Shown in pieces: positions 1-64,000 of a DNA stretch of 64,000 nt (position 1 is the stretch's first letter; every line of letters begins with the position of its first letter). This stretch comes from Lachnospiraceae bacterium (GTDB lineage Bacteria; Bacillota; Clostridia; Lachnospirales; Lachnospiraceae). The DNA lies in contig SVFT01000002.1 of the NCBI GenBank assembly GCA_015056735.1, positions 100,432 through 164,431 of the forward strand, written 5' to 3'. The notes below the pieces were generated by a model that was not told where the DNA came from, did not search any database, and saw only the letters and a list, made by a program, of their open reading frames with translations. The translations under genes and the position numbers were made by a program.

Positions 1-48
1 TCAAGGAAGGTCAATAGAGTACAAGAAACCATTGATAGGAGAATCTGT

Positions 49-1659
49 ATGAGCAAGACACGCACAAAAAAGGAACTTCTTGCAGTATTGATTTGTGTTG
101 AGGCGATCGCCGTGACGGCTGTCTGCTTCAATATCTGGCCGGATCAAAAGGCGTTTCCGCTCCTGATCCTGGCTGAGGCGGCTGCGACGTTTTTCGCACT
201 GCTCTCCTTGAAAAAAGAGCTTTCGAATCCGGGAAGGGATGATGAGCCCGTATCGTCGGAAGAAAGTATCGCGATCTCGGAAGAGCGCGCAGCACTCGAA
301 GAGGAGCGTGCGTCGATTGAAGATCTGCGTCAGATGCTCGAAGAAGAAAAAACGCGTCTCGAGCAGATAAAAGCGGATGCGGAAACCGGGTCGGGCGCTG
401 ACAGCGATGAACTGGAAAAACTGCGTGCGGAGCTTGAGGAAGAACGCGAGATCCGTGAAGAACTGGCTGACGAGATCGATGCCAAGACAGAAGAGATCCT
501 GCGTCAGCAGGTAATGATCGGCTCGGCACTGCAGGTGGCCAATGATGTTTCCAAAGCAAGATCCGAGTTTGTGACCACCATTTCGCACGATATCAGAACG
601 CCGATGAATGCGATCATCGGTTTTACCAATCTGGCATTGAAGGACGAAGGACTGTCCGAAGAGACACGTTCTTATCTGGCCAAGGTAAGCCGCGCATCCG
701 ATCATATGCAGGCAATGTTAGAGGAGCTTCTTGAATCCGGAAAGTCTCAGGTCGAGAAGGAATATGAAAAGCCGACGAATGTGCGGAAGCTGATGGAAGG
801 GCTCTGTACGTACGCAAAAGAAGATACTGATCGCAGGAAACAGATTTTCTCAATCGATACAACGGGTATTCGGGAGCGCGATGTGATCCTGGATCCGATC
901 CGCTTAAATCAGGTGATCCAGAATGCGTTCGCCGATGTGCAGAAGAGCACGCCTGAGTATGGCAAGCTCATGATCTCGGTTCGTGAGGACGAAGTGCCTG
1001 GCATGGATCGCAAGGAATATGATTTCTATATTTCAAGCGACAGGATCTATGAAGATGCAGATCCGGAGACGGACAGCTCCATGACCGTAACAAGGAATCT
1101 GGCAGAGCTTATGGGCGGCACGGTCGAAGTGCAGAATGAAGGCAGCGCAGGGCTGTGTATGACTGTAACGATCCCGTTCAGAGAGATCGGAGAAGAGAAG
1201 GAAGAGGAAGCGGCGGAGGCTGCGAGCCCTGAGGCGTACAGCATAGATGAATCCCGTTTCCACGGTGCGCATGTTCTTGTCGTGGAAGATTTTGAGCTGA
1301 ACATGGATATCACGCAGAAGATCTTAAGCGACCACGGTATGATCCCTGATGGCGCAGAGAACGGTCAGATCGCGCTCGATAAGATCAGCGGATCTCCCGC
1401 AGGCACGTACGATATGGTCCTCATGGATGTTGAGATGCCTGTTATGGACGGTCTTGAAGCGACAAGACGTATTCGTGATCTCGATGATCCGAAGCTTGCC
1501 AATATTCCGATCGTTGCCATGACGGCCAATGCATTTGCGGAAGATAAGGCATCAGCGCTTGAGGCAGGCATGGACGGCTATATCGCAAAGCCCATCAGCC
1601 CCGATAAGCTGCTTGCGACAATGGAAAGCCATATGCCTCGTACGCTCGGGAATCACTAA
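49..1659 (+). CDS. hybrid sensor histidine kinase / response regulator (TM, coiled coil, HisKA, degenerate HATPase, receiver)
   Basis: H-box SEFVTTISHDIRTPMNAIIGF. C-terminal receiver has VLVVEDF...MVLMDVEMPVMDG...AMTANAF...AKPI. The region where G1/G2 ATP-lid boxes should be has no DxGxG or GxGxGL. ATG at 49 follows a TAGGAG RBS. Confidence 0.85.
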   Translation: MSKTRTKKELLAVLICVEAIAVTAVCFNIWPDQKAFPLLILAEAAATFFALLSLKKELSNPGRDDEPVSSEESIAISEERAALEEERASIEDLRQMLEEEKTRLEQIKADAETGSGADSDELEKLRAELEEEREIREELADEIDAKTEEILRQQVMIGSALQVANDVSKARSEFVTTISHDIRTPMNAIIGFTNLALKDEGLSEETRSYLAKVSRASDHMQAMLEELLESGKSQVEKEYEKPTNVRKLMEGLCTYAKEDTDRRKQIFSIDTTGIRERDVILDPIRLNQVIQNAFADVQKSTPEYGKLMISVREDEVPGMDRKEYDFYISSDRIYEDADPETDSSMTVTRNLAELMGGTVEVQNEGSAGLCMTVTIPFREIGEEKEEEAAEAASPEAYSIDESRFHGAHVLVVEDFELNMDITQKILSDHGMIPDGAENGQIALDKISGSPAGTYDMVLMDVEMPVMDGLEATRRIRDLDDPKLANIPIVAMTANAFAEDKASALEAGMDGYIAKPISPDKLLATMESHMPRTLGNH

Positions 1660-1676
1660 AGGAAGAAGAGTAGTTT

Positions 1677-2237
1677 ATGAATGAATACAATGCAGTAATA
1701 ACGACTGTTATCATTGCGGCGATCACGTTCCTGATGCAAAAAGTGCTGAGCAATCTGTTCAGCGGCATCGCACTGATCGTTTCCAGACCGTTCAAAAAAG
1801 GCGATAAAGTACTGATCAAATATATGAACGGGAATGAGATCATCTCGGGCCGCATTGAGAGCATCAGTGTGATGCACGTTAAGATTAAAACGTACAATCG
1901 GGACATCTGCATCATTCCGAGCAACCAGTTTGATAATCTGGTCATCATCAACCGCGATCTCAGTGGCGGTGTGAACCATACGGAGACGATCGGGATCACG
2001 CCCGATTCGAATGTGGATAAGGCGATCGCGCTGATCCGTGCAGCTGTTTTGAGTGATGTTCAGACTGAAAATACGGATGAGAATACGCAGATCACCTGCA
2101 AAGCGGTTGGAAGCCGTCTCGTCCTGACATACAATGTCCGTACCTATAATGTGGATACCTCGTTTGAGGTATGCAGCGACATTACGAGACGTATCGTGCG
2201 TGACCTGAGTGAAGCGCCCGATATCACGATAGCCTGA
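1677..2237 (+). CDS. short MscS-like mechanosensitive channel family protein
   Basis: N-terminal TM helix followed by the MscS beta-domain signature GIALIVSRPFKKGDKVLI...GRIESISVMHVKIKTYNRDICIIPSNQF. RBS AAAGGAAG upstream. Confidence 0.55.
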   Translation: MNEYNAVITTVIIAAITFLMQKVLSNLFSGIALIVSRPFKKGDKVLIKYMNGNEIISGRIESISVMHVKIKTYNRDICIIPSNQFDNLVIINRDLSGGVNHTETIGITPDSNVDKAIALIRAAVLSDVQTENTDENTQITCKAVGSRLVLTYNVRTYNVDTSFEVCSDITRRIVRDLSEAPDITIA

Positions 2238-2248
2238 AGACGGATGAT

Positions 2249-2944
2249 ATGACCATGATGGAAAAAGATCTGTTCGGGCCGATAAAAGAATATTTTGAGA
2301 GCTTCGGCTATACGTGCGACGGAGAAGTGAAGGATATCGATCTCTATATGGAGAAAGACGGCGCCTCCGTTGCCGTGGAACTGAAGAAATCACTTGATTT
2401 TAAGGCTGTTCGCCAGGCTGCACTCAGACAGAAGGTGACGGATACCGTGTTCATCGCGATCTTTCGACCTTCCAATATGCGTGCGCATGCCTTTCGCGAC
2501 AGCCTGTATCTGTTAAAGAGGCTGGGGATCGGTTTGATCACTCTTGCGCCGCGAACAGGCGTCATTGAGATCGTAAACGAGCCTGTTGTCAGCGAACTGT
2601 CGCTTTATCTGAGACGTAACGGTGCGCAGAAAAAAGAGCTGGCGGCGGAATTTAGGCGACGTCGCATTAAAACAACGATCGGCGGTGTGACACACACGCA
2701 GGTGCTGACGGGATACCGTCAGGAAGCGCTGCTTGTCCTTCACGGTCTGAAATGCCTCGGCGGCGAATGTAAGGCATCTGACCTTCGGAGAGAGACCGGG
2801 ATCGAGCGGGCACGTCAGATCGTGTATGATAATCATTACGGCTGGTTTGAACGCGCAGGTCATGGAATCTACCGCATCACGGATGCAGGATACGATGCGC
2901 TGAGCGCCTACGCCGATGTACTGGGAGAACTCTTGAAAACATGA
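2249..2944 (+). CDS. PD-(D/E)XK nuclease-fold protein with C-terminal wHTH-like region (DUF2161-like)
   Basis: GEVKDIDLYMEKDG..VAVELKKS gives a D...ExK core typical of the restriction-endonuclease fold. The family name is from memory only. Confidence 0.45.
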   Translation: MTMMEKDLFGPIKEYFESFGYTCDGEVKDIDLYMEKDGASVAVELKKSLDFKAVRQAALRQKVTDTVFIAIFRPSNMRAHAFRDSLYLLKRLGIGLITLAPRTGVIEIVNEPVVSELSLYLRRNGAQKKELAAEFRRRRIKTTIGGVTHTQVLTGYRQEALLVLHGLKCLGGECKASDLRRETGIERARQIVYDNHYGWFERAGHGIYRITDAGYDALSAYADVLGELLKT

Positions 2945-3672
2945 AGATCAGTCTTTATGCGGATGCGGATACAAGCAGTGCAAAAGCAGAAGAAATAGCG
3001 GAAGCAGCGGGCTTTTCACGAATTTTGACTACGCCGGTCGATGAACTGTTTCTGCACCTTACCAAAGAAGGCCTGCGCCTTGAAAGGGACGGCCTTTTTG
3101 TTATGGGAGATTTTGACGCCATGAAAAGGCGCCTAAAGCGCGGAAATCTTTCCGGCGAGATGCTCGTTAAGGCGATGCGCTTAAAAGACATTTCGGAGCC
3201 TTATGTGATCGATGCGACGGCGGGTATGGGAGAAGACTCGCTCCTTCTTGCTGCTGCGGGATTTCGTATCGATCTGTACGAATACGATCCGGTGATCGCG
3301 GCGCTCCTTTCGGATGCGCTCTCGCGTGCGCAGACAGATCCGGCGTTGTCGGAAGCGGTTGGACGGATGAAGCTTTTTCAAAAAGACAGCATGAGCGCGA
3401 TGCAGGACATGACGGAAAAGCCGGATGCGATATACCTTGATCCGATGTTTCCGGGGCGCAAAAAGAGCGGCCTTGTGGGGAAGAAATTTCAACTCCTGCA
3501 GCAGCTTGAGAAGCCCTGCGATCATGAGGAAGAACTGCTTACGGCGGCACTTCGGCTAAAACCGAAAAAGGTCGTAGTGAAGCGTCCGCTCAAAGGACCG
3601 TTCCTTGCAGGACGCAAGCCGTCCTATTCACTTACGGGTAAGGCGATCCGTTATGATGTGATCATGCCATGA
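2941..3672 (+). CDS. rsmJ: class I SAM-dependent methyltransferase, RsmJ-like (16S rRNA m2G1516 family)
   Basis: VIDATAGMGEDSLLLAAAGFRIDLYEYDPVIAALLSDAL and IYLDPMFP match the RsmJ/YhiQ layout. ATGA overlap with the upstream gene. Confidence 0.7.
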   Translation: MKISLYADADTSSAKAEEIAEAAGFSRILTTPVDELFLHLTKEGLRLERDGLFVMGDFDAMKRRLKRGNLSGEMLVKAMRLKDISEPYVIDATAGMGEDSLLLAAAGFRIDLYEYDPVIAALLSDALSRAQTDPALSEAVGRMKLFQKDSMSAMQDMTEKPDAIYLDPMFPGRKKSGLVGKKFQLLQQLEKPCDHEEELLTAALRLKPKKVVVKRPLKGPFLAGRKPSYSLTGKAIRYDVIMP

Positions 3673-3703
3673 TAGGCTTATTTAGGGGGAGGATATCAAT
3701 ATC

Positions 3704-5032
3704 ATGAAGAAAAGACTTTTGCTTTCGGAGACGATCTTTGTCTCCAGTATGCTGTTTGGCCTGTTTTTCGGGGCAGGCAACCTGATCTTTCCGGTCCTGA
3801 TGGGGCAGGAGGCAGGGATGAACGTGTGGCCTGCTTCGTTCGGATTTCTGATCACGGGCGTGGGCCTGCCGCTTCTTGCGGTCGCGGCGCTCGGCATGAC
3901 GCGGTGTGACGGGCTCTTTGAACTTGCGGGGCGTGTCGGAACGGCGTACAGCCTCTTTTTTACCTGCGCACTGTATCTGACGATCGGACCGTTCTTTGCG
4001 ATCCCGAGATGCGCGACCGTATCCTTTACGATCGGTGTATCACCGATCCTGGGCGGCGAGTCGGCGCTCTGGCTCTTCGTCTTTTCGGTGTTGTTCTTTG
4101 CGGCGGTTTTGTGGTTCTCGCTCCATCCGAGCGGGATCCTGACATGGGTCGGCAAGATCTTAAATCCGCTGTTCCTTGTATTCCTGGCGATTCTGATGAT
4201 CCGTTCTTTTGTATCGCCGATGGGCTCTGTCTCCGGGATCGAGCCGATGGGCGGCTATATCGCAGCGGCGCTTCCGACCGGCTTCTTTGAAGGCTATAAT
4301 ACGATGGATGCGCTTGCGGGACTGGCATTTGGCATCATCGTCGTTACGGTCATCAAGAACCTCGGCGTGGAAGAGGGCGCGCCCGTTGCCGCCAATACGA
4401 TCCTTTCCGGGTTCTTCAGCTGCCTTCTGATGGGCGTGATCTATGTGCTGATGGCGCTCCTTGGCGCCCAGAGCCGCAATATCATGGAAGCCTGCGGCAA
4501 CGGTGGCGAGGCGCTTGCAAAGATCGCGGAGCATTATTTTGGCAGATACGGCGCATTCCTCCTTGCGATCATGGTCACGGTCGCATGTTTAAAGACGGCT
4601 GTCGGTCTTGTTACGAGCTGCAGCGAGACATTCAAAGGCATGTTTCCGAATGCGCTTGATGAGAAGAAATGGACGTACGTCTTTACGGGTATCTCCTTCG
4701 TCCTTGCAAATCTCGGACTCAACCAGATCATCGAGTTCTCGATTCCGGTGCTCGTTTTCTTATACCCGCTTGCGATGGTGCTGATCCTTCTGGCGCTTTC
4801 TGAGAAAATCTTTGCGGGCAGCAGTCTTGTGTATAAGGTGACGATCTACTGCACGCTGCCGGTGGCGATCTGCGATTTTATCAATGCGCTCCCCTTTGAG
4901 AGCATCCTTGTGGGGCCCGCGCAGACGGTTATCAATACGCTGCCCTTCGGCAATATGGGCTTTGGCTGGTGCATCCCGGCATTTGCAGGGTTTGTGGTGT
5001 CATTCGTGATCGCAAAGTGCCGGAAGGCATGA
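3704..5032 (+). CDS. brnQ: branched-chain amino acid transport system II carrier protein
   Basis: LFGLFFGAGNLIFPVLMGQEAG N-terminal signature, about 12 predicted TM helices, 442 aa. Confidence 0.9.
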   Translation: MKKRLLLSETIFVSSMLFGLFFGAGNLIFPVLMGQEAGMNVWPASFGFLITGVGLPLLAVAALGMTRCDGLFELAGRVGTAYSLFFTCALYLTIGPFFAIPRCATVSFTIGVSPILGGESALWLFVFSVLFFAAVLWFSLHPSGILTWVGKILNPLFLVFLAILMIRSFVSPMGSVSGIEPMGGYIAAALPTGFFEGYNTMDALAGLAFGIIVVTVIKNLGVEEGAPVAANTILSGFFSCLLMGVIYVLMALLGAQSRNIMEACGNGGEALAKIAEHYFGRYGAFLLAIMVTVACLKTAVGLVTSCSETFKGMFPNALDEKKWTYVFTGISFVLANLGLNQIIEFSIPVLVFLYPLAMVLILLALSEKIFAGSSLVYKVTIYCTLPVAICDFINALPFESILVGPAQTVINTLPFGNMGFGWCIPAFAGFVVSFVIAKCRKA

Positions 5033-5060
5033 TTGGGTTAATTTGAGTTTGTAGTAATAA

Positions 5061-5248
5061 GGGCGCGGAGCTGTTTTGAACTATCCTGATGCTGGCTCTC
5101 CGCACTAAATTCGCACGCACTCCTCAGAACATAGGCTTTCTGCGGAACTCGCTTCGCTCAAACAGGTCCTCGAAAGCCTATTGAGGAGCGCATGCTTATT
5201 AAGTGCTACGGCAAGCATCTGGGATAGTAGCAAAACAGCTCCGCGCCC
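5061..5248. repeat. structured palindromic element, copy A (~188 bp, 18-bp perfect self-TIRs GGGCGCGGAGCTGTTTTG / CAAAACAGCTCCGCGCCC)
   Basis: Arms 5061-5137 and 5174-5248 are self-complementary. The asymmetric apex at 5138-5173 is the reverse complement of the apex in copies B and C. Confidence 0.85.
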
Positions 5249-5354
5249 ATTTTAGATTCTGCTTTTATACTACTGGTACAATGACAGGTCGTGAAATGGA
5301 TAATACAATAATATGAGGAATGGAAGATCACGACGAGAGAGGTTTTGTGTACCA

Positions 5355-5951
5355 ATGTTACGCGAAGACGAGATCAAGAAGCAACGTAAAATCGGAAAGC
5401 AGTTAATGCTGGTTAATTTGTTTAATTGTGAAAAGGACAGTGTCGTGCCCGTTTCAATAGACGACGCAGCAGCGTGGGCTTCTATGGATATAAACGATGT
5501 TAGGAAGTTAAGCAACTTTTGGAGAGGGTTTTCATCCTATGAATTATCGTGGGGCGCAGTTCATGCCTATGAACGTGGAGAAGAATATGCGGGTAGAAAC
5601 GCAAATTTATTTTTGTTTAGAACATGTATGGTTTATGGAAGCCTGTCGTTGGAGATATTGATTTGCAATTTAGAAAAGAAATTTGTGGATTATCTAGCAC
5701 ATGAAAATTATACTGAATATTGCAAAAAACACAGCACTCGGCCGATAAGGGATGAAATGAATCAATCGGGAGTTTTTGAAAAAATACTGCGTTATTACGA
5801 GGACCAGTTTATTGAAGTGCTTGAGGATGCAATTGCTGAAGGGTATGATTGGGATGTAATCTGTGAACTGGCGGGCTTTAGTATCTCAACTAAGAAATAT
5901 GCCCGATATTATGAGTCGTGCTTAGAAAAAAGTAAAGTTTCGGAAGCGTGA
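5355..5951 (+). CDS. hypothetical protein, first gene of the cassette (no recognisable domain)
   Basis: Long ORF in low-GC DNA on the same strand as its neighbours. The start is uncertain: ATG 5313 has no RBS, while ATG 5355 follows GAGAGAGG. The C-terminal segment DVICELAGFSISTKKYARYY looks HTH-like. Confidence 0.5.
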   Translation: MLREDEIKKQRKIGKQLMLVNLFNCEKDSVVPVSIDDAAAWASMDINDVRKLSNFWRGFSSYELSWGAVHAYERGEEYAGRNANLFLFRTCMVYGSLSLEILICNLEKKFVDYLAHENYTEYCKKHSTRPIRDEMNQSGVFEKILRYYEDQFIEVLEDAIAEGYDWDVICELAGFSISTKKYARYYESCLEKSKVSEA

Positions 5952-5975
5952 AGATTTCAACTTTCTTAAAGGAGC

Positions 5976-6296
5976 GTGCGGCCTGTGGAGAGAAGATATC
6001 CTGTTCTTGATGTCGTAAAGACCGGACAAAATATAAAGAAAATTATGCAGGCAAGAGGTCTTACTGTTAGAGATATTCAAACGTTTCTCGGACTTGGGAC
6101 ACCGCAAGCAATCTACCATTGGTTTGAAGGGAGAAATGCACCGACACTTGATAACGTGTATGCGCTCAGCGAACTGTTTCGTCTGCCTATAGATGCAATC
6201 TTATGCGGGAACCGGAAGAATATCTTTTTGTCTAGTCAAACTAGTGGGAGAAGGCTATATGCATATTATGTGGGCATCCTTGGGATGATTGCATAA
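5976..6296 (+). CDS. XRE-family helix-turn-helix transcriptional regulator
   Basis: IKKIMQARGLTVRDIQTFLGLGTPQAIYHWFEGRNAPTLDNVYALSELFRLPIDAIL is a classic HTH_3/Cro-C1 pattern. GTG start after AAGGAG. Confidence 0.8.
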   Translation: MRPVERRYPVLDVVKTGQNIKKIMQARGLTVRDIQTFLGLGTPQAIYHWFEGRNAPTLDNVYALSELFRLPIDAILCGNRKNIFLSSQTSGRRLYAYYVGILGMIA

Positions 6297-6321
6297 GGGG
6301 CAACTGCCTGCCGGAATACTG

Positions 6322-6350
6322 TTTATGATCATGATTTATCGTGATATAAT
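6322..6350 (+). promoter_or_regulatory. predicted extended -10 promoter for the 97-aa ORF / vapD pair
   Basis: TGATATAAT at 6342-6350 (TGnTATAAT) with a weak -35 TTTATG about 17 nt upstream. The palindrome ATGATCAT at 6325-6332 overlaps the -35. Confidence 0.45.
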
Positions 6351-6390
6351 ACAGTCAAACTTGTATTTATTTTTTATGAGGTTTGTTATT

Positions 6391-6684
6391 ATGATGAAGA
6401 TGCTTATTAAGATGGATGAAGCAAAAATACGTGAAGAAAGAAAGTATGATATTTCTAAGATCAATGCTTATCTTGCTAAGGCCTTTGCAAAGCGTCATAT
6501 GGAGCTGGATGATGATGGCTGGTATATCAACGGGAATTTTAGTACTTGTGGTTCCCTTATTATCACGCTTTCTCAGAAAGATTGGTTTATTGACAATCTT
6601 ATGGAGTGGCTTTGGTATGACGAAGAGGATGCCAGTACAGAGGATTTAAAAGCTCGTTATTCCAAGGAGAAGACCATTGCCTAA
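6391..6684 (+). CDS. hypothetical 97-aa protein, translationally coupled upstream partner of VapD
   Basis: ATG 6391 follows TGAGGT. The ORF end overlaps the vapD start by 8 nt. I recognise no family. Confidence 0.55.
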   Translation: MMKMLIKMDEAKIREERKYDISKINAYLAKAFAKRHMELDDDGWYINGNFSTCGSLIITLSQKDWFIDNLMEWLWYDEEDASTEDLKARYSKEKTIA

Positions 6685-7018
6685 TGAAGTTAGAAGGCGA
6701 TATGCCATTAATTTTGATCTTACGATTAAACAGCTTGAGGAGCATTACTCGAGTGATCATCCGAAGCGCGCATATGGTCAGATTGCAAGTTATATGAAAA
6801 AGCATGGCTTTTCTCATAGGCAGTGGTCTGGTTATATTTCAGATATAACGCTGACAAAATCGGAACTTGTTGATTTCACATCGGATTTACACATGACTTT
6901 TCCTTGGTTGATAAAATGTGAAGGAAGCATGGATGCAACCGTAATCAGTGGTATTTTTGATATTAAACAAATGATTCTTGATACGATGTCTGATGAAGAC
7001 GATGATATTGAGCTTTGA
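6677..7018 (+). CDS. vapD: VapD-family (Cas2-fold) endoribonuclease-like protein
   Basis: N-terminus RRYAINFDLTIKQLEEHY...KRAYGQIASYMKKHGFSHRQWSGYI follows the VapD pattern (YA..FDL ... Y..I...L...GF...QGSVY). TTG start at 6677 with AAGGAGA 5 nt upstream. Confidence 0.7.
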   Translation: MPNEVRRRYAINFDLTIKQLEEHYSSDHPKRAYGQIASYMKKHGFSHRQWSGYISDITLTKSELVDFTSDLHMTFPWLIKCEGSMDATVISGIFDIKQMILDTMSDEDDDIEL

Positions 7019-7060
7019 ATATGGTTCTATTTCGATTATGTAGATAAATTGCAGCGAAAA

Positions 7061-7091
7061 GCGGCAGGTCAATTTGACCTGTCGCTTTTTG
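7061..7091 (+). terminator. rho-independent terminator after vapD
   Basis: GCGGCAGGTC-AATTT-GACCTGTCGC hairpin followed by TTTTTG. Confidence 0.75.
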
Positions 7092-7126
7092 TTTGTTTCA
7101 ACTTGGTTTAACGAGGAGGTACTGTT

Positions 7127-7753
7127 ATGTGTGAATTTGGTTATGCTCGGATATCATCAAAAGATCAAAATCCGTCTAGACAACTTGATGCTCTTTTGGA
7201 CAGAGGAGTTGAGGAGAGAAATATTTATGTTGATTATGAATCAGGAAAAGATTTTAACCGACCGCAGTATAAGAATTTAATGAATCGATTGAGATATGGC
7301 GATTCTATCGTAATCAAGAGTATTGATCGACTCGGGCGCAACTACGGTGAGATTCTTGACCAATGGAGAATTATAACGCAGATGAAGGGCGTTTTCATCG
7401 AGGTTTTGGACATGCCGCTTTTGAACACATCTGTCCAAAGAGATAATCTTACAGGCCGGTTGATTTCCGACCTGGTTTTGCAAATCTTGGCATATGTCGC
7501 GGAAACAGAAAGATCTTTTATTAAGCAGAGACAGCGTGAGGGAATCATTTCCGCGAAGAAGCGCGGAATTTGTTTTGGAAGGCCGAAAGTGAAAGAATCC
7601 GACCTATTTGAAGTAGCATACTTTAAATGGCTTAAGGGACAATTGTCTTCGCGCGAAGCTGCTGCGTTTGCTGATATGAAGCATTCCACATTCTACCGGC
7701 GTTGCAAAGAGCGGAAAATGTACGAAAACTCCGTGTTAGAAAGTAGACAATGA
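7127..7753 (+). CDS. small serine recombinase (resolvase/invertase family)
   Basis: GYARISSKDQNPSRQLDAL catalytic-serine motif, VIKSIDRLGRN, ERSFIKQRQREGI, C-terminal HTH; 208 aa. RBS GAGGAGG. Confidence 0.9.
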   Translation: MCEFGYARISSKDQNPSRQLDALLDRGVEERNIYVDYESGKDFNRPQYKNLMNRLRYGDSIVIKSIDRLGRNYGEILDQWRIITQMKGVFIEVLDMPLLNTSVQRDNLTGRLISDLVLQILAYVAETERSFIKQRQREGIISAKKRGICFGRPKVKESDLFEVAYFKWLKGQLSSREAAAFADMKHSTFYRRCKERKMYENSVLESRQ

Positions 7754-7858
7754 GAAACAGTCGATTTGTCGCAACATTGTATGCTTTTTCTTCTTTTTTC
7801 TCATTATAAATCTTCCGTTTCAGAAAGTCTGTTTTTTGAAACAAGGAGGAAAGTTATT

Positions 7859-8761
7859 ATGAAGTGTCCAAATTGTGGGGCGGAAATAGGACCTACTAGC
7901 CAGTTTTGTGCATCATGTGGATCTCAAATATCATATGAAATGAAAAGAGAGCAAGAACAATTAAACAAACAAGGTTGTCCTCATTGCGGAAGTTCAAACA
8001 TCTCTTTTAATCGTGAAAAGCAAGCAGAGTTCCGCGCTAAAAATGGAACGAATGTAATTCGGCGTACTGTTGGATTGTGTAAAGACTGCGGTTATACTTG
8101 GAGCACGAACATGGATGTTCCCGAGAAAAAATCTAAACTCTGGTTGTGGGTATTGGGGTGGATATGCATTTTTCCTGTTCCCTTGACCATTTTATTATTG
8201 CGAAATAAAGATATGAAACCAGCTTTGAAATATGCAATTATAGCAGTTGCATGGATTGTATTCCTTATTATTGGTCTGAGTGGAAAGTCAAAAGATACAA
8301 AACAGCAGGCTGCAAATGAAAAGTCACAAACAGAGGTTGAAACAGTTTCAGAAGAAAAAGAAACAGCCAATGCTGATGCTGAAGAAGTGATGGATGTTGT
8401 GCTGAAAGTCGAACCTAATATAAATGTTGATGACGGAACCGTTCTCTTTGGTATAACGACAAATTTGCCAGAGAATACGGAATTGATGATAACGGTATCC
8501 AATGCTGATGGATATAAAGCACAAGATAAAGTTGTCATCCTTGCAAAGGGCTCTGGGTTCACGTCAGAGTTTTCGGATCATGGTAAGGCACTTAAAGGCG
8601 ATTATGATGTAAGCGTTTCGATGAGCTTACCAGCGTTACAAAAGGATTCTGTGAGAAAAGTTATTGGTGAAGAAGGTGAAAGAATAGGTGGGCAGTATGT
8701 AAAGAAAAGTGAGATCGGTCATTCCAATTATGTATCTGGTGAATTTCATTTTTCATTCTAG
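7859..8761 (+). CDS. double zinc-ribbon, two-TM membrane protein with C-terminal extracytoplasmic domain (function unknown)
   Basis: CPNCGAEI..FCASCG and CPHCGSS...CKDCGYTW zinc-ribbon pairs, then two hydrophobic helices (LWLWVLGWICIFPVPLTILLL, YAIIAVAWIVFLIIGL). ATG 7859 follows AAGGAGG. Confidence 0.65.
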   Translation: MKCPNCGAEIGPTSQFCASCGSQISYEMKREQEQLNKQGCPHCGSSNISFNREKQAEFRAKNGTNVIRRTVGLCKDCGYTWSTNMDVPEKKSKLWLWVLGWICIFPVPLTILLLRNKDMKPALKYAIIAVAWIVFLIIGLSGKSKDTKQQAANEKSQTEVETVSEEKETANADAEEVMDVVLKVEPNINVDDGTVLFGITTNLPENTELMITVSNADGYKAQDKVVILAKGSGFTSEFSDHGKALKGDYDVSVSMSLPALQKDSVRKVIGEEGERIGGQYVKKSEIGHSNYVSGEFHFSF

Positions 8762-8778
8762 AGAATGGTGCGAGTATC

Positions 8779-8968
8779 CGGCGCAGGAGGCTGTTTTGCT
8801 ACTATCCCAGATGCTTGCAGGAGCACTTAATGAATGAGTACTCCTCTACAGGCTTTCGAGGACCTGTTTGAGCGAAGCGAGTTCCGCAGAAAGCCTGTGT
8901 TTAGAGGAGTGCTTATGAATTTAGTGCGGAGAGCCAGCATCAGGATAGTTCAAAACAGCTCCGCGCCC
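8779..8968. repeat. structured palindromic element, copy B (inverted relative to copy A)
   Basis: By eye, close to 90% identical to the reverse complement of 5061-5248. Apex at 8856-8891. Confidence 0.85.
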
Positions 8969-8974
8969 TAATAT

Positions 8975-10657
8975 TTACTTGATCACGATCCGCCCCTGCG
9001 GCTCTTTGTAGCGCTCATCCACCCTGCCGCCGAGCTCTTCTGCGATGTAATCGATTACGGCATTCTCAAGCGGGATGCCCAGATTGTTGCCGCCTTTTTC
9101 GTAAGGGGCTTTGAGAACGGTGTAGGTATCGCCGCCGGTTGCGAGAAAGTCGTTGGTGACAAGGATGTATGTCTTATTCAGATCAAGTGGCACGCCGCCG
9201 ACCTTGACATCCGTAATACGTTTGCCGGGTGCTGCCGGTGCAAAGTAAGTGGAGTTTTCGTATGCGGCACCCTTTTCATAAGGGATGCCGGTGTTGATCG
9301 TAAAGCTGATACCTGCTACCTGCGGGAATGCACCGATCGGTTCGGGGTATACGCTACATGCAACTTCGAGCATTTCAAGCACCTGCGCACCGGTAACGGG
9401 GACCGTACAGAGCGTATTACTGAATGGGAACACGCTGATCAGGTCTTTTCTGGTGACTTCGCCGGGAACAACACTTGCGCGGATGTTCCCGCCGTTACAA
9501 ATCGAGATGTCCGCATGGATGCCCGCTTTTCGGAGCGCATAGAGCTGCGCATCGTTTGTGAGGTCACCGAAGTTTGTTTCCGCCGTGCGGCTGCCGTTTG
9601 CAACGGTTTCGATGACGTTTCCTTTCTTATCAAGGATATCGCCGCCTGCTTTCGTGCCGTTTAGGATAACGGATGACTGCGCGATGACCTGTCTGCTTTT
9701 TTCATCAAGGTAAGCGTTATAGGCATCGCCGAGCGCTGTCAGTTCGGGATCGTATGCACCTTTATAATCGGATGCCGAGATCAGAGAGGCGGTCATCTTA
9801 TTTCCGTCGTATACAACCTTTCCGACATTTGCAAGATTGCAGCCGGTGCTGGTAAGGAGCGTATCACCGACCATGATTCCTCCGGGCATCTCGGTATGGC
9901 TGTGTGCGTCAACGAACAGATTGATGCCGGTCGTATGTGCGAGCAGGTCGGTTGAACGGTTCGGGGCATCCGCCTGATCTATGCCCAGGTGGCCGACACA
10001 GATGATCAGATCACAGCCGTGTGCCTTCAGCGTATCGACCTGCGCCTGCGCACAGTCGTAGAGTTCCTGTTCTGCCAGGATCTTGTAAGGCTCCACATAT
10101 TTCGGCATGGATGTTGTGATCGTTGTCGGCGTGGTCAGACCGAAGATGCCGACTTTGTATCCTTTCGGCGTTTGGGTGATGATGTTCGCCGGGAATACGG
10201 GCTTGCCGGAATCTTTGTAGAATACGTTGGCGGAGAGGACGGGAAAACGGATTGCGCCGAGCAGCTTTTCCATATGCGCCGGTGCGTAATCAAATTCGTG
10301 ATTGCCTACCGTCATCATGGTATAGCCGACTCTGTTGACAAAATCGATGGCGGAGTTCCCTTGCGTGACCGTTGTCATGATCGTTCCCTGGATGATGTCT
10401 CCGGCATTGAGGAGCAGTACGTCTGCGCCTGTATCTTCATAGTATTCTTTGATCGCTTTGACACCGGCACTTCCAAGCGATATACCGCTTTCGGCAATGT
10501 CATGTCCGTGCGAATCATTGGTATGCAGAATGACAAGTTTGCCGGAAAGATTTTCTGCCGGCGCCTTTTGGGCAAAAACCGCAAGCGGCATGGCCAAAGT
10601 GAGCACAACGGTCAATGCCGGGAGCATCGCCAGTGCTTTTATCAATCGTTTCTTCAT
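8975..10657 (-). CDS. secreted bifunctional metallophosphatase / 5'-nucleotidase (UshA/CpdB-like)
   Basis: Signal peptide, then ILHTNDSHGH, GDIIQG and GNHEFD metallophosphoesterase motifs plus a C-terminal 5'-nucleotidase domain. Confidence 0.85.
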   Translation of the reverse strand: MKKRLIKALAMLPALTVVLTLAMPLAVFAQKAPAENLSGKLVILHTNDSHGHDIAESGISLGSAGVKAIKEYYEDTGADVLLLNAGDIIQGTIMTTVTQGNSAIDFVNRVGYTMMTVGNHEFDYAPAHMEKLLGAIRFPVLSANVFYKDSGKPVFPANIITQTPKGYKVGIFGLTTPTTITTSMPKYVEPYKILAEQELYDCAQAQVDTLKAHGCDLIICVGHLGIDQADAPNRSTDLLAHTTGINLFVDAHSHTEMPGGIMVGDTLLTSTGCNLANVGKVVYDGNKMTASLISASDYKGAYDPELTALGDAYNAYLDEKSRQVIAQSSVILNGTKAGGDILDKKGNVIETVANGSRTAETNFGDLTNDAQLYALRKAGIHADISICNGGNIRASVVPGEVTRKDLISVFPFSNTLCTVPVTGAQVLEMLEVACSVYPEPIGAFPQVAGISFTINTGIPYEKGAAYENSTYFAPAAPGKRITDVKVGGVPLDLNKTYILVTNDFLATGGDTYTVLKAPYEKGGNNLGIPLENAVIDYIAEELGGRVDERYKEPQGRIVIK

Positions 10658-10718
10658 AGTGTTTCTCTCTCTTCCCCCTGGTATGTTTATATTGATCGCT
10701 ATAAGCGTATCATACTTG

Positions 10719-11642
10719 CTATCGCTCGATCGACATCGCCATACGGCGATAGGTGTGCCGGATGCCGCGGATCACTGTGGAATATGCGGTGATGTTCTCG
10801 GGCACGGTGATACCCGGATAACCGCTGTCCCCGAGGTGATGGATATCGGTTCCGGTCATCTTGGACATCAGAGCGATGCGCTTGATCGTATCGGTATCGG
10901 CGCCTTCCTGCGATGTGCCGATCGCGGTCAGCGTCAGAACCCCGAGCGAATGCGCGTATGCGACAAGGCCTGTAACAAGCTGTTCGTTGATGCCGGGTAC
11001 GGTTCCGGGAGCGGGCAGCAGGATGATGTCTGCGCCGGCATCTACAAAATGTCGGATATCCTCTTTGGTGATGATCTTTTCGGCTGCTTCGTTTAAGATC
11101 CCTGCAGCGTGCATTTTGCCGGCTGCCAGAATCACCTTGTCACCGAACGCTTCTTTGTAGGATGACAGAGTTGCCGTGATCTCATCATTTCCAACGCCTG
11201 TGCCGGGATTTCCGGTCAGGAGGATGAGGTCTGCGCCCATTTCTGCGGCACGCCTGCCGTTCTCCACGGTCGCCTTGCGGCCCTCACTCATCGCGCTTTC
11301 AGCCCGGAAGCCCGCCCGCACAGGCTCTAAGTTGATCCCGACGGGACGCCCGGTGAGCTTTTTGATGAGCCGGATGGTATCCTTTTTGTCAAAAGAAGGC
11401 CCCATATCAGGCAGGCCGTTCACAACGGGATCCCATACATCAAACATATTGAGCAGGATGAGATCTGCGCCCATCGATGCAGCTAGCTCCGCATTTGTGA
11501 CATCCATCAGAAGCGGCTGGAACACGCCGATCGTTTCTGCCAGGATCGTACGTCCTTCTGCCTTTCTGATCGATTCGAGCAGTTCGTTTTTATTGAAAGA
11601 ATCAAAATCTGATGCATAACAGTCTAAGATTCGTTTTGCCAT
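10719..11642 (-). CDS. conserved TIM-barrel-like protein of unknown function
   Basis: Alternating beta/alpha pattern with GADLILL repeated twice and GADIILLPAPGT. ATG at 11642 follows AGGAGA; the longer ORF start at 11663 lacks an RBS. Confidence 0.45.
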   Translation of the reverse strand: MAKRILDCYASDFDSFNKNELLESIRKAEGRTILAETIGVFQPLLMDVTNAELAASMGADLILLNMFDVWDPVVNGLPDMGPSFDKKDTIRLIKKLTGRPVGINLEPVRAGFRAESAMSEGRKATVENGRRAAEMGADLILLTGNPGTGVGNDEITATLSSYKEAFGDKVILAAGKMHAAGILNEAAEKIITKEDIRHFVDAGADIILLPAPGTVPGINEQLVTGLVAYAHSLGVLTLTAIGTSQEGADTDTIKRIALMSKMTGTDIHHLGDSGYPGITVPENITAYSTVIRGIRHTYRRMAMSIER

Positions 11643-11796
11643 AGTCTGTCTCCTTTCGTTCATTCTCTATTTCCTATTTTACATGTTTTAATGAGAATAT
11701 GTCATGAAACTTTTGCAAAAGCGGGCATCCCGCGTTATAATAATTGATAATTTTGCTTGTAAACCAGAGCCCATTGGTGAATGATAGGAAGATATC

Positions 11797-12867
11797 ATGG
11801 ATCGACTCCGAAAGTGGTGCTACGGCAACCAGCCCGCCACATTTTTTCAAGAGCATAAGACGCTGATCAACGCCTATAACGTGCATATCAATGATATCAT
11901 GCTCAGGCTGATTCCTGTCCTTTCGGCATTATATCTTGTCAACAGCTATCTCCTGATGGGAAAGGGGAATCCCTACATCAGACAGACCTGCTGGTTTTTT
12001 ATCGTTTGCTTTTCCCTGTTATCCCATATCAGAAAGAAGAATCCGTGGCCGTTTCTTCGCCACTCACTGCTTGACAGCCTGATCTGCGGAGAGATCTCAT
12101 TTCTATTCCTTCTGATGGTCGGTCCGATCTCCGATCCGGGGAATATGTCGGTCTATCATCCGGTTTTCTTCTTCATGCTGTTCCTGCTGTATATCATACC
12201 GCTTCATCATCTGGCACTGTACTGCCTTTTGCATTTTATCCTGTACAGTGTGCTGGATATTTATTGTAAAGGCTACACGATCGCTGTCGCGGATCTCACC
12301 AATGTCATGATCTGCGCGATCGGCGGTTTCATGCTTGGCGGTAATGTTTTAAAGAGCCGTCTTTCCGAGATCGCGTCGTATGATCTCTTAAAGCGTCAGA
12401 GCGAGGAAAAACTTGCAAAAGCGAATGCGCTTGCAAGCAAGGATTCGATGACGCATGTCGGCAACAGGCGTGCTTATCAGGAACTGGAAGAAGAACTCAA
12501 CGAGCTGATCGAACAGGGGAGGGCCCCTGCTTTTGCGGTGGTTGTCTGTGATGTGAACGGACTGAAAGCTATGAACGACACGGGCGGTCATAAGAAGGGC
12601 GACCGACTGATCCAGAAATGCTGCGCGGATATCTGCTCTGTCTATGTGCATTCGCCTGTTTTCCGTTACGGAGGCGACGAATTTGTTGTGATCCTCAGAG
12701 ACGGTGATTATGAGAATCGTGAAGTGCATTTCAGACAGCTTCGCAGTTATACGGAATTTTCAAGCGGCATGGCGATCTTTACTGCCTCAGGAGACAAAAC
12801 GGTCGCAGATGTTTTCCAGCGTGCGGACCTTCGCATGTATGCGCATAAGAATGATCGCAGACACTAA
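11797..12867 (+). CDS. membrane-anchored diguanylate cyclase (GGDEF)
   Basis: Multi-TM N-terminus. DSMTHVGNRRAY, VVVCDVNGLKAMND and RYGGDEFVVIL. Confidence 0.85.
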   Translation: MDRLRKWCYGNQPATFFQEHKTLINAYNVHINDIMLRLIPVLSALYLVNSYLLMGKGNPYIRQTCWFFIVCFSLLSHIRKKNPWPFLRHSLLDSLICGEISFLFLLMVGPISDPGNMSVYHPVFFFMLFLLYIIPLHHLALYCLLHFILYSVLDIYCKGYTIAVADLTNVMICAIGGFMLGGNVLKSRLSEIASYDLLKRQSEEKLAKANALASKDSMTHVGNRRAYQELEEELNELIEQGRAPAFAVVVCDVNGLKAMNDTGGHKKGDRLIQKCCADICSVYVHSPVFRYGGDEFVVILRDGDYENREVHFRQLRSYTEFSSGMAIFTASGDKTVADVFQRADLRMYAHKNDRRH

Positions 12868-12878
12868 GGAGCGTACCG

Positions 12879-13652
12879 ATGAATGCTTCCCGGATAAAAT
12901 ATATTGCATACGGCTCCATGCTGTGCGATCACACGGCAGCTTTTTTGCTGGAGCCATATCTGAACGGGACCGGAGCGGTATCTTCCGACGATCCGCTCTA
13001 CAATGTTTTGCGGACACTGGGGAGGCCCGCTCTTTTTTTGTTCGCTTTTTTTGTGGCAGAGGCTATGCGCCATACGGGGAGTCGTGTGCGTTATCTGCTC
13101 CGCCTTTTTCTTCTGGCACTTGTTTCGGAGATCCCGTATGATCTGTGCCGCGCGCGTGTATTTTGGGATCCTTCGCATCAGAATACGATCCTGACACTTT
13201 TTCTGGGCGGCCTTCTGATCGCACTCTGGGACCTTTTGGATCCTTTGAAAAAAGGGTGCCTGCCGCTGTTTTATCTGCTGCGCGCGGTATCGGCAGCCGC
13301 ATTTGGCGTTCTTGCCGTGCTTCTTCGGACGGACTACGGCTTTGCGGGTGTATACCTGATCCTTCTGTTTTACCTTTTATACCTTCGCACAGACCGTTTT
13401 GTTTTGTGGATAGGTACACTTTCCATGCTCCTTTTCTTTCTGGTGCCGTATATTGGGGAAGTGCCGCTTTTTCACGCACCTTTTCCGGAAAAGGGGATGC
13501 TCCTTGCGCTGACGGAGGTTTCGGGGCTTCTGTCCCTCTTCCCGATCGATCGTTATAACGGCAGTAAAGGCAGGATGCCCGGAAAGCTTGCATGCTATCT
13601 TTTCTATCCGCTGCATCTTGTCGCATTCTATGGCCTGACACTTCTGTATTAG
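12879..13652 (+). CDS. TraX family membrane protein
   Basis: IKYIAYGSMLCDHTAAFLL start and a polytopic hydrophobic profile typical of the TraX family. Confidence 0.7.
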   Translation: MNASRIKYIAYGSMLCDHTAAFLLEPYLNGTGAVSSDDPLYNVLRTLGRPALFLFAFFVAEAMRHTGSRVRYLLRLFLLALVSEIPYDLCRARVFWDPSHQNTILTLFLGGLLIALWDLLDPLKKGCLPLFYLLRAVSAAAFGVLAVLLRTDYGFAGVYLILLFYLLYLRTDRFVLWIGTLSMLLFFLVPYIGEVPLFHAPFPEKGMLLALTEVSGLLSLFPIDRYNGSKGRMPGKLACYLFYPLHLVAFYGLTLLY

Positions 13653-13680
13653 ATTATGTTATACTTGAGAAAACGTTTGT

Positions 13681-14493
13681 ATGGGGGTTTTGAAGATGAA
13701 AGAAATGCTTGCCAAAAACATCGATGCGATCAAAAACATCAAAAACGATCCGCTGATCGGTGCAGCTGCACTGTTGCCTCCGGTGATGGTGGTCCTGTCC
13801 GTGATCGGCTTTATCGTATCGCTTGTTCGCTTTTTTCAAAACGGGGCTTACGGCGATCAGGTTGAAGTGATCTCGTCATCCGGTATTTCTGCTGTCGGAA
13901 AAGGATTTGTGACCGGAACGGTCGGGAATCTGTACAGCGGCGTGTTCGGGATCCTCTCGCTCCTCTGTTTTGGAGTCGGACTTTTGTTTATGATGCTGCT
14001 GTCATTTAAGAAAGCGGGCACAGTTCGGCGCTTTGTGCTGATCCTTGACGCGGTCGTCATATTGCTTGTCGGCATCTTCGGCATCTATCTGTCTTCCGTC
14101 CTCGGGAGTGAAGAGGGGATCGCCGGTTCGTTTCTTGCAGGTTCAGACCCCGGCAGGATCAAAAGCATTCTTCTGATCACATCGCTGATCGCGCTGATCT
14201 CCGTGCTCTCCTTTGCTGTCCTGATCGCAACGAGCGAGGCGGGGTGGCTGATCGGGCATCTTCTGATCGCGGGTACATTTTGCTTTGCAGCGCTGCCGGC
14301 AGCGCTCTGGATCATTGAAAACAGCGTATCGATCGTCTTTCTGATCCTGGTGATCGTCGGATTTCTGGTTTTGACCGTAGCGGTCATTAAGCTCATCGGC
14401 GTGCTTGCCGCAAGAAGATCTGCAAAGCGCAGTGCGCAGAAAGCGGCTCCGGAAGCGGAAAGTGAAGAACAGGAGCAGAAACCGGAAGCCTAG
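13681..14493 (+). CDS. hypothetical polytopic membrane protein
   Basis: Six or so hydrophobic helices and a charged C-terminal tail. The start is ambiguous (13681 or 13696). Confidence 0.5.
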   Translation: MGVLKMKEMLAKNIDAIKNIKNDPLIGAAALLPPVMVVLSVIGFIVSLVRFFQNGAYGDQVEVISSSGISAVGKGFVTGTVGNLYSGVFGILSLLCFGVGLLFMMLLSFKKAGTVRRFVLILDAVVILLVGIFGIYLSSVLGSEEGIAGSFLAGSDPGRIKSILLITSLIALISVLSFAVLIATSEAGWLIGHLLIAGTFCFAALPAALWIIENSVSIVFLILVIVGFLVLTVAVIKLIGVLAARRSAKRSAQKAAPEAESEEQEQKPEA

Positions 14494-15980
14494 CGGATCT
14501 TTTTATGCACCTTTGCGAATGCGGAAGGTGTCTGGCCTGTCTGCTTCTTAAAGAGCTGACTGAAATAGAACGGGTTGTTTCCGCAGCCGATTGCTTCGGC
14601 GATCTCGTTCATGGTCATTTCCGGCGCATTGATCAGCATCAGTTTTGCCTTGTCGATCCTGAGCTTGTTCAGATACTGCGAGAACTTCATGCCTGTCTGC
14701 TTTAAAAACTGCTTGCTGACATAATCGACATTCATAAAGAGAATATTTTCGGAGATCCATTTCAGCGAGAGCGAAGAATCGCTGATATGTTCTTCCACAT
14801 AGGAGATCGCTGTCTGAATATAATCCTTGTATTCGGATGCGGTCTTCTTTTTTTCGTCGACGGTCGAGAGCCATGTGATAAAGGCTTCCGTCAGGGTCTC
14901 GATATCACTGTAGAGCTGTGCATGAAAAGCAAGATCGGGATTCAGATCACGATCTGCGTCGATCCTGCGGATCAGAATGGAGATGATACCCTGAAGTGTA
15001 TACAAGCTGTCGCTTCGGTTCAGCATGTGGGACAGTTCAAAGCGTGCATGCTCCTTTTCCGTATCGGAACCTGTCAGGATCTTCTCGGCTGCCAGCATAC
15101 AGGAGTCGATCAGTGAATGCGAACTTTCGATCGGGATCTGCTGACCTTCCCGATAGAAGTAGACGACATCTGTGGCTTTCATGTAGGGAAGGAGCTCACC
15201 GATCAGAAGGTTCAGGTTATCATACCGGCGGAAAATGATATTACGGATCTCACCGAAATAGCGCATCATATAATTTCGCACGGACTTTTCAAAGGTGTCG
15301 GTGGAAAACTCGCCGTTGTCTTCGAAGAAGACCCGGGCGGAAGTATGGGTCGATACGATATGCAGGGGGATCTGGGGATAGGCCTTTACCCAGTCATGGC
15401 GGAGTGCTTTTACAAGGTCGGTCCCTTTTTCTGCGGGAAACGGGAAAAGCTCCACACTGATATACGGCGTTTTCTCCTGCTCAATGGTCGTCTGTTCCGC
15501 CCATCTGTCCTTAAAGATGTTTTCATAGCCGAAGTATTTGGCAACGAGGTGGTTCTGCATCGCGAATTCGGGATTGGAGAATGCGACGTCAAATGCCTCT
15601 TTGGAGGCGCGGACAGACTTTGCCACGGCTGAGACGGCTTCCAGGATCTCCTTTTCGCCGCACGGCTTGATGAGATAGTGCTGCACGCCGTATTTCATGG
15701 CAGTCCTTGCATATTCAAACTCGGCAAAGCCTGTGATAAAGATGAATTCCACTTTGGGATTGATCTGCTTTGCGTGTTTTAACAGATCGATCCCGTCCAT
15801 GACGGGCATCTTGATATCCGACATGACGATGTCGGGATGCTCGTCGATGATGACATCCAGAGCGTCGATCCCGTTACTGCAGGTCGCGATCACTTCGATC
15901 CCGATCGCACTCCAGTCGATCATGGAACGCATGGTTTCACACACCATCGGTTCGTCGTCAACAATGATCAGTTTCAGCAT
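14490..15980 (-). CDS. response regulator with AraC-type HTH output (YesN-like)
   Basis: Receiver motifs MLKLIIVDDEP...IVMSDIKMPVMDG...KP. C-terminal AraC HTH (IAEAIGCGNNPFYFSQLFKKQTGQTPSAF). Confidence 0.9.
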   Translation of the reverse strand: MLKLIIVDDEPMVCETMRSMIDWSAIGIEVIATCSNGIDALDVIIDEHPDIVMSDIKMPVMDGIDLLKHAKQINPKVEFIFITGFAEFEYARTAMKYGVQHYLIKPCGEKEILEAVSAVAKSVRASKEAFDVAFSNPEFAMQNHLVAKYFGYENIFKDRWAEQTTIEQEKTPYISVELFPFPAEKGTDLVKALRHDWVKAYPQIPLHIVSTHTSARVFFEDNGEFSTDTFEKSVRNYMMRYFGEIRNIIFRRYDNLNLLIGELLPYMKATDVVYFYREGQQIPIESSHSLIDSCMLAAEKILTGSDTEKEHARFELSHMLNRSDSLYTLQGIISILIRRIDADRDLNPDLAFHAQLYSDIETLTEAFITWLSTVDEKKKTASEYKDYIQTAISYVEEHISDSSLSLKWISENILFMNVDYVSKQFLKQTGMKFSQYLNKLRIDKAKLMLINAPEMTMNEIAEAIGCGNNPFYFSQLFKKQTGQTPSAFAKVHKKIR

Positions 15981-17733
15981 GAGATGTACCTTTTCCTTCC
16001 GGCGAGATGGGGACCCTTACATGAACGGTTGCCATCTCATCCTTGTTTTCAAGCGTCAGACCGTAGGAATCGCCATAGGTATAGCGCAGACGCTTGTGAA
16101 TATTCAAAAGACCGATCCCGAATCCGTGCGGGAGAACGGTTTTATTGCTCAGATTTTCCAGAAGATCGTCGGGAAACTCCGATCCGCTGTTTTGCACGGT
16201 GAAAACGAGGTCGTCGCCGTCTTTTTGGGCGGTGATGAGGATAAAAGTGGTGTCCAAATTCTCCTCAACGCCGTATCTTACGGCATTTTCCACGATTGGC
16301 TGCAGGATCAGACGCGGAACAGGGATCGGATAGTATTCTTCCGGAATATCGATCCTGTATTCCAGACGCTTTTCATAGCGGATCTTCTGGATCGTCAGAT
16401 ACGCTTCCTGCATCTCCACGGCGTCGCCTACCGTAAACGGGGCGTCGACATTGCTGATCGACATACGCAGGATCTTGCCGAGTGATTCGACCATCAGGGA
16501 GATGTGATCGGCGCCGATCGCCTTGGCGTTCCAGTTGATCGAATTCAGCGTGTTATAGAGAAAATGCGGATTGATCTGCGCTCGAAGCGCCTGCAGTTCC
16601 GCTTTTTGCTTCAGGAGTTCGTTTTTATAATTCTCGCGGATCAGCGTATTGATCCGGTCCGTCATGGCATCGAACTGGTTGTGCAAAGCGCCGAGTTCGT
16701 CTGTACGATCCGAATAATCAAAGACGAAGAGCGGCTCGATCGGCTGCTGCTTGCGGAAGCAGATGATCTTGCTCATGAGGTTATCAAGATGCCGCAAAGT
16801 GGACTCGATCGCACCCTGCCCGAGGAAGATGATCAGTATCGTAATGAAGACCGTACAGAGAAGAACGAACATCTGCGTTCTTTCCAGAAGCTGCTGCATG
16901 CTTGTATAGTCCAGGAGATAGATATAACTCCAGCCGTAGCTTGCAAGCTTTCCTTTGACGGCAAAATAAGTCTTGCCATCGTACGGAAGAAGCCCGTAGT
17001 CACCCTTCATATCACGCGAGATCGTGGTGGCGGCCTTTTCGTCGAGGCTGTCCGAGTGATAGAAAAGCGAGTCACCGGAATGGAGGATCAATGCCTGATT
17101 GCCGGATGACGTCAGATTTTCCATGGTGCGGTTCATCAGCTGCCTGATGTCGACGCCGACCAAAACAGCCCCGAGGTTATTGAGGGACAGATCCGATGCT
17201 TGCCTGACAGCTCTGATAAGGATGAGGCCGAATTCGCCCTTTTCGTCGTTTATAAAACTCGGCACACCTTCGTTTGCAAGCGCCTGCTGCAGGATCGAAG
17301 AATGCGTGGAAGGAGACATCCGTCCGGTGGAAGCAAGTCGCGTCCCGATCTGCGTGATGGGTGTCTGTAGACTTAAGAATGTGACGATGTCGTCAGGACT
17401 TTCATATTGCATCTGCTGCAGATAGATGCTGAGGATCTGCGTGACACGCTTTTTTTCCGAGTAGTTGGAAGTGCTGCGAAGCGTGTTCATATGCATCTGT
17501 ACTTCGGGCGATGAAGCGATCGTTTTGGAAAGTGTCTTGAGTGAATCGAGCTGACGCTCGAGCTCGCGTCCCGTATAGGCGAGACGTGCAGCCGTTTCGT
17601 TGAACAGAACCTCACGGTGCCGCTCGGTGACGATGCTGAAAACAACAGACAGCGACCCGACGATCATGGCATTGGAAAGCAGTATGATGATCAGGAACTT
17701 CGTACGCATGGAAATTCCCGCAAATTTTCTCAT
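15958..17733 (-). CDS. sensor histidine kinase, YesM/LytS-YehU type (two TM, HAMP, His_kinase, HATPase)
   Basis: QINPHFLYNTLNSI H-box, then ILQPIVENAVRYG and GFGIGLLNIHKRL. The start is uncertain (17733 or 17772). Confidence 0.85.
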   Translation of the reverse strand: MRKFAGISMRTKFLIIILLSNAMIVGSLSVVFSIVTERHREVLFNETAARLAYTGRELERQLDSLKTLSKTIASSPEVQMHMNTLRSTSNYSEKKRVTQILSIYLQQMQYESPDDIVTFLSLQTPITQIGTRLASTGRMSPSTHSSILQQALANEGVPSFINDEKGEFGLILIRAVRQASDLSLNNLGAVLVGVDIRQLMNRTMENLTSSGNQALILHSGDSLFYHSDSLDEKAATTISRDMKGDYGLLPYDGKTYFAVKGKLASYGWSYIYLLDYTSMQQLLERTQMFVLLCTVFITILIIFLGQGAIESTLRHLDNLMSKIICFRKQQPIEPLFVFDYSDRTDELGALHNQFDAMTDRINTLIRENYKNELLKQKAELQALRAQINPHFLYNTLNSINWNAKAIGADHISLMVESLGKILRMSISNVDAPFTVGDAVEMQEAYLTIQKIRYEKRLEYRIDIPEEYYPIPVPRLILQPIVENAVRYGVEENLDTTFILITAQKDGDDLVFTVQNSGSEFPDDLLENLSNKTVLPHGFGIGLLNIHKRLRYTYGDSYGLTLENKDEMATVHVRVPISPEGKGTSHAETDHC

Positions 17734-17851
17734 AATGGTTTGAAAGGTTCGCACAGAGCCGCCTCTTGACACTTATGTTTTGAATCATTAGATTAGTGGT
17801 AACAGTTTCAAACACAGAATACAGGGATTGAACCGCATTTGCAAGGAAGTA

Positions 17852-19171
17852 ATGAAAAAGACTTTTCTGTTCGCGGTCCTGCCGTTCATGGCAGTATTGT
17901 TTGCCGCGATCCTCTATTTATTTTTACATATGAAACCCCATGATCAGCTGCCGGAGGCCGAAAAAAGTGAGAAGAAACTTGCCTTTTCCTGGATGGGTGA
18001 CAACGTATTCGGCGCGGATGTGCAGGAGGGCCTGACCTCCTATGAGAAGCGGCATCCGGGGATCTCATTTTCCTTAAGTTACGGCTCGGACAACGGCTAT
18101 TGGGACCGGCTGTACATGGCGGCTGCCAATCATGAACTGCCCGATCTGATGGTGCTGGACTATGGGCACATTGGCGTTTTCGCGGAGAAAAAGCTGCTCT
18201 TCCCAATTGATTCCTATATCGAAAGCGGCAGGATATCGGTGGAGGGGATCGCTCCGATGCTTCTTGCGTGCGGACAGTTCGGCGGTCGGCAGGTCGGTAT
18301 CCCGATCGGGATCAAAGCACCCGCACTTCTTTACAACGAGGCGATCACGACGCAGGCGGGCATAACGCTCAGGGACGGGATGACGCTCTCCGAGTTTGCG
18401 CTGGATTGCCGACGCGTCTATAACCAGACCAGATATAAGACGCTGCTCCCCGAAGAGCAGTCTCTGAATCTCCTTTCATACATTCTTCGCGGCGAAGGGA
18501 AAAGCGTTTTCGGAGAAAACGGACCCGGCTATGAGGATCCCATGGATACGCTCCCGTTCTTTGAGCTGTATGAGACGGCTTCCCGCGAGGGCTGGGCTTT
18601 TGACAGGAACGCATTCGGACAGACGGAAAGTGACAGCATCGCGGAGAGCCCGCTGACGAGCGGAAACGGGCCGAGCAATATGAGCTGGTGCGGATTTTAT
18701 CATTCCAACGATCTTGTGACGGGGCAGAAAGGTGCAAAAACGGGTGTGGAGCTCGCAATCACGACCTGGCCGTCCGATCATTTTGACCGGTCGATCTTCT
18801 ATGTGCCGAGCGGATTTTATACGATCGCAGCCTACACGGATTGGGGGCAGGAATGCGCGAATGTGATCAATGCCTTCAGCCATGAGCAGATCCATCTCGA
18901 TAAGATCATGGGCGGAATGGGGCTGGCTGCCGACAAGAGTTATCGGCGATGGCAGAAGGGCAGCGTCGATCCGGTCAGAACGAAAGAAATGGAATATCTC
19001 GAAAACATCGTGCTCCCGAAGGCCGGAGAGATCCCGAAGCCGTATCGGGCGGAGCATGAACGCCTGAATGCACTTCTGATCCGCCTGGAGAATGAGATCC
19101 TGGTCGGGTCGATCACGGCGAGTGAGGCAGCAGAGAGGTTTTATCAGGAAGCGTGGGAAAGATCGAAATGA
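17852..19171 (+). CDS. extracellular solute-binding protein (family 1), membrane-anchored, no adjacent ABC permeases
   Basis: N-terminal uncleaved hydrophobic anchor with no lipobox Cys, and a family-1 SBP-like body. Divergent from the YesMN pair. ATG follows AAGGAAG. Confidence 0.7.
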   Translation: MKKTFLFAVLPFMAVLFAAILYLFLHMKPHDQLPEAEKSEKKLAFSWMGDNVFGADVQEGLTSYEKRHPGISFSLSYGSDNGYWDRLYMAAANHELPDLMVLDYGHIGVFAEKKLLFPIDSYIESGRISVEGIAPMLLACGQFGGRQVGIPIGIKAPALLYNEAITTQAGITLRDGMTLSEFALDCRRVYNQTRYKTLLPEEQSLNLLSYILRGEGKSVFGENGPGYEDPMDTLPFFELYETASREGWAFDRNAFGQTESDSIAESPLTSGNGPSNMSWCGFYHSNDLVTGQKGAKTGVELAITTWPSDHFDRSIFYVPSGFYTIAAYTDWGQECANVINAFSHEQIHLDKIMGGMGLAADKSYRRWQKGSVDPVRTKEMEYLENIVLPKAGEIPKPYRAEHERLNALLIRLENEILVGSITASEAAERFYQEAWERSK

Positions 19172-19318
19172 TCGTGTTTCGGTCCCCGCGCTTTTTCACT
19201 TTTATGTGCTAAATTTTTTTATAAGATTTTTATAAAGATTTTCTTAGAACAGACGGATTACGAATTGCGAATATGATATAGTAAGTATATGTATTGAAAT
19301 ATATGACGGAGGTATAGG

Positions 19319-21331
19319 ATGAAAAAGGAAAAGGAAAAGAAAACCGGAAAACTGAGCACGCAGCTGTTGATCATTTTACTTCCGATGATCGCCGTGTTCA
19401 TTATTGCTATTGCGCTTCTTATCTTCATAAGATCGAGAAGCGTGATTATTGACACCGCACAGGCGAGCCTGCGGAACGAATCAGCCTCGTATGCCAACGA
19501 TATCGGCGGACGGATCGGCAAGATTATGGGCTACTATGATGCAGTTGCGGATGTTGTCACGAAGACGCCGTATGCAGATGAAACAGGGATGGTGAAGTCT
19601 CTTGAGATATGCATGTCAGCATTTAATGAGACGCCGACCGGCATCTATTTCGGCTTCTCCGATAAAAGCTATCTGGATCCGTCCGGCTGGGTGCCGGATG
19701 AGGGATACGACCCAACGACGCGAGACTGGTATGTGGACGGTACCGGTAAGAACAAGATGACGATGGGCGCAGCATATCTTGACCTCGATTCCAATTCGAT
19801 GGTCGTTTCGATCTCTCGTGAGATCGGCCTTTTAAACGGGAAAACCGGCGTGGCCGCTGTCGATGTCCGTCTCGGGGAGATCTCCGATCAGGTGGCGGAG
19901 TATAAGCCGGGCAAGACAGGACAGTCGATCCTTCTTGATGGAGAGACGATTCTCGCTGCCGTTAATAAAGATTACAACGGGAAGAAGGCTTCCGAGATCT
20001 CGGGCGATGCGTTCGTGCAGAGACTTGGCGCGCAGGTTAAGGCCGGCGCTGACACGCTTCAGACGATCAAAGGGAATGACGGCGGTGACTATTATGTTTC
20101 CTTTGATGCGGTTCCCAATACAACATGGACGATGGTTTCCTTTGTACCGAAAAATGATGTGCTTGCGGAACTTTCGACACTGACGATCGTTACTACCGTT
20201 CTCGTGATCCTGATGCTGATCGTAAGTACTGTTGTCATCATGATGATCATTAAAAAGAAGATCACAACGCCGGTACGTGAGCTGACAGATAACATCGTAC
20301 ATATCGCAGACGGCGATTTTACCATCAATATCCGTAAGGGCGGCAACAACGAGATCGGTGTCATGAACAACCGGATGTCCGATTATGTTGAGACGATGAA
20401 GGAGACGCTCGGCAGGATGAAAGATGTTACGGAAAAGCTGTCAGAAGAGTCCGAGAACAGCAGGAATGCCTCCGCATCGCTGAACCAGCAGGCTGCGGAG
20501 CAGAGCGAGTCGATGGGCAATATCCGTGAGACGATGAACGATGTTTCCAATTCCGTGACGGAGCTTGCGACCAATGCAACGGAGCTTGCACAGGCTGTGG
20601 GCGAGATGACGGATCAGGGCAATGCGGTCGGTGAGACGATGGAAACACTTCTGTCCAAGGCAAAACAGGGTCAGAAGGATATGGAGAATGTCCGCAAGAA
20701 TATGGGCGAGATCTCCGAGTCTATGTCCGAGATGAACGAAGTCGTTCGTACGGTCGATGAAGCGGCCAACAAGATCAACACGATCGTGGAGATGATCAAT
20801 GCCATCTCCTCTCAGACCAATCTGTTATCGCTCAATGCCTCTATTGAGGCGGCGCGTGCGGGAGAGGCCGGCAAGGGATTTGCCGTAGTGGCGACAGAGA
20901 TCGGCAATCTGGCCAATGAAAGTGCCAACGCGACGACCGAGATCAGTCAGATCATTACGGACATCACATCGCAGATCAGAAAACTCGCTGAGCAGTCCGA
21001 AGCAAGTTCGCAGGATATCTCATCGAGCAGTGAGGCTGTCAGTGTGACGGAGCAGACGTTCAACGATATCTTCAAGTCGCTGGATGATGCGGGAATGCTG
21101 GTTCGGAATATGGTCAAGAAGATGGACGAAGTCAATGACATCGCATCTTCCGTGGCGGCGATCTCGGAAGAGCAGGCTGCAAGCACCGAAGAAGTAACGG
21201 CTACGGTTGAAACGGCTACAAACAGTGCGGAGAACGTTGCGGCTGAGAGCCGTGAAGTAGACCAGAGTGCGGAGACGGTTTCCGATTCCGCCGAGAAGAT
21301 CGAGAGCTTTGTCGATATGTTCAGGATCTAA
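19319..21331 (+). CDS. methyl-accepting chemotaxis protein (dCache sensor, HAMP, MCP signalling domain)
   Basis: YDPTTRDWY dCache signature, a second TM, HAMP, and the conserved hairpin SSQTNLLSLNASIEAARAGEAGKGFAVVATEI. Confidence 0.9.
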   Translation: MKKEKEKKTGKLSTQLLIILLPMIAVFIIAIALLIFIRSRSVIIDTAQASLRNESASYANDIGGRIGKIMGYYDAVADVVTKTPYADETGMVKSLEICMSAFNETPTGIYFGFSDKSYLDPSGWVPDEGYDPTTRDWYVDGTGKNKMTMGAAYLDLDSNSMVVSISREIGLLNGKTGVAAVDVRLGEISDQVAEYKPGKTGQSILLDGETILAAVNKDYNGKKASEISGDAFVQRLGAQVKAGADTLQTIKGNDGGDYYVSFDAVPNTTWTMVSFVPKNDVLAELSTLTIVTTVLVILMLIVSTVVIMMIIKKKITTPVRELTDNIVHIADGDFTINIRKGGNNEIGVMNNRMSDYVETMKETLGRMKDVTEKLSEESENSRNASASLNQQAAEQSESMGNIRETMNDVSNSVTELATNATELAQAVGEMTDQGNAVGETMETLLSKAKQGQKDMENVRKNMGEISESMSEMNEVVRTVDEAANKINTIVEMINAISSQTNLLSLNASIEAARAGEAGKGFAVVATEIGNLANESANATTEISQIITDITSQIRKLAEQSEASSQDISSSSEAVSVTEQTFNDIFKSLDDAGMLVRNMVKKMDEVNDIASSVAAISEEQAASTEEVTATVETATNSAENVAAESREVDQSAETVSDSAEKIESFVDMFRI

Positions 21332-21361
21332 AGCGGCTTCATACGAAGAATACGATAAACG

Positions 21362-21391
21362 CCCGGTACAGCAATGTGCCGGGTGTTTTTT
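21362..21391 (+). terminator. rho-independent terminator after the MCP gene
   Basis: CCCGGTACA-GCAA-TGTGCCGGG followed by TGTTTTTT. Confidence 0.75.
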
Positions 21392-21515
21392 ATGCGCTGA
21401 AACTGTTTTTTGAAAAAGTCGGTTTTTTGCAAACGCACCTCTTTTATTTAAATTGTATATAAAAACTCTGTTTGCTAATAATAAATTATGAAATTTGCAG
21501 AAAGGAGTTAAGGTA

Positions 21516-22031
21516 TTGGGGAAGTGTTTAAATGCAATCTGTAAGTTTGCGGAAGTGATCGCGGCCGTTTTATTGGCGATCATGTGCACACTGGTGTTTG
21601 CAAATGTTTTGACACGCTATGTATTCCATTATGCGATCCCGTGGTCGGAAGAGATGGCAAGATTCCTTGAGATCTGGGTCTGCTTTTTGGGCGCGGCACT
21701 GCTTTACAAGGAAGACGGTCACATGGGACTGGATATTTTGGTAAAAGTACTCCCGAAGCAGGTCGCGAGGATCTGTCAGGTGGTTGTAGATTGTCTTGTA
21801 CTCTACATCGCATGGCTCATCGGCTTTGGCGGTTATCAGCTGACGGCAAGTAACATGGCGTGGAAAGCACCGGCAACAGGACTTTCTTATGCATGGAAGT
21901 TTGGCATCACCGTTGCAGCCGCAGCACTGATCATGATCTTTGCGGTAACAAAGCTGTACTGGCATATACTCAGCATCATCAAAAACAAAGATCTGATCGA
22001 AACAAAGAAGACAGGAGGTGGCGACTTATGA
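21516..22031 (+). CDS. TRAP transporter small permease (DctQ family)
   Basis: Four-TM profile with LTRYVF...PWSEEMARFLEIWVCFLGAA. The TTG start after AAAGGAG is inferred; the ORF opens at 21495. Confidence 0.75.
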   Translation: MGKCLNAICKFAEVIAAVLLAIMCTLVFANVLTRYVFHYAIPWSEEMARFLEIWVCFLGAALLYKEDGHMGLDILVKVLPKQVARICQVVVDCLVLYIAWLIGFGGYQLTASNMAWKAPATGLSYAWKFGITVAAAALIMIFAVTKLYWHILSIIKNKDLIETKKTGGGDL

Positions 22032-23314
22032 TGCTTTTGATCTTTCTTGTCGTATTGTTCGGCACGCTGCTTCTGTATCTTCCCGTAGGCTTTTGCCTTG
22101 CGGTATCCGGCGTCGTATTGATGTCGATCATGACGGGTGACATTACAGCGGCCAATGTGGCGCAGAACATTGTTCGTGGGGTAGACAGTGTTCCGCTGAT
22201 GGCGATCCCGTTCTTTGTACTTGCCGGCGAAGTAATGAATGTCGGCGGTATCTCGCAGCGTATCGTACGCTTTGCAAAAGCGCTGCTCGGCCACGTAAGA
22301 GGCGGCCTCGGTTATACATCCGTCTTTGCGAGCATGCTTTTTGCCGGAATCTCCGGATCGGCGATCGCGGATACGACGGCAGTCGGCTCGATCCTCCTTC
22401 CTTTGATGGAAGAGGACGGTTACGAAAAGGATGAATCCACGGCACTGATCATTTCGGCGGGTACGATCGGACCGATCATTCCGCCTTCCATGCCGATGAT
22501 CATCTTCGGATGCTGCGCGAGTGTCTCGATCTCAAAGCTTTTTATGGGTGGTATCATCCCGGGACTTCTGATCGGACTTGCCCTGATGATCATGTGGAAG
22601 ATTCATTGCAAGAGACGTCCCGAGATCTATAAGAAGCACAAGAAAGCATCCGCAAAAGAGCGTCTGATCGCACTGAAAGAAGCGAGCTGGGCGATCCTTT
22701 TGCCGGTCATCATCCTGGGCGGCGTGCTCACCGGCGTATGCACGGCAACGGAATGTGGTGTTGTTGCGGTATTCTACGCACTGTTCGTGGGATTCTTCGT
22801 ATATCGAGAGCTGAAACCGAAGCATATCCTTCCGATCCTGATCTCGACGGTAAAAAGTACGGCTTCCGTCATGTTTGTTGTGGGAACGGCAACACTTGCC
22901 GCATACTACATCACAACGGCCGGGATCCCCGGCATGCTGACGGAAACGCTTTTATCCATTTCGGATAATAAGTTTGTCGTTGTTCTTTTGATCAACATTC
23001 TGCTTCTTTTGGTAGGATGTGTTATGGACCTGACACCGGCGATCCTGATTCTGGCACCGATTCTGGTTCCCGTGGTCACACAGCTCGGTTACGATCCGAT
23101 CTGGTTTGGTGTTGTTATGGTATGTAACCTTTGCATCGGCATCATCACACCGCCTGTCGGAACCGTTCTGTATGTCGGATGCGGCTTATCCGGTCTTTCC
23201 ATGATGGAAGTTGTAAAGCCGTGTCTTAAATTTATGGCGGCAATGTTCATCTGTCTGATGATCATTTCCTATATACCGGAATTGGTTATGCTGATTCCGA
23301 ATCTAATGGGGTAG
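22028..23314 (+). CDS. TRAP transporter large permease (DctM family)
   Basis: MMLLIFLVVLFG... polytopic protein with a DctM-like GISQRIV and GSAIADT. ATGA overlap with the DctQ stop. Confidence 0.9.
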   Translation: MMLLIFLVVLFGTLLLYLPVGFCLAVSGVVLMSIMTGDITAANVAQNIVRGVDSVPLMAIPFFVLAGEVMNVGGISQRIVRFAKALLGHVRGGLGYTSVFASMLFAGISGSAIADTTAVGSILLPLMEEDGYEKDESTALIISAGTIGPIIPPSMPMIIFGCCASVSISKLFMGGIIPGLLIGLALMIMWKIHCKRRPEIYKKHKKASAKERLIALKEASWAILLPVIILGGVLTGVCTATECGVVAVFYALFVGFFVYRELKPKHILPILISTVKSTASVMFVVGTATLAAYYITTAGIPGMLTETLLSISDNKFVVVLLINILLLLVGCVMDLTPAILILAPILVPVVTQLGYDPIWFGVVMVCNLCIGIITPPVGTVLYVGCGLSGLSMMEVVKPCLKFMAAMFICLMIISYIPELVMLIPNLMG

Positions 23315-23341
23315 ATAGTTAGAAAGAGAGGGTAAAAACGA

Positions 23342-24427
23342 ATGAAACGAAAACTCATGTCAGTATTGTTAACGGGTGTTATGGTGCTTTCGCTGACAGC
23401 CTGCGGCCAGGCAGCTGGCAGCGGCAATGCGGCAGATACCTCCAAATCTCCTGATTCTGCAGCACCTGCAGCGCAGGCAGCGGCACCCGCGGCCGACTCG
23501 GCAAGCGGTAAGACTGTAATCAAGATCGCATCCGGTCTTACCGCACAGGCGGCTGAAAATGTAGGCGCATACGAATTCGAGAAGATAATCGAAGAGAAGT
23601 ATCCCGAATTCGATGTGCAGGTTTATACAGATGCTCAGCTCGGTGATGACACCGCATGTGCACAGGATGTTTCGATGGGCAACTTAGAGGCGGTTATCCT
23701 GTCTCCGTCCGTGCTGACCGGCATGTGCAGTTCTCTGTCGGTATTCGATCTTCCGTTCCTGTTCCCGAACTATGAGGCGGCAGATGCGGTTATGGAATCC
23801 GACGTGGCAAAGGATATCGCAACGGAACTTGCAGGCAACGGCCTTCATGTTCTTGCATGGTATGAGAACGGCTTCCGTCAGCTGACCAATTCCAAAGTAG
23901 ATGTACACACACCTGCAGACGTAGCCGGATTAAAGATCCGTACCATGGAAAATGAGATCCATCTTGCAGCATTCAAGGCACTTGGCGCCGTTCCGACACC
24001 GATGGCTTTCTCCGAAGTTTTCACAGCTATGGAATCCGGCACGATCGACGGTCAGGAGAATCCGATCTCCACGATCTATCTGAATTCCTTCTATGAAGTA
24101 AACAAATACTGCTCACTGACCAATCATGTATACGGTCCCAAGCTCTTCTTGCTGAGCGAGTCTCTGTTCCAGAAACTGACAGACGAGCAGAAAGCATTCT
24201 TCGAAGAAGCAGCTGCAAAGTCTGCCGTAACAGACAAGGAAGTAAACAGAAAGCAGTGCGATGACTATATCCAGAGCCTTCGTGATGCCGGCATGACAGT
24301 AACCGAACTGACCAATGAAGAGCATCAGGCGTTTGTAGATGCAACCGCACCGATCTATGATGAGTTCAAGTCCCAGATCGGCGAGGACCTCATCAAAAAA
24401 GTGCAGGATGTTTGTGCAAAATACTAA
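23342..24427 (+). CDS. TRAP transporter substrate-binding lipoprotein (DctP family)
   Basis: Lipobox LSLTAC; DctP-like FDLPFLF and ENGFRQLTN. Confidence 0.9.
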   Translation: MKRKLMSVLLTGVMVLSLTACGQAAGSGNAADTSKSPDSAAPAAQAAAPAADSASGKTVIKIASGLTAQAAENVGAYEFEKIIEEKYPEFDVQVYTDAQLGDDTACAQDVSMGNLEAVILSPSVLTGMCSSLSVFDLPFLFPNYEAADAVMESDVAKDIATELAGNGLHVLAWYENGFRQLTNSKVDVHTPADVAGLKIRTMENEIHLAAFKALGAVPTPMAFSEVFTAMESGTIDGQENPISTIYLNSFYEVNKYCSLTNHVYGPKLFLLSESLFQKLTDEQKAFFEEAAAKSAVTDKEVNRKQCDDYIQSLRDAGMTVTELTNEEHQAFVDATAPIYDEFKSQIGEDLIKKVQDVCAKY

Positions 24428-24450
24428 ATGGATAGACTGAGGGCTTAGAT

Positions 24451-25209
24451 ATGAACGTAAAAGGAAAAAGTATTCTGATCACCGGCGGTGCCGGCGGGCT
24501 CGGATCCGTGATGGCAAAACTGCTTGCCAAAAACGGTGCGACCATCTTTATCCTGGATCTTCCCGTTGCTGAGAAGTCGGCAAACGAGCTGATCGCAGAG
24601 ATCGAAAAAGACGGTGGCGAAGCATATTTCGAGCCGATCGACGGAACAAAAGAAGAGGACTGGAAGAGAGTCGTAGGATCCGTCGGATCAAAAGGAAAGA
24701 GAATTGATGTGCTGATCAACAATGCCGGCATCAATATCCGCAAACCGGTTGAAGAGATCAGTATGGACGAGTGGATGACGATGATGTCCGTTAATGTCGG
24801 CGGCGTATTCTTAGGGATCAAGTATTCGATCCCGGTAATGCGCAGTCAGGGCGGCGGGCTGATCATCAACACATCTTCCGTGTGCGGCCTGATCGGCCAT
24901 AAGTTTACGCCGGAAGCATATACCGCAACGAAAGGTGCCGTTACGATGCTGACCAAAGCGATCGCATCCAGATACGGAAAAGATAATATCCGTTGCAATT
25001 CGATCCATCCCAGCACAGTGGACACACCGCTTGTGCATGAGAGATTGAAAGATCCGCAGTTTGCCAGCGAGCGTCTTGGCGAAGTACCGCTTGGACGTCT
25101 TGCGACAGCAGATGATGTAGCCAATACGGTACTGTTTCTTGCATCCGATGAAGCAAGCTTCATAAACGGTGCGGCAGTTCCGATCGACGGTGGCGTGACT
25201 TGCTATTAA
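24451..25209 (+). CDS. SDR family NAD(P)-dependent oxidoreductase
   Basis: TGGAGGLG Rossmann motif, NNAG, and the catalytic YTATK (YxxxK). Confidence 0.9.
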   Translation: MNVKGKSILITGGAGGLGSVMAKLLAKNGATIFILDLPVAEKSANELIAEIEKDGGEAYFEPIDGTKEEDWKRVVGSVGSKGKRIDVLINNAGINIRKPVEEISMDEWMTMMSVNVGGVFLGIKYSIPVMRSQGGGLIINTSSVCGLIGHKFTPEAYTATKGAVTMLTKAIASRYGKDNIRCNSIHPSTVDTPLVHERLKDPQFASERLGEVPLGRLATADDVANTVLFLASDEASFINGAAVPIDGGVTCY

Positions 25210-25362
25210 AAAGGTGTTTTCCATATCCCCTAAATAAAGAATGGTTTTTTGGAAAGCCGGCTTTTCGATGCAGCTATGTATCGGATAGCCGGTTTTTCAA
25301 TTTATGCGGCACTGCCGCTTCGGGCCGGACAAAATGTGGAAAGATAAAGAATTTATAAATTG

Positions 25363-25389
25363 TTAGCACTCACACTTGTCGAGTGCTAA
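25363..25389 (+). promoter_or_regulatory. CIRCE operator (HrcA binding site) upstream of clpB
   Basis: Perfect TTAGCACTC-N9-GAGTGCTAA, directly after a TATAAA -10-like hexamer. Confidence 0.9.
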
Positions 25390-25477
25390 TCCGTGTGATA
25401 TAACTAAAGCAGGAACGGTGAGAGGAGCACCGGATCCTGCTTTTTCTTATTTAAATACACCGTAAGGAGGTGTTTCC

Positions 25478-27994
25478 ATGAATATTTCAAAATTTACACA
25501 AAAATCCATGCAGGCGATCGAACAGTGTGAGAAGCTTGCATACGAATACGGCAACCAGGAGATCGAACAGGAGCACCTGCTCTACAGCCTCTTAACGATC
25601 GAGGACAGCCTGATCTTAAAACTCATCACCAAGATGGAGATCAATACGGATCATTTTGTGAACCGCGCAAAGACTGCCCTTGAGAAAAGGGTGAAAGTGC
25701 AGGGCGGACAGGTCCATGTGGGTCCCGACCTGAACAAAGTGCTCGTGACGGCCGAGGATGAAGCGAAGGCGATGGGGGACGAGTACGTCTCCGTAGAGCA
25801 TCTGTTCCTTTCCATGATCAAGAGTCCGAACAAGGAGATCAAAGCGATCTTTTCGGAGTACGGCATCACAAGAGAACGCTTTCTGCAGGCCCTGTCGTCC
25901 GTTCGCGGCAACCAGCGTGTAACAAGCGACAATCCGGAAGCAACGTACGATACACTCGAGAAGTACGGGGAAGACCTCGTTGAAAAGGCGCGTTCGCATA
26001 AGATGGATCCCGTGATCGGTAGGGACGGAGAGATCCGGAATGTGATCCGCATTCTGTCCAGAAAGACGAAGAACAATCCGGTCCTCATCGGCGAGCCGGG
26101 TGTCGGCAAGACTGCAGTTGTAGAAGGACTCGCTCAGAGGATCGTCCGTGGCGATGTGCCGCAGAACTTAAAAGATAAGAAGATCTTTGCGCTTGATATG
26201 GGCGCACTGATCGCAGGCGCCAAGTACAGAGGCGAGTTTGAGGAGCGTCTGAAGGCGGTCCTTGAAGATGTAAAGGCAAGCGACGGACAGATCATCCTCT
26301 TTATCGATGAGCTGCATACGATCGTCGGCGCCGGCAAGACGGACGGCGCGATGGATGCCGGCAACATGTTAAAACCCATGCTGGCAAGAGGCGAGCTGCA
26401 CTGCATCGGTGCGACAACGCTTGATGAATACAGACAGTACATCGAAAAGGATGCGGCGCTGGAGCGTCGTTTCCAGCCGGTCATGGTCGATGAGCCTACG
26501 GTGGAAGATACCGTTTCCATCTTAAGAGGCCTGAAGGAACGCTATGAAGTATATCACGGCGTTAAGATCACGGACGGTGCGCTTGTGAGCGCAGCCGCAT
26601 TATCCGCACGGTATATCTCCGACAGATTCCTGCCTGATAAGGCGATCGACCTCGTTGATGAGGCTTGCGCGCTCATTAAAACGGAACTTAATTCCATGCC
26701 GACCGAACTCGATGAGCTGCAACGCAAGATCATGCAGATGGAGATCGAAGAGGCCGCCTTGAAAAAAGAAACAGACCACCTTTCCAAGGAGCGTCTATCC
26801 ACTCTTCAAAAAGAGCTGGCGGAGCTGCGGGATGATTTTAGCGGGCGCAAAGCAAAGTGGGATAATGAAAAAACATCTGTCGATAAGCTCTCCAAACTTC
26901 GCGAGCAGATTGAAGCGGTGAACGTGGAAATCCAGATCGCGCAGAATGAGGGGAATCTTGAAAAAGCGGCTGAGCTGTCTTACGGGCAGCTTCCGCGTCT
27001 GAAGCAGGAACTTGAACAGGCTGAAGAAGCCGTCGCCGGCGGAAAGCTTTCACTTGTGCATGAGTCTGTGACGGAAGAAGAGATCGCGAAGATCATTTCC
27101 CGCTGGACAGGCATTCCGGTTGCCAAGCTGACCGAGTCGGAACGTAATAAGACGCTTCATTTGGATGAAGAGCTTCACAAACGCGTGATCGGTCAGGATG
27201 AAGGTGTCACCAAAGTAACGGAAGCGATCATTCGGTCCAAGGCCGGCATCAAGGATCCGACCAAGCCGATCGGCTCATTCCTTTTCCTGGGTCCTACCGG
27301 TGTCGGAAAGACGGAACTTGCCAAGAGTCTGGCGGCTTGTCTTTTTGACGATGAGAACAACATGGTCCGGATCGACATGTCCGAATATATGGAGAAGTAT
27401 TCCGTATCACGTCTGATTGGAGCGCCTCCCGGATACGTCGGATATGAAGAGGGCGGCCAGCTGACGGAAGCGGTGCGCCGCAAGCCGTATTCGGTCGTTC
27501 TGTTTGATGAGGTGGAAAAAGCGCATGCCGATGTGTTCAACGTCCTGCTGCAGGTACTTGATGACGGACGTATCACGGATTCGCAGGGACGGACCGTTGA
27601 CTTTAAGAACACGATCATCATCATGACTTCGAACCTGAAGGAAGAGGATCTGCGGTCGCATTTCCGCCCCGAGTTCTTAAACAGACTCGATGAGATCGTG
27701 ACATTCAAGTCCCTCTCCAAGGACAATATCGCGTCGATCGTCGGACTGATCATGGCGGACCTGAACAGACGTCTTTCCGACCGTGAACTGACTGTGGAAC
27801 TGACGCCTGCGGCAGCGGATTATATCACGGAGAACGCATATGATCCCGAATTCGGTGCGCGTCCTTTGAAGCGTTACATCCAGAAGTATGTCGAAACATT
27901 GTCCGCGAAGCTGATTCTCTCCGATGCGGTGGGGGCGGGGGATACGATCCTGATCGATGTAGACAGCGGGGAATTGACTGCAAGAAAGAAATAA
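25478..27994 (+). CDS. clpB: ATP-dependent chaperone ClpB
   Basis: Two AAA+ modules ([16 protein letters not shown]) separated by a long coiled-coil M domain. No ClpP-binding IGF loop. 838 aa. Confidence 0.9.
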
Positions 27995-28039
27995 CGGTGT
28001 TATACTGTTTATGAGAAAACATGCAGGCAGGAGGATGTC

Positions 28040-28213
28040 ATGATCCCTAAAGACCCCGTAATGCTCTTAAGCTTTGTGAATATGAAGCTGAGAGACCGAT
28101 ATCAGAACCCGGATGCGATGTGCGATGACCTTGATTTGGACCGCACAGAGATCGACGAAAAGCTCGCCGGGATAGGCTATGCGTATGATCCCGGACGCAA
28201 TCAGTATGTATAA
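28040..28213 (+). CDS. DUF4250 domain-containing small protein (57 aa; absent from the supplied ORF track)
   Basis: MIPKDPVMLLSFVNMKLRDRYQNPDAMCDDLDLDRTEIDEKLAGIGYAYDPGRNQYV matches the conserved DUF4250 pattern. AGGAGG RBS 5 nt upstream. Confidence 0.75.
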   Translation: MIPKDPVMLLSFVNMKLRDRYQNPDAMCDDLDLDRTEIDEKLAGIGYAYDPGRNQYV

Positions 28214-28263
28214 GAAGTGATGTATTCTGACGTCTCCGGGCGGATGCATAAAACGAACCATAA

Positions 28264-28307
28264 TGCATAATATGCATGAATATTACGAGATTCCTGCATA
28301 TTATGCA
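28264..28307. promoter_or_regulatory. pair of 13-bp perfect palindromes (ARG-box-like operator candidates)
   Basis: TGCATAATATGCA (28264-28276) and TGCATATTATGCA (28295-28307), 31 bp centre to centre. The second ends 8 bp before the -35. Confidence 0.55.
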
Positions 28308-28314
28308 TTTTTCG

Positions 28315-28343
28315 TTTGCATTTCGGAAAGCCGGTGCTATAAT
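28315..28343 (+). promoter_or_regulatory. sigma-A type promoter of the amino-acid ABC operon
   Basis: TTTGCA, 17 nt spacer, TATAAT. Confidence 0.6.
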
Positions 28344-28478
28344 GGGGTACGAAGTTTGAAAGCGAAGCTTTCAAACTTGGTTGGCGGCTCAAATAGACAA
28401 GCAAGCTTGTCTGCTTGAGTCTGGAGTACAATATGAAAAAATGTATTCTATAGTATAAGAAGAAAGAAGGACAATAAC

Positions 28479-29231
28479 ATGAAAAAAGCAATCGCACTTT
28501 TACTGATGGCAGTCATGACCGTATCCGTTATGGGTTGTGGCAGCAGCGCAGGCGGCGCAGCATCCGACGGTACATTGACAGTCGGCACGAACGCAGAGTT
28601 CCCGCCTTTTGAGTATGTGAACGATGCAGGTGAGCCGGACGGTTTTGATATCGCGCTGATCAAGGCGATCGGTGACAAGATGGGCGTAAAGGTTGAAGTA
28701 GAGAATATGGATTTCGATGCACTTGTTGCATCGATCGGATCCAAGATCGACGTTGCCATCGCCGGTATGACCGTTACGGAGGAGAGAAAGCAGACGGTTG
28801 ATTTCTCCGATTCTTACTATGAAGCGGTTCAGTACGTGATCGTGAAGAAAGACAGCACGATCGCTACGGCAGATGATCTGAAGGGCAAAAACATTGGCGT
28901 GCAGCTCGGTACGACAGGTGACTTCCTTGTCGAGGATATCGAAGGTGCGACGGCAGCTCAGTACCAGAAAGCCGTTGATGCAGTGAACGATCTGTTAAAC
29001 GACCGTGTAGATGCTGTTATCATCGACAAGAATCCCGCACTCGTTTTCACAGAGAAGTACGCGGACCAGCTTGTGGCACTGGAAGGCAGCGCGTTCAACT
29101 TTGAGCAGGAGAACTATGCGATCGCTATGCCGAAGGGCGACAAAGAACTCGCGGATGCGATCAACAAAGCGCTTGCAGAGCTCAAAAAAGACGGCACATT
29201 TGATAAGCTTGTAGCTGACTATATCGGTTAA
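28479..29231 (+). CDS. polar amino acid ABC transporter substrate-binding lipoprotein
   Basis: Lipobox VMGCGSS. SBP family 3 motifs: GTNAEFPPFEY, AGMTVTEERK, IDKNPA. Confidence 0.9.
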   Translation: MKKAIALLLMAVMTVSVMGCGSSAGGAASDGTLTVGTNAEFPPFEYVNDAGEPDGFDIALIKAIGDKMGVKVEVENMDFDALVASIGSKIDVAIAGMTVTEERKQTVDFSDSYYEAVQYVIVKKDSTIATADDLKGKNIGVQLGTTGDFLVEDIEGATAAQYQKAVDAVNDLLNDRVDAVIIDKNPALVFTEKYADQLVALEGSAFNFEQENYAIAMPKGDKELADAINKALAELKKDGTFDKLVADYIG

Positions 29232-29245
29232 TAGGCGGAGCATTT

Positions 29246-29947
29246 ATGGGAGACTGGTTTACAAAGCTCTCTTCGATGATCAATATGGCGTTCATCGAAG
29301 GCGATCGCTGGCAATTATATATCAAGGGACTCGGCGTGACGCTGGAGATCGCATTCTTTGCGGCGATTCTCGGTGTTATCATCGGTACGGCGCTGGCCCT
29401 GATGAAGCTTACAAAGCGCCCGAACGGAAAAGAAGGTTTTCTTTCCCGCATTGCGCAGATCTATATTGACGTCATCCGCGGCACACCTTCCGTGTTACAG
29501 CTCCTCATCATGTGGTTTATCGTGATGTCCAATACCAAGAACGGCGTGCTTGTCGCATCGCTCACATTCGGTATCAACAGCGGTGCCTATGTGGCGGAGA
29601 TCGTGCGTGCGGGCATCCTGGCGGTGGATCACGGACAGGAAGAGGCGGGCAGATCGCTCGGCCTTTCCAAGGCGCAGACGATGCGCTATATCGTGCTTCC
29701 GCAGGCGGCCAAGAATGTACTGCCTCCGATCGGCAACGAGTTTATCACGCTGCTGAAAGAGACTGCGATCGTAGGTTACGTGAGTCTGACGGATCTTACA
29801 CGCTGTGCGAACCAGATCGTATCGCGTACTTACGAAGCATTCATGCCTCTGATCGGCGCAGCGGTGATTTATTTTGTGGTCATTAAGATCATGACACATC
29901 TGCTGGGCATTCTGGAAAGGAGGCTTAGAAGAAGTGATAGACGTTAA
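29246..29947 (+). CDS. amino acid ABC transporter permease (His/Glu/Gln/Arg family)
   Basis: [15 protein letters not shown] and [22 protein letters not shown] (EAA loop). Confidence 0.9.
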
Positions 29948-30659
29948 GAACCTCGTAAAGACCTTTGAAGATGGCAAGACGATCTTAAAAGGGATCAGCT
30001 ATCATGTAGAAAAAGGCGACAAGATCGTTATCGTCGGACCGTCCGGTTCCGGAAAGAGTACGTTCCTGCGTTGCTTAAACCTTTTAAATCAGCCGACGTC
30101 AGGTGAGATCTGGTTTGATGGCAAGATGATCAACGATCCGAAAACGGACATCAACAAGATCCGTGAACACATGGGCATGGTGTTCCAGAACTTTAACCTG
30201 TTCAACAACCTGACCGTTATGGACAATATTACATTGGCGCCGGTAAAGCTTGGCATTATGAAACCGGATGAGGCCAAAGAAAAAGCGCTTTCTCTGCTGG
30301 CACGCGTAAATCTGACAGAAAAGGCGGATGTCTATCCGATCTCACTTTCGGGCGGGCAGAAGCAGCGTATCGCAATTGTACGATCCCTTGCAATGAACCC
30401 GAAGATGATGCTTTTTGATGAGCCGACCAGTGCACTTGATCCTGAGATGGTCGGTGAGGTACTGGATGTTATGAAGGAACTTGCGGAAGACGGTATGACG
30501 ATGGTCGTCGTGACACACGAGATGGGCTTTGCAAGAGAAGTGGCGAGCAAGGTTCTGTTCATGGATGACGGCCTTATCGTGGAAGAGAACAACCCGCAGG
30601 ATTTCTTTAATAACCCGCAGAATCCGAGGCTGAAAGATTTTCTCTCCAAAGTTTTATAA
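29934..30659 (+). CDS. amino acid ABC transporter ATP-binding protein
   Basis: GPSGSGKST Walker [16 protein letters not shown] signature, [12 protein letters not shown] Walker B. GTG start after GGAAAGGAGG. Confidence 0.9.
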
Positions 30660-30680
30660 AAAATTAAGAAATAATGAAAG

Positions 30681-30707
30681 GCCGAAACATCAGTTTCGGC
30701 TTTTTTT
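30681..30707 (+). terminator. rho-independent terminator
   Basis: GCCGAAAC-ATCA-GTTTCGGC followed by TTTTTTT. Confidence 0.85.
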
Positions 30708-30754
30708 ATTGTCCATCCATGATATGATTAAGGTAGTGTGGGAAAGGGGAATGC

Positions 30755-31897
30755 ATGAATTCTTCGATTTTTGACAAACTCTATGAGAGATGGCAGAGTC
30801 GATTGGTTCTGACCAATATTACGTTTGTGGCAGCGGGCTTTGTATGCCAGCTGCTCGGTTATGGGATCTCTATGCTCACACATACTGCGCTTACATCCCC
30901 GATGGAGTATGTGACGGATTTTCTGCTCCTTCCGTTAGGGTGTAATCTTCTTGTGCTCCTGCTGGGGGCGATCCTTCTTCGCGCACTTAGGGATTCCTTG
31001 TTTTGGAGTGAATTTATCCCTCTCCTGCAGATGAGCCTTATCCTGACCATCTTTGCGATTACCTATAATCAGTTTAGTGTCCTGATCGGATTACTTTGTT
31101 TTACACTTTTTATCGGTGCGGCTTTTGATCGTGTCAGTGGTCTTTTGGTCGCGCTCTTTTTTGCGCTTTACGAGGCATATGAGGTGCAGGTGTTCAGAGA
31201 AGTGTATAGCCGTGAACATGGAATTCCGGATCCGTATGCCAGTATCGAAATGGTCGTGGCGATCGTAACAATCCTGGTTGCCTTTTTTATCAGCCGCGAT
31301 TTTCTGAAATATCAACTTCGTAAGATTGATATCCTGACCAAGGTGTATGAAAAGGAAGTGCGTCTGCAGGCAGCACTTGACAGGGATGTCAAGACCGGTC
31401 TCTATTCTGCGACATATTTTAACAATGCGCTGGATAGAGCGGTACGCGAACAGCCGGAAACGTTGTATTTGATGATTCTTGATCTTGATGATTTTAAGCG
31501 TATTAACGACCGCTTCGGCCATGCGAGCGGTGACGTTGTGCTTTTTCGTCTGGCCGCTCTGATGCGTGACTATTTCAGCGAAGATGAATGCCCGAGCCGT
31601 TTTGGCGGAGAAGAGTTTGCGGCGATCGTCAGAACGGGGACAATGGAAGAGATGCTTCGTCGCTGTGAGGCGTTCCGCAGGGAGTTTTCTGCGCAGGTCT
31701 ATCCGTTCACTTCCGAACCGATCACGTTTAGCGTCGGGATCGCTTCTCTGGAAGCCGGGTGGGAGACAAACAAGTTCTTTGATTATGCAGATGCGGCTCT
31801 CTATCAAGCCAAGAAGCAGGGCAAAAACTGTATCTGCAGGTGGAACGACCTGATGGATCCTTCCGGATCCGGAAGGGAGGCGTCGTATGATAACTGA
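30755..31897 (+). CDS. membrane-anchored diguanylate cyclase (GGEEF)
   Basis: Polytopic N-terminus. MILDLDDFKRINDRFGH and SRFGGEEFAAIV. Confidence 0.85.
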   Translation: MNSSIFDKLYERWQSRLVLTNITFVAAGFVCQLLGYGISMLTHTALTSPMEYVTDFLLLPLGCNLLVLLLGAILLRALRDSLFWSEFIPLLQMSLILTIFAITYNQFSVLIGLLCFTLFIGAAFDRVSGLLVALFFALYEAYEVQVFREVYSREHGIPDPYASIEMVVAIVTILVAFFISRDFLKYQLRKIDILTKVYEKEVRLQAALDRDVKTGLYSATYFNNALDRAVREQPETLYLMILDLDDFKRINDRFGHASGDVVLFRLAALMRDYFSEDECPSRFGGEEFAAIVRTGTMEEMLRRCEAFRREFSAQVYPFTSEPITFSVGIASLEAGWETNKFFDYADAALYQAKKQGKNCICRWNDLMDPSGSGREASYDN

Positions 31898-33017
31898 CAG
31901 GAGAGCAGAGATACTGGATGCCGCATATGAATCCTGGAACGGTCGCCTTAAGCGGATCAATCTCATTCTGATCTTTGCGACGATCGTTGTGGATATCGTG
32001 GGATTTGTCATCAGCAGGGTGGAGCAGACTGGCAAAGTACCCTGGCCATGGTACATTTTGCTTCATATTCTGGTTCCTCTGTTCGTTAATCTGGTCGGCC
32101 TTTTGCTCTGCCACATCAGGGAGAAGAATGAAAACATCTCGAAACAGGAACGCTACGCTTTGCCGCTTTTTGAACTGTGGCTGATCGGCACAACGGTAAC
32201 GATCTCCAAGTATCTGTTCCCGGTATTGACTGTTATGGTCTGCGTTCCGATCTTTTGCAGCGTGTATTTTGACAATCGTGCTCTAACCAGAAAACTGACT
32301 GTAGCGGCCTTTATTTCCGCGGTGATCTCAGGCTTTACGAGTAATCTGTTCAGGGGACTTCGCGGTGAACCTACGGGTCAGCCCATGCAGCATCTGTTTA
32401 TGAACATTGTTCTGGTTCTGGGTGTGTGGATTTTGAGCGCTGCTCTTATGCATCTGCAGTGGCAGAAGAATGAAAGGACGGAAGAGATCCTGAACAAAGA
32501 GAACATGCTTCAGGATGAACTGCGGCATGACAGCAAAACAGGACTTTACTCTTCTGCTTTTTTCAATCATGTCCTTGCGGAGAAGATCAAAGAAGGAAAG
32601 CCGTTCTATCTGATGCTTTCGGATATTGATGACTTTTCTTCCGTAAACAATCACTACGGTCATAATCAGGGCGATCTTGTGCTCGTAAGGCTGGCAGGGA
32701 TATTGTGCGCGCATTTTAATGTAGAAGAGTGTCCGAGCCGGTTTGGCGGGGAGGAATATACGGTTCTGTTTGCCGATGAAGGAGCAGATCGTGCTATTGC
32801 AAGATGTGAAGCTTACAGAAAGGAATTTGAGACGCAGGTGTATTCGTTCATGCCACATAACGTTACGATCAGTGTAGGGCTTGCAAGATGGGAGCGCGGA
32901 CTGACCGATACACAGCTTTTTGATCGCGCGGACAGAGCGATGTATTACTCCAAGCGCAACGGCAAAAACATGACAACAATGTGGAAACCGCAGACGGAAG
33001 AGGCCGTTTCAAAATAG
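31887..33017 (+). CDS. membrane-anchored GGDEF-domain protein, tandem paralogue (GGEEY variant)
   Basis: Same architecture as the upstream gene. LMLSDIDDFSSVNNHYGH and SRFGGEEYTVLF. 11-nt overlap with the upstream paralogue. Confidence 0.8.
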   Translation: MITDRRAEILDAAYESWNGRLKRINLILIFATIVVDIVGFVISRVEQTGKVPWPWYILLHILVPLFVNLVGLLLCHIREKNENISKQERYALPLFELWLIGTTVTISKYLFPVLTVMVCVPIFCSVYFDNRALTRKLTVAAFISAVISGFTSNLFRGLRGEPTGQPMQHLFMNIVLVLGVWILSAALMHLQWQKNERTEEILNKENMLQDELRHDSKTGLYSSAFFNHVLAEKIKEGKPFYLMLSDIDDFSSVNNHYGHNQGDLVLVRLAGILCAHFNVEECPSRFGGEEYTVLFADEGADRAIARCEAYRKEFETQVYSFMPHNVTISVGLARWERGLTDTQLFDRADRAMYYSKRNGKNMTTMWKPQTEEAVSK

Positions 33018-33023
33018 ATCGAT

Positions 33024-34364
33024 ATGAACAGGCAATTTTACAAATCGTTTTTTTCGCTTTTTGCACTGCTGGTGCTGCAGAATGTGGTTACGATCGCCGT
33101 GAATCTGGCGGACAACATCATGATCGGCGGCTACAGCGAGATCGCGCTGTCGGGCGTGGCAACGGTGAATCAGGTGCAGTTTGTCTACCAGCAGCTTTTG
33201 ATGGCGCTGGCCGATAGTCTGGTCATATTCGGGAGCCGGTTCTTTGGTGAGGGGAACCTGCCGGCGCTGAAGAGAACGGCGGCGATCGCGATGCGCGCGG
33301 CGTTCTATATCGGGATCGTGATGTTTGCGCTTTCATCGCTCTTCCCGTATCGGCTTCTGTCGCTTTTTACCGATGACGCTCCGATCATCGAACAGGGTAT
33401 GACATACCTGTCGATCATACGGTTTACCTATCTTTTTTTTGCGATCACGCAGATTCTTCTGGGGACACTCCGAAGCATTCAGTCCGTTCGGATCGCGTTC
33501 GTATTGTCGCTCGTTGCGTTCTGCGTTAATTGCGGGATCAACTATGTCCTGATCTACGGAAGATTTGGCGCGCCGGAAATGGGTACGGAGGGTGCGGCTA
33601 TCGGCACGTTGACTGCAAGAGTCACAGAACTTCTTATTCTGCTCCTGTTTATCGGACGCAGGGAAAAAACGCTGAAACTGCGCTTCTTTGATTTTCTCGG
33701 AAGAGACAGAACCCTGCGCAGGGATTATACGAGGATTGCGATCCCAAATGTGATCGCCTCTGCGCTGTGGGGACTCAATGTCGCAATGCAGACCGTGATC
33801 CTAGGACATATGACGGCATCTGCCATTGCAGCCAACAGCATCTCCTCAACTCTCTATCTTCTTCTTAAGTCCGCTGCCGTCGGTGCTGTATCCGCATCGG
33901 CTGTGACGATCGGCAGGATCATCGGTCTTGAAGGAGAAGCGGCTGCAAAGAGAGCTTCCGTCCGGCTGCAGCGGATCTTTGTTGTGATCGGCATCACAGC
34001 GGGTATTCTGATCCATCTGATTTCGGAACCGATCATCGGTCTGTACAGTCTGAGCGAGGAGACAAGGCAGCTGACGGTCACGTTCATGATGATCCAGACG
34101 GTGGCGCTCGTCTTCATGTCTTACCAGATGCCTACCAACTGCGGCATCGTTAAGGGCGGCGGATCCGTCGACTATGTGCTGAAACTGGATTTTATCAGCA
34201 TCTGGTGCATCGTGATCCCGGTATCGCTGCTTGCCGCGTTTGTCTTTGACGCATCGCCTGCGGTCGTGGTATGCTGCCTCAACGCGGACCAGGTCTTCAA
34301 GTGTATCCCCGCGTATATCAAGGTTAACCACTGCAACTGGATTAAAAGGATTGTCTCGGAATAG
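33024..34364 (+). CDS. MATE family efflux transporter
   Basis: 12-TM profile and a MATE-like N-terminus (FFSLFALLVLQNVVTIAVNLADNIMIG). Confidence 0.85.
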   Translation: MNRQFYKSFFSLFALLVLQNVVTIAVNLADNIMIGGYSEIALSGVATVNQVQFVYQQLLMALADSLVIFGSRFFGEGNLPALKRTAAIAMRAAFYIGIVMFALSSLFPYRLLSLFTDDAPIIEQGMTYLSIIRFTYLFFAITQILLGTLRSIQSVRIAFVLSLVAFCVNCGINYVLIYGRFGAPEMGTEGAAIGTLTARVTELLILLLFIGRREKTLKLRFFDFLGRDRTLRRDYTRIAIPNVIASALWGLNVAMQTVILGHMTASAIAANSISSTLYLLLKSAAVGAVSASAVTIGRIIGLEGEAAAKRASVRLQRIFVVIGITAGILIHLISEPIIGLYSLSEETRQLTVTFMMIQTVALVFMSYQMPTNCGIVKGGGSVDYVLKLDFISIWCIVIPVSLLAAFVFDASPAVVVCCLNADQVFKCIPAYIKVNHCNWIKRIVSE

Positions 34365-34414
34365 ACAGTTTTGAAAGAGACAGCTTCTGAAAGGCTTGTC
34401 TCAAAACAGGGGAC

Positions 34415-34591
34415 CGCTTTCTCCTTACTGTTTCCCATGCATTCGCATGTGCACTTAGCGAATCGGTCTTCTTCAACGATCATTTCGAGGACTGTTTGAG
34501 CGAAGCGAGTTCCGCAGAAATGATCGACGCTTTGAAGAAGGCGGATGAGTTTAGTGCCGAAATGCGCGCATGGAAACAGTATGAGAAAGCG
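34415..34591. repeat. structured palindromic element, copy C (same apex as A/B, different arms)
   Basis: The apex at 34485-34519 matches 8856-8891 except for one missing C. Arms 34415-34484 and 34520-34591 are self-complementary. GCACTTA and TTTAGTGC boxes are shared with A/B. Confidence 0.8.
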
Positions 34592-34688
34592 CTTTATCTA
34601 TCTAGACAAATGCCTCCAAACATAGTAAAATATACAAGAATTTTGGGCTATTTATATAACTCATAAAATAGAAAGGAAGGGAAATGTC

Positions 34689-35657
34689 ATGTCATTAGTT
34701 ACAACGACAGAAATGTTCAAGAAGGCATACAACGGCGGTTATGCAGTTGGTGCATTCAACGTAAACAACATGGAGATCGTTCAGGGTATCACAGAAGCGG
34801 CTGCTGAGCTTAAGAGCCCCGTTATCCTTCAGGTTTCCAAAGGCGCGCGTGCATACGCAAACCACACTTATCTTGTAAAGCTGGTAGAAGCTGCAGTAGC
34901 GGAGCATCCTGAGATCCCGATCGCACTTCACCTTGACCATGGCGACAGCTTTGAACTCTGCAAATCCTGTATCGACGGCGGTTTCACATCCGTTATGATC
35001 GATGCTTCTTCCAAACCTTTTGATGAGAACGTTGCTCTGACCAAGCAGGTTGTTGAGTACGCTCACGCACACGGCGCAGTAGTAGAAGCAGAGCTTGGTA
35101 CACTTGCAGGTATCGAAGATGAAGTAGTCGTAGAAGCAGGTAAAGAGAGCTACACACATCCTGAAGAAGTTCAGGAATTCGTTGAGAAGACAGGCTGCGA
35201 TTCTCTTGCGATCGCGATCGGTACATCTCACGGCGCATACAAGTTCACTGCTGAGCAGTGCACAAGAAACGCAGACGGCATCCTTGTTCCGCCGCCGCTT
35301 CGTTTCGACGTACTTGAAGAGTGCATCAAGAGAATCCCGGGCTTCCCGATCGTTCTCCACGGTTCTTCTTCCGTACCGCAGGAATTTGTAAAGATGGTTA
35401 ACCAGTACGGCGGCAACATGCCGGATGCTGTAGGTATTCCGGAAGAACAGCTTCGTAAAGCTGCTACACTGGCTGTTTGCAAGATCAACATCGACTCCGA
35501 TATCCGTCTTGCTATGACAGGTACCATCAGAAAATACTTCGCTGAGCATCCGGATCACTTCGATCCCCGTCAGTACCTTAAGCCTGCTCGTCAGGCTGTT
35601 AAGGACATGGTTGCTCACAAGATTCTTCATGTTCTTGGTTCCGACGGAAAAGCTTGA
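34689..35657 (+). CDS. fba: class II fructose-1,6-bisphosphate aldolase
   Basis: YAVGAFNVNNME, LHLDHG and GTSHGAYKF motifs; 322 aa. Confidence 0.92.
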   Translation: MSLVTTTEMFKKAYNGGYAVGAFNVNNMEIVQGITEAAAELKSPVILQVSKGARAYANHTYLVKLVEAAVAEHPEIPIALHLDHGDSFELCKSCIDGGFTSVMIDASSKPFDENVALTKQVVEYAHAHGAVVEAELGTLAGIEDEVVVEAGKESYTHPEEVQEFVEKTGCDSLAIAIGTSHGAYKFTAEQCTRNADGILVPPPLRFDVLEECIKRIPGFPIVLHGSSSVPQEFVKMVNQYGGNMPDAVGIPEEQLRKAATLAVCKINIDSDIRLAMTGTIRKYFAEHPDHFDPRQYLKPARQAVKDMVAHKILHVLGSDGKA

Positions 35658-35681
35658 TCGGTTCTTTGATCAGAACAGTAA

Positions 35682-35707
35682 GGGGATCGCATCGCGGTCC
35701 CCTTTTA
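35682..35707 (+). terminator. rho-independent terminator after fba
   Basis: GGGGATCGC-ATC-GCGGTCCCC followed by TTTTAT. Confidence 0.75.
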
Positions 35708-35756
35708 TCTTATGGGAAAATGTGCTACATTTCCCGTCTACCGTTTTAGGAGTTTT

Positions 35757-36230
35757 ATGGTTTCCATTCAGATTGAACATTTAAAAGGATTTATGGCGGA
35801 TCTTCTGACCGGCTCTGCTTTTGATATCTATGATGTGGAGGAGGTCACGATCACGACATTCAATACATTTCATATCGACGGACGGATCCGAAAGGAATTC
35901 TATTCGCGGGAAGAAGCGGAAGAGGAGGGTATCGGCCTTTTCTCCAAATGGAAAGACCTGCGTCCTGTGTGCTTCGACCTCATCAAAGGGAAAAAGGCGC
36001 CGCTCTCTTTTAAGATCGTGCTGCATCTTTGTGAAGAAGAGAAAAAGCGCCTGATTGAAGAAAACGACCTCACCTATATGGCGGAGAGTATCGGCAGTTT
36101 CGTTCTGACGCTTCGATATGAAAAAGGCACAGCCGAGGTGATCACCGGTTGCGCCATGAATACGTTTATTCCGGACAAGACGCCGGATCATGTATGGGAC
36201 CGCGTTGTGACGGCTAAGCTGTCACAATGA
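35757..36230 (+). CDS. conserved hypothetical protein (possibly DUF5721-like)
   Basis: ORF with a TAGGAG RBS before ATG 35757. The family assignment is from memory only. Confidence 0.45.
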   Translation: MVSIQIEHLKGFMADLLTGSAFDIYDVEEVTITTFNTFHIDGRIRKEFYSREEAEEEGIGLFSKWKDLRPVCFDLIKGKKAPLSFKIVLHLCEEEKKRLIEENDLTYMAESIGSFVLTLRYEKGTAEVITGCAMNTFIPDKTPDHVWDRVVTAKLSQ

Positions 36231-37050
36231 TGCCGCCGTCGTTCGCATACAGTGAACTTAAGCCGGCAGTGTCCTGGATTAGAATATCTCTGACATGTAC
36301 TTTCTTTAAGATCAGATCTTTCACCAATTCCGCCCGCTCGAAGCAGTTGCAGTGCGCGATCATAAAGCGCTTTTTCTCGGGCACCTTCGTATCATTGAGC
36401 AGCATATCGACCATTTTGGTCAACGCCTTCTTAATGCCGATACTCTGGCCTCTTTGCACGATCACACCATGATCGCCCATCATGATCGGCTTGATGGAGA
36501 GGGTCTGTGCGACCATCGCTTTGACCATGGACATACGACCGTTCTTGCGAAGCGTCTCCAGGTTATCGAGTACGAAATAAGTACTCATCTCGTCGCGGTA
36601 GCGCAGGAGCTCACTCTTGATCTCGTCGGCAGAAAGTTCCTGCTCTTCGAGTTCCATCGCATGCAGGCCGATCTGTGTCTCACCACAGCTGGCTGATTTG
36701 GAGTCAATCACAAAGATGTCTTTTTCACCGTATTCCTCTTCATAGAGCTTCTTGCCAAGGACGGCACTGTTGTAGCTTCCGGAGAGATGGGAAGAGAGCG
36801 TGATCACATAGATGCGATCCGCATCTGCCTTGTAAGCTTCCATATAGTCTTCCGGAGATGGGCATGCAGACTTTGCAACGCCGTCATAGGAAGCGATCCG
36901 TTTTAAGAAATCTTCCTGGTCGAAGTTTTCATCGTCACGGATCCTGTAGTCACCGATCTCTAAGAGGAGCGGTACATGTGAGAAGCGCTCATCGTTTTTA
37001 TATTTTGCGGGCAATTCGCCGCTGCTGTCCAGAATAATCTTATAACGCAA
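36214..37050 (-). CDS. DegV family fatty-acid-binding protein
   Basis: YKIILDSSGELP N-terminus and a DegV-like body (VITLSSHLSGSYNSA). The TTG start after AAGGTGA is inferred; the ORF is open to 37110. Confidence 0.8.
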   Translation of the reverse strand: MRYKIILDSSGELPAKYKNDERFSHVPLLLEIGDYRIRDDENFDQEDFLKRIASYDGVAKSACPSPEDYMEAYKADADRIYVITLSSHLSGSYNSAVLGKKLYEEEYGEKDIFVIDSKSASCGETQIGLHAMELEEQELSADEIKSELLRYRDEMSTYFVLDNLETLRKNGRMSMVKAMVAQTLSIKPIMMGDHGVIVQRGQSIGIKKALTKMVDMLLNDTKVPEKKRFMIAHCNCFERAELVKDLILKKVHVRDILIQDTAGLSSLYANDGGIIVTA

Positions 37051-37063
37051 ATCGTTCACCTTT

Positions 37064-37360
37064 TTACATGATCGTGATATGAAAGGGAGAAAAGAAATAA
37101 AGCCAGGCAAGGACGGCCGCTTCGATTAGGAAGATCGCCGGCATGCCATAAACGAAGTACCAGTGCCGTGTTTTGTGACGGAATGTATACATGCCGATGA
37201 TACAGCCAAGGCTGCCTCCGATCAGCGCTATGATAAAAAGCGTGTTTTCCGGAACACGAAAGGCACCACGTTTTGCTTTCCACTTGTCGATGCCCATAAG
37301 GCAAAAGCCGATCGCATTGACAAGGAGAAGATAGACGCCGAGTGTGACCAGTACGTTCAT
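37064..37360 (-). CDS. DUF1294 domain-containing membrane protein
   Basis: GIDKWKAKRGAFRVPENTLFIIALIGGSLGCIIGMYTFRHKTRH is the DUF1294 signature. ATG follows GGAGGACGAGG. Confidence 0.8.
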   Translation of the reverse strand: MNVLVTLGVYLLLVNAIGFCLMGIDKWKAKRGAFRVPENTLFIIALIGGSLGCIIGMYTFRHKTRHWYFVYGMPAIFLIEAAVLAWLYFFSPFHITIM

Positions 37361-37385
37361 AACCTCGTCCTCCCAGTAAAAAAAT

Positions 37386-37423
37386 AACAAAAAAACAGAC
37401 GCACGTCAAATAACGTGCGCCTG
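37386..37423 (-). terminator. rho-independent terminator after argG
   Basis: On the minus strand: CAGGCGCACGT-TATTTG-ACGTGCGTCTG followed by a T-run. Confidence 0.75.
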
Positions 37424-37480
37424 CTATTTTGAAGGAGACTATTTGCATGAAAGAATGCTTGCAGCATTTCTTCATGCTTC

Positions 37481-38704
37481 CTATTTGCTTAACTTACCGG
37501 CTTCCTGCATTTTCATGGCACGAACCTTGGAGGAAAGGCCAAAGAGATTGATGAAGCCTTCTGCGTCGTGATGATCGTAAAGATCGCCGGTCGTAAAGGA
37601 CGCGATGCTCTCATTGTAGAGAGAGTAAGGAGAAGTAGTGCCGGCTTTGATGATATTGCCTTTATAAAGCTTGAACTTTACTTCGCCCGTTACATACTGC
37701 TGTGTGGATTCGATGAATGCCTGGCAGGCCTCGCGAAGCGGTGTGAACCACTTTCCTTCGTATACGATCTGCGCAAGCTTGTTGCCCATCTCTTCCTTCT
37801 CGCGATAGGTATCGCGATCGAGGATCAGCTCTTCGAGCTGCTGGTGTGCTTCATATAAAATGGTGCCGCCCGGCGTCTCGTATACACCACGGCTCTTCAT
37901 GCCGACAACACGGTTCTCTACGATATCGATGATGCCGACACCGTGCTTGCCGCCGAGCTTGTTAAGCTCTGTGATGATCTCGGAGACTTTCATTTTCTTG
38001 CCGTTTAAGGAAACAGGCACACCTTTTTCAAACGTCATGGAAACGTATTCGCCCTCGTCCGGTGCCTTTTCGGGTGTCACACCGAGTACGAGAAGATGTT
38101 CATAGTTGGGTTCCTGTGCGGGATCTTCCAGTTCGAGGCCTTCGTGGCTGATGTGCCAGATGTTGCGGTCGCGGCTGTAGCTGGAATCTGCCGAGAAAGG
38201 CAGGTCGATACCGTGTGCTTTGCAGTAAGCGATCTCGCTCTCGCGGGAATCCATTGTCCACTTGTCATTACGCCATGCGGCGATGATCTTTATGTCCGGA
38301 GCAAGCGCCTTGATGCCGAGCTCAAAACGGATCTGGTCGTTGCCTTTGCCGGTCGCGCCGTGGCAGATCGCCGTAGCGCCTTCTTTTCTTGCGATTTCAA
38401 CGAGTTTCTTTGCGATCAGGGGACGTGCCATGGATGTACCGAGAAGATATTTGTTCTCGTATACGGCATGTGCCTGTACGCAGGGAACGATGTATTCATC
38501 ACAGAATTCGTCGATCACGTTCTCGATATATAATTTGGAAGCGCCGCAGAATTTTGCTCTTTCTTCCAAACCGTCCAGCTCTTCTCCCTGTCCGCAGTCG
38601 ACGCAGACGCAGATGACTTCATAATCGAAGTTCTCCTTGAGCCAGGGAATGATCGCGGTCGTGTCCAGACCGCCGGAATATGCCAAAATTACTTTTTCTT
38701 TCAT
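37481..38704 (-). CDS. argG: argininosuccinate synthase
   Basis: [16 protein letters not shown], then [22 protein letters not shown] before ATG 38704. Confidence 0.92.
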
Positions 38705-38751
38705 GTCTATGACCTCCTGTTGAACCCAATATACACTTTTCGTATTCATAA

Positions 38752-38840
38752 TGCAAGTATAAATATGCAGAAAAGTAAATGTTTGTGTATTTTATGCAAC
38801 CGATTATGTATAATATGCATTTTGATTGTATATTTATGCA
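38752..38840. promoter_or_regulatory. cluster of ARG-box-like palindromes in the argG/argC divergent control region
   Basis: TGCAAGTATAAATATGCA (38752-38769), TGTATTTTATGCA (38786-38798), TGTATAATATGCA (38807-38819), TGTATATTTATGCA (38827-38840). Confidence 0.55.
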
Positions 38841-38842
38841 CA

Positions 38843-38871
38843 TTGACACTGCACTTTTTCTCCATTATATT
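38843..38871 (+). promoter_or_regulatory. sigma-A type promoter of argC
   Basis: TTGACA, 17 nt spacer, TATATT. Confidence 0.6.
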
Positions 38872-38907
38872 TAATAAGTAGAATAGAACCGGATTAAAGG
38901 AGACGCT

Positions 38908-39963
38908 ATGATTCGAGTGGGAATTATCGGTGCGACAGGCTATGCCGGCGCCGAGATCGTAAGGCTTCTGTCCGTGCGCGATGATGTAAAGATCGTCTGG
39001 TACGGTTCCAAAAGCTATGTGGATCGGAAATTTGCAGACATCTATCTGAACTTTGTGAAGATCGTGGATGATGTCTGCATGGATGATAATATGGAAGAGC
39101 TTGCATCGCAGGTGGATGTGATCTTCACGGCAACGCCGCAGGGTTATCTTGCATCTTTATTAAATGAAGAGATCCTTGCAAAGGCGAAGGTGATCGACCT
39201 TTCGGCGGATTTTCGATTAAAAGACGTTGCCGTCTATGAGAAATGGTACGGTATCACGCATAAGGCACCTTCCTTTATAGAAGAAGCGGTCTACGGCCTT
39301 TGCGAAGTAAACCGTGAGAAGATCAAAAAGGCCCGTCTTGTCGCGAATCCCGGGTGCTATACCACCTGTTCGATTCTGACGGCGTATCCGCTCGTAAAGG
39401 AAGGCCTCATCGATCCGGACACCCTGATCGTGGATGCCAAGAGCGGTGTTTCCGGCGCGGGGCGCGGTGCGAAGACGCAGAATCTGTACTGCGAAGTGAA
39501 CGAAAGCATGAAACCGTACGGCGTCACAACACACAGACACACGCCTGAGATCGAAGAGCAGCTTGGCTACGCGGCGGGACGTGAGATCATGATCAATTTC
39601 ACACCGCATCTGGCGCCGATGAACCGCGGGATCCTTGCGACCGAGTACGCGACGCTGGTGAGAAAAGCGGACGGCTCCCTGCCGACTTATGATGAGGTGC
39701 GGGCCGCATACGAGAAATACTACGCAGATGAGAAATTCATCCGTATCCTGCCGAAGGATATTTTCCCCGAGACACGCTGGGTGGAAGGCAGCAATTATAC
39801 GGATATCAACTTCAAGATCGATGAGCGGACCGGCAGGATCGTGATGATGGGTGCGCTTGACAATCTGGTAAAGGGCGCCGCCGGACAGGCGATCCAGAAC
39901 ATGAATCTGATCATGGGCTGCCCTGAGGATGCGGGTCTTTCGATCGCGCCCGTTTTCCCTTAG
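38908..39963 (+). CDS. argC: N-acetyl-gamma-glutamyl-phosphate reductase
   Basis: IGATGYAGAEIVRLL and the active-site NPGCYTT. Confidence 0.92.
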   Translation: MIRVGIIGATGYAGAEIVRLLSVRDDVKIVWYGSKSYVDRKFADIYLNFVKIVDDVCMDDNMEELASQVDVIFTATPQGYLASLLNEEILAKAKVIDLSADFRLKDVAVYEKWYGITHKAPSFIEEAVYGLCEVNREKIKKARLVANPGCYTTCSILTAYPLVKEGLIDPDTLIVDAKSGVSGAGRGAKTQNLYCEVNESMKPYGVTTHRHTPEIEEQLGYAAGREIMINFTPHLAPMNRGILATEYATLVRKADGSLPTYDEVRAAYEKYYADEKFIRILPKDIFPETRWVEGSNYTDINFKIDERTGRIVMMGALDNLVKGAAGQAIQNMNLIMGCPEDAGLSIAPVFP

Positions 39964-40033
39964 AAACAGCGCTTAGGCGTTTCCTGAGACAAGATCGAAG
40001 ATCATATTCTATGGCCATAGAAAGAGACAACTT

Positions 40034-41755
40034 ATGTCAACTATAGACAAGCAAAGCGGCTTTATCAAGCAGGCGGGGATCCTCGCGGGGGCGGGGATCA
40101 TCTGCAGGATCATCGGGATCCTGTACCGGAGTCCCCTGACCGGTATCATCGGTGATGAAGGCAACGGCTATTACAGCTCCGCTTACAATATCTACACGAT
40201 CATTCTCCTTGTGAGCTCGTATAGCATTCCGGCGGCGATCTCCAAGGTGATTGCGGGCAAGCTGGCCCTTGAACAGTATAAAAATGCACATAAGACCTTC
40301 CGCGCGGCGCTCCTTTACGTGTGCGTTGTCGGCGGGATCGCAAGCCTTTTTACGTTTTTCGGGGCAGGACTTCTGGTACAGCACAATTCGGCGGCTGTGC
40401 TGCGGATCTTTGCGCCCACGATCTTTTTATCCGGGATCCTCGGTGTCCTCAGAGGTTATTTTCAGGCCCACGGCACCATGTTCCCGACTTCGATCTCCCA
40501 GATCGTAGAGCAGATCCTGAATGCGGCTGTTTCGATCGGTGCGGCGATCGGTTTTATCGCGTTGGCGGATGCATCATCCGATACGGAGCGCGCGATCTAC
40601 GGCGCTTCGGGAAGTGCACTCGGAACCGGATGCGGTGTTTTATCGGCGCTGCTTCTGATGTTCCTGATCTATACGCTCAATAAGCGGGGGATCTTAAGAC
40701 GCGCAGAGCGCGACAGACATACGGAAGAAGAAAGCTACGGGCAGATCTTCAAAGGGATCCTTGCGGTGGTGACACCTTTTATCTTAAGTACGTTCATTTA
40801 CAATCTGAGTACCTCTTTGAACCAGTCCGTTTATACATTTATCTCCTCCGAATTAAAAGGGATGGAGGAGGCTGCGATCGCGACAAACTACGGTATCTTT
40901 GCCGGCAAGGCTGTCGTGATCTCGAATATCCCGATCGCGCTTGCGGCGGCGATGTCTTCGGCGGTCATTCCGTCGATCGCATCCTCCTTTGCGCAGAAAG
41001 AGAAAAAGCAGGTGCGCCGCAAGATCAAAGATGCGATCCGCGTGACCATGCTGATCGCGATCCCGTCGGCAGCGGGGCTGATCGCGCTTGCAAGACCGGT
41101 CACGCAGCTGTTGTTTCCGCAGAAAGCATCACTCGATCAGGCATCGTTTCTCCTGATGGCACTTGGGATCTCTGTGATCTTCTACAGCCTCAGCACGCTC
41201 ACCAATGCCATCCTGCAGGGACTTGGCAAAGTCAATAAGCCTGTGATCAATGCCACGATCGCGCTTCTGATCCAGACCGTGATCCTGATCGCACTTCTGT
41301 TGTATACAGACCTGGGGCTCTATGCGCTGGCGATCTCCATGGTGATCTATTCCTTTTTGATGTGCGTATTAAACGGCGTCGACGTAAGGAGCGCTGTCCG
41401 CTATAAGCAGGAATACACGGCGACTTTTTTAAAGCCCCTCATGGCATCCGTTCTGATGGGCATGGCGGCATTCGGGATCTATGAAGGCGTTATGCTTTTG
41501 CTTCCCGGGATGGATGAGCGGATCGCAAACGTGATCTGCCTTGTCCCGGCACTGATTCTGGCAGGCATCATTTATTTTGCATCCGTGATGGCACTTGGCG
41601 GTGCTACGGAGAAGGACCTGATGCGTCTTCCGAAGGGAAGACTTCTCGTACAGATCGGCAGGCGATGCTACCTTCTTCGTGAGGAGCCCACACGCAAGTC
41701 AAAGAAAAAGAAAAGAAAGTTGGAAAGTGAAAATGATCCGGGAAATGACGATTGA
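40034..41755 (+). CDS. MOP-superfamily flippase (polysaccharide biosynthesis / SpoVB-MurJ-like)
   Basis: About 14 TM helices with a SpoVB-like N-terminus (FIKQAGILAGAGIICRIIGILYRSPLTGIIGDEGNGYY). Lys-rich C-terminal tail. Confidence 0.75.
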   Translation: MSTIDKQSGFIKQAGILAGAGIICRIIGILYRSPLTGIIGDEGNGYYSSAYNIYTIILLVSSYSIPAAISKVIAGKLALEQYKNAHKTFRAALLYVCVVGGIASLFTFFGAGLLVQHNSAAVLRIFAPTIFLSGILGVLRGYFQAHGTMFPTSISQIVEQILNAAVSIGAAIGFIALADASSDTERAIYGASGSALGTGCGVLSALLLMFLIYTLNKRGILRRAERDRHTEEESYGQIFKGILAVVTPFILSTFIYNLSTSLNQSVYTFISSELKGMEEAAIATNYGIFAGKAVVISNIPIALAAAMSSAVIPSIASSFAQKEKKQVRRKIKDAIRVTMLIAIPSAAGLIALARPVTQLLFPQKASLDQASFLLMALGISVIFYSLSTLTNAILQGLGKVNKPVINATIALLIQTVILIALLLYTDLGLYALAISMVIYSFLMCVLNGVDVRSAVRYKQEYTATFLKPLMASVLMGMAAFGIYEGVMLLLPGMDERIANVICLVPALILAGIIYFASVMALGGATEKDLMRLPKGRLLVQIGRRCYLLREEPTRKSKKKKRKLESENDPGNDD

Positions 41756-42176
41756 GGATTATGAAGAAGTGCATGCGCTCTGGATGACGATCAAGGGCTT
41801 CGCGATCAGAAGCATTGATGATTCCAGGGAGGGCGTAGCACGTTTTCTCAAAAGAAATCCGCATACGAGTGTTGTTGCGACAGAAGACGGCAAGGTCGTC
41901 GGTGCGATCCTGTGCGGACATGACGGCCGAAGAGGATGCATGTACCATGTGTGCGTTCACCGCGATTACAGACGAAGACGGATCGGTACGGAGATGGTGG
42001 TCTTTGCGATGGAGGCGCTTCGAAAGGAGCAGATCAGCAAGATCTCACTGATCGCATTTACCAAGAATGACATCGGCAATGCGTTCTGGAAGACGATCGG
42101 CTGGACCAGGCGGGAAGATCTCAATTATTACGACTTTACATTGAATAAGGAAAATATCGTTCGTTTTAACAGCTGA
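41733..42176 (+). CDS. GNAT family N-acetyltransferase (147 aa)
   Basis: VCVHRDYRRRRIGTEMV acetyl-CoA binding motif A. Overlaps the flippase gene end by 23 nt. Confidence 0.8.
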   Translation: MIREMTIEDYEEVHALWMTIKGFAIRSIDDSREGVARFLKRNPHTSVVATEDGKVVGAILCGHDGRRGCMYHVCVHRDYRRRRIGTEMVVFAMEALRKEQISKISLIAFTKNDIGNAFWKTIGWTRREDLNYYDFTLNKENIVRFNS

Positions 42177-42232
42177 CGCGAACAGGTTTACATAACAAAC
42201 AATCCGGCTTGACCGGGAAAGCGAGGACACAA

Positions 42233-43456
42233 ATGAAACAGATCGAAGGCGGCGTAACATCCCCGCAGGGATTTATGGCAGCAGCCGCAGAAGCGAATAT
42301 CAAATACAGGAACAGAACGGATATGGCGATGGTCTATTCCGAGACACCCTGCATCAGCGCAGGCGTTTATACGAGCAACGTGGTCAAAGCGGCGCCTGTC
42401 CTTTGGGATAAGGCGATCACAAAGTCCGGTCAGCCGGTGCATGCGATCGTCGTAAACTCCGGCATCGCAAACGCATGCACGGGGCAGCAGGGCCTCGACT
42501 ACTGCAGGGAGACGGCAGATGCGGCTTCAAAGGCGCTGTCCGTACCGGCAGACAGTGTTCTTGTCGCATCGACCGGGGTGATCGGTATGCAGCTTCCGAT
42601 GGATCGCATCGTGGGCGGTGTGGATCTTTTGAAAAAAGCGCTTGCCACGGGAAAAGAAGCAGGCGACCGGGCAGCGCGTGCGATCATGACGACGGATACC
42701 GTTCCCAAGCAGGTGGCGGTTGAGATCACACTCGGCGGCAGGACGGTTACGATCGGCGGCATGAGCAAGGGCTCGGGCATGATCCATCCCAATATGTGCA
42801 CGATGCTCGGTTTTGTAACGACTGATGCATGCATCTCCAAAGAACTTCTTCAGGAGATTGTCAGCACGGATGTGCAGGATACATTTAACATGATCTCCGT
42901 TGACGGGGATACTTCAACGAATGACACGCTTGTCGTTCTTGCAAACGGCCTTGCAGGCAATCCCATGATCAGTGAAAAGGGCGCGGACTATGAGACGTTC
43001 TTTGAAGCGTTCCATTTTGTCTGCGAGCGTCTTGCAAAGATGATGGCGGCAGACGGCGAGGGCGCAACGGCGCTCTTTGAGACCAGAGTGCTTCATGCGC
43101 CGAATAAGATGCAGGCCAAGATCCTGGCCAAATCCGTGATCTGCTCATCTCTTACAAAGGCGGCGATCTATGGGCACGATGCAAACTGGGGGCGCATTCT
43201 GTGTGCGCTCGGTTACAGCGGTGTATCGTTCGATCCCGACAAGGTTGACCTCTGGTTTGAAAGCAAGGCGGGTAAGATCCTGATCTTTACAAAAGGAAGC
43301 GCGGCGCCATACAGCGAAGAAGAGGCGACCAGGATCTTATCGGAGCCGGAAGTGACCGTGATCGCTGACATGAAGGCCGGCGATGCGGAAGCGACGGCCT
43401 GGGGCTGCGATCTGACATATGACTATGTAAAGATCAATGCGGATTACAGGTCGTAA
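42233..43456 (+). CDS. argJ: bifunctional ornithine acetyltransferase / N-acetylglutamate synthase
   Basis: GGVTSPQGF, MIHPNMCTMLGFVTTDA autoprocessing site, and C-terminal DYVKINADYRS. Confidence 0.92.
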   Translation: MKQIEGGVTSPQGFMAAAAEANIKYRNRTDMAMVYSETPCISAGVYTSNVVKAAPVLWDKAITKSGQPVHAIVVNSGIANACTGQQGLDYCRETADAASKALSVPADSVLVASTGVIGMQLPMDRIVGGVDLLKKALATGKEAGDRAARAIMTTDTVPKQVAVEITLGGRTVTIGGMSKGSGMIHPNMCTMLGFVTTDACISKELLQEIVSTDVQDTFNMISVDGDTSTNDTLVVLANGLAGNPMISEKGADYETFFEAFHFVCERLAKMMAADGEGATALFETRVLHAPNKMQAKILAKSVICSSLTKAAIYGHDANWGRILCALGYSGVSFDPDKVDLWFESKAGKILIFTKGSAAPYSEEEATRILSEPEVTVIADMKAGDAEATAWGCDLTYDYVKINADYRS

Positions 43457-43595
43457 GGAAAGACGGCTAGAGCCGTCTTCCCTTACGAGCCTCCGGCAGG
43501 ATCGCAGAAGATCACAGTGGAATGGCACTTAGTGCCTGCGATCTTCGCGTCGAAAATGCTCGGAGCATTTTCGTATTAGAAAGGATTGTGAAATA

Positions 43596-44486
43596 ATGAA
43601 AGATATCGATTTACAGAAGGTACTGCAGAAGGCAGAGGTCATGATCGAGGCGCTGCCTTATATACAGAAATTCAACAGAAGGATCGTGGTCGTCAAATAC
43701 GGCGGTTCCGCGATGAGCAACGAAGAACTGCAAAAGAACGTCATCAAGGATGTCACGCTTTTAAAGCTTGTAGGCTTCAAGCCGATCATCGTTCACGGCG
43801 GCGGCAAGGAGATCAGCAAATGGGTCGGCAAGGTCGGCAAGGAATCCACGTTTGTGGGCGGCCTTCGCGTGACTGATGAAGAGACGATGGAGATCGCCGA
43901 GATGGTGCTTTCCAAAGTCAACAAACGTCTCGTGACCATGGTGCAGGAGCTTGGCGTAAAAGCGGTCGGCATCAGCGGCAAGGACGGCGGTCTTTTTAAA
44001 GTAGAAAAGAAATATGCAGCGGACGGACAGGACATCGGCTATGTCGGTGAGATCACGTCGGTGGAGCCGCGCATCTTAACGGACCTTCTGGAAAAAGATT
44101 TCCTTCCGATCGTTGCACCGATCGGCCTGGATGATTCTTTTCACACATACAATATCAACGCGGATGACGCGGCCTGCGCTGTCGCAAAGGCGCTTCATGC
44201 GGAGAAGCTCGCGTTTCTGACGGATATAGAAGGCCTCTATCGTGATATCAATGACAAGTCTTCTTTCATCTCGCACATCACGGCCTCCGAAGCGGAAGCG
44301 CTCATTGAAGGCGGCATGATCGGCGGAGGGATGCTCCCGAAGCTGGAGAACTGCACATCAGCGATCAGAAGCGGCGTAAACAGGGTGCATATCTTAGACG
44401 GCAGGATCGCGCACAGCCTTCTGCTTGAGATCTTCACCAACGAAGGTATCGGTACCATGTTCCGGCCGGATGATGAGACGGCGTAG
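43596..44486 (+). CDS. argB: acetylglutamate kinase
   Basis: [16 protein letters not shown] and NINADDAA motifs. Confidence 0.92.
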
Positions 44487-44515
44487 GATTTTGGATTCTT
44501 TTGGGAGATACGATC

Positions 44516-45712
44516 ATGATGAAACAATATATTGACGAAGCGGAGCAGGCACTGCTCCATACCTATAACCGCTATCAGGTGGTTTTTGATCACGGCGAAG
44601 GCGTGCATCTTTATGACATCGAAGGGAAGGAATATCTTGACTTCGTTGCCGGGATCGCGGTCTATGCCCTCGGCTATCATTACAGGGATTATGACGATGC
44701 ACTGAAGGCGCAGATCGACAAGATCATGCATACCTCCAACTACTACTATAATGTGCCTGCCATTGAGGCGGCAAAGAAGATCAAGAAGATCTCCGGCATG
44801 GACCGCGTGTTCTTTACAAACAGCGGTGCGGAAGCGATCGAGGGCGCGATCAAAGCGGCAAGAAAATACGCTTATTTAAAGGACGGCAGGACCGATCACG
44901 AGATCATCGCGATGAACCGCTCCTTCCACGGCCGTACGATGGGCGCACTTTCCGTGACCGGCAATCCGAAGTACCGCGAGGCGTTTGAACCGATGATCGG
45001 CAATATCCGATTTGCGGACATGAACGATCTTGATTCCGTGAAGGCATGTATTACAGACAAAACCTGTGCGATCCTCTTTGAGACGGTGCAGGGCGAGGGC
45101 GGTATCTATCCGGCCGATCCTGATTTTATCAAAGGTGTGCGTGCGCTCTGCGACGAAAAGGACATCTTGCTCATCTTAGATGAGATCCAGTGCGGCATGG
45201 GGCGCTGCGGCAGCTTCTATGCATGGCAGCAGTACGGCGTGAAGCCCGATATCATGACAAGTGCGAAGGCGCTTGGCGGCGGCGTTCCGGTCGGCGCGTT
45301 CATGATGACGGAAAAGGTGGGACAGCATTCGCTTGCGGCAGGTGACCACGGTACAACATACGGCGGCAATCCGCTCGCATGCTGCGCAGTCGCAAAGATG
45401 ATCGATCTGTTCGAGGAAAATGCGATCATCGACCATGTGAACAGAGTCGCTCCTTATCTTGCGAAAAAACTTGACGAACTTGTCGAAAAGTATGATTATA
45501 TTTCATGCAGGCGCGGACTCGGTCTGATGCAGGGACTCATCTGCAAGGGACCGGTCGGAGAGATCATTTCCGCAGCGCTTGAGAAGGGCCTTGTGCTGAT
45601 CAATGCGGGGACTGATATCATCCGCTTTGTTCCGCCGCTGGTCATTTCGGAAAAGGATATTGATGACATGGCTGTCATTTTGGATGCGGCCCTGTCTCAG
45701 TGCGTGAAATAG
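44516..45712 (+). CDS. argD: acetylornithine aminotransferase
   Basis: Class III aminotransferase motifs: FTNSGAEAIEGAIK, LDEIQCGMGRCG, TSAKALGGG (PLP Lys). Confidence 0.9.
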   Translation: MMKQYIDEAEQALLHTYNRYQVVFDHGEGVHLYDIEGKEYLDFVAGIAVYALGYHYRDYDDALKAQIDKIMHTSNYYYNVPAIEAAKKIKKISGMDRVFFTNSGAEAIEGAIKAARKYAYLKDGRTDHEIIAMNRSFHGRTMGALSVTGNPKYREAFEPMIGNIRFADMNDLDSVKACITDKTCAILFETVQGEGGIYPADPDFIKGVRALCDEKDILLILDEIQCGMGRCGSFYAWQQYGVKPDIMTSAKALGGGVPVGAFMMTEKVGQHSLAAGDHGTTYGGNPLACCAVAKMIDLFEENAIIDHVNRVAPYLAKKLDELVEKYDYISCRRGLGLMQGLICKGPVGEIISAALEKGLVLINAGTDIIRFVPPLVISEKDIDDMAVILDAALSQCVK

Positions 45713-45721
45713 GAGTATTTG

Positions 45722-46984
45722 ATGACGACAAAACGGAAAATCTTATCGCTCGGACTCATTCTGGTTCTTGTGGGGGCCGCATATGTCGGAGCGAAGGTCA
45801 TTCCCGATCTGAAAGGCGGTCCTGCAACGCGCGGCAAGGATACCCTGTATATCTGGTATACGGATGAGGCGCTGACGGACTACCTGACCAATATGTCAGC
45901 TTCTTATTACGAGGAACATGGCGTGCCCATCCTTCCGGTCTTGAAGGACGGTCTGGAATATACAGAGACGATCTACCGCGCATCGATCAGCGAGGATGCT
46001 GATGCGGAGCCTGCGCCGGATCTTTTTATCACGACCAATGACAACCTGGAGAAGGCATATCTCTCGGGGATCGCGGATGTGATCGCAAACGATGTCGGCA
46101 CGGTCAGCGACCGGAATTATCCGAAGACGGCGCTCGATGCGGTCACTTACAAAGGAAAGACGGTCGCATATCCGTTCTACTATGAGACCAGTGCATTTCT
46201 GTACAACAAGACGTTTATGGATGAGTCCGGGCAAAAGGTGCCGGGCAATCTCGAGGAACTCCTTGCGTTTGCCGCCGACTATGATCCGCCGGAGACGGTC
46301 GAGACGATCTTCAGTTGGGATGTTTCCGATATCTTCTACAACTATTACTTTTCGGGGAACTACATGATCGTAGGCGGTGATACCGGCGACGATCCGACGC
46401 AGCTTGACATTGACAATAAGAATACGCGTGCGTGCCTTGAGATGTACCAGCAGCTCAACCAGTTCTTCTCGATCGACACAAAGGAAGTCGATTATGATTC
46501 GGTCGTAAGGGACTTTATCGACGGAAAGATCGTAATGACGGTCGCAACGAGCGACGTGATCGGAAAGCTGGAAGCGGCCAAGGCTGACGGTTCCTTTGCA
46601 TACGAATATGCGACGGCGGCGATGCCGGATATTACGACGGAGCTGAAGGGAAGAAGCCTTTCCGTTACGGATGCGATCGTTGTAAACGGTTTCTCTGAAA
46701 AAACGGACAAAGCGAATGACTTTGCAAACTATTTATCCTACAGCAAAGCGCAGGAACTCTACGATATCACCGGTAAGCTCCCGTCAAGAAGCGGACTTAC
46801 CTATGCGAATCCGGCGGTGAAAGGATTTGAGAGCGAGTATGCGAAGTCGATCTCCATGCCCAAGCTCCTTGGTTCCGGCAATTTCTGGGTACAGCTCGAG
46901 ATCTGTTTTTCCAAGATCTGGAACGGACAGGAAGTTACGCCGCTCTTAAAAGAGCTGGCAAAGAGCATGCAGGCACAACTGTAA
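45722..46984 (+). CDS. extracellular solute-binding protein (MalE-like family 1), membrane-anchored, orphan
   Basis: Uncleaved N-terminal anchor with no lipobox, and an SBP_bac_1-like body (TLYIWYTDE..., AYPFYYETSAFLYNK). No permease or ATPase genes adjacent. Confidence 0.7.
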   Translation: MTTKRKILSLGLILVLVGAAYVGAKVIPDLKGGPATRGKDTLYIWYTDEALTDYLTNMSASYYEEHGVPILPVLKDGLEYTETIYRASISEDADAEPAPDLFITTNDNLEKAYLSGIADVIANDVGTVSDRNYPKTALDAVTYKGKTVAYPFYYETSAFLYNKTFMDESGQKVPGNLEELLAFAADYDPPETVETIFSWDVSDIFYNYYFSGNYMIVGGDTGDDPTQLDIDNKNTRACLEMYQQLNQFFSIDTKEVDYDSVVRDFIDGKIVMTVATSDVIGKLEAAKADGSFAYEYATAAMPDITTELKGRSLSVTDAIVVNGFSEKTDKANDFANYLSYSKAQELYDITGKLPSRSGLTYANPAVKGFESEYAKSISMPKLLGSGNFWVQLEICFSKIWNGQEVTPLLKELAKSMQAQL

Positions 46985-47001
46985 AAAATGTTTTAAATTA
47001 T

Positions 47002-47032
47002 GGGAACGGCATCTTGCACCGTTCCCTTTTTT
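47002..47032 (+). terminator. rho-independent terminator closing the arg cluster
   Basis: GGGAACGG-CATCTTGCA-CCGTTCCC followed by TTTTTT. Confidence 0.85.
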
Positions 47033-47084
47033 CTTCTAGAATAGGAATATCAGCGCAGAGGCTCTCTTAAAAAAGGAGAGACTG

Positions 47085-47669
47085 ATGCATAAAAAAACGA
47101 TACTGACTGATGTGGTCATTTTAACGGTAACCTGCGGCATGATGCTGTTTTTACAAGGATGCAGCCGACAGGATATGCCGACCTTAAAAAGTGAAGAGAC
47201 TTATCTGGTAGAAGAGTACGAGGATCAGGTGCTCGCAGAGGATGCGGACACAACAAATAACACATGTTACGTGTATATCTGCGGCGCTGTCAGGAATCCC
47301 GGCGTCTATGAGATGAAGCCGGGTGAACGGATCTTCCGTGCTGTAGAGCTGGCAGGCGGTTTTACCTATGACGCGGCGCCGGAGAAGGTCAACCAGGCGC
47401 TTCCCGTGGAGGATGGACTCTCGATCGTGGTCCCGACCGTCTCTGAGGCGCAGGCGGAGTCCGAACGGGCGAGCGGGCTTGTCGATATCAACACGGCCTC
47501 CAAGGCGGAGCTTTGTACGCTTAAGGGGATCGGCGAGACGAGAGCCGATGCGATCATTGCGTATCGGAGCGAAAAGGGCGGTTTTGCCAGGATCGAGGAT
47601 ATCATGCTTGTCTCCGGAATCGGGGAGAGCAGTTTTAACAAGTTCAAAGACAGTATCATTGTTCGATAG
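47085..47669 (+). CDS. comEA: competence protein ComEA (SLBB plus helix-hairpin-helix DNA binding)
   Basis: VYICGAVRNPGVY (SLBB) and INTASKAELCTLKGIGETRADAIIAYR...IEDIMLVSGIGESSF (HhH x2). Confidence 0.85.
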   Translation: MHKKTILTDVVILTVTCGMMLFLQGCSRQDMPTLKSEETYLVEEYEDQVLAEDADTTNNTCYVYICGAVRNPGVYEMKPGERIFRAVELAGGFTYDAAPEKVNQALPVEDGLSIVVPTVSEAQAESERASGLVDINTASKAELCTLKGIGETRADAIIAYRSEKGGFARIEDIMLVSGIGESSFNKFKDSIIVR

Positions 47670-47713
47670 AGCTTTGCGGGATGCAGGGCAGGACGGGAAC
47701 AGGTAGGAGAGAT

Positions 47714-48406
47714 ATGGCTAAGAGAGTTCTGGTTGTGGATGACGAGAAGCTGATCGTAAAGGGGATCCGTTTCAGCCTGGAACAGGACGGTATGGAAGTG
47801 GATGCCGCTTATGACGGTGAGGAAGCCCTTCAGCTTGCGTCGCAGAATAAGTATGATATCATCCTTTTGGATGTCATGCTCCCGAAGCTGACAGGATTTG
47901 AAGTGTGTCAGCAGATCCGTGACTTCTCCGATGTCCCGATCGTGATGCTGACAGCCAAGGGCGAAGATATGGACAAGATCCTTGGTCTTGAGTACGGTGC
48001 AGACGATTATATCACAAAGCCTTTCAACATCCTCGAAGTGAAGGCCAGGATCAAGGCCATCATCAGAAGGACCGGCCGTGGCCATGCCTCGGAAGAGCAA
48101 AAGAAGATCATCCACGTCGGTGAGATGAAGATCGATGCAGACAACCGCAGCGTTTATGTCGGCGACAGAGAGATCAATCTGACGGCTAAGGAATTCGATA
48201 TGCTCGAACTTCTTGCCACGCATCCGAATACCGTATATTCACGCGAGAGCCTTTTGAAAGCGGTATGGGGGAGCGATTACCCCGGTGATGTCCGTACGGT
48301 CGATGTTCACATCAGAAGGCTGCGCGAGAAGATCGAACAGAACCCCGGCGAGCCGAAATATGTTCACACCAAATGGGGTGTCGGCTACTATTTGCGGGAG
48401 CAATAA
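47714..48406 (+). CDS. OmpR/PhoB-family response regulator (WalR-like)
   Basis: RVLVVDDE...ILLDVMLPKLTG...KPF receiver and a winged-helix output (VHIRRLREKIE...TKWGVGY). Confidence 0.9.
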   Translation: MAKRVLVVDDEKLIVKGIRFSLEQDGMEVDAAYDGEEALQLASQNKYDIILLDVMLPKLTGFEVCQQIRDFSDVPIVMLTAKGEDMDKILGLEYGADDYITKPFNILEVKARIKAIIRRTGRGHASEEQKKIIHVGEMKIDADNRSVYVGDREINLTAKEFDMLELLATHPNTVYSRESLLKAVWGSDYPGDVRTVDVHIRRLREKIEQNPGEPKYVHTKWGVGYYLREQ

Positions 48407-48409
48407 CGC

Positions 48410-49906
48410 ATGAAACATCTGCTGAAACGATTTGAAATATTCAGAAGTCTGAAAGCACGTCTTTTTGTCATTCTGCTGCTGGCCGGTCTGATCCCCGCGA
48501 TCGGGATGCGGATCGGTATCCTCAGCAATTATGAGGACCGTGCGGTCGAACTTCGTACAAGCGATGTACAGAACCAGTTCAAGATCCTTGCCAATCACCT
48601 CGTTACGCTTGGCTATATGCACAGCCAGGATTCAGACGTGGTCAATGCGGAGCTTGAACAGTTCACCAACCTGTACGACGGCCGTGTCCTTATCATCGAC
48701 AGAAATTTCAAGGTTATTAAAGATACATACGGCATCAGCGAAGGGAAGTTTATCATTTCGGAAGAGGTGATCAACTGCTTTAACGGTGTCAGCACATCCA
48801 ACTATGACGATGTGAACGGCTATATAGAGATCACAACGCCGATCATCGAGACAGCGCCGAAAGAGGCCCCGACCGGCAGTTCGATCGCAGGAGCAGGTGC
48901 AGCGATCGATACGACCGCAATGGTCGGCGACGCAACAGTTGGCGTTATGTTAACCAGCGTATCGACGGACAATATCGTATCGATGCTCTCCGGCTTATCG
49001 CGTCGTGCACATGTTTTCGAGATCATCGTCATGGTGCTTTTTGCTGTTTTTGCCTTTATCATGGCGCACCTTGTGACGGCGCCGTTTGAACGGATCACGG
49101 CATCGATCAATGCGGTCAAAGCCGGCTTTACGGATGAGAAGATCGAGGTGGATGACTATCTGGAGACGGAGCATATCGTCGACGCATTCAACCAGATGCG
49201 AGGCCGCATGAAGCTGCTCGATGACTCCAGACAGGAGTTCGTATCAAATGTCTCGCATGAATTGAAAACACCGCTGACTTCCATGAAAGTACTTGCGGAT
49301 TCACTGATCGCGCAGGAAGAAGTGCCCAACGAGCTGTACCGTGAGTTTATGACCGATATCGCGGATGAGATCGAGCGTGAGAATACGATCATCAATGATC
49401 TTCTCTCGCTTGTGAAGATGGACTTAAAAGAAGCGCAGCCGAGCATTGCACAGGTAGATGTCAATGCGCTCATCGAGCTGATCATGAAGCGTCTGCGCCC
49501 GATCGCTGTGCGGAGCAATGTCGAGCTGATCTTTGAAAGCCTCCGTCCCGTCACAGCGCAGATCGACGAAGTGAAGATCACACTCGCATTCACAAACCTT
49601 GTGGAAAATGCGATCAAATACAACAATCCGCATGGCTGGGTACGCGTTACGCTCGATGCGGACCATCAGTATTTTACATTGGAGGTCGCAGATAACGGTA
49701 TCGGTATTCCGGAGGATTCGCTTGACCATATCTATGAACGTTTTTACCGTGTGGACAAATCGCACTCGCGCGAGATCGGCGGTACGGGCCTCGGCCTTTC
49801 CATCACACGGAATGCGATCCTGATGCACCGCGGCACGATCGATGTGACGAGCCACGAAGGCGAAGGCACCCGTTTTACCGTTCGCATCCCGCTCATCTAC
49901 ACATAA
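48410..49906 (+). CDS. sensor histidine kinase (two TM, HAMP, HisKA, HATPase), cognate to the upstream regulator
   Basis: FVSNVSHELKTPLTS H-box, NLVENAIKYN, DNGIGI and GGTGLGLSI boxes are all intact. Confidence 0.9.
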   Translation: MKHLLKRFEIFRSLKARLFVILLLAGLIPAIGMRIGILSNYEDRAVELRTSDVQNQFKILANHLVTLGYMHSQDSDVVNAELEQFTNLYDGRVLIIDRNFKVIKDTYGISEGKFIISEEVINCFNGVSTSNYDDVNGYIEITTPIIETAPKEAPTGSSIAGAGAAIDTTAMVGDATVGVMLTSVSTDNIVSMLSGLSRRAHVFEIIVMVLFAVFAFIMAHLVTAPFERITASINAVKAGFTDEKIEVDDYLETEHIVDAFNQMRGRMKLLDDSRQEFVSNVSHELKTPLTSMKVLADSLIAQEEVPNELYREFMTDIADEIERENTIINDLLSLVKMDLKEAQPSIAQVDVNALIELIMKRLRPIAVRSNVELIFESLRPVTAQIDEVKITLAFTNLVENAIKYNNPHGWVRVTLDADHQYFTLEVADNGIGIPEDSLDHIYERFYRVDKSHSREIGGTGLGLSITRNAILMHRGTIDVTSHEGEGTRFTVRIPLIYT

Positions 49907-49923
49907 GGAGCATTTTTGATCAT

Positions 49924-50853
49924 ATGAAAAAAGAAGTAAAACGCCTTCTTCTGATGCTCGCAGCCTGCAGCTGTTTGCTTGCCGGATGTACGCGTAAGGA
50001 AGAGGCGGGACAAAGCGGTCAGATCGACTGCTATTATTTGAATAAAGAAGCAACAAAGCTTGTCAGTGAGCCTGTGGAGCTCTCGCAGGTAGAGACGCTG
50101 GATCAGATCAATGAGATGTTTGATCTCATGACGGCCATTCCGTCCGATGTCAACAAGAAAGCACCCGTTTCAGGTGAATTTGAGGTGCTCTCGATCACCT
50201 ATGACGGTTCCAAAGTGGCGGTGGAGGTGAATGAAAAGTATCGCGCCTTGTCCCCGTCGACGGAGATCCTGACACGTGCGGCTATCGTGCGCAATCTGAC
50301 GCAGCTTGGCGGTGTGGATTATGTGACAATGAATATTCAGGGAGATCCTCTGACAGATCGCTTGGGGAACCCGATCGGGCCCATGGAAGCCTCGATGTTC
50401 ATTGATAATACAGGAAACGAGATCAATGCGTACGAAAAGACCACACTGAAGCTTTTCTTTGCAAACGAAAAAGGCGACCGCCTGATCGAAGCATCCAGGA
50501 CGGTCGTCTATAATACCAATATTTCACTTGAAAAGCTTGTGGTAGAGCAGCTTATCAAAGGGCCGAACAGCCGGCTGATCTATCCCGTTATGAATCCGGA
50601 GACAAAGGTAAATTCCGTAACGGTCAAAGATGGGATCTGTTATGTAAACCTCGGAGAAGGATTCCTGACGCAGACGACCAATGTCTCGACGGAGGCAACG
50701 ATCTATGCGATCACAAACTCGCTTGTCGAGCTGCCCAATATCAATAAGGTGCAGATCTCCGTGGAAGGCAATACGGATCTGAACTACCGGGAGACGGTAC
50801 CGCTTTCGACGATCTTTGAACGAAACTATGAGATCGTTACTAAGAACGATTAA
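49924..50853 (+). CDS. GerMN domain-containing lipoprotein
   Basis: Lipobox LLAGC and two GerMN-like repeats (LVVEQLIKGP...). Confidence 0.75.
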   Translation: MKKEVKRLLLMLAACSCLLAGCTRKEEAGQSGQIDCYYLNKEATKLVSEPVELSQVETLDQINEMFDLMTAIPSDVNKKAPVSGEFEVLSITYDGSKVAVEVNEKYRALSPSTEILTRAAIVRNLTQLGGVDYVTMNIQGDPLTDRLGNPIGPMEASMFIDNTGNEINAYEKTTLKLFFANEKGDRLIEASRTVVYNTNISLEKLVVEQLIKGPNSRLIYPVMNPETKVNSVTVKDGICYVNLGEGFLTQTTNVSTEATIYAITNSLVELPNINKVQISVEGNTDLNYRETVPLSTIFERNYEIVTKND

Positions 50854-51434
50854 CCCTTAACCGCTTTTTCAATGAGGTCTACGCACAGATCATAGCCGAG
50901 TGCGCTGACATCGAGCATCAGATTGTAGTTGTGACACTCGCCCCATTTCTTGCCGCTGAATCGTTCATAGTATGCGATCCTGCCGCGGTCATGTGCTTTC
51001 AGGACCTTGTGCACATCTTTTTCTTCTACGGGATGATCGACCAGAAGCTCTTCGGTGTATCTCTCACGGAACGCATCGTCCGCATAAAGAAATACATGAA
51101 AGCTGTCGATGCCGGCTTCCTGCATGATATGATCCGAGCAGCGCCCCAGAATGATGCAGGGGCCTTTCCGGGCCAGATCAAGGAGGATCTCCTTCTCTCT
51201 CTCGTAAATGTGCGTTTTCTCATCATAGGAGATGGGGGTGATGTGTCTGACAAAAGAGTTCATCGGCGTGATCTCTTCATCGCCCTCGTATTCTGCCAGA
51301 TCCCAACCGTGTTCTTTGCCGATCTGCCTTACGATGTCCCAGTCATAGAACGGGATCGCGAGTCGCTCGGACAGTGCTTTGCCGATCGAATGGCCGCCGG
51401 CACCGAATTCTCTGCTGATCGTGATTACTTTCAT
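50850..51434 (-). CDS. cytidylate kinase-like family protein
   Basis: MKVITISREFGAGGHSIGKALSERLAIPFYD P-loop-like start typical of this family. Confidence 0.8.
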   Translation of the reverse strand: MKVITISREFGAGGHSIGKALSERLAIPFYDWDIVRQIGKEHGWDLAEYEGDEEITPMNSFVRHITPISYDEKTHIYEREKEILLDLARKGPCIILGRCSDHIMQEAGIDSFHVFLYADDAFRERYTEELLVDHPVEEKDVHKVLKAHDRGRIAYYERFSGKKWGECHNYNLMLDVSALGYDLCVDLIEKAVKG

Positions 51435-51586
51435 GCTTCGCTCCTCATTTATGATTTCCGCACAGTGCGGATGCTTTTTCTTATTCTGATTGTAGCACTG
51501 TTTTTGGCAGGTGTCATAAAAAAAGCAAAAATGAAAAGCTTTTGTGATAAGATAGATAAGAACAGGAAGGCGAAAGGAGGCAGGCT

Positions 51587-52297
51587 ATGGAGATCCGTCA
51601 ACCGATATGGATCATCGATGATGATGCGATGCGCGCAGAGCAGATCTGCGGCCTTTTGACGCCTTTGTTTGAAGCTTCGCGTAAAGATTCTTTGCAGGAT
51701 GTGCTTTCCTCTTTTGAGAAAAGTGTGCCTGCTCTCATTCTTTTGTCCTATTCGATGGAGAGTGATGATCCGCTTGACATTCTGGAGGGGATCAAGGATC
51801 ATCCGCTCGGCGCTGCGGTTCCCGTATTGATGCTGACAGATGACACCGTGACACAGGCTGATGAAGCCCAGATCCTTGGCGGAGGTGCAGCCGGTCATGT
51901 CAGAAACGATATCCCGGCGGATATCCTTTTGTCAAAGATCGGAAAACTGACGGGGATGCCTTTCGATGCGCTGGTCGATGAGGATGCGGCGATCGCATAC
52001 TGCGGATCCAGAGAGGTCTTTTTGGAAGTTGCACGGACATTTGTGACGATCGAGCCGGAAGACCGCGACAAGATCGCATTTGCCGCATCACAACCGGACC
52101 TTGGCGGGTATACGGTTCGCGTTCATGCGCTGAAAAATGCGGCGAAGGTGGTGGGCGCGATCACTTTGTCCGATCATGCCGCGCGTCTTGAAAAAAGCGG
52201 CAAAGCCGGCGATTGTGACGCGGTCACGGCATTGACACCGACCCTTCTTGCGCTTTATGATAGGTGCGCGGAAGAGTTGAAAGGAATCATAGCATGA
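51587..52297 (+). CDS. atypical receiver plus Hpt phosphotransfer domain protein
   Basis: IWIIDDD...LILLSYSME (Ser where the phospho-Asp is expected)...VLMLTDD, then the Hpt motif VHALKNAAKVVGA. Confidence 0.75.
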   Translation: MEIRQPIWIIDDDAMRAEQICGLLTPLFEASRKDSLQDVLSSFEKSVPALILLSYSMESDDPLDILEGIKDHPLGAAVPVLMLTDDTVTQADEAQILGGGAAGHVRNDIPADILLSKIGKLTGMPFDALVDEDAAIAYCGSREVFLEVARTFVTIEPEDRDKIAFAASQPDLGGYTVRVHALKNAAKVVGAITLSDHAARLEKSGKAGDCDAVTALTPTLLALYDRCAEELKGIIA

Positions 52298-53646
52298 AAC
52301 GTTCTTATGAGATCGATATGTGCGAGGGGCCGATCTTCAGCAAAGTGCTGATTTTTACGGTTCCTCTCATTTTGTCCAGCATATTGCAGCTTTTGTTCAA
52401 TGCGGCGGATGTGATCGTCGTGGGCCGGTATGACGGACAGCAGTCACTGGCGGCTGTCGGTTCGACGACCTCTCTGACGAATCTACTGATCAGTTTCTTT
52501 ATGGGACTGTCTGTCGGCGCAAACGTTCTTGTTGCCAGATATATCGGCGCGAAGAATGACAGGGAAGTATCCGATACCGTGCATACCGCGATCGCGGTTT
52601 CACTTGTCGGAGGTGTGCTGATCGGACTGATCGGGATCCTGTTTGCCTACCCGCTTCTGAACCTGATGGATACACCTGCGGATGTCATCGACAGATCCGC
52701 GCTTTATATGCGTGTCTACTTTGTCGGCATGCCGGTGATCCTGCTCTATAATTTCGGGAGTGCGATCCTGCGTGCGATCGGTGATACGAGGAGACCGCTT
52801 TACTATCTGGCAATCGCCGGTGTCCTTAATGTGGGGCTGAACCTTTTTTTCGTGATTGCACTGCATATGGGCGTTGCGGGTGTCGCGCTTGCGACGGTGC
52901 TGTCGCAGTGCCTTTCATCGTGGCTTGTGATTCGTTGTCTGCAAAAAAGCGAGGGTAGCTATAAACTGGTCCTTTCAAAAATCCATATCAATTTCGGGAA
53001 GCTTTTGAAGATCGCACATATCGGGCTGCCGGCCGGCCTGCAGAGCTCACTTTTTTCCATATCCAACGTACTGATCCAGTCATCCGTGAATTCCTTTGGA
53101 TCAATCGCGGTGGCAGGCAATACGGCAAGCGCCAATGCGGAAGGATTTATCTATGTGTCAATGAATGCGGTGCATTATACCTCAACGAGCTTTGTGAGCC
53201 AGAACCTCGGCGGCATGAAATGGAAGCGGATTGATCGTGTTGTGATCGAATGTTTCCTTTTAACGGCAGGAATCGGAATCGTTTTGGGATGTCTTGCAAC
53301 ACTTTTCGGGGAGAGCATTTTGGGACTCTATTCTGAAGATGCCAAGGTGATCTCATTCGGTATCCTGCGTCTTACGATCATCGCCCTCACGTATTTTCTC
53401 TGCGGGACGATGGATGTCATGGTCGGCGCGATGCGAGGCCTTGGCTATGCGGTGCTACCGATGATCGTTTCCTTAACAGGCGCATGTCTGTTTCGCGTTG
53501 TCTGGATCTTTACCGTATTCCGGATGGACCATTCGCTTCGGACACTTTACATCTCGTATCCGATCTCCTGGGGATTGACCACTTTGGTCCACTTGATCTG
53601 TTTTGTGATCGTACGTCGGCGCCTTCGGGCAAAATTGTGCGTGTAG
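52294..53646 (+). CDS. MATE family efflux transporter
   Basis: GPIFSKVLIFTVPLILSSILQLLFNAADVIVVG N-terminus and a 12-TM profile. ATGA overlap with the Hpt gene. Confidence 0.85.
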   Translation: MKRSYEIDMCEGPIFSKVLIFTVPLILSSILQLLFNAADVIVVGRYDGQQSLAAVGSTTSLTNLLISFFMGLSVGANVLVARYIGAKNDREVSDTVHTAIAVSLVGGVLIGLIGILFAYPLLNLMDTPADVIDRSALYMRVYFVGMPVILLYNFGSAILRAIGDTRRPLYYLAIAGVLNVGLNLFFVIALHMGVAGVALATVLSQCLSSWLVIRCLQKSEGSYKLVLSKIHINFGKLLKIAHIGLPAGLQSSLFSISNVLIQSSVNSFGSIAVAGNTASANAEGFIYVSMNAVHYTSTSFVSQNLGGMKWKRIDRVVIECFLLTAGIGIVLGCLATLFGESILGLYSEDAKVISFGILRLTIIALTYFLCGTMDVMVGAMRGLGYAVLPMIVSLTGACLFRVVWIFTVFRMDHSLRTLYISYPISWGLTTLVHLICFVIVRRRLRAKLCV

Positions 53647-53725
53647 AACACACTTTTTTCACAAAATAAACAAAAACTGTACACGGACCTCCTGTATGAT
53701 AGATAATGAGTACAGGAGGTTTTTT

Positions 53726-55360
53726 ATGCCCGCTAAGATCGATAAAGATGAAGAGATCATCCTTCATCCTGTAAATAGAAAGAAGCGTATTGTGATCGCA
53801 CTGGTGATCCTGATCCTGGTTGCGGGGATCGGGACAGCGGTGTGGTTTTTTTACTTTCGCCGGACAGAGATGCCGGCACCGGAGCTCCCGGCTGCGCTGC
53901 AGGGTCGTACGGATCTTGTGGCGGCGACCGGAACGACGATGGAGGGTGTGACCGATATCTCGGTCGATACAACGTTTCTGGATACCGATCTGATCGTGGA
54001 TGAGGTTTTTGTATCGAACGATTCGGAAGTGCAGAAGGCGGAGAAAGTGCTGACAATCACCGATGCTTCCTATAAGGCGGCAACGAGAGAACTCGAACGC
54101 GCCGAGATGGATGCAAAGCTTGCATACAGACAGGGCTGCATCGATTACGAGATCAAAAAGCTAGAGGCGGAGGAGACCTATAACAAGAGTCTGATCGAAG
54201 CGAACCTTTCCGAGACGACCATGGCAGATGCGATCGCGGTAGCACAGATCGAAGTGCAGAAGGCGGAAAAGGATCTGAAGGATGCGAACAAGCTCCTTGA
54301 GGAGTATCAGTCTGCGATCAATGACAACTATTACTACACGAAATACGAAGTGGATCGGAAGAAGGCCGATTATGAGAAAAACATGACGGAATTCTTCGAT
54401 AAACTGGATGCCTGGGGTTATGAACTGGATGACGGTGATACCTCTGCGGAAGGATATGAGTACGATCCCGATAACTTTACGATCGTCGGTGCGACCAAAA
54501 GGGGCGAGTCGATCGCAAGGAGCGGCAACGGTGAAGAGACGATCCTGGAACTTTTGAAGGACGCGTACCAGAAGAATAAGGACGAATATGACGATGCGCT
54601 TGAGGATGCCGAGGAAGCGACCGAAAAGGCAAAGGCCGGACTTGCGGCGGCGCAGGACGATGTAGAGCTTAAGACACTTGCGCTCGAAGAAGCCGGGATC
54701 AAGCTTGAGAAGGACAAGACGGAAGCCGCAAACAAAAAGGCGGAGACCGAAGAAGCCGGAAAGCGCGCAAAGGCTACGTATGATCAGACGATCAGGAAGC
54801 TGGAAGAGGATCTGAAGATCCTGAATGATGCGCAGGATGAGGCAACGGAGAACAGGACATATTTCTCGGGCCTTTTCGAAGACGGCGCGATCTATACAAA
54901 GAATGCGGGCACGATCATGTATATCGATGCGTCAGCGGGGAAAAAGTTGGCGAACGGATTTCTGATGGCGTATACCAATACGGATACCATCAGTGTGCAT
55001 GCCTCCGTCGATCAGTCGGATATCGCCAAGCTTAATGTCGGTGATGTCGCAACCGTTGTTTTGGAAGACAAGGATCCGCTTACCGGGAAGATCGAGTCGA
55101 TTGATCCTGTTTCAAGATCCGATTCCAAAGCATCCGTATCGTACAATGTTACCGTCACGATCGAGACGGGTGATGCCGACGTTGAATCCAATATGACGGC
55201 GACGGTTTACTTTGGCCTTGATGCGGATGAATACAGCAGCATCATGGAGAGTTCCGGTGGGGATGCTTTTTCGATCCGGGCGTCGGAGAATGAGGGCGGA
55301 AATCACGGCGGCAGACCCGGTGGAGCGCCGTCCGGAAAGCCGGGAGGTGGAAGGCCATGA
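53726..55360 (+). CDS. HlyD-family membrane-fusion (periplasmic adaptor-like) protein 1, long coiled coil
   Basis: N-terminal TM, split lipoyl-like halves (LIVDEVFVSNDSEV.. and AIYTKNAGTIMYI) separated by about 275 aa of heptad-rich sequence, a beta-barrel region, and a Gly/Pro-rich tail. AGGAGG RBS. Confidence 0.8.
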   Translation: MPAKIDKDEEIILHPVNRKKRIVIALVILILVAGIGTAVWFFYFRRTEMPAPELPAALQGRTDLVAATGTTMEGVTDISVDTTFLDTDLIVDEVFVSNDSEVQKAEKVLTITDASYKAATRELERAEMDAKLAYRQGCIDYEIKKLEAEETYNKSLIEANLSETTMADAIAVAQIEVQKAEKDLKDANKLLEEYQSAINDNYYYTKYEVDRKKADYEKNMTEFFDKLDAWGYELDDGDTSAEGYEYDPDNFTIVGATKRGESIARSGNGEETILELLKDAYQKNKDEYDDALEDAEEATEKAKAGLAAAQDDVELKTLALEEAGIKLEKDKTEAANKKAETEEAGKRAKATYDQTIRKLEEDLKILNDAQDEATENRTYFSGLFEDGAIYTKNAGTIMYIDASAGKKLANGFLMAYTNTDTISVHASVDQSDIAKLNVGDVATVVLEDKDPLTGKIESIDPVSRSDSKASVSYNVTVTIETGDADVESNMTATVYFGLDADEYSSIMESSGGDAFSIRASENEGGNHGGRPGGAPSGKPGGGRP

Positions 55361-57066
55361 TGAAGCTGACACGTAAAAAGAAAAGAATATTTCTGATCCT
55401 GGCAGCGCTTGTCATTGCGATCTTTGGAGCGGTCTATACGCTGATGACGCGCGGCGAGAAGGAAGAAGAAAGATATATCTATAAAGAGACTAGGGTCGAA
55501 CACGGCGTTCTGATGCAGGGCATTCAGGAAAGCGGAAGTGTGACGCTCACGTACAAATCGCAGAAATGTGACGTTGAAATCAATGCGGATGGCGATTCAA
55601 ATAAAAGCAGCAGTGACGATGATGACGATGACGATGAAGACAAAACGCTGAAGGTAGAGGAAGTCTTCGTAACGCAGGGGCAGCGTATTCATAAGGGTGA
55701 TCCAATCCTGAAGCTTACATCGCAGAGCGTGCACAGCATCAGACGTAATATCCGTGCGGACAAGGCAGATGCGGAGCTTTCCGTTACGAATCTGGAGAAT
55801 GAGCTTGAAGCGCTCAAAGTATCGGCAAAGGGTCAGTACGATACGGACGTGCAGAACGGTTCTCTTGCGCAGGAACAGCATGACATCGATACACAGCAGG
55901 TCGCGCTTGAGATCGCGGCCCTCAGGGATTCGGTATCTGTCCTTGCCAATGAGATCAAAGAGATCGAAAAGGAGCTGGAAGACGGCTGGGAGGATTACGA
56001 GGACCTGAAGGAAGACTACGAAAAGTACGAGAGACGTTACTATAACTGGGATCCGGACAATCTTTATGAATACATTCCGCTTCGGGAGAACTATATCTCT
56101 TATCGGGACAAGTATACAAAGGAAACGAGGTCCCGTGCCGATAAGCGCAAAGAGATCGAACGAAAGCAGCAGGAGCTTGCAAAGAAGCAGGCGGATATTG
56201 ACAGACTTTCCGGTCAGACGGATCGAAAGCTTCTGAATGCAAAGCAGACCTTTGATACATCGAGTCTTGCGGGAAGTATGGCATCCGATGTTTATACGTA
56301 TTCCATCCGATCCCTCGAAGAAAAGATCAAGCAGGCGAAGAAGTCTCTGGAAGAAAAAGAGGAGATCCTGACAGATTTTGACAGCTTTGTGGGAGATGAC
56401 GGCATTGTCTATGCGGAAGCCGACGGAATGATCATGGAAGTGCTTCTGATGGAAGGCGATACCGTTAAGGAAAACACAGCGATCATGAATTATACATATG
56501 ATGAGAGCTTCGCACTGTCAGTCGATGTTTCGGAAGAAGATATTGCCGGCGTGAAAGTCGGAGACAGCGTTTCTGTCGTCTTTACGGCTTATCCGGATGA
56601 GACGTTTACCGGAAGCGTCAAAGCAATCAAAACAACGGAGCCCTCCTCTGACATGGCAACGGTCAGCTTCCCTGTCACGATCTCGATCGAAGGGGATACA
56701 TCCAAGCTTTACGGTGGCATGAGCGGCAACGTCACATTTATTACAGACAGATCCGAAGAGGTCGACTATGTATCACGTAAGGCGATCGTAAAGGGCGAAG
56801 ATAAGAAGTCATATGTCTATGTTAAGAATGCCGGGGGAGAGATGGAACTCGTACCGGTCGAAACGGGCTTTACGGACGGCGTGAATGTGCAGATCGTATC
56901 CGGCCTGTCTGAGGGCGATACGGTCTATATCGCAAGCAAAGTCAGCGAGAGCGAAGCATCCTTAAAAGACGGTGAGACTTCCGGCGATATGCCCGAAGAG
57001 GATTTTAACGACATGAAGGAATTGGATAATGAAGAGATCACTTTCAGCTACGATATCGCGCCATAA
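55357..57066 (+). CDS. HlyD-family membrane-fusion protein 2, long coiled coil, poly-Asp tract
   Basis: TM, YKETRVEHGVL, LKVEEVFVTQGQRIHKGDPIL, about 225 aa of coiled coil, VYAEADGMIMEV, and C-terminal KSYVYVKN...VETGFTDGVNVQIVSGLSEGDTVYI. ATGA overlap with the upstream gene. Confidence 0.85.
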   Translation: MMKLTRKKKRIFLILAALVIAIFGAVYTLMTRGEKEEERYIYKETRVEHGVLMQGIQESGSVTLTYKSQKCDVEINADGDSNKSSSDDDDDDDEDKTLKVEEVFVTQGQRIHKGDPILKLTSQSVHSIRRNIRADKADAELSVTNLENELEALKVSAKGQYDTDVQNGSLAQEQHDIDTQQVALEIAALRDSVSVLANEIKEIEKELEDGWEDYEDLKEDYEKYERRYYNWDPDNLYEYIPLRENYISYRDKYTKETRSRADKRKEIERKQQELAKKQADIDRLSGQTDRKLLNAKQTFDTSSLAGSMASDVYTYSIRSLEEKIKQAKKSLEEKEEILTDFDSFVGDDGIVYAEADGMIMEVLLMEGDTVKENTAIMNYTYDESFALSVDVSEEDIAGVKVGDSVSVVFTAYPDETFTGSVKAIKTTEPSSDMATVSFPVTISIEGDTSKLYGGMSGNVTFITDRSEEVDYVSRKAIVKGEDKKSYVYVKNAGGEMELVPVETGFTDGVNVQIVSGLSEGDTVYIASKVSESEASLKDGETSGDMPEEDFNDMKELDNEEITFSYDIAP

Positions 57067-58648
57067 AAAAGCTTTTCTCATCACGGGATTCGTTCTGGCC
57101 TTCGCGCTTGTTGTGAGCGGGATCGGATACGGCATCTATAAGAACGGATCCGATGATGAGGGGGTCTATAAGGAGACAACAGTCGAATACGGGCCGCTTA
57201 CAGTCGGCGTGACGGAAAGCGGGACCGTAAGTGTCGGAACGGTCCAGCAGAAATTTGACCTTGATATCAGCAAATATGCTGCTGAGAACGACGGGTTTTC
57301 CGGCTGGCACGGAGGATTTGACGTAGAAGAAGCTTCTTCGAATAAGAGCGGCAGGACACTTGACGTGGAGGAAGTCTATGTGCGCATCGGGCAGCAGGTC
57401 AAGAAGGGCGATCCGATCTTTCGGGTGAGCGCGGACAGCACGGAAACGATCCGGTCGGAACTGGTTTCTGACAAAGAGAGTGCCAAAGTCACGTATGAAA
57501 AGCTCCTTGTGGAGCAAAAGAAGACGCAGCTTGAAGCCAGACAGGAATATGACAAAGATGTCACATATGGAAAAGCCGCGGATGCAGAGTATGAGGAGAC
57601 CGTCTACGAACTGCAGAAAAAGGCGGACGATATCCTGGAGGACTATACGGACGCGGTGGAAGAACTCAGCGAGATGCAGGAAGACTATGACAGGATCAAA
57701 GCCGATTATCCCAAGGCGCAGGCGTATCTGGCCGAGACCGAGGCGGCGCTGCAGCTTGACCAGACGACATACTGGAATCTGAAGAACGCATCGCTTCGAA
57801 AAACAGCCAAGGAGCGCGTGGATTCCGAAAAAGATGCGATCGAAGAATACGAAGACAAGATCGAAGAACAGAATCAGAAGCTGACACAGCTTAAAAGTGA
57901 CTATGATGAGGCGGTCAAGAATCTCGAGCTTGGCAGGGCGGAAGCCGAAAGCGCCAGAAAGAAGCGTGCATTCCGGCTTGGCAGCGCTGCGGAGATCTAC
58001 AGTATAGCGACGGATAAGATCGAGTATAATGCAAAGGTGGCGCAGGAAGATCTGGAGGATGCAGGCGAAAAGCTTGAAAAATTCGACTCCTATATCAAGG
58101 ACAATATTGTCAGTGCAGAACATGACGGTGTTGTCACAACTGTCAGCCTGCAGAAAGGCGATACCGTACAGAAAGACACGGCGGTCGTTACACTGAACAA
58201 TTATGATGATATCATTGTAAAAGTCAGTGTGGATGATGAAACGGTCAGGGATCTGAAGGTTGGCATTCCTGTCAAACTGTACTTTAATGCTGCGCCGGAC
58301 GGAGATTTTACGGGAACTGTCTCCAAGATCGGTGATTCAACGATCAAGGATAACAGCGTTACCTATGCGATCGAGATCGCCGTATCGGGGGATGTGGCGC
58401 GTCTCTACGGTGGGATGACGTCCGAAGTGACATTTGTTACAAGAGAGACAGAGGCTGTGACTTACGTATCTAACAGAGCGATCATACGTGAGGGCACAAA
58501 GAGCTACGTGAAGGTAAAAGATGCATCCGGCAGGATCACGAAGCAGGAAGTTGTAACGGGTTTTTCCGACGGAAATAATGTTGAGATCAAAGAAGGACTT
58601 ACAAAAGGAGATACGGTCCTGATCGAAAGTAAGGTAAAGAACGTATGA
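57029..58648 (+). CDS. HlyD-family membrane-fusion protein 3, long coiled coil
   Basis: Same motif order as protein 2: YKETTVEYGPL, LDVEEVYVRIGQQVKKGDPIF, SAEHDGVVTTVSLQKGD, KSYVKVKD...VVTGFSDGNNVEIKEGLTKGDTVLI. Confidence 0.85.
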   Translation: MKRSLSATISRHKKAFLITGFVLAFALVVSGIGYGIYKNGSDDEGVYKETTVEYGPLTVGVTESGTVSVGTVQQKFDLDISKYAAENDGFSGWHGGFDVEEASSNKSGRTLDVEEVYVRIGQQVKKGDPIFRVSADSTETIRSELVSDKESAKVTYEKLLVEQKKTQLEARQEYDKDVTYGKAADAEYEETVYELQKKADDILEDYTDAVEELSEMQEDYDRIKADYPKAQAYLAETEAALQLDQTTYWNLKNASLRKTAKERVDSEKDAIEEYEDKIEEQNQKLTQLKSDYDEAVKNLELGRAEAESARKKRAFRLGSAAEIYSIATDKIEYNAKVAQEDLEDAGEKLEKFDSYIKDNIVSAEHDGVVTTVSLQKGDTVQKDTAVVTLNNYDDIIVKVSVDDETVRDLKVGIPVKLYFNAAPDGDFTGTVSKIGDSTIKDNSVTYAIEIAVSGDVARLYGGMTSEVTFVTRETEAVTYVSNRAIIREGTKSYVKVKDASGRITKQEVVTGFSDGNNVEIKEGLTKGDTVLIESKVKNV

Positions 58649-59892
58649 GAATCTCTGAAATCTTAAGGCTGGTATGGCTGAACCTTGTGCAGAATAAGTC
58701 CAAGGTCATCCTGACATCCATCGGAATCGTTGCGGGAAGTGCCACGATCATGATGGTACTGGCGATCGGGCGCGGTGGACAGATGGAGGTCGCGGAACAA
58801 TTCAAGAATCTGAACGCCGGTGCCGTGGATGTTACGTACGAATCATCCGGAGGCGATGGATGGGGTGGCCCGGGCGGCTACTGGGGCTTTGGCTTCGGAC
58901 GCCATGGACGTGACCGGAATGAAGTTACGCTGAAGGAATCGGATATGGAAGATATTGCGCTTTTCGTTCCGGGGCTTTCGGATGTCACGATCTCATTTTC
59001 CACGAATGCCGATGTGGAGGGCGGTACGCTGGATGCAGCTTCCTCATACACGATCGCGGGCGTGAAGTCGAATTATGCGGACCTGAGCAATCTGACGCTG
59101 GCCATCGGAGATTTTCTTACGGAAGAAGATGAAGAGGGCAAAGACAAAGTCTGCGTGCTCGGTTCCAGAGCGGCAAAGGAGATCTTCGGATCGGCATACG
59201 ATGCCTATGACGGGACCGTCTATATTGACAGCAGGCCGTATAATGTCGTGGGCGTGATCGGTGAGATGGGGACGGTCGCATCCGGGATCAGCCCGGATGA
59301 AGCGATCTTTATTCCGTATGCAACGGGTATCAAATACCTGACAGGGTCCGACGTGAGCCCGACGCTTACCGCGATCGCTGAGGATGTAGATAATGTGCAG
59401 ATCATTAAGGAATATATCGCGGATACACTTGCAGGCACATATCCGAATGCGGAATTTGAGATCTCGGATGCGGGATCGAAGATGGAAGCTGCATCCAAGT
59501 CCAACGAGACCTTGCAGCTGCTTCTGATCGCAATGGCGTCGATCGTTTTCTTCGTCGGCGGTATCGGTATTATGAACGTTCTGTTCGTATCCGTTAAGGA
59601 ACGGACGAATGAGATCGGTATCTTAAAGGCGATCGGCTGCAGCAGGAAAGATATTCTGACAGAGTTTTTGCTGGAGGCAGCCTGCATCAGTCTGGTCGGC
59701 GCGATCCTCGGTGTATTGTTCGGACTTTGTATCACGCCGATCATTGAGAGCTTTTCGGTGCGTGTGGAGCTGACGGTGAGCGGTGCGATCCTCTCGCTCC
59801 TGTTCGGTGTTCTGACGGGCAGTCTCTTTGGTTTCTATCCGGCATACAAGGCATCGACACTGATCCCGGTCGTTGCATTGAATCAGGAGTAA
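58645..59892 (+). CDS. MacB-type ABC transporter permease (MacB_PCD plus FtsX)
   Basis: TM1, a large extracytoplasmic domain, then three TM helices with FVGGIGIMNVLFVSVKERTNEIGILKAIG. ATGA overlap with the upstream gene. Confidence 0.9.
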   Translation: MRISEILRLVWLNLVQNKSKVILTSIGIVAGSATIMMVLAIGRGGQMEVAEQFKNLNAGAVDVTYESSGGDGWGGPGGYWGFGFGRHGRDRNEVTLKESDMEDIALFVPGLSDVTISFSTNADVEGGTLDAASSYTIAGVKSNYADLSNLTLAIGDFLTEEDEEGKDKVCVLGSRAAKEIFGSAYDAYDGTVYIDSRPYNVVGVIGEMGTVASGISPDEAIFIPYATGIKYLTGSDVSPTLTAIAEDVDNVQIIKEYIADTLAGTYPNAEFEISDAGSKMEAASKSNETLQLLLIAMASIVFFVGGIGIMNVLFVSVKERTNEIGILKAIGCSRKDILTEFLLEAACISLVGAILGVLFGLCITPIIESFSVRVELTVSGAILSLLFGVLTGSLFGFYPAYKASTLIPVVALNQE

Positions 59893-59899
59893 ATGTTCT

Positions 59900-60325
59900 A
59901 TGGATAATTATATTGTACAAAATAAGAAAAAAAGAAAACGGAGGGCGCTGGTCATCTTTCTGGCGTTTCTGGGCATTGCACTTCTTATTGGCGGGATCAT
60001 CTGGTATCGGAAGCGTGCCGAGGAGGCAAAAGACAATGCAAATGCGGAGTCGGCGGTGAAGCTTACAAAGGATCAGAGCTGGAAATACTATTCGATCGGT
60101 CAGATCATCGGAAACGAAGTCACGGCAACCGAGATCGATGAAGAAGGCAATGAAAAAGGCGGGGAAGAGACATTTCTGATCCCGGTCGGAACGGAAGTGA
60201 TCACGAGCATAGAGAGTGTAACGACGTTTACACGGCTTTCTGCGGGAAATGTGATCCACTGTCTGATGCAGGATACGGAAGAAGGACCCGTGATCGTCAA
60301 GATCTGGATCGCAGGAGAAGGATGA
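59900..60325 (+). CDS. small N-terminally anchored protein of unknown function
   Basis: Lys/Arg-rich start, one TM (ALVIFLAFLGIALLIGGIIW), and a beta-rich ectodomain of about 100 aa. It sits between the permease and ATPase genes. Confidence 0.55.
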   Translation: MDNYIVQNKKKRKRRALVIFLAFLGIALLIGGIIWYRKRAEEAKDNANAESAVKLTKDQSWKYYSIGQIIGNEVTATEIDEEGNEKGGEETFLIPVGTEVITSIESVTTFTRLSAGNVIHCLMQDTEEGPVIVKIWIAGEG

Positions 60326-60335
60326 CAGGAGAACC

Positions 60336-61031
60336 ATGAACGAAGAATATCTGATCTCAATGCATCATATGAATAAAGGATATATGCTTGGCGAGGAGAA
60401 GGTGCCGGTGTTGAAGGACATCAACTTTCAGGTAAAGCGCGGTGAATATGTTGCGATCCTGGGACCTTCCGGCTCCGGCAAGACGACACTCATGAACGTC
60501 ATCGGCTGCATGGATGTGATGGACAGCGGCGAATACTATCTGGCAGGGCTCCCGATCCACGAGACGGAGGAAGAGGACCTGACGGAAGTGCGCAACCGGG
60601 AGATCGGTTTTATTTTCCAGAACTATCAGCTCATCCCGTCATACAATGTCATGCAGAACATCATCATGCCGCTTGTAATCCGTGGGATGAGCCATCGGGA
60701 AGCGGAAGAGAAAAGCATCGAGACGATCAGGATGCTCGGTCTCGGACATCGCCTCGGTCATAAGCCGAACGAGCTTTCCGGCGGACAGAAGCAGCGTGTG
60801 TCGATCGCCCGTGCGCTTGTCGGGCAGCCGGCGCTTCTTTTGGCGGATGAGCCGACCGGCGCCCTCGATCAGTCGAGCGGAAAAGATGTGCTTCGGCTTT
60901 TCGGCGAGCTGAACGATATGGGGCATACGATCGTTATGATCACGCACGATCTGACCGTTGCAAAGGCCGCAAAACGCATCGTTCACATTATTGACGGCGT
61001 TCTTTCCGAAGAAAACAAAAAAGATACTTGA
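60336..61031 (+). CDS. ABC transporter ATP-binding protein (MacB/LolD-type)
   Basis: [24 protein letters not shown] and [12 protein letters not shown]. Confidence 0.9.
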
Positions 61032-61099
61032 GAAATTCTGTATAATTTGGTACTCTAGATATTGTCGTAGAAAACGATTTCGAATTTGGGGGATGCAAA

Positions 61100-61684
61100 A
61101 TGCAGCTTTTGGAGGATCGGATCCGCAAAGACGGGTTGGTCAAAGAAGGAAATGTACTGAAGGTTGATAACTTCCTGAACCACCAGATGGATATTGAACT
61201 GTTCAATGAGATGGGCAAGGAATTCAGACGCCTTTTCCCGCAGAAACAGATCAATAAGATCCTGACCATTGAAGCTTCCGGAATCGGAATCGCCTGCGTG
61301 GCGGCACAGTATTTTCATGTTCCCGTTGTGTTTGCAAAGAAGTCACAGAGTATCAACATTGACGGTAGCGTTTATTCCACCAAGATCGAATCGTTTACGC
61401 ATAAGCGTGTATATGACGTGATCGTTTCCAAGAAATATATCGGCAAAGAGGATCATGTACTGATCATTGATGATTTTCTTGCAAACGGCTGTGCAGTGAA
61501 CGGTCTGATCGAACTTGTGCAGAGCGCCGGCGCGACGGTAGAAGGCGTCGGGATCGCGATCGAGAAGGGCTTTCAGGAAGGCGGCAAGATCCTTCGAAGC
61601 AAAGGGCTTCATGTGGAGTCGCTTGCGATCGTAGACAGCATGGATGCTGCAACAGGTGAGATCGTTTTCAGATCACAGAAATAG
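61100..61684 (+). CDS. xpt: xanthine phosphoribosyltransferase
   Basis: [28 protein letters not shown] and [11 protein letters not shown] (PRPP motif) parallel B. subtilis Xpt. Confidence 0.88.
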
Positions 61685-61687
61685 ACT

Positions 61688-62263
61688 ATGGGCAATCGAA
61701 CGAACACAAAAGAGCGATTGGCGGAAAGCTTTAAGAAGCTGGCCAAGAGACAATCGATCGAAAAGATGACCATTCGTGAGATCACGGATGATGCCGGTGT
61801 GCTCCGCTCTACGTTCTATCGCCATTTTCAGGATAAGTACCAGCTGCTCGAGCACATCTACAGAACGGAAGTGCTGGGACCGGCAGCACCGCTCATTGAG
61901 AATGAGATGCTGACGGAAGCGGTCGTTCTGATCTTTATCAGGATGCTGCAGGACAGAGAGTTCTACGGCAGGGTGTACCGCTTGGAAGGGCAGAATTCAT
62001 TTGAAAGTATCGTAACGGCATGCCTGAAGCAGATAATGCTTACATTCATCCGGACACATTCCGAGAACAGGATCGCGCGTCATGAGCTGATGAGTACGGA
62101 AATGCTTGCCGATTACTATTCCAAGCTTTGGACCGCTTTCATCCTCTCCTGGATGGAAGACGGCATGAAGACATCACCCCGTGAGATGGGGGAGATCTTC
62201 GAATATCTGACCGGCAGATCGCTGATTCAGATCTTACGGGAGATGGAAGTCCGTGTGGAATAG
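61688..62263 (+). CDS. TetR/AcrR family transcriptional regulator
   Basis: MTIREITDDAGVLRSTFYRHFQDKYQLLE N-terminal HTH. Confidence 0.85.
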   Translation: MGNRTNTKERLAESFKKLAKRQSIEKMTIREITDDAGVLRSTFYRHFQDKYQLLEHIYRTEVLGPAAPLIENEMLTEAVVLIFIRMLQDREFYGRVYRLEGQNSFESIVTACLKQIMLTFIRTHSENRIARHELMSTEMLADYYSKLWTAFILSWMEDGMKTSPREMGEIFEYLTGRSLIQILREMEVRVE

Positions 62264-62316
62264 CACATGACTTACCATATAATATCGCATTTCATCTAAG
62301 CCTAAATACATATAGC

Positions 62317-62348
62317 AAAGCCCCTTGTCACTTGTGACAGGGGGCTTT
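62317..62348. terminator. bidirectional terminator hairpin between convergent genes
   Basis: AAAGCCCCTTGTCAC-TTG-TGACAGGGGGCTTT, with A/T runs on both sides. Confidence 0.7.
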
Positions 62349-62369
62349 GTCGTTGCCTTTATGATCTTC

Positions 62370-64000
62370 TTACTGAGCAGGCGGGGCCGCACCTGGATCA
62401 GGTGCCGGCGCCGCATTGGGATCTGCCGGCGGGACCAGTCCCGCAGCGATCTGCATCTCAAGCGACTGCTGCTGTACGATGGCTTCCGCATTGGGCTGCG
62501 CATAGAACAGAGCATCATGCGGACATTTCTGATAATGTGATTCGGCTTCTTCCTCCGGTGTCTTCGGAGTCTCGCCTTCGGCGGGTTTTGGTGTGTAGGA
62601 AGAGTAGTCATCTGTCAGAAGCTCCAGTGTACCCGGCACTTTGAACGGACACTCATCGCTTGCCGGAAGCATGCTGTAAGCACAGACCATACCGGAGTAG
62701 TGGAGGTTACAGCTTTCGGAAGGAACCGTATCCTGTGCGAAGATCTCGCTCTTTAAGTACTGGTCGCAGATACCGGAAATGGGTACCTTGCCGGAACGGC
62801 TGCAGACAGTCGCACTGACGATACCGGCTGGCCGTGTGAACGATTCATACGGAAGATCCTCGTGGATCCTGGCCATGACCGCACGCCAGATCTTTTTTGC
62901 AAGGTTCTTTTCTTCGCCTGCAAGCTTGGCATTGTTGTCAAAGCCTGCCCACGTTGTTGCTGTATAGTAAGGCGTGTAGCCTGCAAACCACACATCGTTG
63001 TAATCGGATGTCGTACCGGTCTTGCCGGCGATCGCCATGTTACCGAAATTGCAGGATGTACCCGTACCTGCCGTGACAACGTCCATCATGGCGTCTGTCA
63101 GAAGGTATGCGGTCGTCTCTTTTAATACCTGATGGGAAGGCGGCTTCGTATTGTCCAGGATCACATTTCCGTCATGGTCTGTAACTTTGGTATAAAGCGT
63201 CGGCTTAATATACGTTCCGTGATTTGCGATCGCAGCGTAGGCCGCGTTCAGTTCTTTGTTGGTGACGCCTTTTGTGATACCGCCGAGTGCCAGAGACTGC
63301 TGGATATCGGAATAGATCTGTCCGCCGATCTCCATACGGTCAACAAGCGTGGTGAAACCGAAGTTGATCAGGTAATCGTATCCGAGCTGCGGTGTGATCT
63401 GCGTCAGCGTCTTGACGGTGACGATGTTCAGGGAATCGCGGATACCGTCACGCAGAGAGCAGAGTCCTCTGTAGCCGCCGGAATACCAGTTGGATACGGG
63501 ACGGCCGTTTGCATATTTGAACGGGGCGTCATTCTGCACATCCGCAAGCGTCAGACCGGCGCTGTCAAGCGCAGGTGCATACGTCGAAACGATCTTGAAA
63601 GTGGAACCGGGCTGACGCATCGTATCGGTCGCACGGTTCAGTGTACGGGATGCTTCCTTGGCACCGCGGCCGCCTTCCATAGCGACTACGTAACCGGTGC
63701 TCTGATCCTGTACCGTCAGAGATACCTGGGGCTGAGGCGTCAGCGAGATTTTTTCCGCGACTTCTTCATCGCCCGGCTTCATAACGGCTTCTTTATACTG
63801 CGCGATCGCCTCATCCGCCGCTTCCTTGGAAGCAAAAAGCATATTGAAATTTGCTTTATCCTTTTTAAAGAAGGCCTTGAACATTTCGGAACTGAAATTC
63901 TCGCGGTCGCCGTTATCGTGCTCGACCGTAAGCTCGTATTTCAGATACCACTTTGTATCGGCCGGATAGTTTTCTTCGTTGGAGAAAACTTCGTCCGCGA
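62370..64000 (-). CDS. penicillin-binding protein 1A family, C-terminal (transpeptidase) part; gene continues beyond the window
   Basis: RQPGSTFK (SxxK), SLN and KTGTT motifs, with a Pro/Ala-rich C-terminal tail. The reading frame stays open upstream of the listed Met at 63884 through position 64000. Confidence 0.85.
   Translation of the reverse strand, partial: ADEVFSNEENYPADTKWYLKYELTVEHDNGDRENFSSEMFKAFFKKDKANFNMLFASKEAADEAIAQYKEAVMKPGDEEVAEKISLTPQPQVSLTVQDQSTGYVVAMEGGRGAKEASRTLNRATDTMRQPGSTFKIVSTYAPALDSAGLTLADVQNDAPFKYANGRPVSNWYSGGYRGLCSLRDGIRDSLNIVTVKTLTQITPQLGYDYLINFGFTTLVDRMEIGGQIYSDIQQSLALGGITKGVTNKELNAAYAAIANHGTYIKPTLYTKVTDHDGNVILDNTKPPSHQVLKETTAYLLTDAMMDVVTAGTGTSCNFGNMAIAGKTGTTSDYNDVWFAGYTPYYTATTWAGFDNNAKLAGEEKNLAKKIWRAVMARIHEDLPYESFTRPAGIVSATVCSRSGKVPISGICDQYLKSEIFAQDTVPSESCNLHYSGMVCAYSMLPASDECPFKVPGTLELLTDDYSSYTPKPAEGETPKTPEEEAESHYQKCPHDALFYAQPNAEAIVQQQSLEMQIAAGLVPPADPNAAPAPDPGAAPPAQ

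Follow-up and report, generated by a model that had tools for sequence, protein, structure and literature searches.

A hairpin-bracketed gene islet with a small serine recombinase in a Lachnospiraceae bacterium: probably three adjoining parts of known kinds

Invertases of the Hin/Gin/Cin/Pin group are small serine recombinases whose catalytic domain is N-terminal and whose helix-turn-helix (HTH) is C-terminal. Two inverted 26-bp sites serve as their substrate (hix, gix), each built of imperfect 12-bp half-sites around an asymmetric 2-bp core, and exchange takes place exactly at this core. The segment they turn bears a promoter, lies by the recombinase gene (cf. Hin and its H segment) and measures roughly 1-4 kb; Hin is encoded within its own invertible segment. 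Promoter invertons of gut bacteria, as collected by PhaseFinder and DeepInverton or represented by Mpi of Bacteroides, are short promoters that are turned between inverted repeats and so switch a downstream surface or membrane gene; an invertase gene lies close by. In a catalogue of 10,983 invertons, more than 75% are shorter than 300 bases (PMC11602134).

REP/BIME, ERIC and MITE-like repeats (Correia, RUP, BOX) are imperfect palindromes of ~80-190 nt. They occur in several intergenic copies, after stop codons or between convergent genes, form stable hairpins and exist in short and long forms. The locus described here has features of all these systems. Within the window (the whole stretch of 64,000 nucleotides that was analysed), six genes on one strand are bracketed by two long palindromes, A and B, between brnQ and a 5´-nucleotidase gene (Table 1). 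The initial annotation took this 3.9-kb unit for either a Hin/Gin-style invertible segment or a composite element with MITE-like ends, and knew of no described element with this architecture. We suggest, with a probability of about two in three, that the "unit" consists of three separate adjoining things and is no single novel mobile or invertible element.

Table 1. Features of the islet, its bracketing hairpins and a further hairpin copy in the window
Feature	Position	Strand	Remarks
Hairpin repeat copy A	5061..5248	.	28 nt past brnQ stop, outer arm facing brnQ
Low-GC accessory islet, six genes, one strand	5249..8778	+	GC 0.390
198-aa protein, function not assigned	5355..5951	+	alternative start 5313
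XRE-family HTH regulator	5976..6296	+	Pfam HTH_3 1.6e-8; PHROG transcriptional regulator families
97-aa protein, function not assigned	6391..6684	+	from ORF list; 8-nt overlap with VapD gene
VapD-family protein, Cas2-like endoribonuclease fold	6677..7018	+	NCBIfam VapD, PDB 9kan
Terminator-like hairpin followed by T-run	7054..7095	+	between VapD and recombinase genes; GCGAAAAGCGGCAGGTCAATTTGACCTGTCGCTTTTTGTTTG, read from sequence
Small serine recombinase, resolvase/invertase type, 208 aa	7127..7753	+	N-terminal catalytic domain, C-terminal HTH
Candidate crossover site 1	7733..7758	+	GTGTTAGAAAGT-AG-ACAATGAGAAAC; overlaps recombinase stop codon
82-bp invertible segment (inverton)	7747..7828	.	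directly 3´ of recombinase gene
Candidate crossover site 2	7817..7842	+	GTTTCAGAAAGT-CT-GTTTTTTGAAAC; inverted relative to site 1
300-aa double zinc ribbon protein	7859..8761	+	cargo gene downstream of inverton; Pfam Zn_Ribbon_1, DZR
Hairpin repeat copy B	8779..8968	.	6 nt past 5´-nucleotidase stop, outer arm facing nucleotidase
Hairpin repeat copy D, diverged, solitary	34400..34597	.	between MATE-type efflux gene stop and aldolase-like gene

What the initial annotation had read off the two ends was correct. A and B are mutually reverse complementary: in global alignment, A agrees with the reverse complement of B at 173 of 192 positions and with direct B at only 139 of 200, and the arms 5057-5239 and 8790-8972 form an inverted repeat of 183 nt that is 90% complementary. 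The outermost 53 nt are identical (5060-5112 vs 8969-8917), six differences follow in the next 25 nt, and AATA stands on both outer sides (5056-5059 and 8970-8973). Each element is in itself a long imperfect hairpin, with DNA folding energies of -62.1 (A) and -55.1 kcal/mol (B) and z-scores of -11.0 and -9.6; 0 of 200 shuffles folded equally well. Both carry 18-nt terminal inverted repeats GGGCGCGGAGCTGTTTTG, the inner terminus of B being degenerate (GGCGCAGGAGGCTG). Their GC contents (0.537 and 0.516) are host-like.

A and B belong to a hairpin-repeat family (~190 nt) that is specific to, and resident in, the host lineage. The repeat matched no Rfam family and nothing in a collection of one genome per species. 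Copy D, whose neighbours we take from their translations to be MATE-type efflux and aldolase-like genes, shares a 39-nt apex with A and B at 97% identity; its stems differ yet still pair. Copy C, 2.7 kb before the start of the window, stands behind a chemoreceptor gene; at this locus, the relative L021 has a bidirectional terminator of the ordinary kind instead. Neither C nor D has a low-GC islet alongside. In the consensus hairpin of the family, 15 of the 69 pairs show compensatory changes; the apex (~40 nt) is invariant and the most conserved part, and the termini of C and D differ. In A, B and C, in the L115 hairpin, in the L020 copy and in P1 of L114, it is the outer arm that points towards the neighbouring stop codon. 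Because each outer arm faces the stop codon of its own gene, and brnQ and the nucleotidase gene converge, A and B are mutually inverted. Only three members were found in 64 kb and two of them adjoin the islet within a few nucleotides, so the bracketing is no chance meeting with an abundant repeat.

Conservation of the palindromes is high. B is 98.9% identical to the L020 copy at the same junction and 98.6% to P1 of L114; across lineages, the palindromes are 98-99% identical, whereas the adjacent nucleotidase 3´ ends are ~75% identical by estimate. The high similarity on the palindrome side already includes the last ~24 nt of the nucleotidase gene. Passive residency gives no explanation for this conservation.

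As annotated, the unit fills the space between two convergent stops (brnQ, 5030-5032; nucleotidase ORF end, 8975); the description of both neighbours as core genes needs qualification, since the nucleotidase gene is absent from the closest species representative, L021. An empty site is present in L115, where the order is nucleotidase, intrinsic terminator, 82-nt hairpin, brnQ, with no cassette; the hairpin beside brnQ is orthologous to the basal ~40 bp of the A stem. In L020, a B-type copy occupies the identical nucleotidase-stop junction, with a terminator, a different gene and IS21-like genes beyond it. Because L115 keeps an orthologue of A and L020 one of B, the two ends are older than the cassette and go with the genes on either side. 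The islet is absent from both L115 and L021. Where it is present, its orientation is the same in 8/8 public assemblies spanning one or both junctions (L001-L005, L010, L011 and L017, colinear with the window at 99.99-100%).

The islet interior has a GC content of 0.390 against 0.51-0.52 in the flanks, and GC3 of its six genes is 0.31-0.42 against 0.55-0.71 in neighbouring genes, in agreement with the AT-richness noted at first. The claim of a horizontally acquired unit is supported for the interior, which is compositionally foreign and missing from L115, but not for the hairpin ends, which are host-resident. Plasmid and phage DNA collections gave no match to the islet. The 198-aa protein matches no Pfam, PHROG or NCBIfam family and has a single homologue among 5.8 billion proteins (P0122, 55% identity); its gene and the HTH gene are a conserved pair, as the P0122 gene in L114 is likewise followed by an HTH_3 gene. 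The 97-aa protein, also devoid of family matches in Pfam, PHROG and NCBIfam, may be a partner of VapD, as the overlap of the two genes suggests. The VapD-family product scores 85.8 bits against the NCBIfam VapD cut-off of 100 (2e-24) and matches VapD of PDB 9kan at 8e-14. The terminator-like hairpin behind its gene was not called by a consensus terminator scan. The zinc-ribbon gene stands in the slot of variable cargo genes in relatives, and hydrophobic stretches in its translation point to a location at the membrane.

The recombinase, encoded by one of the six same-strand genes and recognized as such from the beginning, has a Pfam Resolvase domain (2e-26) and matches PHROG_125 "DNA invertase" at 1.9e-47. 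Its closest solved structure is Sin/Tn552 Bin3 (4.4e-28), with Gin at 1.9e-15. Residues R8, S10, Q14, D67, R68 and R71 do not vary among 26 homologues, and "res" recombinases of ~50% identity occur on Bacillus plasmids. In Lachnospiraceae and related metagenomic contigs, the recombinase module accompanies variable, partly defence-like cargo.

Downstream of the recombinase lie two hix-like sites of 26 bp (12+2+12 bp, cores AG and CT). A position-weight model of the sites ranks site 2 (30.2 bits) and site 1 (25.1 bits) first and second in the 64-kb window; the third-best match (9.7 bits) is at shuffle level. In A, B and D the model finds nothing that resembles a site, the score in A and B being -6.6. 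Position and sequence of site 1 are kept in L101, L106, L110 and L112, homologues at 66-72% identity retain the non-coding block 3´ of the recombinase gene together with the site pair, and the viral-contig relative L117 has such a pair in the same place, 84 bp apart (start to start). Both orientations exist among relatives. When flipped, the segment of L112 shares 90% identity with those of L106 and L110, against 56-60% unflipped, with the exchange exactly at the core dinucleotides; in L112 and L113 the inner 82 bp are flipped such that the inner half-sites have changed places and the outer ones have stayed as they were. Within the strain, all 14 contigs show a single orientation and no flipping was seen among them.

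The recombinase is most likely a DNA invertase with its own promoter switch as substrate, although a segment of 82 bp is small for the synapse of a serine recombinase. On the minus strand of the inverton lies a promoter-like CAGACT(7831-7826)-17-TATAAT(7808-7803), with a -35-like box that extends across the site 2 core. The motif (T/C)AGACT-17-TATAAT changes strand with the flip: L112 has it on the plus strand, the window and L101, L106 and L110 on the minus strand. Inversion would bring the conserved TATAAT to the opposite site, with a -35-like (T/C)AGAC available in either core; the putative promoter would therefore be directed backwards at the recombinase gene, which is the state of the window, or forward at the zinc-ribbon gene. 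Such a change would presumably work as an ON/OFF switch.

Could the same recombinase turn the whole 3.5-kb segment, with A and B as long structured sites? Its gene does sit inside a segment bounded by inverted repeats, which is the arrangement of Hin, and the initial annotation had considered this inversion for the full 3.9 kb. However, the enzyme has its cognate sites elsewhere, in the small inverton, and A and B contain nothing similar; the sampled homologues at 66-72% identity (P0001, P0003, P0004, P0006, P0010) have no palindrome near them, palindromes occur without the recombinase at C, D, L020 and L115, and the orientation is constant in all assemblies. We give this idea hardly any credence. 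The composite-transposon proposal, in which a transposase acting in trans mobilized the 3.5 kb by means of two MITE-like hairpins, with AATA in the brnQ-nucleotidase interval as the target, seems very improbable to us as well. It would make sense of the perfect 53-nt outer repeat with AATA on both sides, of the 18-nt termini on each element and of the degenerate inner end of B, as inner ends of composite transposons often are, but four matching AT-rich base pairs carry little weight where the flanks are AT-rich too. Moreover, L115 retains the A orthologue beside brnQ in its empty site, L020 has B at the same nucleotide by the nucleotidase without any cassette, and no transposase was found among the ORFs and domain matches in or near the 3.9-kb unit. 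The family is most conserved at its apex, with differing termini in C and D, the reverse of the pattern in MITEs, and the C locus presents a replaced terminator instead of a clean insertion with target duplication.

The remaining alternative dispenses with the cassette recombinase. General recombination, RecA-type or replication-associated, between the 190-bp inverted hairpins could flip or swap the segment on an evolutionary time scale, the hairpins serving as portable homology by which cassettes pass from one related lineage to another. The step from 53 identical nucleotides to 6 differences in 25 looks like a conversion or crossover boundary, and the near-identity (~99%) of palindromes next to neighbours of ~75%, setting in ~24 nt before the nucleotidase gene ends, also fits. 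In L015, a contig of a 98.4%-identical strain, a B-type mid-arm adjoins brnQ. L114 has a related two-gene cassette (70% nucleotide identity), again between inverted palindromes and opposite in orientation relative to the nucleotidase, with ~24 nt of flank duplicated together with the palindrome. Yet for L114 there is one contig of 1.8 kb, which breaks off within the second palindrome, and its cassette does not adjoin the first one: a terminator and a gene fragment common to L020 intervene, therefore simple inversion of a window-like state does not yield it. All junction-spanning assemblies of the species have a single orientation. We consider general recombination an unlikely account of the locus, although the L114 arrangement hints that the palindromes play an active part in rearrangements.

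In the three-part reading that we prefer, A would be part of the brnQ 3´ end and B part of the 5´-nucleotidase 3´ end, both as intergenic repeats of the REP/ERIC/MITE type. The low-GC foreign islet of 3.5 kb would occupy a spot between the two resident hairpins that varies between relatives, its cargo being the pair of an unassigned gene and an XRE regulator, the VapD-type pair and the invertase module. Most likely, the islet arrived and was exchanged by recombination at a hot spot, without transposing as a palindrome-ended unit. Insertion between two terminal hairpins accounts for the bracketing only if the ancestral spacer was short.

Compared with Hin and its relatives, the segment is much smaller (82 bp), the recombinase is nearer to the Sin/Bin3 resolvases than to Gin, and the -35-like box is apparently supplied by the crossover sites themselves. 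Sin, beta and Tn3-family resolvases provide the best sequence and structure matches to the catalytic domain, but instead of a direct-repeat, multi-subsite res upstream there is one inverted pair of single sites downstream. Unlike in gut promoter invertons, the invertase gene is directly upstream, with site 1 overlapping its stop codon, and the cargo that accompanies the module is variable and in part defence-like; the recombinase is far below the NCBIfam Mpi cut-off (37 bits vs 272). The hairpins differ from REP, ERIC and MITE-like repeats in that the ~40-nt apex is more conserved than the termini and the stems covary; no RAYT or transposase was identified, and density is low. With composite transposons and MITE-flanked cassettes the locus shares two inverted repeat copies around unrelated genes, identical outer ends and a possible 4-bp direct repeat, but each repeat stands alone at the orthologous position in cassette-free relatives, and the A-cassette-B unit was found at no other locus. 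Integron attC sites are likewise imperfect palindromes that border gene cassettes and conserve structure over sequence; here, there is no tyrosine integrase IntI, attI or Pc, the hairpins of ~190 nt also stand singly at ordinary gene 3´ ends, and the cassette has six genes with their own promoters. Taken together, the architecture, once thought to be without described counterpart, resolves into known kinds: a hot-spot islet, hairpin repeats of the REP/ERIC/MITE-like type, and an invertase with its inverton.

The initial annotation had described a low-GC unit enclosed by inverted palindromes with identical 53-nt ends and AATA flanks, and this description proved accurate when each property was re-measured. 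Hairpins A and B, the palindromes beside brnQ and the 5´-nucleotidase gene, form an inverted repeat of 183 nt with 90% complementarity (arms 5057-5239 and 8790-8972). In global alignments, A agrees with the reverse complement of B at 173/192 positions, as opposed to 139/200 in direct orientation. The identical outer ends comprise 5060-5112 and 8969-8917, and AATA at both outer ends flanks the pair, not each single copy. Both A and B possess 18-nt terminal inverted repeats and fold into long imperfect hairpins (-62.1 and -55.1 kcal/mol in DNA folding; z = -11.0 and -9.6, respectively, with zero shuffles matching the native fold). A 24-base palindrome pattern matches all four arms within the window. 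Beyond the identical 53 nt, A and B differ six times in the next 25 nt; within each copy, the differences recur mirrored in the other arm, visibly so in at least two of the six cases.

The interior of the unit, a cassette of six genes (see table), has a GC content of 39.0%, compared with 53.7% in A, 51.6% in B and 51-52% in the flanks. Accordingly low is GC3 of the cassette genes, 0.31-0.42 versus 0.55-0.71 in neighbouring genes. This composition, together with a cassette-free site in the relative L115, supports the horizontal origin that had been proposed for the interior. Its first gene encodes a near-orphan protein, whose single homologue likewise has an HTH gene directly after it; tblastn of this 198-aa protein against plasmids gave no match. 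The VapD-family protein scores 85.8 bits in the NCBIfam VapD (Cas2-like) model, below the curated cut-off of 100. Megablast of the whole unit against plasmid and phage collections gave no match either. No tyrosine recombinase is encoded among the six cassette genes and the two flanking genes, and we rejected on this ground an integron origin (IntI, attI and promoterless cassettes bounded by attC). The interior is of a known kind, an islet that has no integrase and occupies a hot spot flanked by conserved genes, here the convergent genes for BrnQ (a branched-chain amino-acid transporter) and 5´-nucleotidase, and this locus is variable in every relative examined. Elsewhere in the neighbourhood, GC content falls to 41-43% in 11400-12000, and a GGDEF gene (11743-12845) beside a DUF7916 gene is present in L115 and not in L021, the closest species representative, which makes a second insertion/deletion difference.

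Coordinates of the bracketing hairpins, the cassette genes and the candidate crossover sites
Feature	Position	Strand	Remark
Hairpin A	5061-5248		beside brnQ
198-aa protein, function not assigned by families	5355-5951	+	no family match; one homologue among 5.8 billion proteins
XRE-type HTH regulator	5976-6296	+	Pfam HTH_3, 1.6e-8
97-aa protein without assigned function	6391-6684	+	8-nt overlap with following gene
VapD-family protein	6677-7018	+	NCBIfam VapD, 2e-24; PDB VapD 9kan, 8e-14
208-aa serine recombinase	7127-7753	+	Pfam Resolvase, PHROG_125
Candidate site 1	7733-7758		GTGTTAGAAAGT-AG-ACAATGAGAAAC; overlaps recombinase stop codon
Predicted invertible segment	7747-7828		between sites 1 and 2
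Candidate site 2	7817-7842		GTTTCAGAAAGT-CT-GTTTTTTGAAAC; inverted relative to site 1
300-aa double zinc-ribbon protein, probably membrane-bound	7859-8761	+	Pfam
Hairpin B	8779-8968		beside 5´-nucleotidase gene

A and B are members of a host hairpin-repeat family and not ends of the cassette. Copy C, found by BLAST of fetched contigs 2.7 kb upstream of the window, lies directly 3´ of a chemoreceptor gene, with 93-95% identity to the reverse complement of B; in contig L009 (1398-1700) it is followed by about 2.3 tandem partial repeats of its right arm (unit of ~65 nt). Copy D (34400-34597) follows an efflux gene; its 39-nt apex is 97% identical, and its stems differ yet still pair. It is the sole copy in reversed orientation relative to the upstream gene. 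No low-GC DNA adjoins C or D. All four copies, present within ~68 kb, and those in the relatives L020, L114 and L115 lie just after stop codons, and thus we deal with a multi-copy, intergenic, imperfect palindrome at gene 3´ ends. Its hairpin is upheld by compensatory change: in the fold of the five-copy consensus, compensatory double changes affect 15 of the 69 pairs, and the apex does not vary. The arm turned towards the adjacent stop codon is the same, "outer" one in A, B, C, the L115 hairpin, the L020 copy and the first palindrome of L114. A and B are mutually inverted because the same arm faces each stop and the two genes converge. The palindrome pattern has 0 matches in species-representative genomes and one matching contig, L020, in metagenomes; the apex motif has no match in viral contigs, and an nhmmer profile of the palindrome detected no copy in 80 brnQ-relative loci or in any recombinase-relative locus. 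No Rfam family matches, a permissive scan of 4800-9200 yielding only a chance match to CsrC (E = 0.84).

The junction in relatives shows the hairpins apart from the cassette. In L115 (85% nucleotide identity in brnQ and 74% in the nucleotidase region), the nucleotidase stop is followed by an ordinary terminator, an 82-nt hairpin, 25 nt and the brnQ stop, without the cassette; this hairpin has arms orthologous to the basal ~40 bp of A. L020 carries a B-type copy, 98.9% identical, with exactly the same junction to the nucleotidase stop, and on its far side a terminator, another gene and IS21-like genes. The latter, as read from translations, are a pair of IstA-like transposase and IstB-like ATPase genes in the variable region by the hairpin (L020:301-2629). 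The Lachnospiraceae MAG L021 is 85-88% identical and syntenic on both sides; its junction is without palindromes, cassette or nucleotidase, and its translations point instead to a leader peptide and a putative radical-SAM maturase. The two genes (L021:10160-11928, in the brnQ-DUF7916 interval) encode a peptide of 83 aa, which has a GG motif and is Cys-rich in its tail, and a 511-aa radical-SAM/SPASM-maturase-like protein, and look like a RiPP-like pair. The locus of C in L021 is a classical bidirectional terminator and not a clean empty site.

These junctions bear on the transposon readings. A composite element with MITE-like ends, as suggested initially, should have both ends missing from the empty site; this is unsupported, since L115 keeps the orthologue of A by brnQ and L020 keeps B by the nucleotidase. 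In a MITE, the termini would be the best-conserved part; here the termini of C and D differ from those of A and B although the apex is invariant. A target duplication could be seen in the AATA tetranucleotide only around the pair, single hairpin copies show nothing convincing of this kind, copies are few, and the C locus of L021 holds the terminator in place of an empty site. No parent IS or transposase with matching ends is found inside the cassette. Insertion of the islet into the loop of one ancestral hairpin, with the outer parts of A and B as its arms, was rejected because complete 190-nt copies stand alone (C, L020 and the first palindrome of L114). According to our preferred view, the islet would sit in the short spacer between the 3´-end hairpins of two convergent genes.

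The initial annotation also considered that the recombinase might invert the unit by acting on A and B. From several ENA, JGI and Logan samples, exact-protein look-ups retrieved 14 contigs for the recombinase, 13 for BrnQ and 9 for the nucleotidase. All eight junction-spanning contigs (L001-L005, L010, L011, L017) are colinear with the window at 99.99-100%, without any sign of flipping of the 3.5-kb segment; short Logan contigs end inside the shared arms or apex, as repeats would predict, and are uninformative on orientation. That the recombinase inverts the unit around it is thus unsupported: orientation is single in the spanning contigs, and the enzyme has separate candidate 26-bp sites, which A and B do not resemble (-6.6 in the position-weight model of half-sites).

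The recombinase matches Pfam Resolvase (2e-26, residues 4-147) and PHROG_125 "DNA invertase" (1.9e-47, residues 4-203), and an alignment of 26 homologues shows no variation at R8, S10, D67, R68 and R71. Judged by its sequence, it is a small serine recombinase, as expected of a Hin-Gin-type invertase, with the catalytic Ser and Arg residues and a predicted C-terminal DNA-binding domain. The closest solved structures are Sin/Tn552 Bin3 (4.4e-28), and Bacillus plasmid resolvases are ~50% identical. A res-type resolvase (Tn3, gamma-delta, Sin) would act on a directly repeated res with multiple subsites; this was rejected, as there is only one inverted pair of single sites and no further site-like sequence in 64 kb. 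Invertases of Hin-Gin type have a Fis-bound recombinational enhancer in or close to the recombinase gene; in Lachnospiraceae, no Fis equivalent is known to be established. Homologues of 58-72% identity are numerous. The five relatives with context examined (66-72% identity) usually have a small divergent gene upstream, and their downstream cargo is variable and partly defence-like (Band_7/SHOCT, TIR, DUF87, SLFN); the palindrome is absent from all five contexts. P0010, a homologue of 66% identity whose samples belong to the series that yielded the window, lies in contigs L103-L105 at the edge of a variable flank, which holds a tRNA methyltransferase gene in one contig and two large serine recombinase genes in others, and MobA/MobL-type mobilisation genes adjoin. 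A single-protein scan of viral contigs found no relatives; an alignment-based scan did recover them. Recombinases 47-53% identical in the viral contigs L166, L174, L182 and L186-L195 have a single site with half-sites of the type seen in the window, e.g. GTTTAAAAAGGT-AC-ACCTTTATAAAC, ~180 bp upstream of the gene, and any partner site would lie beyond the 1.5-kb flanks.

A search for long inverted repeats around homologous recombinases found none, and led to short conserved sites. The region upstream of the recombinase gene is not conserved with relatives; what the relatives whose recombinases are 66-72% identical have in common is a block of non-coding DNA that follows the gene directly. The block consists of two 26-bp sites, each with 12-bp half-sites around a 2-bp core, and 82 bp separates the two cores. 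This inverted pair, conserved in five elements, is the arrangement expected of candidate Hin-Gin-type crossover sites. The position-weight model gives them 30.2 and 25.1 bits and the next best sequence in 64 kb 9.7 bits, which is the level of shuffles; since the window's own sites were among those used to build the model, its informative part is the lack of matches elsewhere in the 64 kb. The inner 82 bp of L112 and L113, two relatives whose recombinase is 68% identical, reach 90% identity to those of L106 and L110 only when reverse-complemented, as against 56-60% unflipped, and the inner half-sites are exchanged while the outer half-sites are the same. Such a swap is the result expected from strand exchange by a serine recombinase at the cores. 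The segment is flipped in L112 and L113 relative to the window, L101, L106 and L110, and one state is found in 14/14 contigs of the window strain. The more distant L117, a viral contig, has two such sites in the same position, 84 bp apart start to start. The order of site 1 on the stop codon, 82-bp segment, site 2 and variable cargo was noted in the window (7733-7842), L101:7640-7732, L106:7612-7714, L110, L112, L113 and L117:2126-2235.

Within the 82-bp segment, TATAAT is perfectly conserved, and (T/C)AGACT lies 17 nt upstream, across the site core. We infer that the two motifs constitute a promoter. They belong to the minus strand in the window and in L101, L106 and L110, whereas in L112 they are found on the plus strand. 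As the window stands, the predicted promoter would face the recombinase gene, and a flip would turn it towards the cargo gene.

Host hairpins around an islet do not exhaust what could have happened at this locus. L114, a contig of 1.8 kb, begins with the nucleotidase 3´ end and palindrome P1, continues, like L020, with ~24 nt of flank, a terminator and part of a gene, then with a 9-nt remnant of a palindrome terminus and homologues of the 198-aa and HTH genes (70% nucleotide identity), and ends with a terminator, an inverted copy of the 24-nt flank and palindrome P2, inverted relative to P1. Its cassette is directed away from the nucleotidase, opposite to that of the window. Between the window, L020 and L114, the palindromes share 98-99% identity, beside nucleotidase 3´ ends of ~75% identity (estimated from HSPs). 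In L015 (Logan contig, 1851-1950) of a 98.4%-identical strain, a B-type consensus mid-arm replaces the A-type beside brnQ; as Logan contigs end within the apex and arms that the copies have in common, this arm could be a strain variant, a product of gene conversion or the inverted state. Only three family members are present in the 64 kb, yet two of them touch the islet, and bracketing is therefore no coincidence with an abundant repeat.

Such tight bracketing, L114, the conservation of palindromes, L015 and the A/B differences leave room for hairpins as recombination substrates. As a supplement to the host-repeat reading, the hairpins might serve general recombination, gene conversion or local inverted duplication, which we consider rather unlikely. 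A bolder proposal makes the hairpins active modules: a hairpin-dependent process, host-encoded or associated with replication, would capture, invert and exchange cassettes at gene 3´ ends and homogenise hairpins across lineages. This would explain the ~99% hairpin identity beside ~75%-identical genes, the inverted duplication of hairpin and 24-nt flank in L114, the opposite orientation of related cassettes and the islet abutting both hairpins exactly; nevertheless, we hold it to be quite improbable.

Taken together, what seemed an unprecedented element, a recombinase with 190-bp palindromic sites, resolves into an islet at a recombination hot spot, a host hairpin family and an invertase with its own switch, and a false lead is thereby removed. 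The switch belongs to a portable, compact module (gene, stop-overlapping site, 82-bp segment, second site, cargo), which recurs in sampled public genome and metagenome relatives, some of them annotated as Lachnospiraceae. Its recurrence with partly defence-like cargo suggests phase-variable expression of accessory or defence genes. The motifs further suggest a minimal toggle in which crossover sites would double as -35 boxes, and this may interest engineers of recombinase switches. Conservation of the hairpin family across lineages is unusually high, and the family marks edges of variable DNA; a dedicated survey may be worthwhile.

The constituents are of known kinds. The 26-bp sites share their architecture with the hix/gix sites of Hin/Gin invertases. 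A serine invertase with a promoter inverton is not new, small promoter invertons being already known. In a catalogue of 10,983 invertons, more than 75% are shorter than 300 bases (PMC11602134). The hairpins belong with REP/ERIC/MITE-like repeats at gene 3´ ends. Against this background, two modest points are new: a previously undescribed hairpin family with an invariant apex, and an invertase-inverton module which, at 82 bp, is unusually compact and which recurs with variable cargo.

Follow-up and report, generated by a model that had tools for sequence, protein, structure and literature searches.

A dispersed palindromic element with a near-invariant tip and a freely covarying stem in bacteria of at least nine phyla

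The long-hairpin element (LH) described here is a widespread, multi-copy, non-coding palindromic element in which the fold of one strand is under selection and the sequence of the tip is almost invariant. Three copies, designated A, B and C, are present in the stretch of Lachnospiraceae DNA that was analyzed (64,000 nucleotides, hereafter “the window”). Each is an imperfect palindrome of approximately 190 nucleotides. The copies are listed below with their tips and with an internal motif in which C-T-T-A faces T-T-A-G and includes a T·T mismatch.

5061 to 5248, minus strand (the folded strand): copy A of LH; fold of −105.7 kcal/mol, z = −10.8
5144 to 5163, minus strand: near-invariant tip motif of copy A, reading GTTTGAGCGAAGCGAGTTCC; exact pattern match
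8781 to 8969, plus strand (the folded strand): copy B of LH, inverted relative to A; z = −7.7; 88% identity to A
8866 to 8885, plus strand: tip motif of copy B; exact pattern match
34411 to 34595, plus strand (the folded strand): copy C of LH, stem strongly diverged, architecture as in A and B; z = −5.9
34494 to 34513, plus strand: tip motif of copy C; exact pattern match
5200 to 5203 (TAAG) and 5105 to 5108 (CTAA), as read on the plus strand: internal motif of copy A
8826 to 8829 (CTTA) and 8921 to 8924 (TTAG): internal motif of copy B
34454 to 34457 (CTTA) and 34551 to 34554 (TTAG): internal motif of copy C

As the z values indicate, each of the three folds is far more stable than those of dinucleotide-shuffled sequences. 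The repeat finder joined the arms of A and B (5057–5239 and 8790–8972) as a 183-nucleotide inverted repeat with 90% complementarity, and copy C was first detected through repeat family D2, at 74% identity to the center of B. The arms of C have almost no sequence in common with those of A and B and nonetheless adopt the same fold; its ends are likewise unrelated to theirs, whereas the center is identical. At the foot of the hairpin, A, B and C read GGGCGCGGAGC, GGCGCAGGAGGC and GGGGACCGC or the complements of these. An imperfect outer stem widens the fold of copy B to 8766–8985, and copy C has an outer stem of 10 base pairs (34392–34401 with 34604–34615). When the 64 kb were searched with covariance models built from relatives, only A, B and C were recovered, at 92 to 118 bits (C was the top match of model R1, at 118 bits). 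The next match scored 13 bits, and no further diverged copies were found in the window by this method.

The alignment of copies A and B spans 188 positions, 22 of which differ. Eight of the differences make up four base pairs that are doubly compensated between the two copies, as follows.

5126:5182: A:T in copy A, T:A in copy B (8903:8847)
5132:5180: T:A in copy A, C:G in copy B (8897:8849)
5113:5195: G:C in copy A, A:T in copy B
5114:5194: C:G in copy A, T:A in copy B

The first two pairs had been named in an earlier note on this DNA as evidence for selection on the folded structure, and both proved exact on recomputation; the last two are additional. A further seven changes affect only one partner of a pair; five of these abolish pairing in B, chiefly in its decayed outer 5′ end, and two leave G·T. 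The remaining seven lie at positions that are unpaired in A. Chance was modeled by placing 22 random substitutions on the fold of A. In these simulations, two or more compensated pairs arose with P = 0.057 and four or more with P = 0.0005, such that the two pairs named originally are borderline when taken alone and the full four are not. The same note described a 36-nucleotide apex identical in both copies and perfect 18-base-pair ends in each. The apex is indeed identical, over a longer block of 47 nucleotides (5133–5179), and the perfect ends hold for copy A only, as B carries five uncompensated changes at its outer 5′ end (8781–8792).

Covariation in a wider alignment, examined in 14 Lachnospiraceae-type copies using the structure given by RNAalifold, is strong. 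Double compensatory changes are present in 20 of the 32 pairs of this structure. Paired cells amount to 92.4%, compared to 74.2 ± 1.3% after shuffling (0 of 500 shuffles reached the observed value), and when partners were slid by one to three columns only 33–50% remained paired. The covariation score was 0.50 versus 0.17. Imperfections of the stem are also conserved across genera, namely the T·T mismatch of the internal motif, located approximately 30 base pairs below the tip, and a bulge of four to five nucleotides on the 3′ arm. The stem drifts freely provided that pairing, the few mismatches and the 3′-arm bulge persist.

The two strands are not equivalent. The strand bearing GTTTGAGCGAAGCGAGTTCC gives the better fold in 95 of 105 elements, and on this strand the arm mismatches comprise 391 G·T and 230 A·C. 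Taking a single representative of each sequence cluster leaves 258 G·T and 155 A·C, or 44 versus 14 when elements are counted (p = 1 × 10−4). Because one defined strand both folds better and favors G·T over A·C, its single-stranded form appears to be what matters, and in each LH this specific strand is predicted to form a long rod-like hairpin. The claim that the fold of a single strand is selected, rather than the primary sequence only, is therefore strongly supported by the fold of copy C, by the covariation among 14 copies and by the preponderance of G·T mismatches on one strand. It needs one amendment, in that the tip is extremely constrained in its primary sequence as well.

The near-invariant tip reads TGT(T/C)TGAGCG-N-AGCGAGTT. 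A block of 30 nucleotides (GAGGACTGTTTGAGCGAAGCGAGTTCCGCA) is identical in 52 of 105 distinct elements, drawn from at least six phyla, and the 12-mers adjoining it are only 35% identical among elements. Note that all sampled elements contain an exact 20-mer of the tip by construction. Among imperfect copies in the loci examined and in viral contigs, the tip varies at two sites only: T alternates with C in GT[T/C]TGAG, and all four bases occur as the N of GCG-N-AGC. Published work on unusually stable DNA mini-hairpins holds that these form only with G-N-A loops, N = A being the most stable, followed by G, C and T, and that the corresponding RNA has far lower stability (PMC13037366). As far as sequence comparison can tell, the variation of the tip matches this rule, and the tip probably folds as a GCG-N-AGC mini-hairpin between tandem G·A pairs. 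The flanking 5′-TGAG and 5′-CGAG could add tandem sheared G·A pairs, which would explain why the 14 nucleotides TGAGCGAAGCGAG act as a unit. C-GAA-G triloops recur in units of other phyla (CCCGAAGGG, GTGCCGAAGGCAC) and would likewise point to DNA over RNA. Pairing with, or mimicry of, ribosomal RNA by the tip was considered and rejected, since the longest complementary or identical runs between the tip and E. coli 16S, 23S and 5S rRNAs are at chance level.

To define the family beyond the window, the exact tip 20-mer GGAACTCGCTTCGCTCAAAC was used as a probe against contigs from one genome per species. It was found at no fewer than 118 genome loci in at least nine phyla, which include Bacillota, Bacteroidota, Pseudomonadota, Nitrospirota, Desulfobacterota, Myxococcota, Patescibacteria and Cyanobacteriota (Gastranaerophilales). 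Host taxa are Lachnospiraceae, Bacteroidaceae, Flavobacteriaceae, Sphingobacterium, Beta- and Gammaproteobacteria, Nitrospirales, Desulfobacterales, Desulfuromonadaceae, Myxococcota, Saccharibacteria, Parcubacteria and other Patescibacteria, and Gastranaerophilales. Several are cultured isolates (Pseudobutyrivibrio sp. YE44, Bacteroides cellulosilyticus DSM 14838, Iodobacter spp., Zooshikella ganghwensis, Sphingobacterium spp. and Christiangramia antarctica). Nearly always, the motif caps a long stem whose sequence is lineage-specific. A full LH element with the tip 20-mer was not found in E. coli, plasmid and phage collections. Within the plasmid and E. coli collections, LH is present only on Ralstonia megaplasmids, where the tip variant TGTCTGAGCGAAGCGAGTTT occurs in 128 records. 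Many of the matches are located at contig ends. Single Bacteroidaceae metagenome-assembled genomes (MAGs) carry many near-identical copies on different contigs, often at the ends of these, and some MAGs have more than 10 such copies. These observations indicate that LH is multi-copy and was recently amplified in some lineages at least.

In phyla other than Bacillota the unit extends beyond the long hairpin. A T-rich tract comes next on that strand, and then a second hairpin, whose 5′ arm consists of pyrimidines and whose 3′ arm consists of purines (consensus TTTTGG-nn-ACTTTT...AAAAGT); further small hairpins sometimes occur after it. Betaproteobacterial units have short terminal repeats that covary. 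In Ralstonia, two LH units are arranged head to head between glgX and glgB, and some strains carry shorter alleles that correspond to deletions between repeated arms, giving a BIME-like mosaic. The shorter alleles were considered as empty sites that would define insertion ends, and this was rejected because they are deletions within the palindromic mosaic.

No Rfam 15 family matched the window or eight loci from five phyla at the gathering score. The search was extended to E = 10, and the best sub-threshold match (E = 0.42) was an unrelated long hairpin. In the searchable open literature (subscription-only papers were outside the scope) we found no paper on the motif, its complements, the second-hairpin sequences or the corresponding strings of the CTXφ Ig-1 region, and searches by concept returned only work on REP and RAYT. 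LH is thus apparently a large family of dispersed non-coding repeats that is new to Rfam 15 and to the searchable literature. Dispersed intergenic palindromes are well known as a kind, and those such as REP, ERIC and Correia are normally confined to a single lineage; what appears to be new is a tip that is invariant across phyla on arms of 80 base pairs that covary freely. The tip motif is a simple and specific marker, and the family is suited to annotation by covariance models.

LH sites are intergenic and lie mostly at the 3′ ends of genes. All three copies in the window start 20–30 nucleotides downstream of a stop codon. Copy A begins 29 nucleotides past the brnQ stop codon (5032) and is antisense to everything around it. 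Copy B begins 20 nucleotides past the stop of a Zn-ribbon gene (8761), and a convergent 5′-nucleotidase gene (8975–10657, minus strand) has its 3′ end 6 nucleotides beyond B, within the outer stem. Copy C lies between a MatE gene, which ends with its stop codon at 34364, and a promoter-like site (34603–34631) upstream of fba; a promoter-like site also follows A. No canonical terminators were called for the genes upstream of A, B and C by a scanner that cannot score stems and loops this large. The tails of the three copies (TTATTACTAC, TAATATTTACTT and CTTTATCTATCT) are weakly T-rich, and the family-wide T count is 4.0 after the hairpin versus 2.9 on the other side (p = 0.076). Several lineages have a terminator-like T-run 3′ of the hairpin on the folded strand, which in Bacteroidota and some Proteobacteria follows a GC-rich stem base. 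Family-wide, using crude open reading frame (ORF) calls in the foreign loci, 25 of 65 elements lie between convergent genes, 16 in tandem pairs in sense, 19 in tandem pairs in antisense and 5 between divergent genes. The depletion between divergent genes and the near balance of sense and antisense indicate that LH avoids promoter regions and is indifferent to the direction of transcription. A GC-skew proxy for replication orientation gave 42 versus 66, a weak and confounded difference that is not significant among strongly skewed loci.

A search for a partner protein gave negative results. Using Pfam on 59 ORFs, no transposase, integrase or RAYT was found in the window, and the sole recombinase is a resolvase (7127–7753). 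No protein family is enriched around 118 of the listed loci, where the neighbors were only generic families (histidine kinases, ABC transporters) and spurious ORFs overlapping the repeat. A tnpA-REP (Y1 HUH) gene is absent from the window and is not enriched within 4 kb of the 118 loci listed. No association of LH with tRNA was found.

Free evolution of the stem, together with a tip of approximately 20 nucleotides that is constant in nine or more phyla, including the tiny-genome Patescibacteria, points to a very widely conserved reader of the folded single strand. The explanation we favor, with confidence a little short of even, is that LH is a non-autonomous single-stranded DNA (ssDNA) hairpin element whose tip is recognized in trans, possibly by an HUH-type enzyme. 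The working form would be single-stranded DNA of one strand. Its tip mini-hairpin would be read by a trans-acting ssDNA enzyme, most likely an HUH-type nickase or initiator as at rolling-circle origins, or alternatively by a universal host factor. The enzyme would copy or move LH, in analogy to RAYT acting on REP and REPIN. Copies inserted behind genes would probably also serve as transcript-end structures, and terminator-like behavior would then be a side effect of where copies survive. Points against an ssDNA element are that no partner enzyme was found, that neither target-site duplications nor defined ends were found, that tolerance of G·T and the T-runs after the hairpin in several lineages fit RNA as well, that there is no clear bias in replication orientation, and that the phage match described below is statistically weak by itself and lies in a different local fold. 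The earlier note proposed three candidate roles, as a recombinase or transposase substrate, a bidirectional terminator between convergent genes or a structured RNA. None of these is established, and we lean toward ssDNA over structured RNA. For the bidirectional terminator, the position of LH fits but its orientation relative to flanking genes is unbiased; termination may be a side effect.

Among known systems, REP, BIME and REPIN elements with RAYT (TnpA-REP) are, like LH, dispersed intergenic palindromes at gene 3′ ends. Both show mosaic and inverted-pair arrangements (for LH, in Ralstonia and in one Gammaproteobacteria MAG) and are associated with assembly breaks, and REP and REPIN are thought to act as ssDNA hairpins for an HUH enzyme in trans, as would LH. 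REP and REPIN carry a 5′ GT[AG]G tetranucleotide at the hairpin foot (PMC6006769), which is absent from A, B, C and the other lineages inspected. In addition, REPs are 20–40 nucleotides long (REPINs approximately 100) and lineage-specific, whereas LH spans approximately 190 nucleotides and has a tip common across phyla. Integron attC sites resemble LH in that structure is conserved over sequence, one folded strand is the substrate (for attC) and unpaired bases are conserved in position. However, attC has conserved boxes at the base and a variable tip, the opposite of LH, and forms same-orientation arrays beside intI, whereas LH occurs in mixed orientation and the window contains no integrase. 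The base sequences of LH do not fit the attC boxes R″/L″ and L′/R′ (RYYYAAC ... GTTRRRY). ERIC, Correia/NEMIS, RUP, BOX and bcr1 are also imperfect intergenic palindromes of 100–200 nucleotides that can enter transcripts and affect termination or stability; unlike LH, each occurs within a single genus or family, is recognized by its terminal repeats (often with a TA duplication) and lacks an invariant central loop. The single-strand initiation signals and minus origins G4 oric, RSF1010 ssiA and ssoA have GCG-N(N)-AGC or CCGAAGG-type mini-hairpins in folded ssDNA that are read by host or plasmid primases, and the C-GAA-G triloops of LH units in other phyla are of this type. These are single sites on phage or plasmid replicons, unlike LH.

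Rolling-circle ori(+) hairpins, such as CTXφ Ig-1 with RstA and the origins of CRESS viruses and geminiviruses, share with LH a conserved loop motif, variable covarying stems and strand specificity. Viral contigs were scanned with the degenerate pattern GTYTGAGCGNAGCGAGTT, which yielded at least 120 loci. About one third of the listed matches (class V2, approximately 41 loci) have the motif inside a replication-protein gene with no hairpin, and were rejected as chance matches in one over-sampled phage group. A partial 17-nucleotide match in Spiroplasma phage C74 was also rejected, being within chance expectation. Some of the listed matches are LH-type hairpins within tailed prophages, P2-like ones among them. 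A further eleven come from filamentous phages of Vibrio that encode Zot-like, pIII-like and Rep_trans (RstA-type) proteins and are relatives of VGJφ, VEJφ, fs1, VSK and KSF-1. In these, the motif is on the gene-sense (packaged, +) strand, 410–470 nucleotides upstream of rep and with an oppositely oriented rstR-like gene between, which is the position of Ig-1.

CTXφ itself has GTAGCGCGCCAGTGTTTGAGCGCTAGCGAGTC 5 nucleotides from the rstR stop, and the packaged strand of CTXφ-type Ig-1 regions carries the motif TGTTTGAGCG-N(N)-AGCGAGT, as does LH. The blocks around GCG-NN-AGC recur in VAI1 and FR1, where the two middle bases are CT or TT. In the inoviruses of class V3a, 20 of 20 nucleotides (TGTTTGAGCGAAGCGAGTTC) are identical to the LH tip. 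In the phages, too, variation is confined to the N or NN in GCG-N(N)-AGC. Ig-1 of CTXφ is a 167-bp ori(+) that the HUH protein RstA nicks between G and T in a hairpin loop, and two Ig-1 sites plus RstA suffice for the release of single-stranded circles (PMC4439123, PMC8265649). Two hairpins in Ig-1 are candidates for the nicked one, the small hairpin of the motif itself (loop GCCAGTGTTTGA) and its neighbor CCCCCG-TCTAGTATTA-CGGGGG. The phage fold differs from that of LH, as the motif lies in a short hairpin of 4–6 base pairs and does not cap a long stem. Moreover, phage origins are single-copy, have short stems and lie next to a rep gene, whereas LH is chromosomal and multi-copy, with 80-bp stems and no rep nearby. 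Although the LH tip has the shared motif that CTXφ-type origins carry on the displaced (+) strand, no adjacent Rep_trans initiator gene was found, and phmmer searches of the window and of 123 LH loci with three RstA-type proteins detected no RstA-like ORF. For a given 20-mer, approximately 0.1–0.5 chance matches are expected in the viral collection, and for the degenerate pattern tens. The phage 20-mer match by itself is therefore statistically weak, and its interest would come from the shared pattern of conservation and variation and from the functional parallel.

A more specific form of the ssDNA-element explanation, which we hold to be speculative and rather doubtful, is that LH copies are chromosomal, multi-copy carriers of a rolling-circle-origin-type loop (the Ig-1 motif). 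They would then constitute a pan-bacterial ssDNA class that is nicked, copied or mobilized by HUH enzymes or read by a universal ssDNA factor, for example the priming machinery. If true, a loop of this type would explain the identity of approximately 20 nucleotides from Lachnospiraceae to Nitrospirales and Saccharibacteria. The reader may be an HUH nickase, the priming machinery or an RNA-binding protein. Naming it would establish a novel host–element interaction of very wide distribution, would account for a common source of contig breaks in metagenome assemblies, and could tie repeats on chromosomes to filamentous-phage replication origins.

The strongest competing explanation is a structured RNA, to which we assign a lesser but substantial probability. 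The transcribed hairpin would be an intrinsic terminator, a 3′-end stabilizer or RNase III substrate, or a small RNA whose tip binds a conserved protein or RNA. Covariation with an excess of G·U is a classic RNA signature. The placement of the window copies just past stop codons that have no called terminator, the promoter-like sites after A and C, the depletion of LH between divergent genes and the T-runs that follow a GC-rich stem base on the folded strand in Bacteroidota and some Proteobacteria also favor this explanation. Against it, sense and antisense are nearly equal in co-directional pairs, with copy A antisense to all of its neighbors. A near-perfect RNA duplex of 80 base pairs would be a target of RNase III and not a stable regulator. 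The C-GAA-G triloops and the GCG-N-AGC variation are traits of DNA mini-hairpins that are far less stable as RNA, the complementarity of the tip to E. coli rRNAs does not exceed chance, and Rfam gave no match up to E = 10. A structured RNA or terminator therefore covers the position and the G·U excess and leaves the unbiased orientation and the DNA-type tip unexplained.

LH might instead be a conventional MITE, derived by deletion from an insertion sequence; a DDE transposase would bind its terminal inverted repeats and move it, and the hairpin would be a by-product of these repeats. The perfect 18-bp termini of copy A, the short covarying terminal repeats of the betaproteobacterial units and the multi-copy, intergenic, assembly-breaking habit of the family would suit this explanation. 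We consider it improbable, as conservation is in the center and not at the ends (those of C bear no relation to those of A and B), compensatory change maintains pairing along the whole 80-bp arm, and recognition of double-stranded DNA leaves the strand-specific G·T excess unexplained. No direct target-site duplications were visible at the insertion sites of A, B and C, and no transposase is associated with LH.

Compensation could also arise mechanically, through arm-to-arm gene conversion or mismatch repair in a transient hairpin, as occurs in large genomic palindromes. Such a process would yield paired double substitutions like those between A and B, and Ralstonia strains do reshuffle by recombination inside palindromic mosaics. 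It is quite improbable as an explanation of LH. Homogenization should erase the T·T mismatch and the 3′-arm bulge that are conserved across genera, symmetric conversion does not predict more G·T than A·C, and an asymmetric tip that is invariant across phyla would be left unexplained.

Finally, A and B form inverted repeats around a 3.5-kb cassette that encodes a resolvase/invertase-type protein, and could be sites at which this serine recombinase (7127–7753) inverts or mobilizes the cassette; this is highly improbable, and the recombinase was rejected as the partner of LH, because its homologues (50–67% identity) occur at 27 metagenome loci with no LH motif within 6 kb, the orientation and context of the cassette are constant in 14 of 14 contigs carrying it (with A and B invariant), no recombinase is encoded close to copy C or to over 100 further elements, and LH extends over 190 bp whereas Hin-type recombination sites span 26 bp. 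The 27 loci thus make the recombinase a neighbor and not a partner, and a role of LH as the substrate of this recombinase, one form of the substrate role suggested in the earlier note, is not supported.

The cassette between A and B encodes an HTH protein, the resolvase, the Zn-ribbon protein and three ORFs with no Pfam match. The window is otherwise an ordinary Clostridia-type chromosome, with genes for arginine biosynthesis, a ClpB-like ATPase, fba, TRAP and ABC transporters, chemotaxis and GGDEF proteins.

Copies A (5061-5248, minus strand) and B (8781-8969, plus strand) of the long-hairpin (LH) element enclose a gene cassette, the features of which are listed below by window coordinates.

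5249-8780: cassette of 3.5 kb, flanked by the inverted LH copies A and B
5976-6296: gene for an Xre-type HTH protein, within the cassette
7127-7753: gene for a small serine recombinase, within the cassette
7766-8761: gene for a Zn-ribbon membrane protein, within the cassette

Three further ORFs of the cassette gave no Pfam match. The same context and orientation were found in all public contigs having the cassette (14/14), which looks like an accessory islet with brnQ on one side and a 5′-nucleotidase gene on the other.

Outside Bacillota, a T-rich tract and then a second hairpin lie downstream of LH on its own strand (loci L005, L013, L031, L052, L053, L097 and others; L119, 2575-2625). The 5′ arm of this hairpin is pyrimidine-rich and the 3′ arm purine-rich (TTTTGG-nn-ACTTTT...AAAAGT). 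Because the upstream T-tract duplicates the 5′ arm, alternative pairing is possible. The second hairpin is absent beside window copies A, B and C. In the glgX–glgB spacer of the Ralstonia GMI1000 megaplasmid (L119, 2250-2700), two LH units are arranged head-to-head together with accessory hairpins. Spacers from other Ralstonia strains (L121-L123) exhibit either nested deletions between repeated arms or duplication of the last small hairpin unit, giving one extra copy. The spacer is a strain-variable palindromic mosaic that is BIME-like.

In P2-like prophages, an LH-type hairpin (GGAAAATTTTTCTT...AAAAATTTTCC) that has GCGTAGC at its tip is conserved, as observed at L167, L169, L170, L174, L178 and other loci of class V1 (viral contigs with an LH-type hairpin). 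Since this hairpin lies amid capsid and terminase genes, tailed-phage genomes also house the LH element.

For filamentous phages of the CTXφ type, the rolling-circle origin region Ig-1 contains a conserved hairpin, CCCCCG-TCTAGTATTA-CGGGGG (CTXφ, L289, 841-864; L288, 193-216; L217, 7238-7261). The motif common to Ig-1 and the LH tip is located ∼45 nt downstream of this hairpin, the loop of which is similar to TAGTATTAC, the nonanucleotide found in origins of the circovirus type. An intergenic 17-nt sequence, GAGCGAAGCGAGTTTGC, in another filamentous phage, the single-stranded DNA plectrovirus Spiroplasma phage 1-C74 (5426-5442; L290, 901-917), exactly matches part of the Ralstonia tip variant; this match is within chance expectation at this database size.

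Weak matches to the LH covariance model (13 bits, E about 1.5) were obtained on both strands of a short AT-rich palindrome at window positions 28255-28316. A ClpB-like gene lies ∼260 nt upstream and an ABC-transporter operon starts just downstream, and the palindrome is probably an ordinary terminator. Elsewhere in the window there are runs of paralogous genes. Two GGDEF paralogues are side by side, with a third at a separate site (30755-33017 and 11797-12867), and three HlyD-like membrane-fusion genes in a row precede a MacB/FtsX-type ABC exporter (53696-58648).

Follow-up and report, generated by a model that had tools for sequence, protein, structure and literature searches.

The VapWD toxin-antitoxin pair has been described by Gilep et al. 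(2025, mBio; PMC11980593), where VapW is defined as a homologue of VapD without catalytic activity, its gene lying beside vapD. Toxicity in E. coli, rescue by the antitoxin and co-purification of the two proteins were reported for the VapW-VapD pairs of C. jejuni and S. equi, and the VapD toxins of both pairs induce the SOS response (PMC11980593). In the crystal structure 9KAN the C. jejuni proteins form a 2:2 complex, with VapW placed on the VapD surface that is used for hexamer-type assembly and not in the catalytic cleft (PMC11980593). By contrast, the antitoxin VapX of the VapXD system of H. influenzae (6ZN8, 6ZI0) has an SH3 fold and acts as a plug in the catalytic cleft, and VapW-associated VapDs are placed in a separate clade (PMC11980593). 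The genomic mobility and the regulation of VapWD are not discussed in that study (PMC11980593), and no mention of VapWD beyond Gilep et al. 2025 was found in the literature searched.

Here we analyze a locus in a 64,000-nucleotide stretch of Lachnospiraceae DNA, the whole of which is termed the window. Positions 6322-7098 very probably constitute a self-contained VapWD type II toxin-antitoxin operon, in which vapD would be the toxin gene and vapW the gene of an antitoxin that is itself a VapD paralogue. The locus falls in the already published VapWD family (Gilep et al. 2025; crystal structure 9KAN). The VapD sequence of the window is exactly identical to MBE5846642.1, from a Lachnospiraceae metagenome-assembled genome (MAG), and this accession and its sequence are already among the entries of the Table S1 census of Gilep et al. 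(PMC11980593). With VapWD published together with a structure and with this very toxin in the census, the finding is to be regarded as already known. Its main value is in annotation: the names vapW and vapD can now replace the label "hypothetical protein" that MBE5846641.1 and MBE5846642.1 carry in the source MAG, and there is little significance beyond the naming. Minor additions to what has been published on VapWD come from the comparative data and concern the extent of the unit, the toxin start, the genomic contexts and the decay of the toxin gene. For the regulation of VapWD or the substrate of VapD, the locus gives no better handle than the pairs already characterised. Both genes are present in single copy within the window, and the features of the locus are as follows.

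5976-6296, same strand as vapW: XRE gene (HTH_3, E 1.6e-8, Pfam)
6322..6350, + strand: promoter of the pair as read from the sequence, with TTTATG at 6322-6327, a 17-nt spacer and the extended -10 element TGATATAAT at 6342-6350
6379..6382, + strand: Shine-Dalgarno sequence GAGG of vapW, 8 nt before the ATG at 6391
6391..6684, + strand: vapW, 97-aa putative antitoxin, predicted to be a catalytically inactive VapD paralogue (sequence, AF2/Foldseek, residue pattern)
6664..6670, + strand: Shine-Dalgarno sequence AAGGAGA of vapD, inside the 3' end of vapW, 6 nt before the TTG at 6677
6677..7018, + strand: vapD, 113-aa toxin with a TTG start, predicted Cas2-fold nuclease (sequence, fold, catalytic residues)
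7051..7098, + strand: intrinsic terminator, with a 10-bp G+C-rich stem (7061-7070 / 7076-7085), an extension by A-tract/T-tract pairing and a T-run

Judged by sequence and predicted structure, the 113-aa protein is a VapD, as an earlier note on this DNA had claimed from its letters. The NCBIfam VapD model NF041506 matches it over its full length with E 2e-24, which places 6677-7018 in the VapD family; its score, 85.8 bits, falls short of the curated equivalog cutoff (100). Sequence search of the PDB returned C. jejuni VapD (9kan_A, 8.2e-14) and X. fastidiosa VapD (5dyr_A, 4.4e-6), followed by H. influenzae VapD as a marginal match (E 0.03-0.05). A Pfam scan of the protein gave no VapD or Cas2 match even at E <= 1, so that Pfam as the sole test would have led to a wrong rejection of the VapD call. 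The AF2 model (pLDDT 78.7) has the element order beta1-alpha1'-alpha1-beta2-beta3-alpha2-alpha2'-beta4 followed by a C-terminal helix, corresponding to the modified ferredoxin (Cas2-like) fold. Foldseek placed 9kan_A first for this model (E 1e-7, TM 0.72-0.76), followed by the VapDs of H. pylori (3ui3) and H. influenzae (6zn8) and then by Cas2 proteins. It can be deduced from the alignment that D14 and S51 correspond to the catalytic D11 and S46 of C. jejuni VapD (9kan_A); D14 is kept in 26 of 27 VapD homologues and S51 in all 27, the latter within an invariant HRQxSGY motif, and the window protein carries both YAINFDL and HRQWSGY. The VapD proteins of this subfamily additionally end in a conserved acidic C-terminal tail. 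The VapD identity in the earlier note is thereby retained, and its "endoribonuclease" label may not apply to this clade, since the VapW-associated VapD toxins induce SOS in E. coli, which points to an effect at the level of DNA.

The 97-aa protein has no family in Pfam, NCBIfam, PADLOC or PHROG, and the earlier statement that it could not be assigned to any family is now out of date, the VapW family having been published in 2025. On sequence and model it is a member of the VapW antitoxin family that has lost the catalytic Ser, which agrees with the earlier suggestion that it is the cognate partner of VapD. A single-sequence search of the PDB matched 9kan_B, deposited as "VapW antitoxin", with E 9.5e-5. 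A deep profile search of the 97-aa family gathered 282 cluster representatives at E <= 1e-3, mostly 90-115 aa in length, and a profile of 71 family members matched 9KAN_B with E 1.6e-19 (73 bits) and weakly recovered the VapD toxins of H. influenzae (2.8e-3) and H. pylori (5.5e-3). The AF2 model of VapW (pLDDT 89.6, pTM 0.76) shows the order beta1-alpha1'-alpha1-beta-beta-alpha2-alpha2'-beta4-beta-alpha3, and its best Foldseek matches are 9kan_D/B (TM 0.78, RMSD 2.5 A over 97 residues), with VapD toxin structures next (TM 0.65-0.67). The chains of 9KAN are therefore the best structural matches of both models, the comparison that had been proposed earlier, and the aside that the 97-aa protein could be a second, degenerate VapD/Cas2-like fold proves correct and matches the definition of VapW (PMC11980593).

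The catalytic positions of VapW were mapped through the alignment with 9KAN_B and the residue numbers given in PMC11980593. The equivalent of the catalytic Ser is D42 (E47 in C. jejuni VapW), and the column holds Ser in 3 of the 71 members. The equivalent of the catalytic Asp is K7 (V11 in C. jejuni) in a variable column; a conserved Asp/Asn (D9) closes strand beta-1 two residues downstream, so near that position that the loss of the Asp in VapW depends on the alignment. Direct comparison of the VapW and VapD families by hhalign was not significant with shallow and deep alignments alike, so that the paralogy of VapW and VapD rests on the fold and the weak profile matches. A natural VapW-VapD fusion protein (P0152) also exists, and it supports a physical association of the two proteins in the family.

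Comparison with the published VapWD pairs (PMC11980593) shows a shared operon order with the antitoxin gene first and the toxin gene second, a VapD that possesses both catalytic residues (Asp and Ser), a VapD-fold antitoxin without the catalytic Ser, and the 9KAN chains as top matches of both window proteins in sequence as well as in structure. The differences are an identity to the crystallised C. jejuni pair of ~25% for VapW and ~34% for VapD, the conserved acidic tail on VapD of the window subfamily, and the residence of the window pair on a cassette that has an invertase gene and inverted repeats on either side. In addition, the interface arginines R57/R61 of C. jejuni VapD, which form a salt bridge, are replaced by S62/D66 in the window VapD, and interface detail of the window pair may accordingly differ. 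The toxicity, neutralisation and binding mode of the pair are carried over by analogy from homologues at 25-34% identity and are to be read as predictions. With VapXD of H. influenzae the locus shares the VapD superfamily, its fold and catalytic residues, and an antitoxin gene upstream of the toxin gene, and differs from it in the antitoxin, which is of the VapD-paralogue VapW type and not the SH3-fold VapX.

The anatomy of the operon is consistent with a unit that is transcribed and terminated on its own. A promoter, two open reading frames and a terminator had all been claimed beforehand, and all are present at or near the coordinates given at that time. TTTATG is the sole -35 candidate at 17-nt spacing and is weak; as it matches the consensus in 3/6 positions only, the promoter is missing from a consensus scan. 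An extended -10 element of the form TGnTAnAnT lies 25-40 nt 5' of vapW in each of the 13 independent contexts described below, so that the match in the window is not due to chance. The GGAG(G) motif stands at an equal distance from the vapW start in homologous loci, and the MMKML start of the 97-aa reading frame is kept in 19 homologues. At the junction, TTG 6677 opens vapD and overlaps the end of vapW by 8 nt, and the spacing between AAGGAGA and this TTG, previously reported as 5 nt, is 6 nt. Homologous loci keep this arrangement, with AAGGAG inside the terminal part of vapW, vapD starting at TTG or GTG, and the two genes overlapping by 8 nt; the only exceptions are L016/L017, with an ATG start and no overlap. 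Downstream, the extended hairpin at 7051-7096 has a folding energy of -29.5 kcal/mol (z = -7.06), and none of 200 shuffled sequences was equally stable (RNA fold). A simple consensus scan did not pick up this terminator, which is supported by the fold statistics, and an Rfam scan of 4800-9200 produced a sub-threshold CsrC match on the terminator and nothing else. Hairpins follow vapD in several other contexts too.

The comparison across genomes covered 26 vapW loci, representing 13 distinct neighbourhoods. A vapW homologue of 60-75% identity is intact in 13/13 neighbourhoods, and vapD or a recognisable remnant of it lies directly 3' of vapW in 12/13, which bears out the expectation that the 97-aa reading frame would co-occur with vapD across genomes. 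The neighbourhoods are mutually unrelated and include hrcA-grpE-dnaK, an MFS transporter with an aminotransferase, the ArdC/RadC genes of a conjugative element, a topoisomerase and a large serine recombinase, so that what is conserved and mobile is the operon of two genes, promoter and terminator included. The pair is present in many unrelated chromosomal and mobile contexts of gut and rumen Clostridia. A tblastn search of VapW against plasmid and phage collections found no match.

vapD is intact in seven of the neighbourhoods and damaged or missing in the other six, in each case beside an intact vapW. The lesions comprise a nonsense codon (L011), a frameshift (L021), a deletion (L023), truncations (L024 and L025) and an N-terminal deletion (L026). 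Independent inactivation of vapD beside intact vapW in six contexts is in keeping with VapD being toxic and VapW protective. The retention of vapW beside a decayed vapD may possibly reflect anti-addiction immunity against incoming elements that bear vapWD.

From these observations a working mechanism can be proposed. VapD, with its catalytic D14 and S51 preserved, would act as a nuclease toxin of Cas2 fold, and VapW, a predicted VapD paralogue devoid of the catalytic Ser, would serve as its antitoxin. By analogy with the C. jejuni structure, VapW may bind the VapD dimer in a 2:2 arrangement at the surface of higher-order (hexamer-type) assembly, away from the catalytic cleft, whereas free VapD would damage nucleic acid and bring about an SOS-type arrest as the C. 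jejuni and S. equi pairs suggest. At the sequence level, a single extended -10 promoter serves both genes and a strong terminator closes the unit. vapW begins at an ATG with its own Shine-Dalgarno sequence and vapD at a weak TTG overlapping the vapW stop by 8 nt; because this weak start overlaps the antitoxin stop, toxin synthesis would be coupled to antitoxin translation and would probably be lower. The anatomy thus suggests that the weak, coupled start probably keeps the toxin below the level of the antitoxin. The genomic context in turn suggests that the pair probably stabilises its low-GC cassette of ~3.5 kb by addiction.

The same VapWD pair could instead serve in abortive infection or phage defence, a role that we consider unlikely though credible. 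Toxin-antitoxin systems often serve phage defence, Gilep et al. raise this possibility for the duplicated VapWD loci of gut bacteria (PMC11980593), and some neighbourhoods of homologues of the XRE gene resemble defence islands, with a DEAD/ResIII helicase, a PLD nuclease and AAA_14 ATPases. Against such a role, PADLOC gave no defence-system match save a weak Cas2_II match of VapD (0.0049), PHROG has no family for VapW or VapD, and the contexts of the pair consist mostly of housekeeping genes or mobile elements (ArdC/RadC, topoisomerase, large serine recombinases). The frequent decay of the toxin gene likewise speaks against strong selection to keep the toxin functional. Stabilisation of the cassette is preferred as the probable role of the pair.

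The earlier note had combined the XRE gene and the pair into a three-component module; on this reading XRE would be a required third component by which the pair is gated or regulated. The XRE gene shares the strand of the vapW promoter and precedes it by 46 nt, with no intervening terminator. The lack of a DNA-binding domain in VapW (Pfam scan, AF2 model) makes an external regulator plausible, and the perfect palindrome ATGATCAT (6325-6332) runs into the -35 position of the vapW promoter. However, in 12/13 contexts the pair has its own promoter and is accompanied neither by this XRE gene nor by any recognisable HTH neighbour. The XRE family, with at least 200 clusters, is ~10x the size of this VapW subfamily, and all three sampled contexts of XRE homologues at 56-59% identity are without vapW and vapD (tblastn). 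XRE is found with the pair in no setting other than copies of this one cassette, all 100% identical. The data thus give no support to a conserved three-component system, which is judged highly unlikely; the XRE gene is part of the cassette and lies outside the conserved toxin-antitoxin unit. Locally, there is a slim chance that XRE supplies the DNA binding missing from VapW, for example through the candidate site ATGATCAT, which would make this copy a repressor-gated, three-component VapWD.

Inactivation of vapD in 6/13 related contexts also raises the question of whether the pair in the window is a decaying, non-functional remnant with an inactive toxin. Both reading frames of the window are nevertheless of full length, D14, S51 and the HRQxSGY motif are intact in its VapD, the promoter, the Shine-Dalgarno sequences and the terminator are preserved, and the locus is 100% identical across four independent metagenome assemblies, all of which renders the remnant reading very improbable.

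That the 113-aa protein is a Cas2 of CRISPR adaptation, or a relic of one, and not a toxin can be practically dismissed: it shares with Cas2 the modified ferredoxin fold and the architecture of a dimeric nuclease, with Cas2 structures at lower Foldseek ranks and the weak PADLOC match to Cas2_II, but its best matches are all VapD, every VapD structure ranks above the Cas2 structures in Foldseek, the Pfam Cas2 family (PF09827) gives no match, the window locus is without cas1 or CRISPR context, no cas gene occurs in any of the 13 neighbourhoods, and the protein is always paired with VapW.

As a VapWD operon, the pair resides in a compositional island at 5240-8790 (~3.5 kb) with a GC content of 37-42% vs 52-58% in the flanks. 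Inverted repeats of 183 nt, at 5057-5239 and 8790-8972 and 90% complementary, bracket the island. Its six genes encode an unassignable 212-aa product, XRE, VapW, VapD, a small serine recombinase and a zinc-ribbon membrane protein, and the recombinase is of Hin/Gin type (Pfam Resolvase, E 2e-26; PHROG DNA invertase, E 1.9e-47). The low GC, the inverted repeats and the invertase indicate that the cassette was probably acquired and is probably mobile, so that the "mobile cassette" proposed earlier is plausible. An Rfam scan of 4800-9200 returned no structured RNA that would account for the repeat arms, and a tRNA scan of the whole window found no tRNA genes and thus no tRNA integration site. The cassette was considered as an invertible segment and this was rejected, all 4/4 independent assemblies sharing the orientation of the window with no sign of inversion. 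The repeat arm was likewise rejected as an abundant MITE, a metagenome scan having found one extra locus only. The cassette sits between the gene of a branched-chain amino-acid transporter and that of a 5'-nucleotidase, and a relative with ~80% identity in the nucleotidase gene has a single repeat copy at the corresponding site, followed by an IS21 element.

The vapW and vapD genes are located in a 3.5 kb low-GC island (5240-8790), in which the GC content falls to 37-42% as against 52-58% in the flanks, and which is enclosed by two inverted-repeat arms of 183 nt each that are 90% complementary. The arms and the genes of the island are arranged as follows.

5057-5239, left arm of the inverted repeat
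5313-5951, orf212, an open reading frame of 212 aa
5976-6296, XRE gene
6391-6684, vapW, 97-aa antitoxin
6677-7018, vapD, 113-aa toxin
7127-7753, DNA invertase of the Hin/Gin type
7766-8761, zinc-ribbon membrane protein
8790-8972, right arm of the inverted repeat

The left arm additionally carries a 24-nt terminal inverted repeat of its own (5055-5078 / 5231-5254). No evidence of cassette inversion was seen, since the orientation is identical in four independent assemblies.

Across the contexts that carry vapW homologues (L005-L026), the design of the vapW/vapD junction (6664-6686 in the window) is retained, with a weak toxin start codon, either TTG or GTG, and an 8-nt overlap with the antitoxin stop. 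The only exceptions are L016 and L017, where an ATG lies directly 3' of the stop codon. The weak start and the overlap probably hold translation of the toxin below that of the antitoxin. Of the 13 distinct contexts in this subfamily, 6 carry an inactivated vapD beside an intact vapW reading frame, and the lesions comprise a nonsense codon (L011), a frameshift (L021), a deletion (L023), truncations (L024 and L025) and an N-terminal deletion (L026), part of which are possibly assembly errors of metagenome-assembled genomes. This pattern suggests that the toxin has been lost recurrently and that vapW is kept as an orphan antitoxin.

The deep VapW profile search also returned longer proteins. In P0152 (203 aa), VapW and VapD are naturally fused, VapW occupying residues 1-99 and the NCBIfam VapD match falling at 113-197. 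In each of P0134, P0145 and P0150 (215-240 aa), two stretches are matched by the VapW profile and a VapD match was looked for and not found; on these profile matches, the three may represent tandem VapW-VapW proteins.

Residue D9 of VapW (6415-6417) occupies a conserved Asp/Asn column in the alignment of 71 family members (D in 60, N in 11) and directly follows strand beta-1, where the catalytic Asp lies in the VapD topology; the position aligned with that catalytic Asp by Gilep et al. (PMC11980593) is two residues away. D9 may be either an active-site relic or a structural residue. In VapD, the C-terminal tail (residues 104-113; 6986-7015) is strongly acidic (SDEDDDIEL) and conserved in this subfamily. 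It is of low confidence in the predicted model, and the corresponding C-terminus is disordered in the C. jejuni VapD-VapW crystal (9KAN).

The 8 nt ATGATCAT at 6325-6332, which overlap the vapW promoter at its -35 position, form a perfect palindrome and could be a candidate operator for the adjacent XRE protein; the region upstream of the XRE gene showed no copy of it. Homologues of the XRE gene (L028-L036) are repeatedly located just downstream of large genes that are defence-like or of no known function, including those for a PRiA4_ORF3/SEC-C protein of 798 aa, a DEAD/ResIII helicase with a PLD nuclease, and an 886-aa unknown protein. From this placement, the XRE gene may group with the gene just upstream of it and not with vapWD. 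That upstream gene, orf212, has no family match in Pfam, NCBIfam or PHROGs and a weak PADLOC match to PDC-M13C (0.008).

In the relative L027 (1-4717), the 5'-nucleotidase gene is ~80% identical and a single repeat copy is positioned as in the window, followed, where the window has the cassette, by an IS21 element (IstA 514 aa, IstB 295 aa) and a secreted 239-aa protein. The repeat apparently marks a variable site that is prone to insertions. An arm-like stretch, 77 nt long and ~80% identical to the repeat-arm core, was recognised via L027 at 34445-34520 of the window, by which likeness the arm may be a dispersed repeat.
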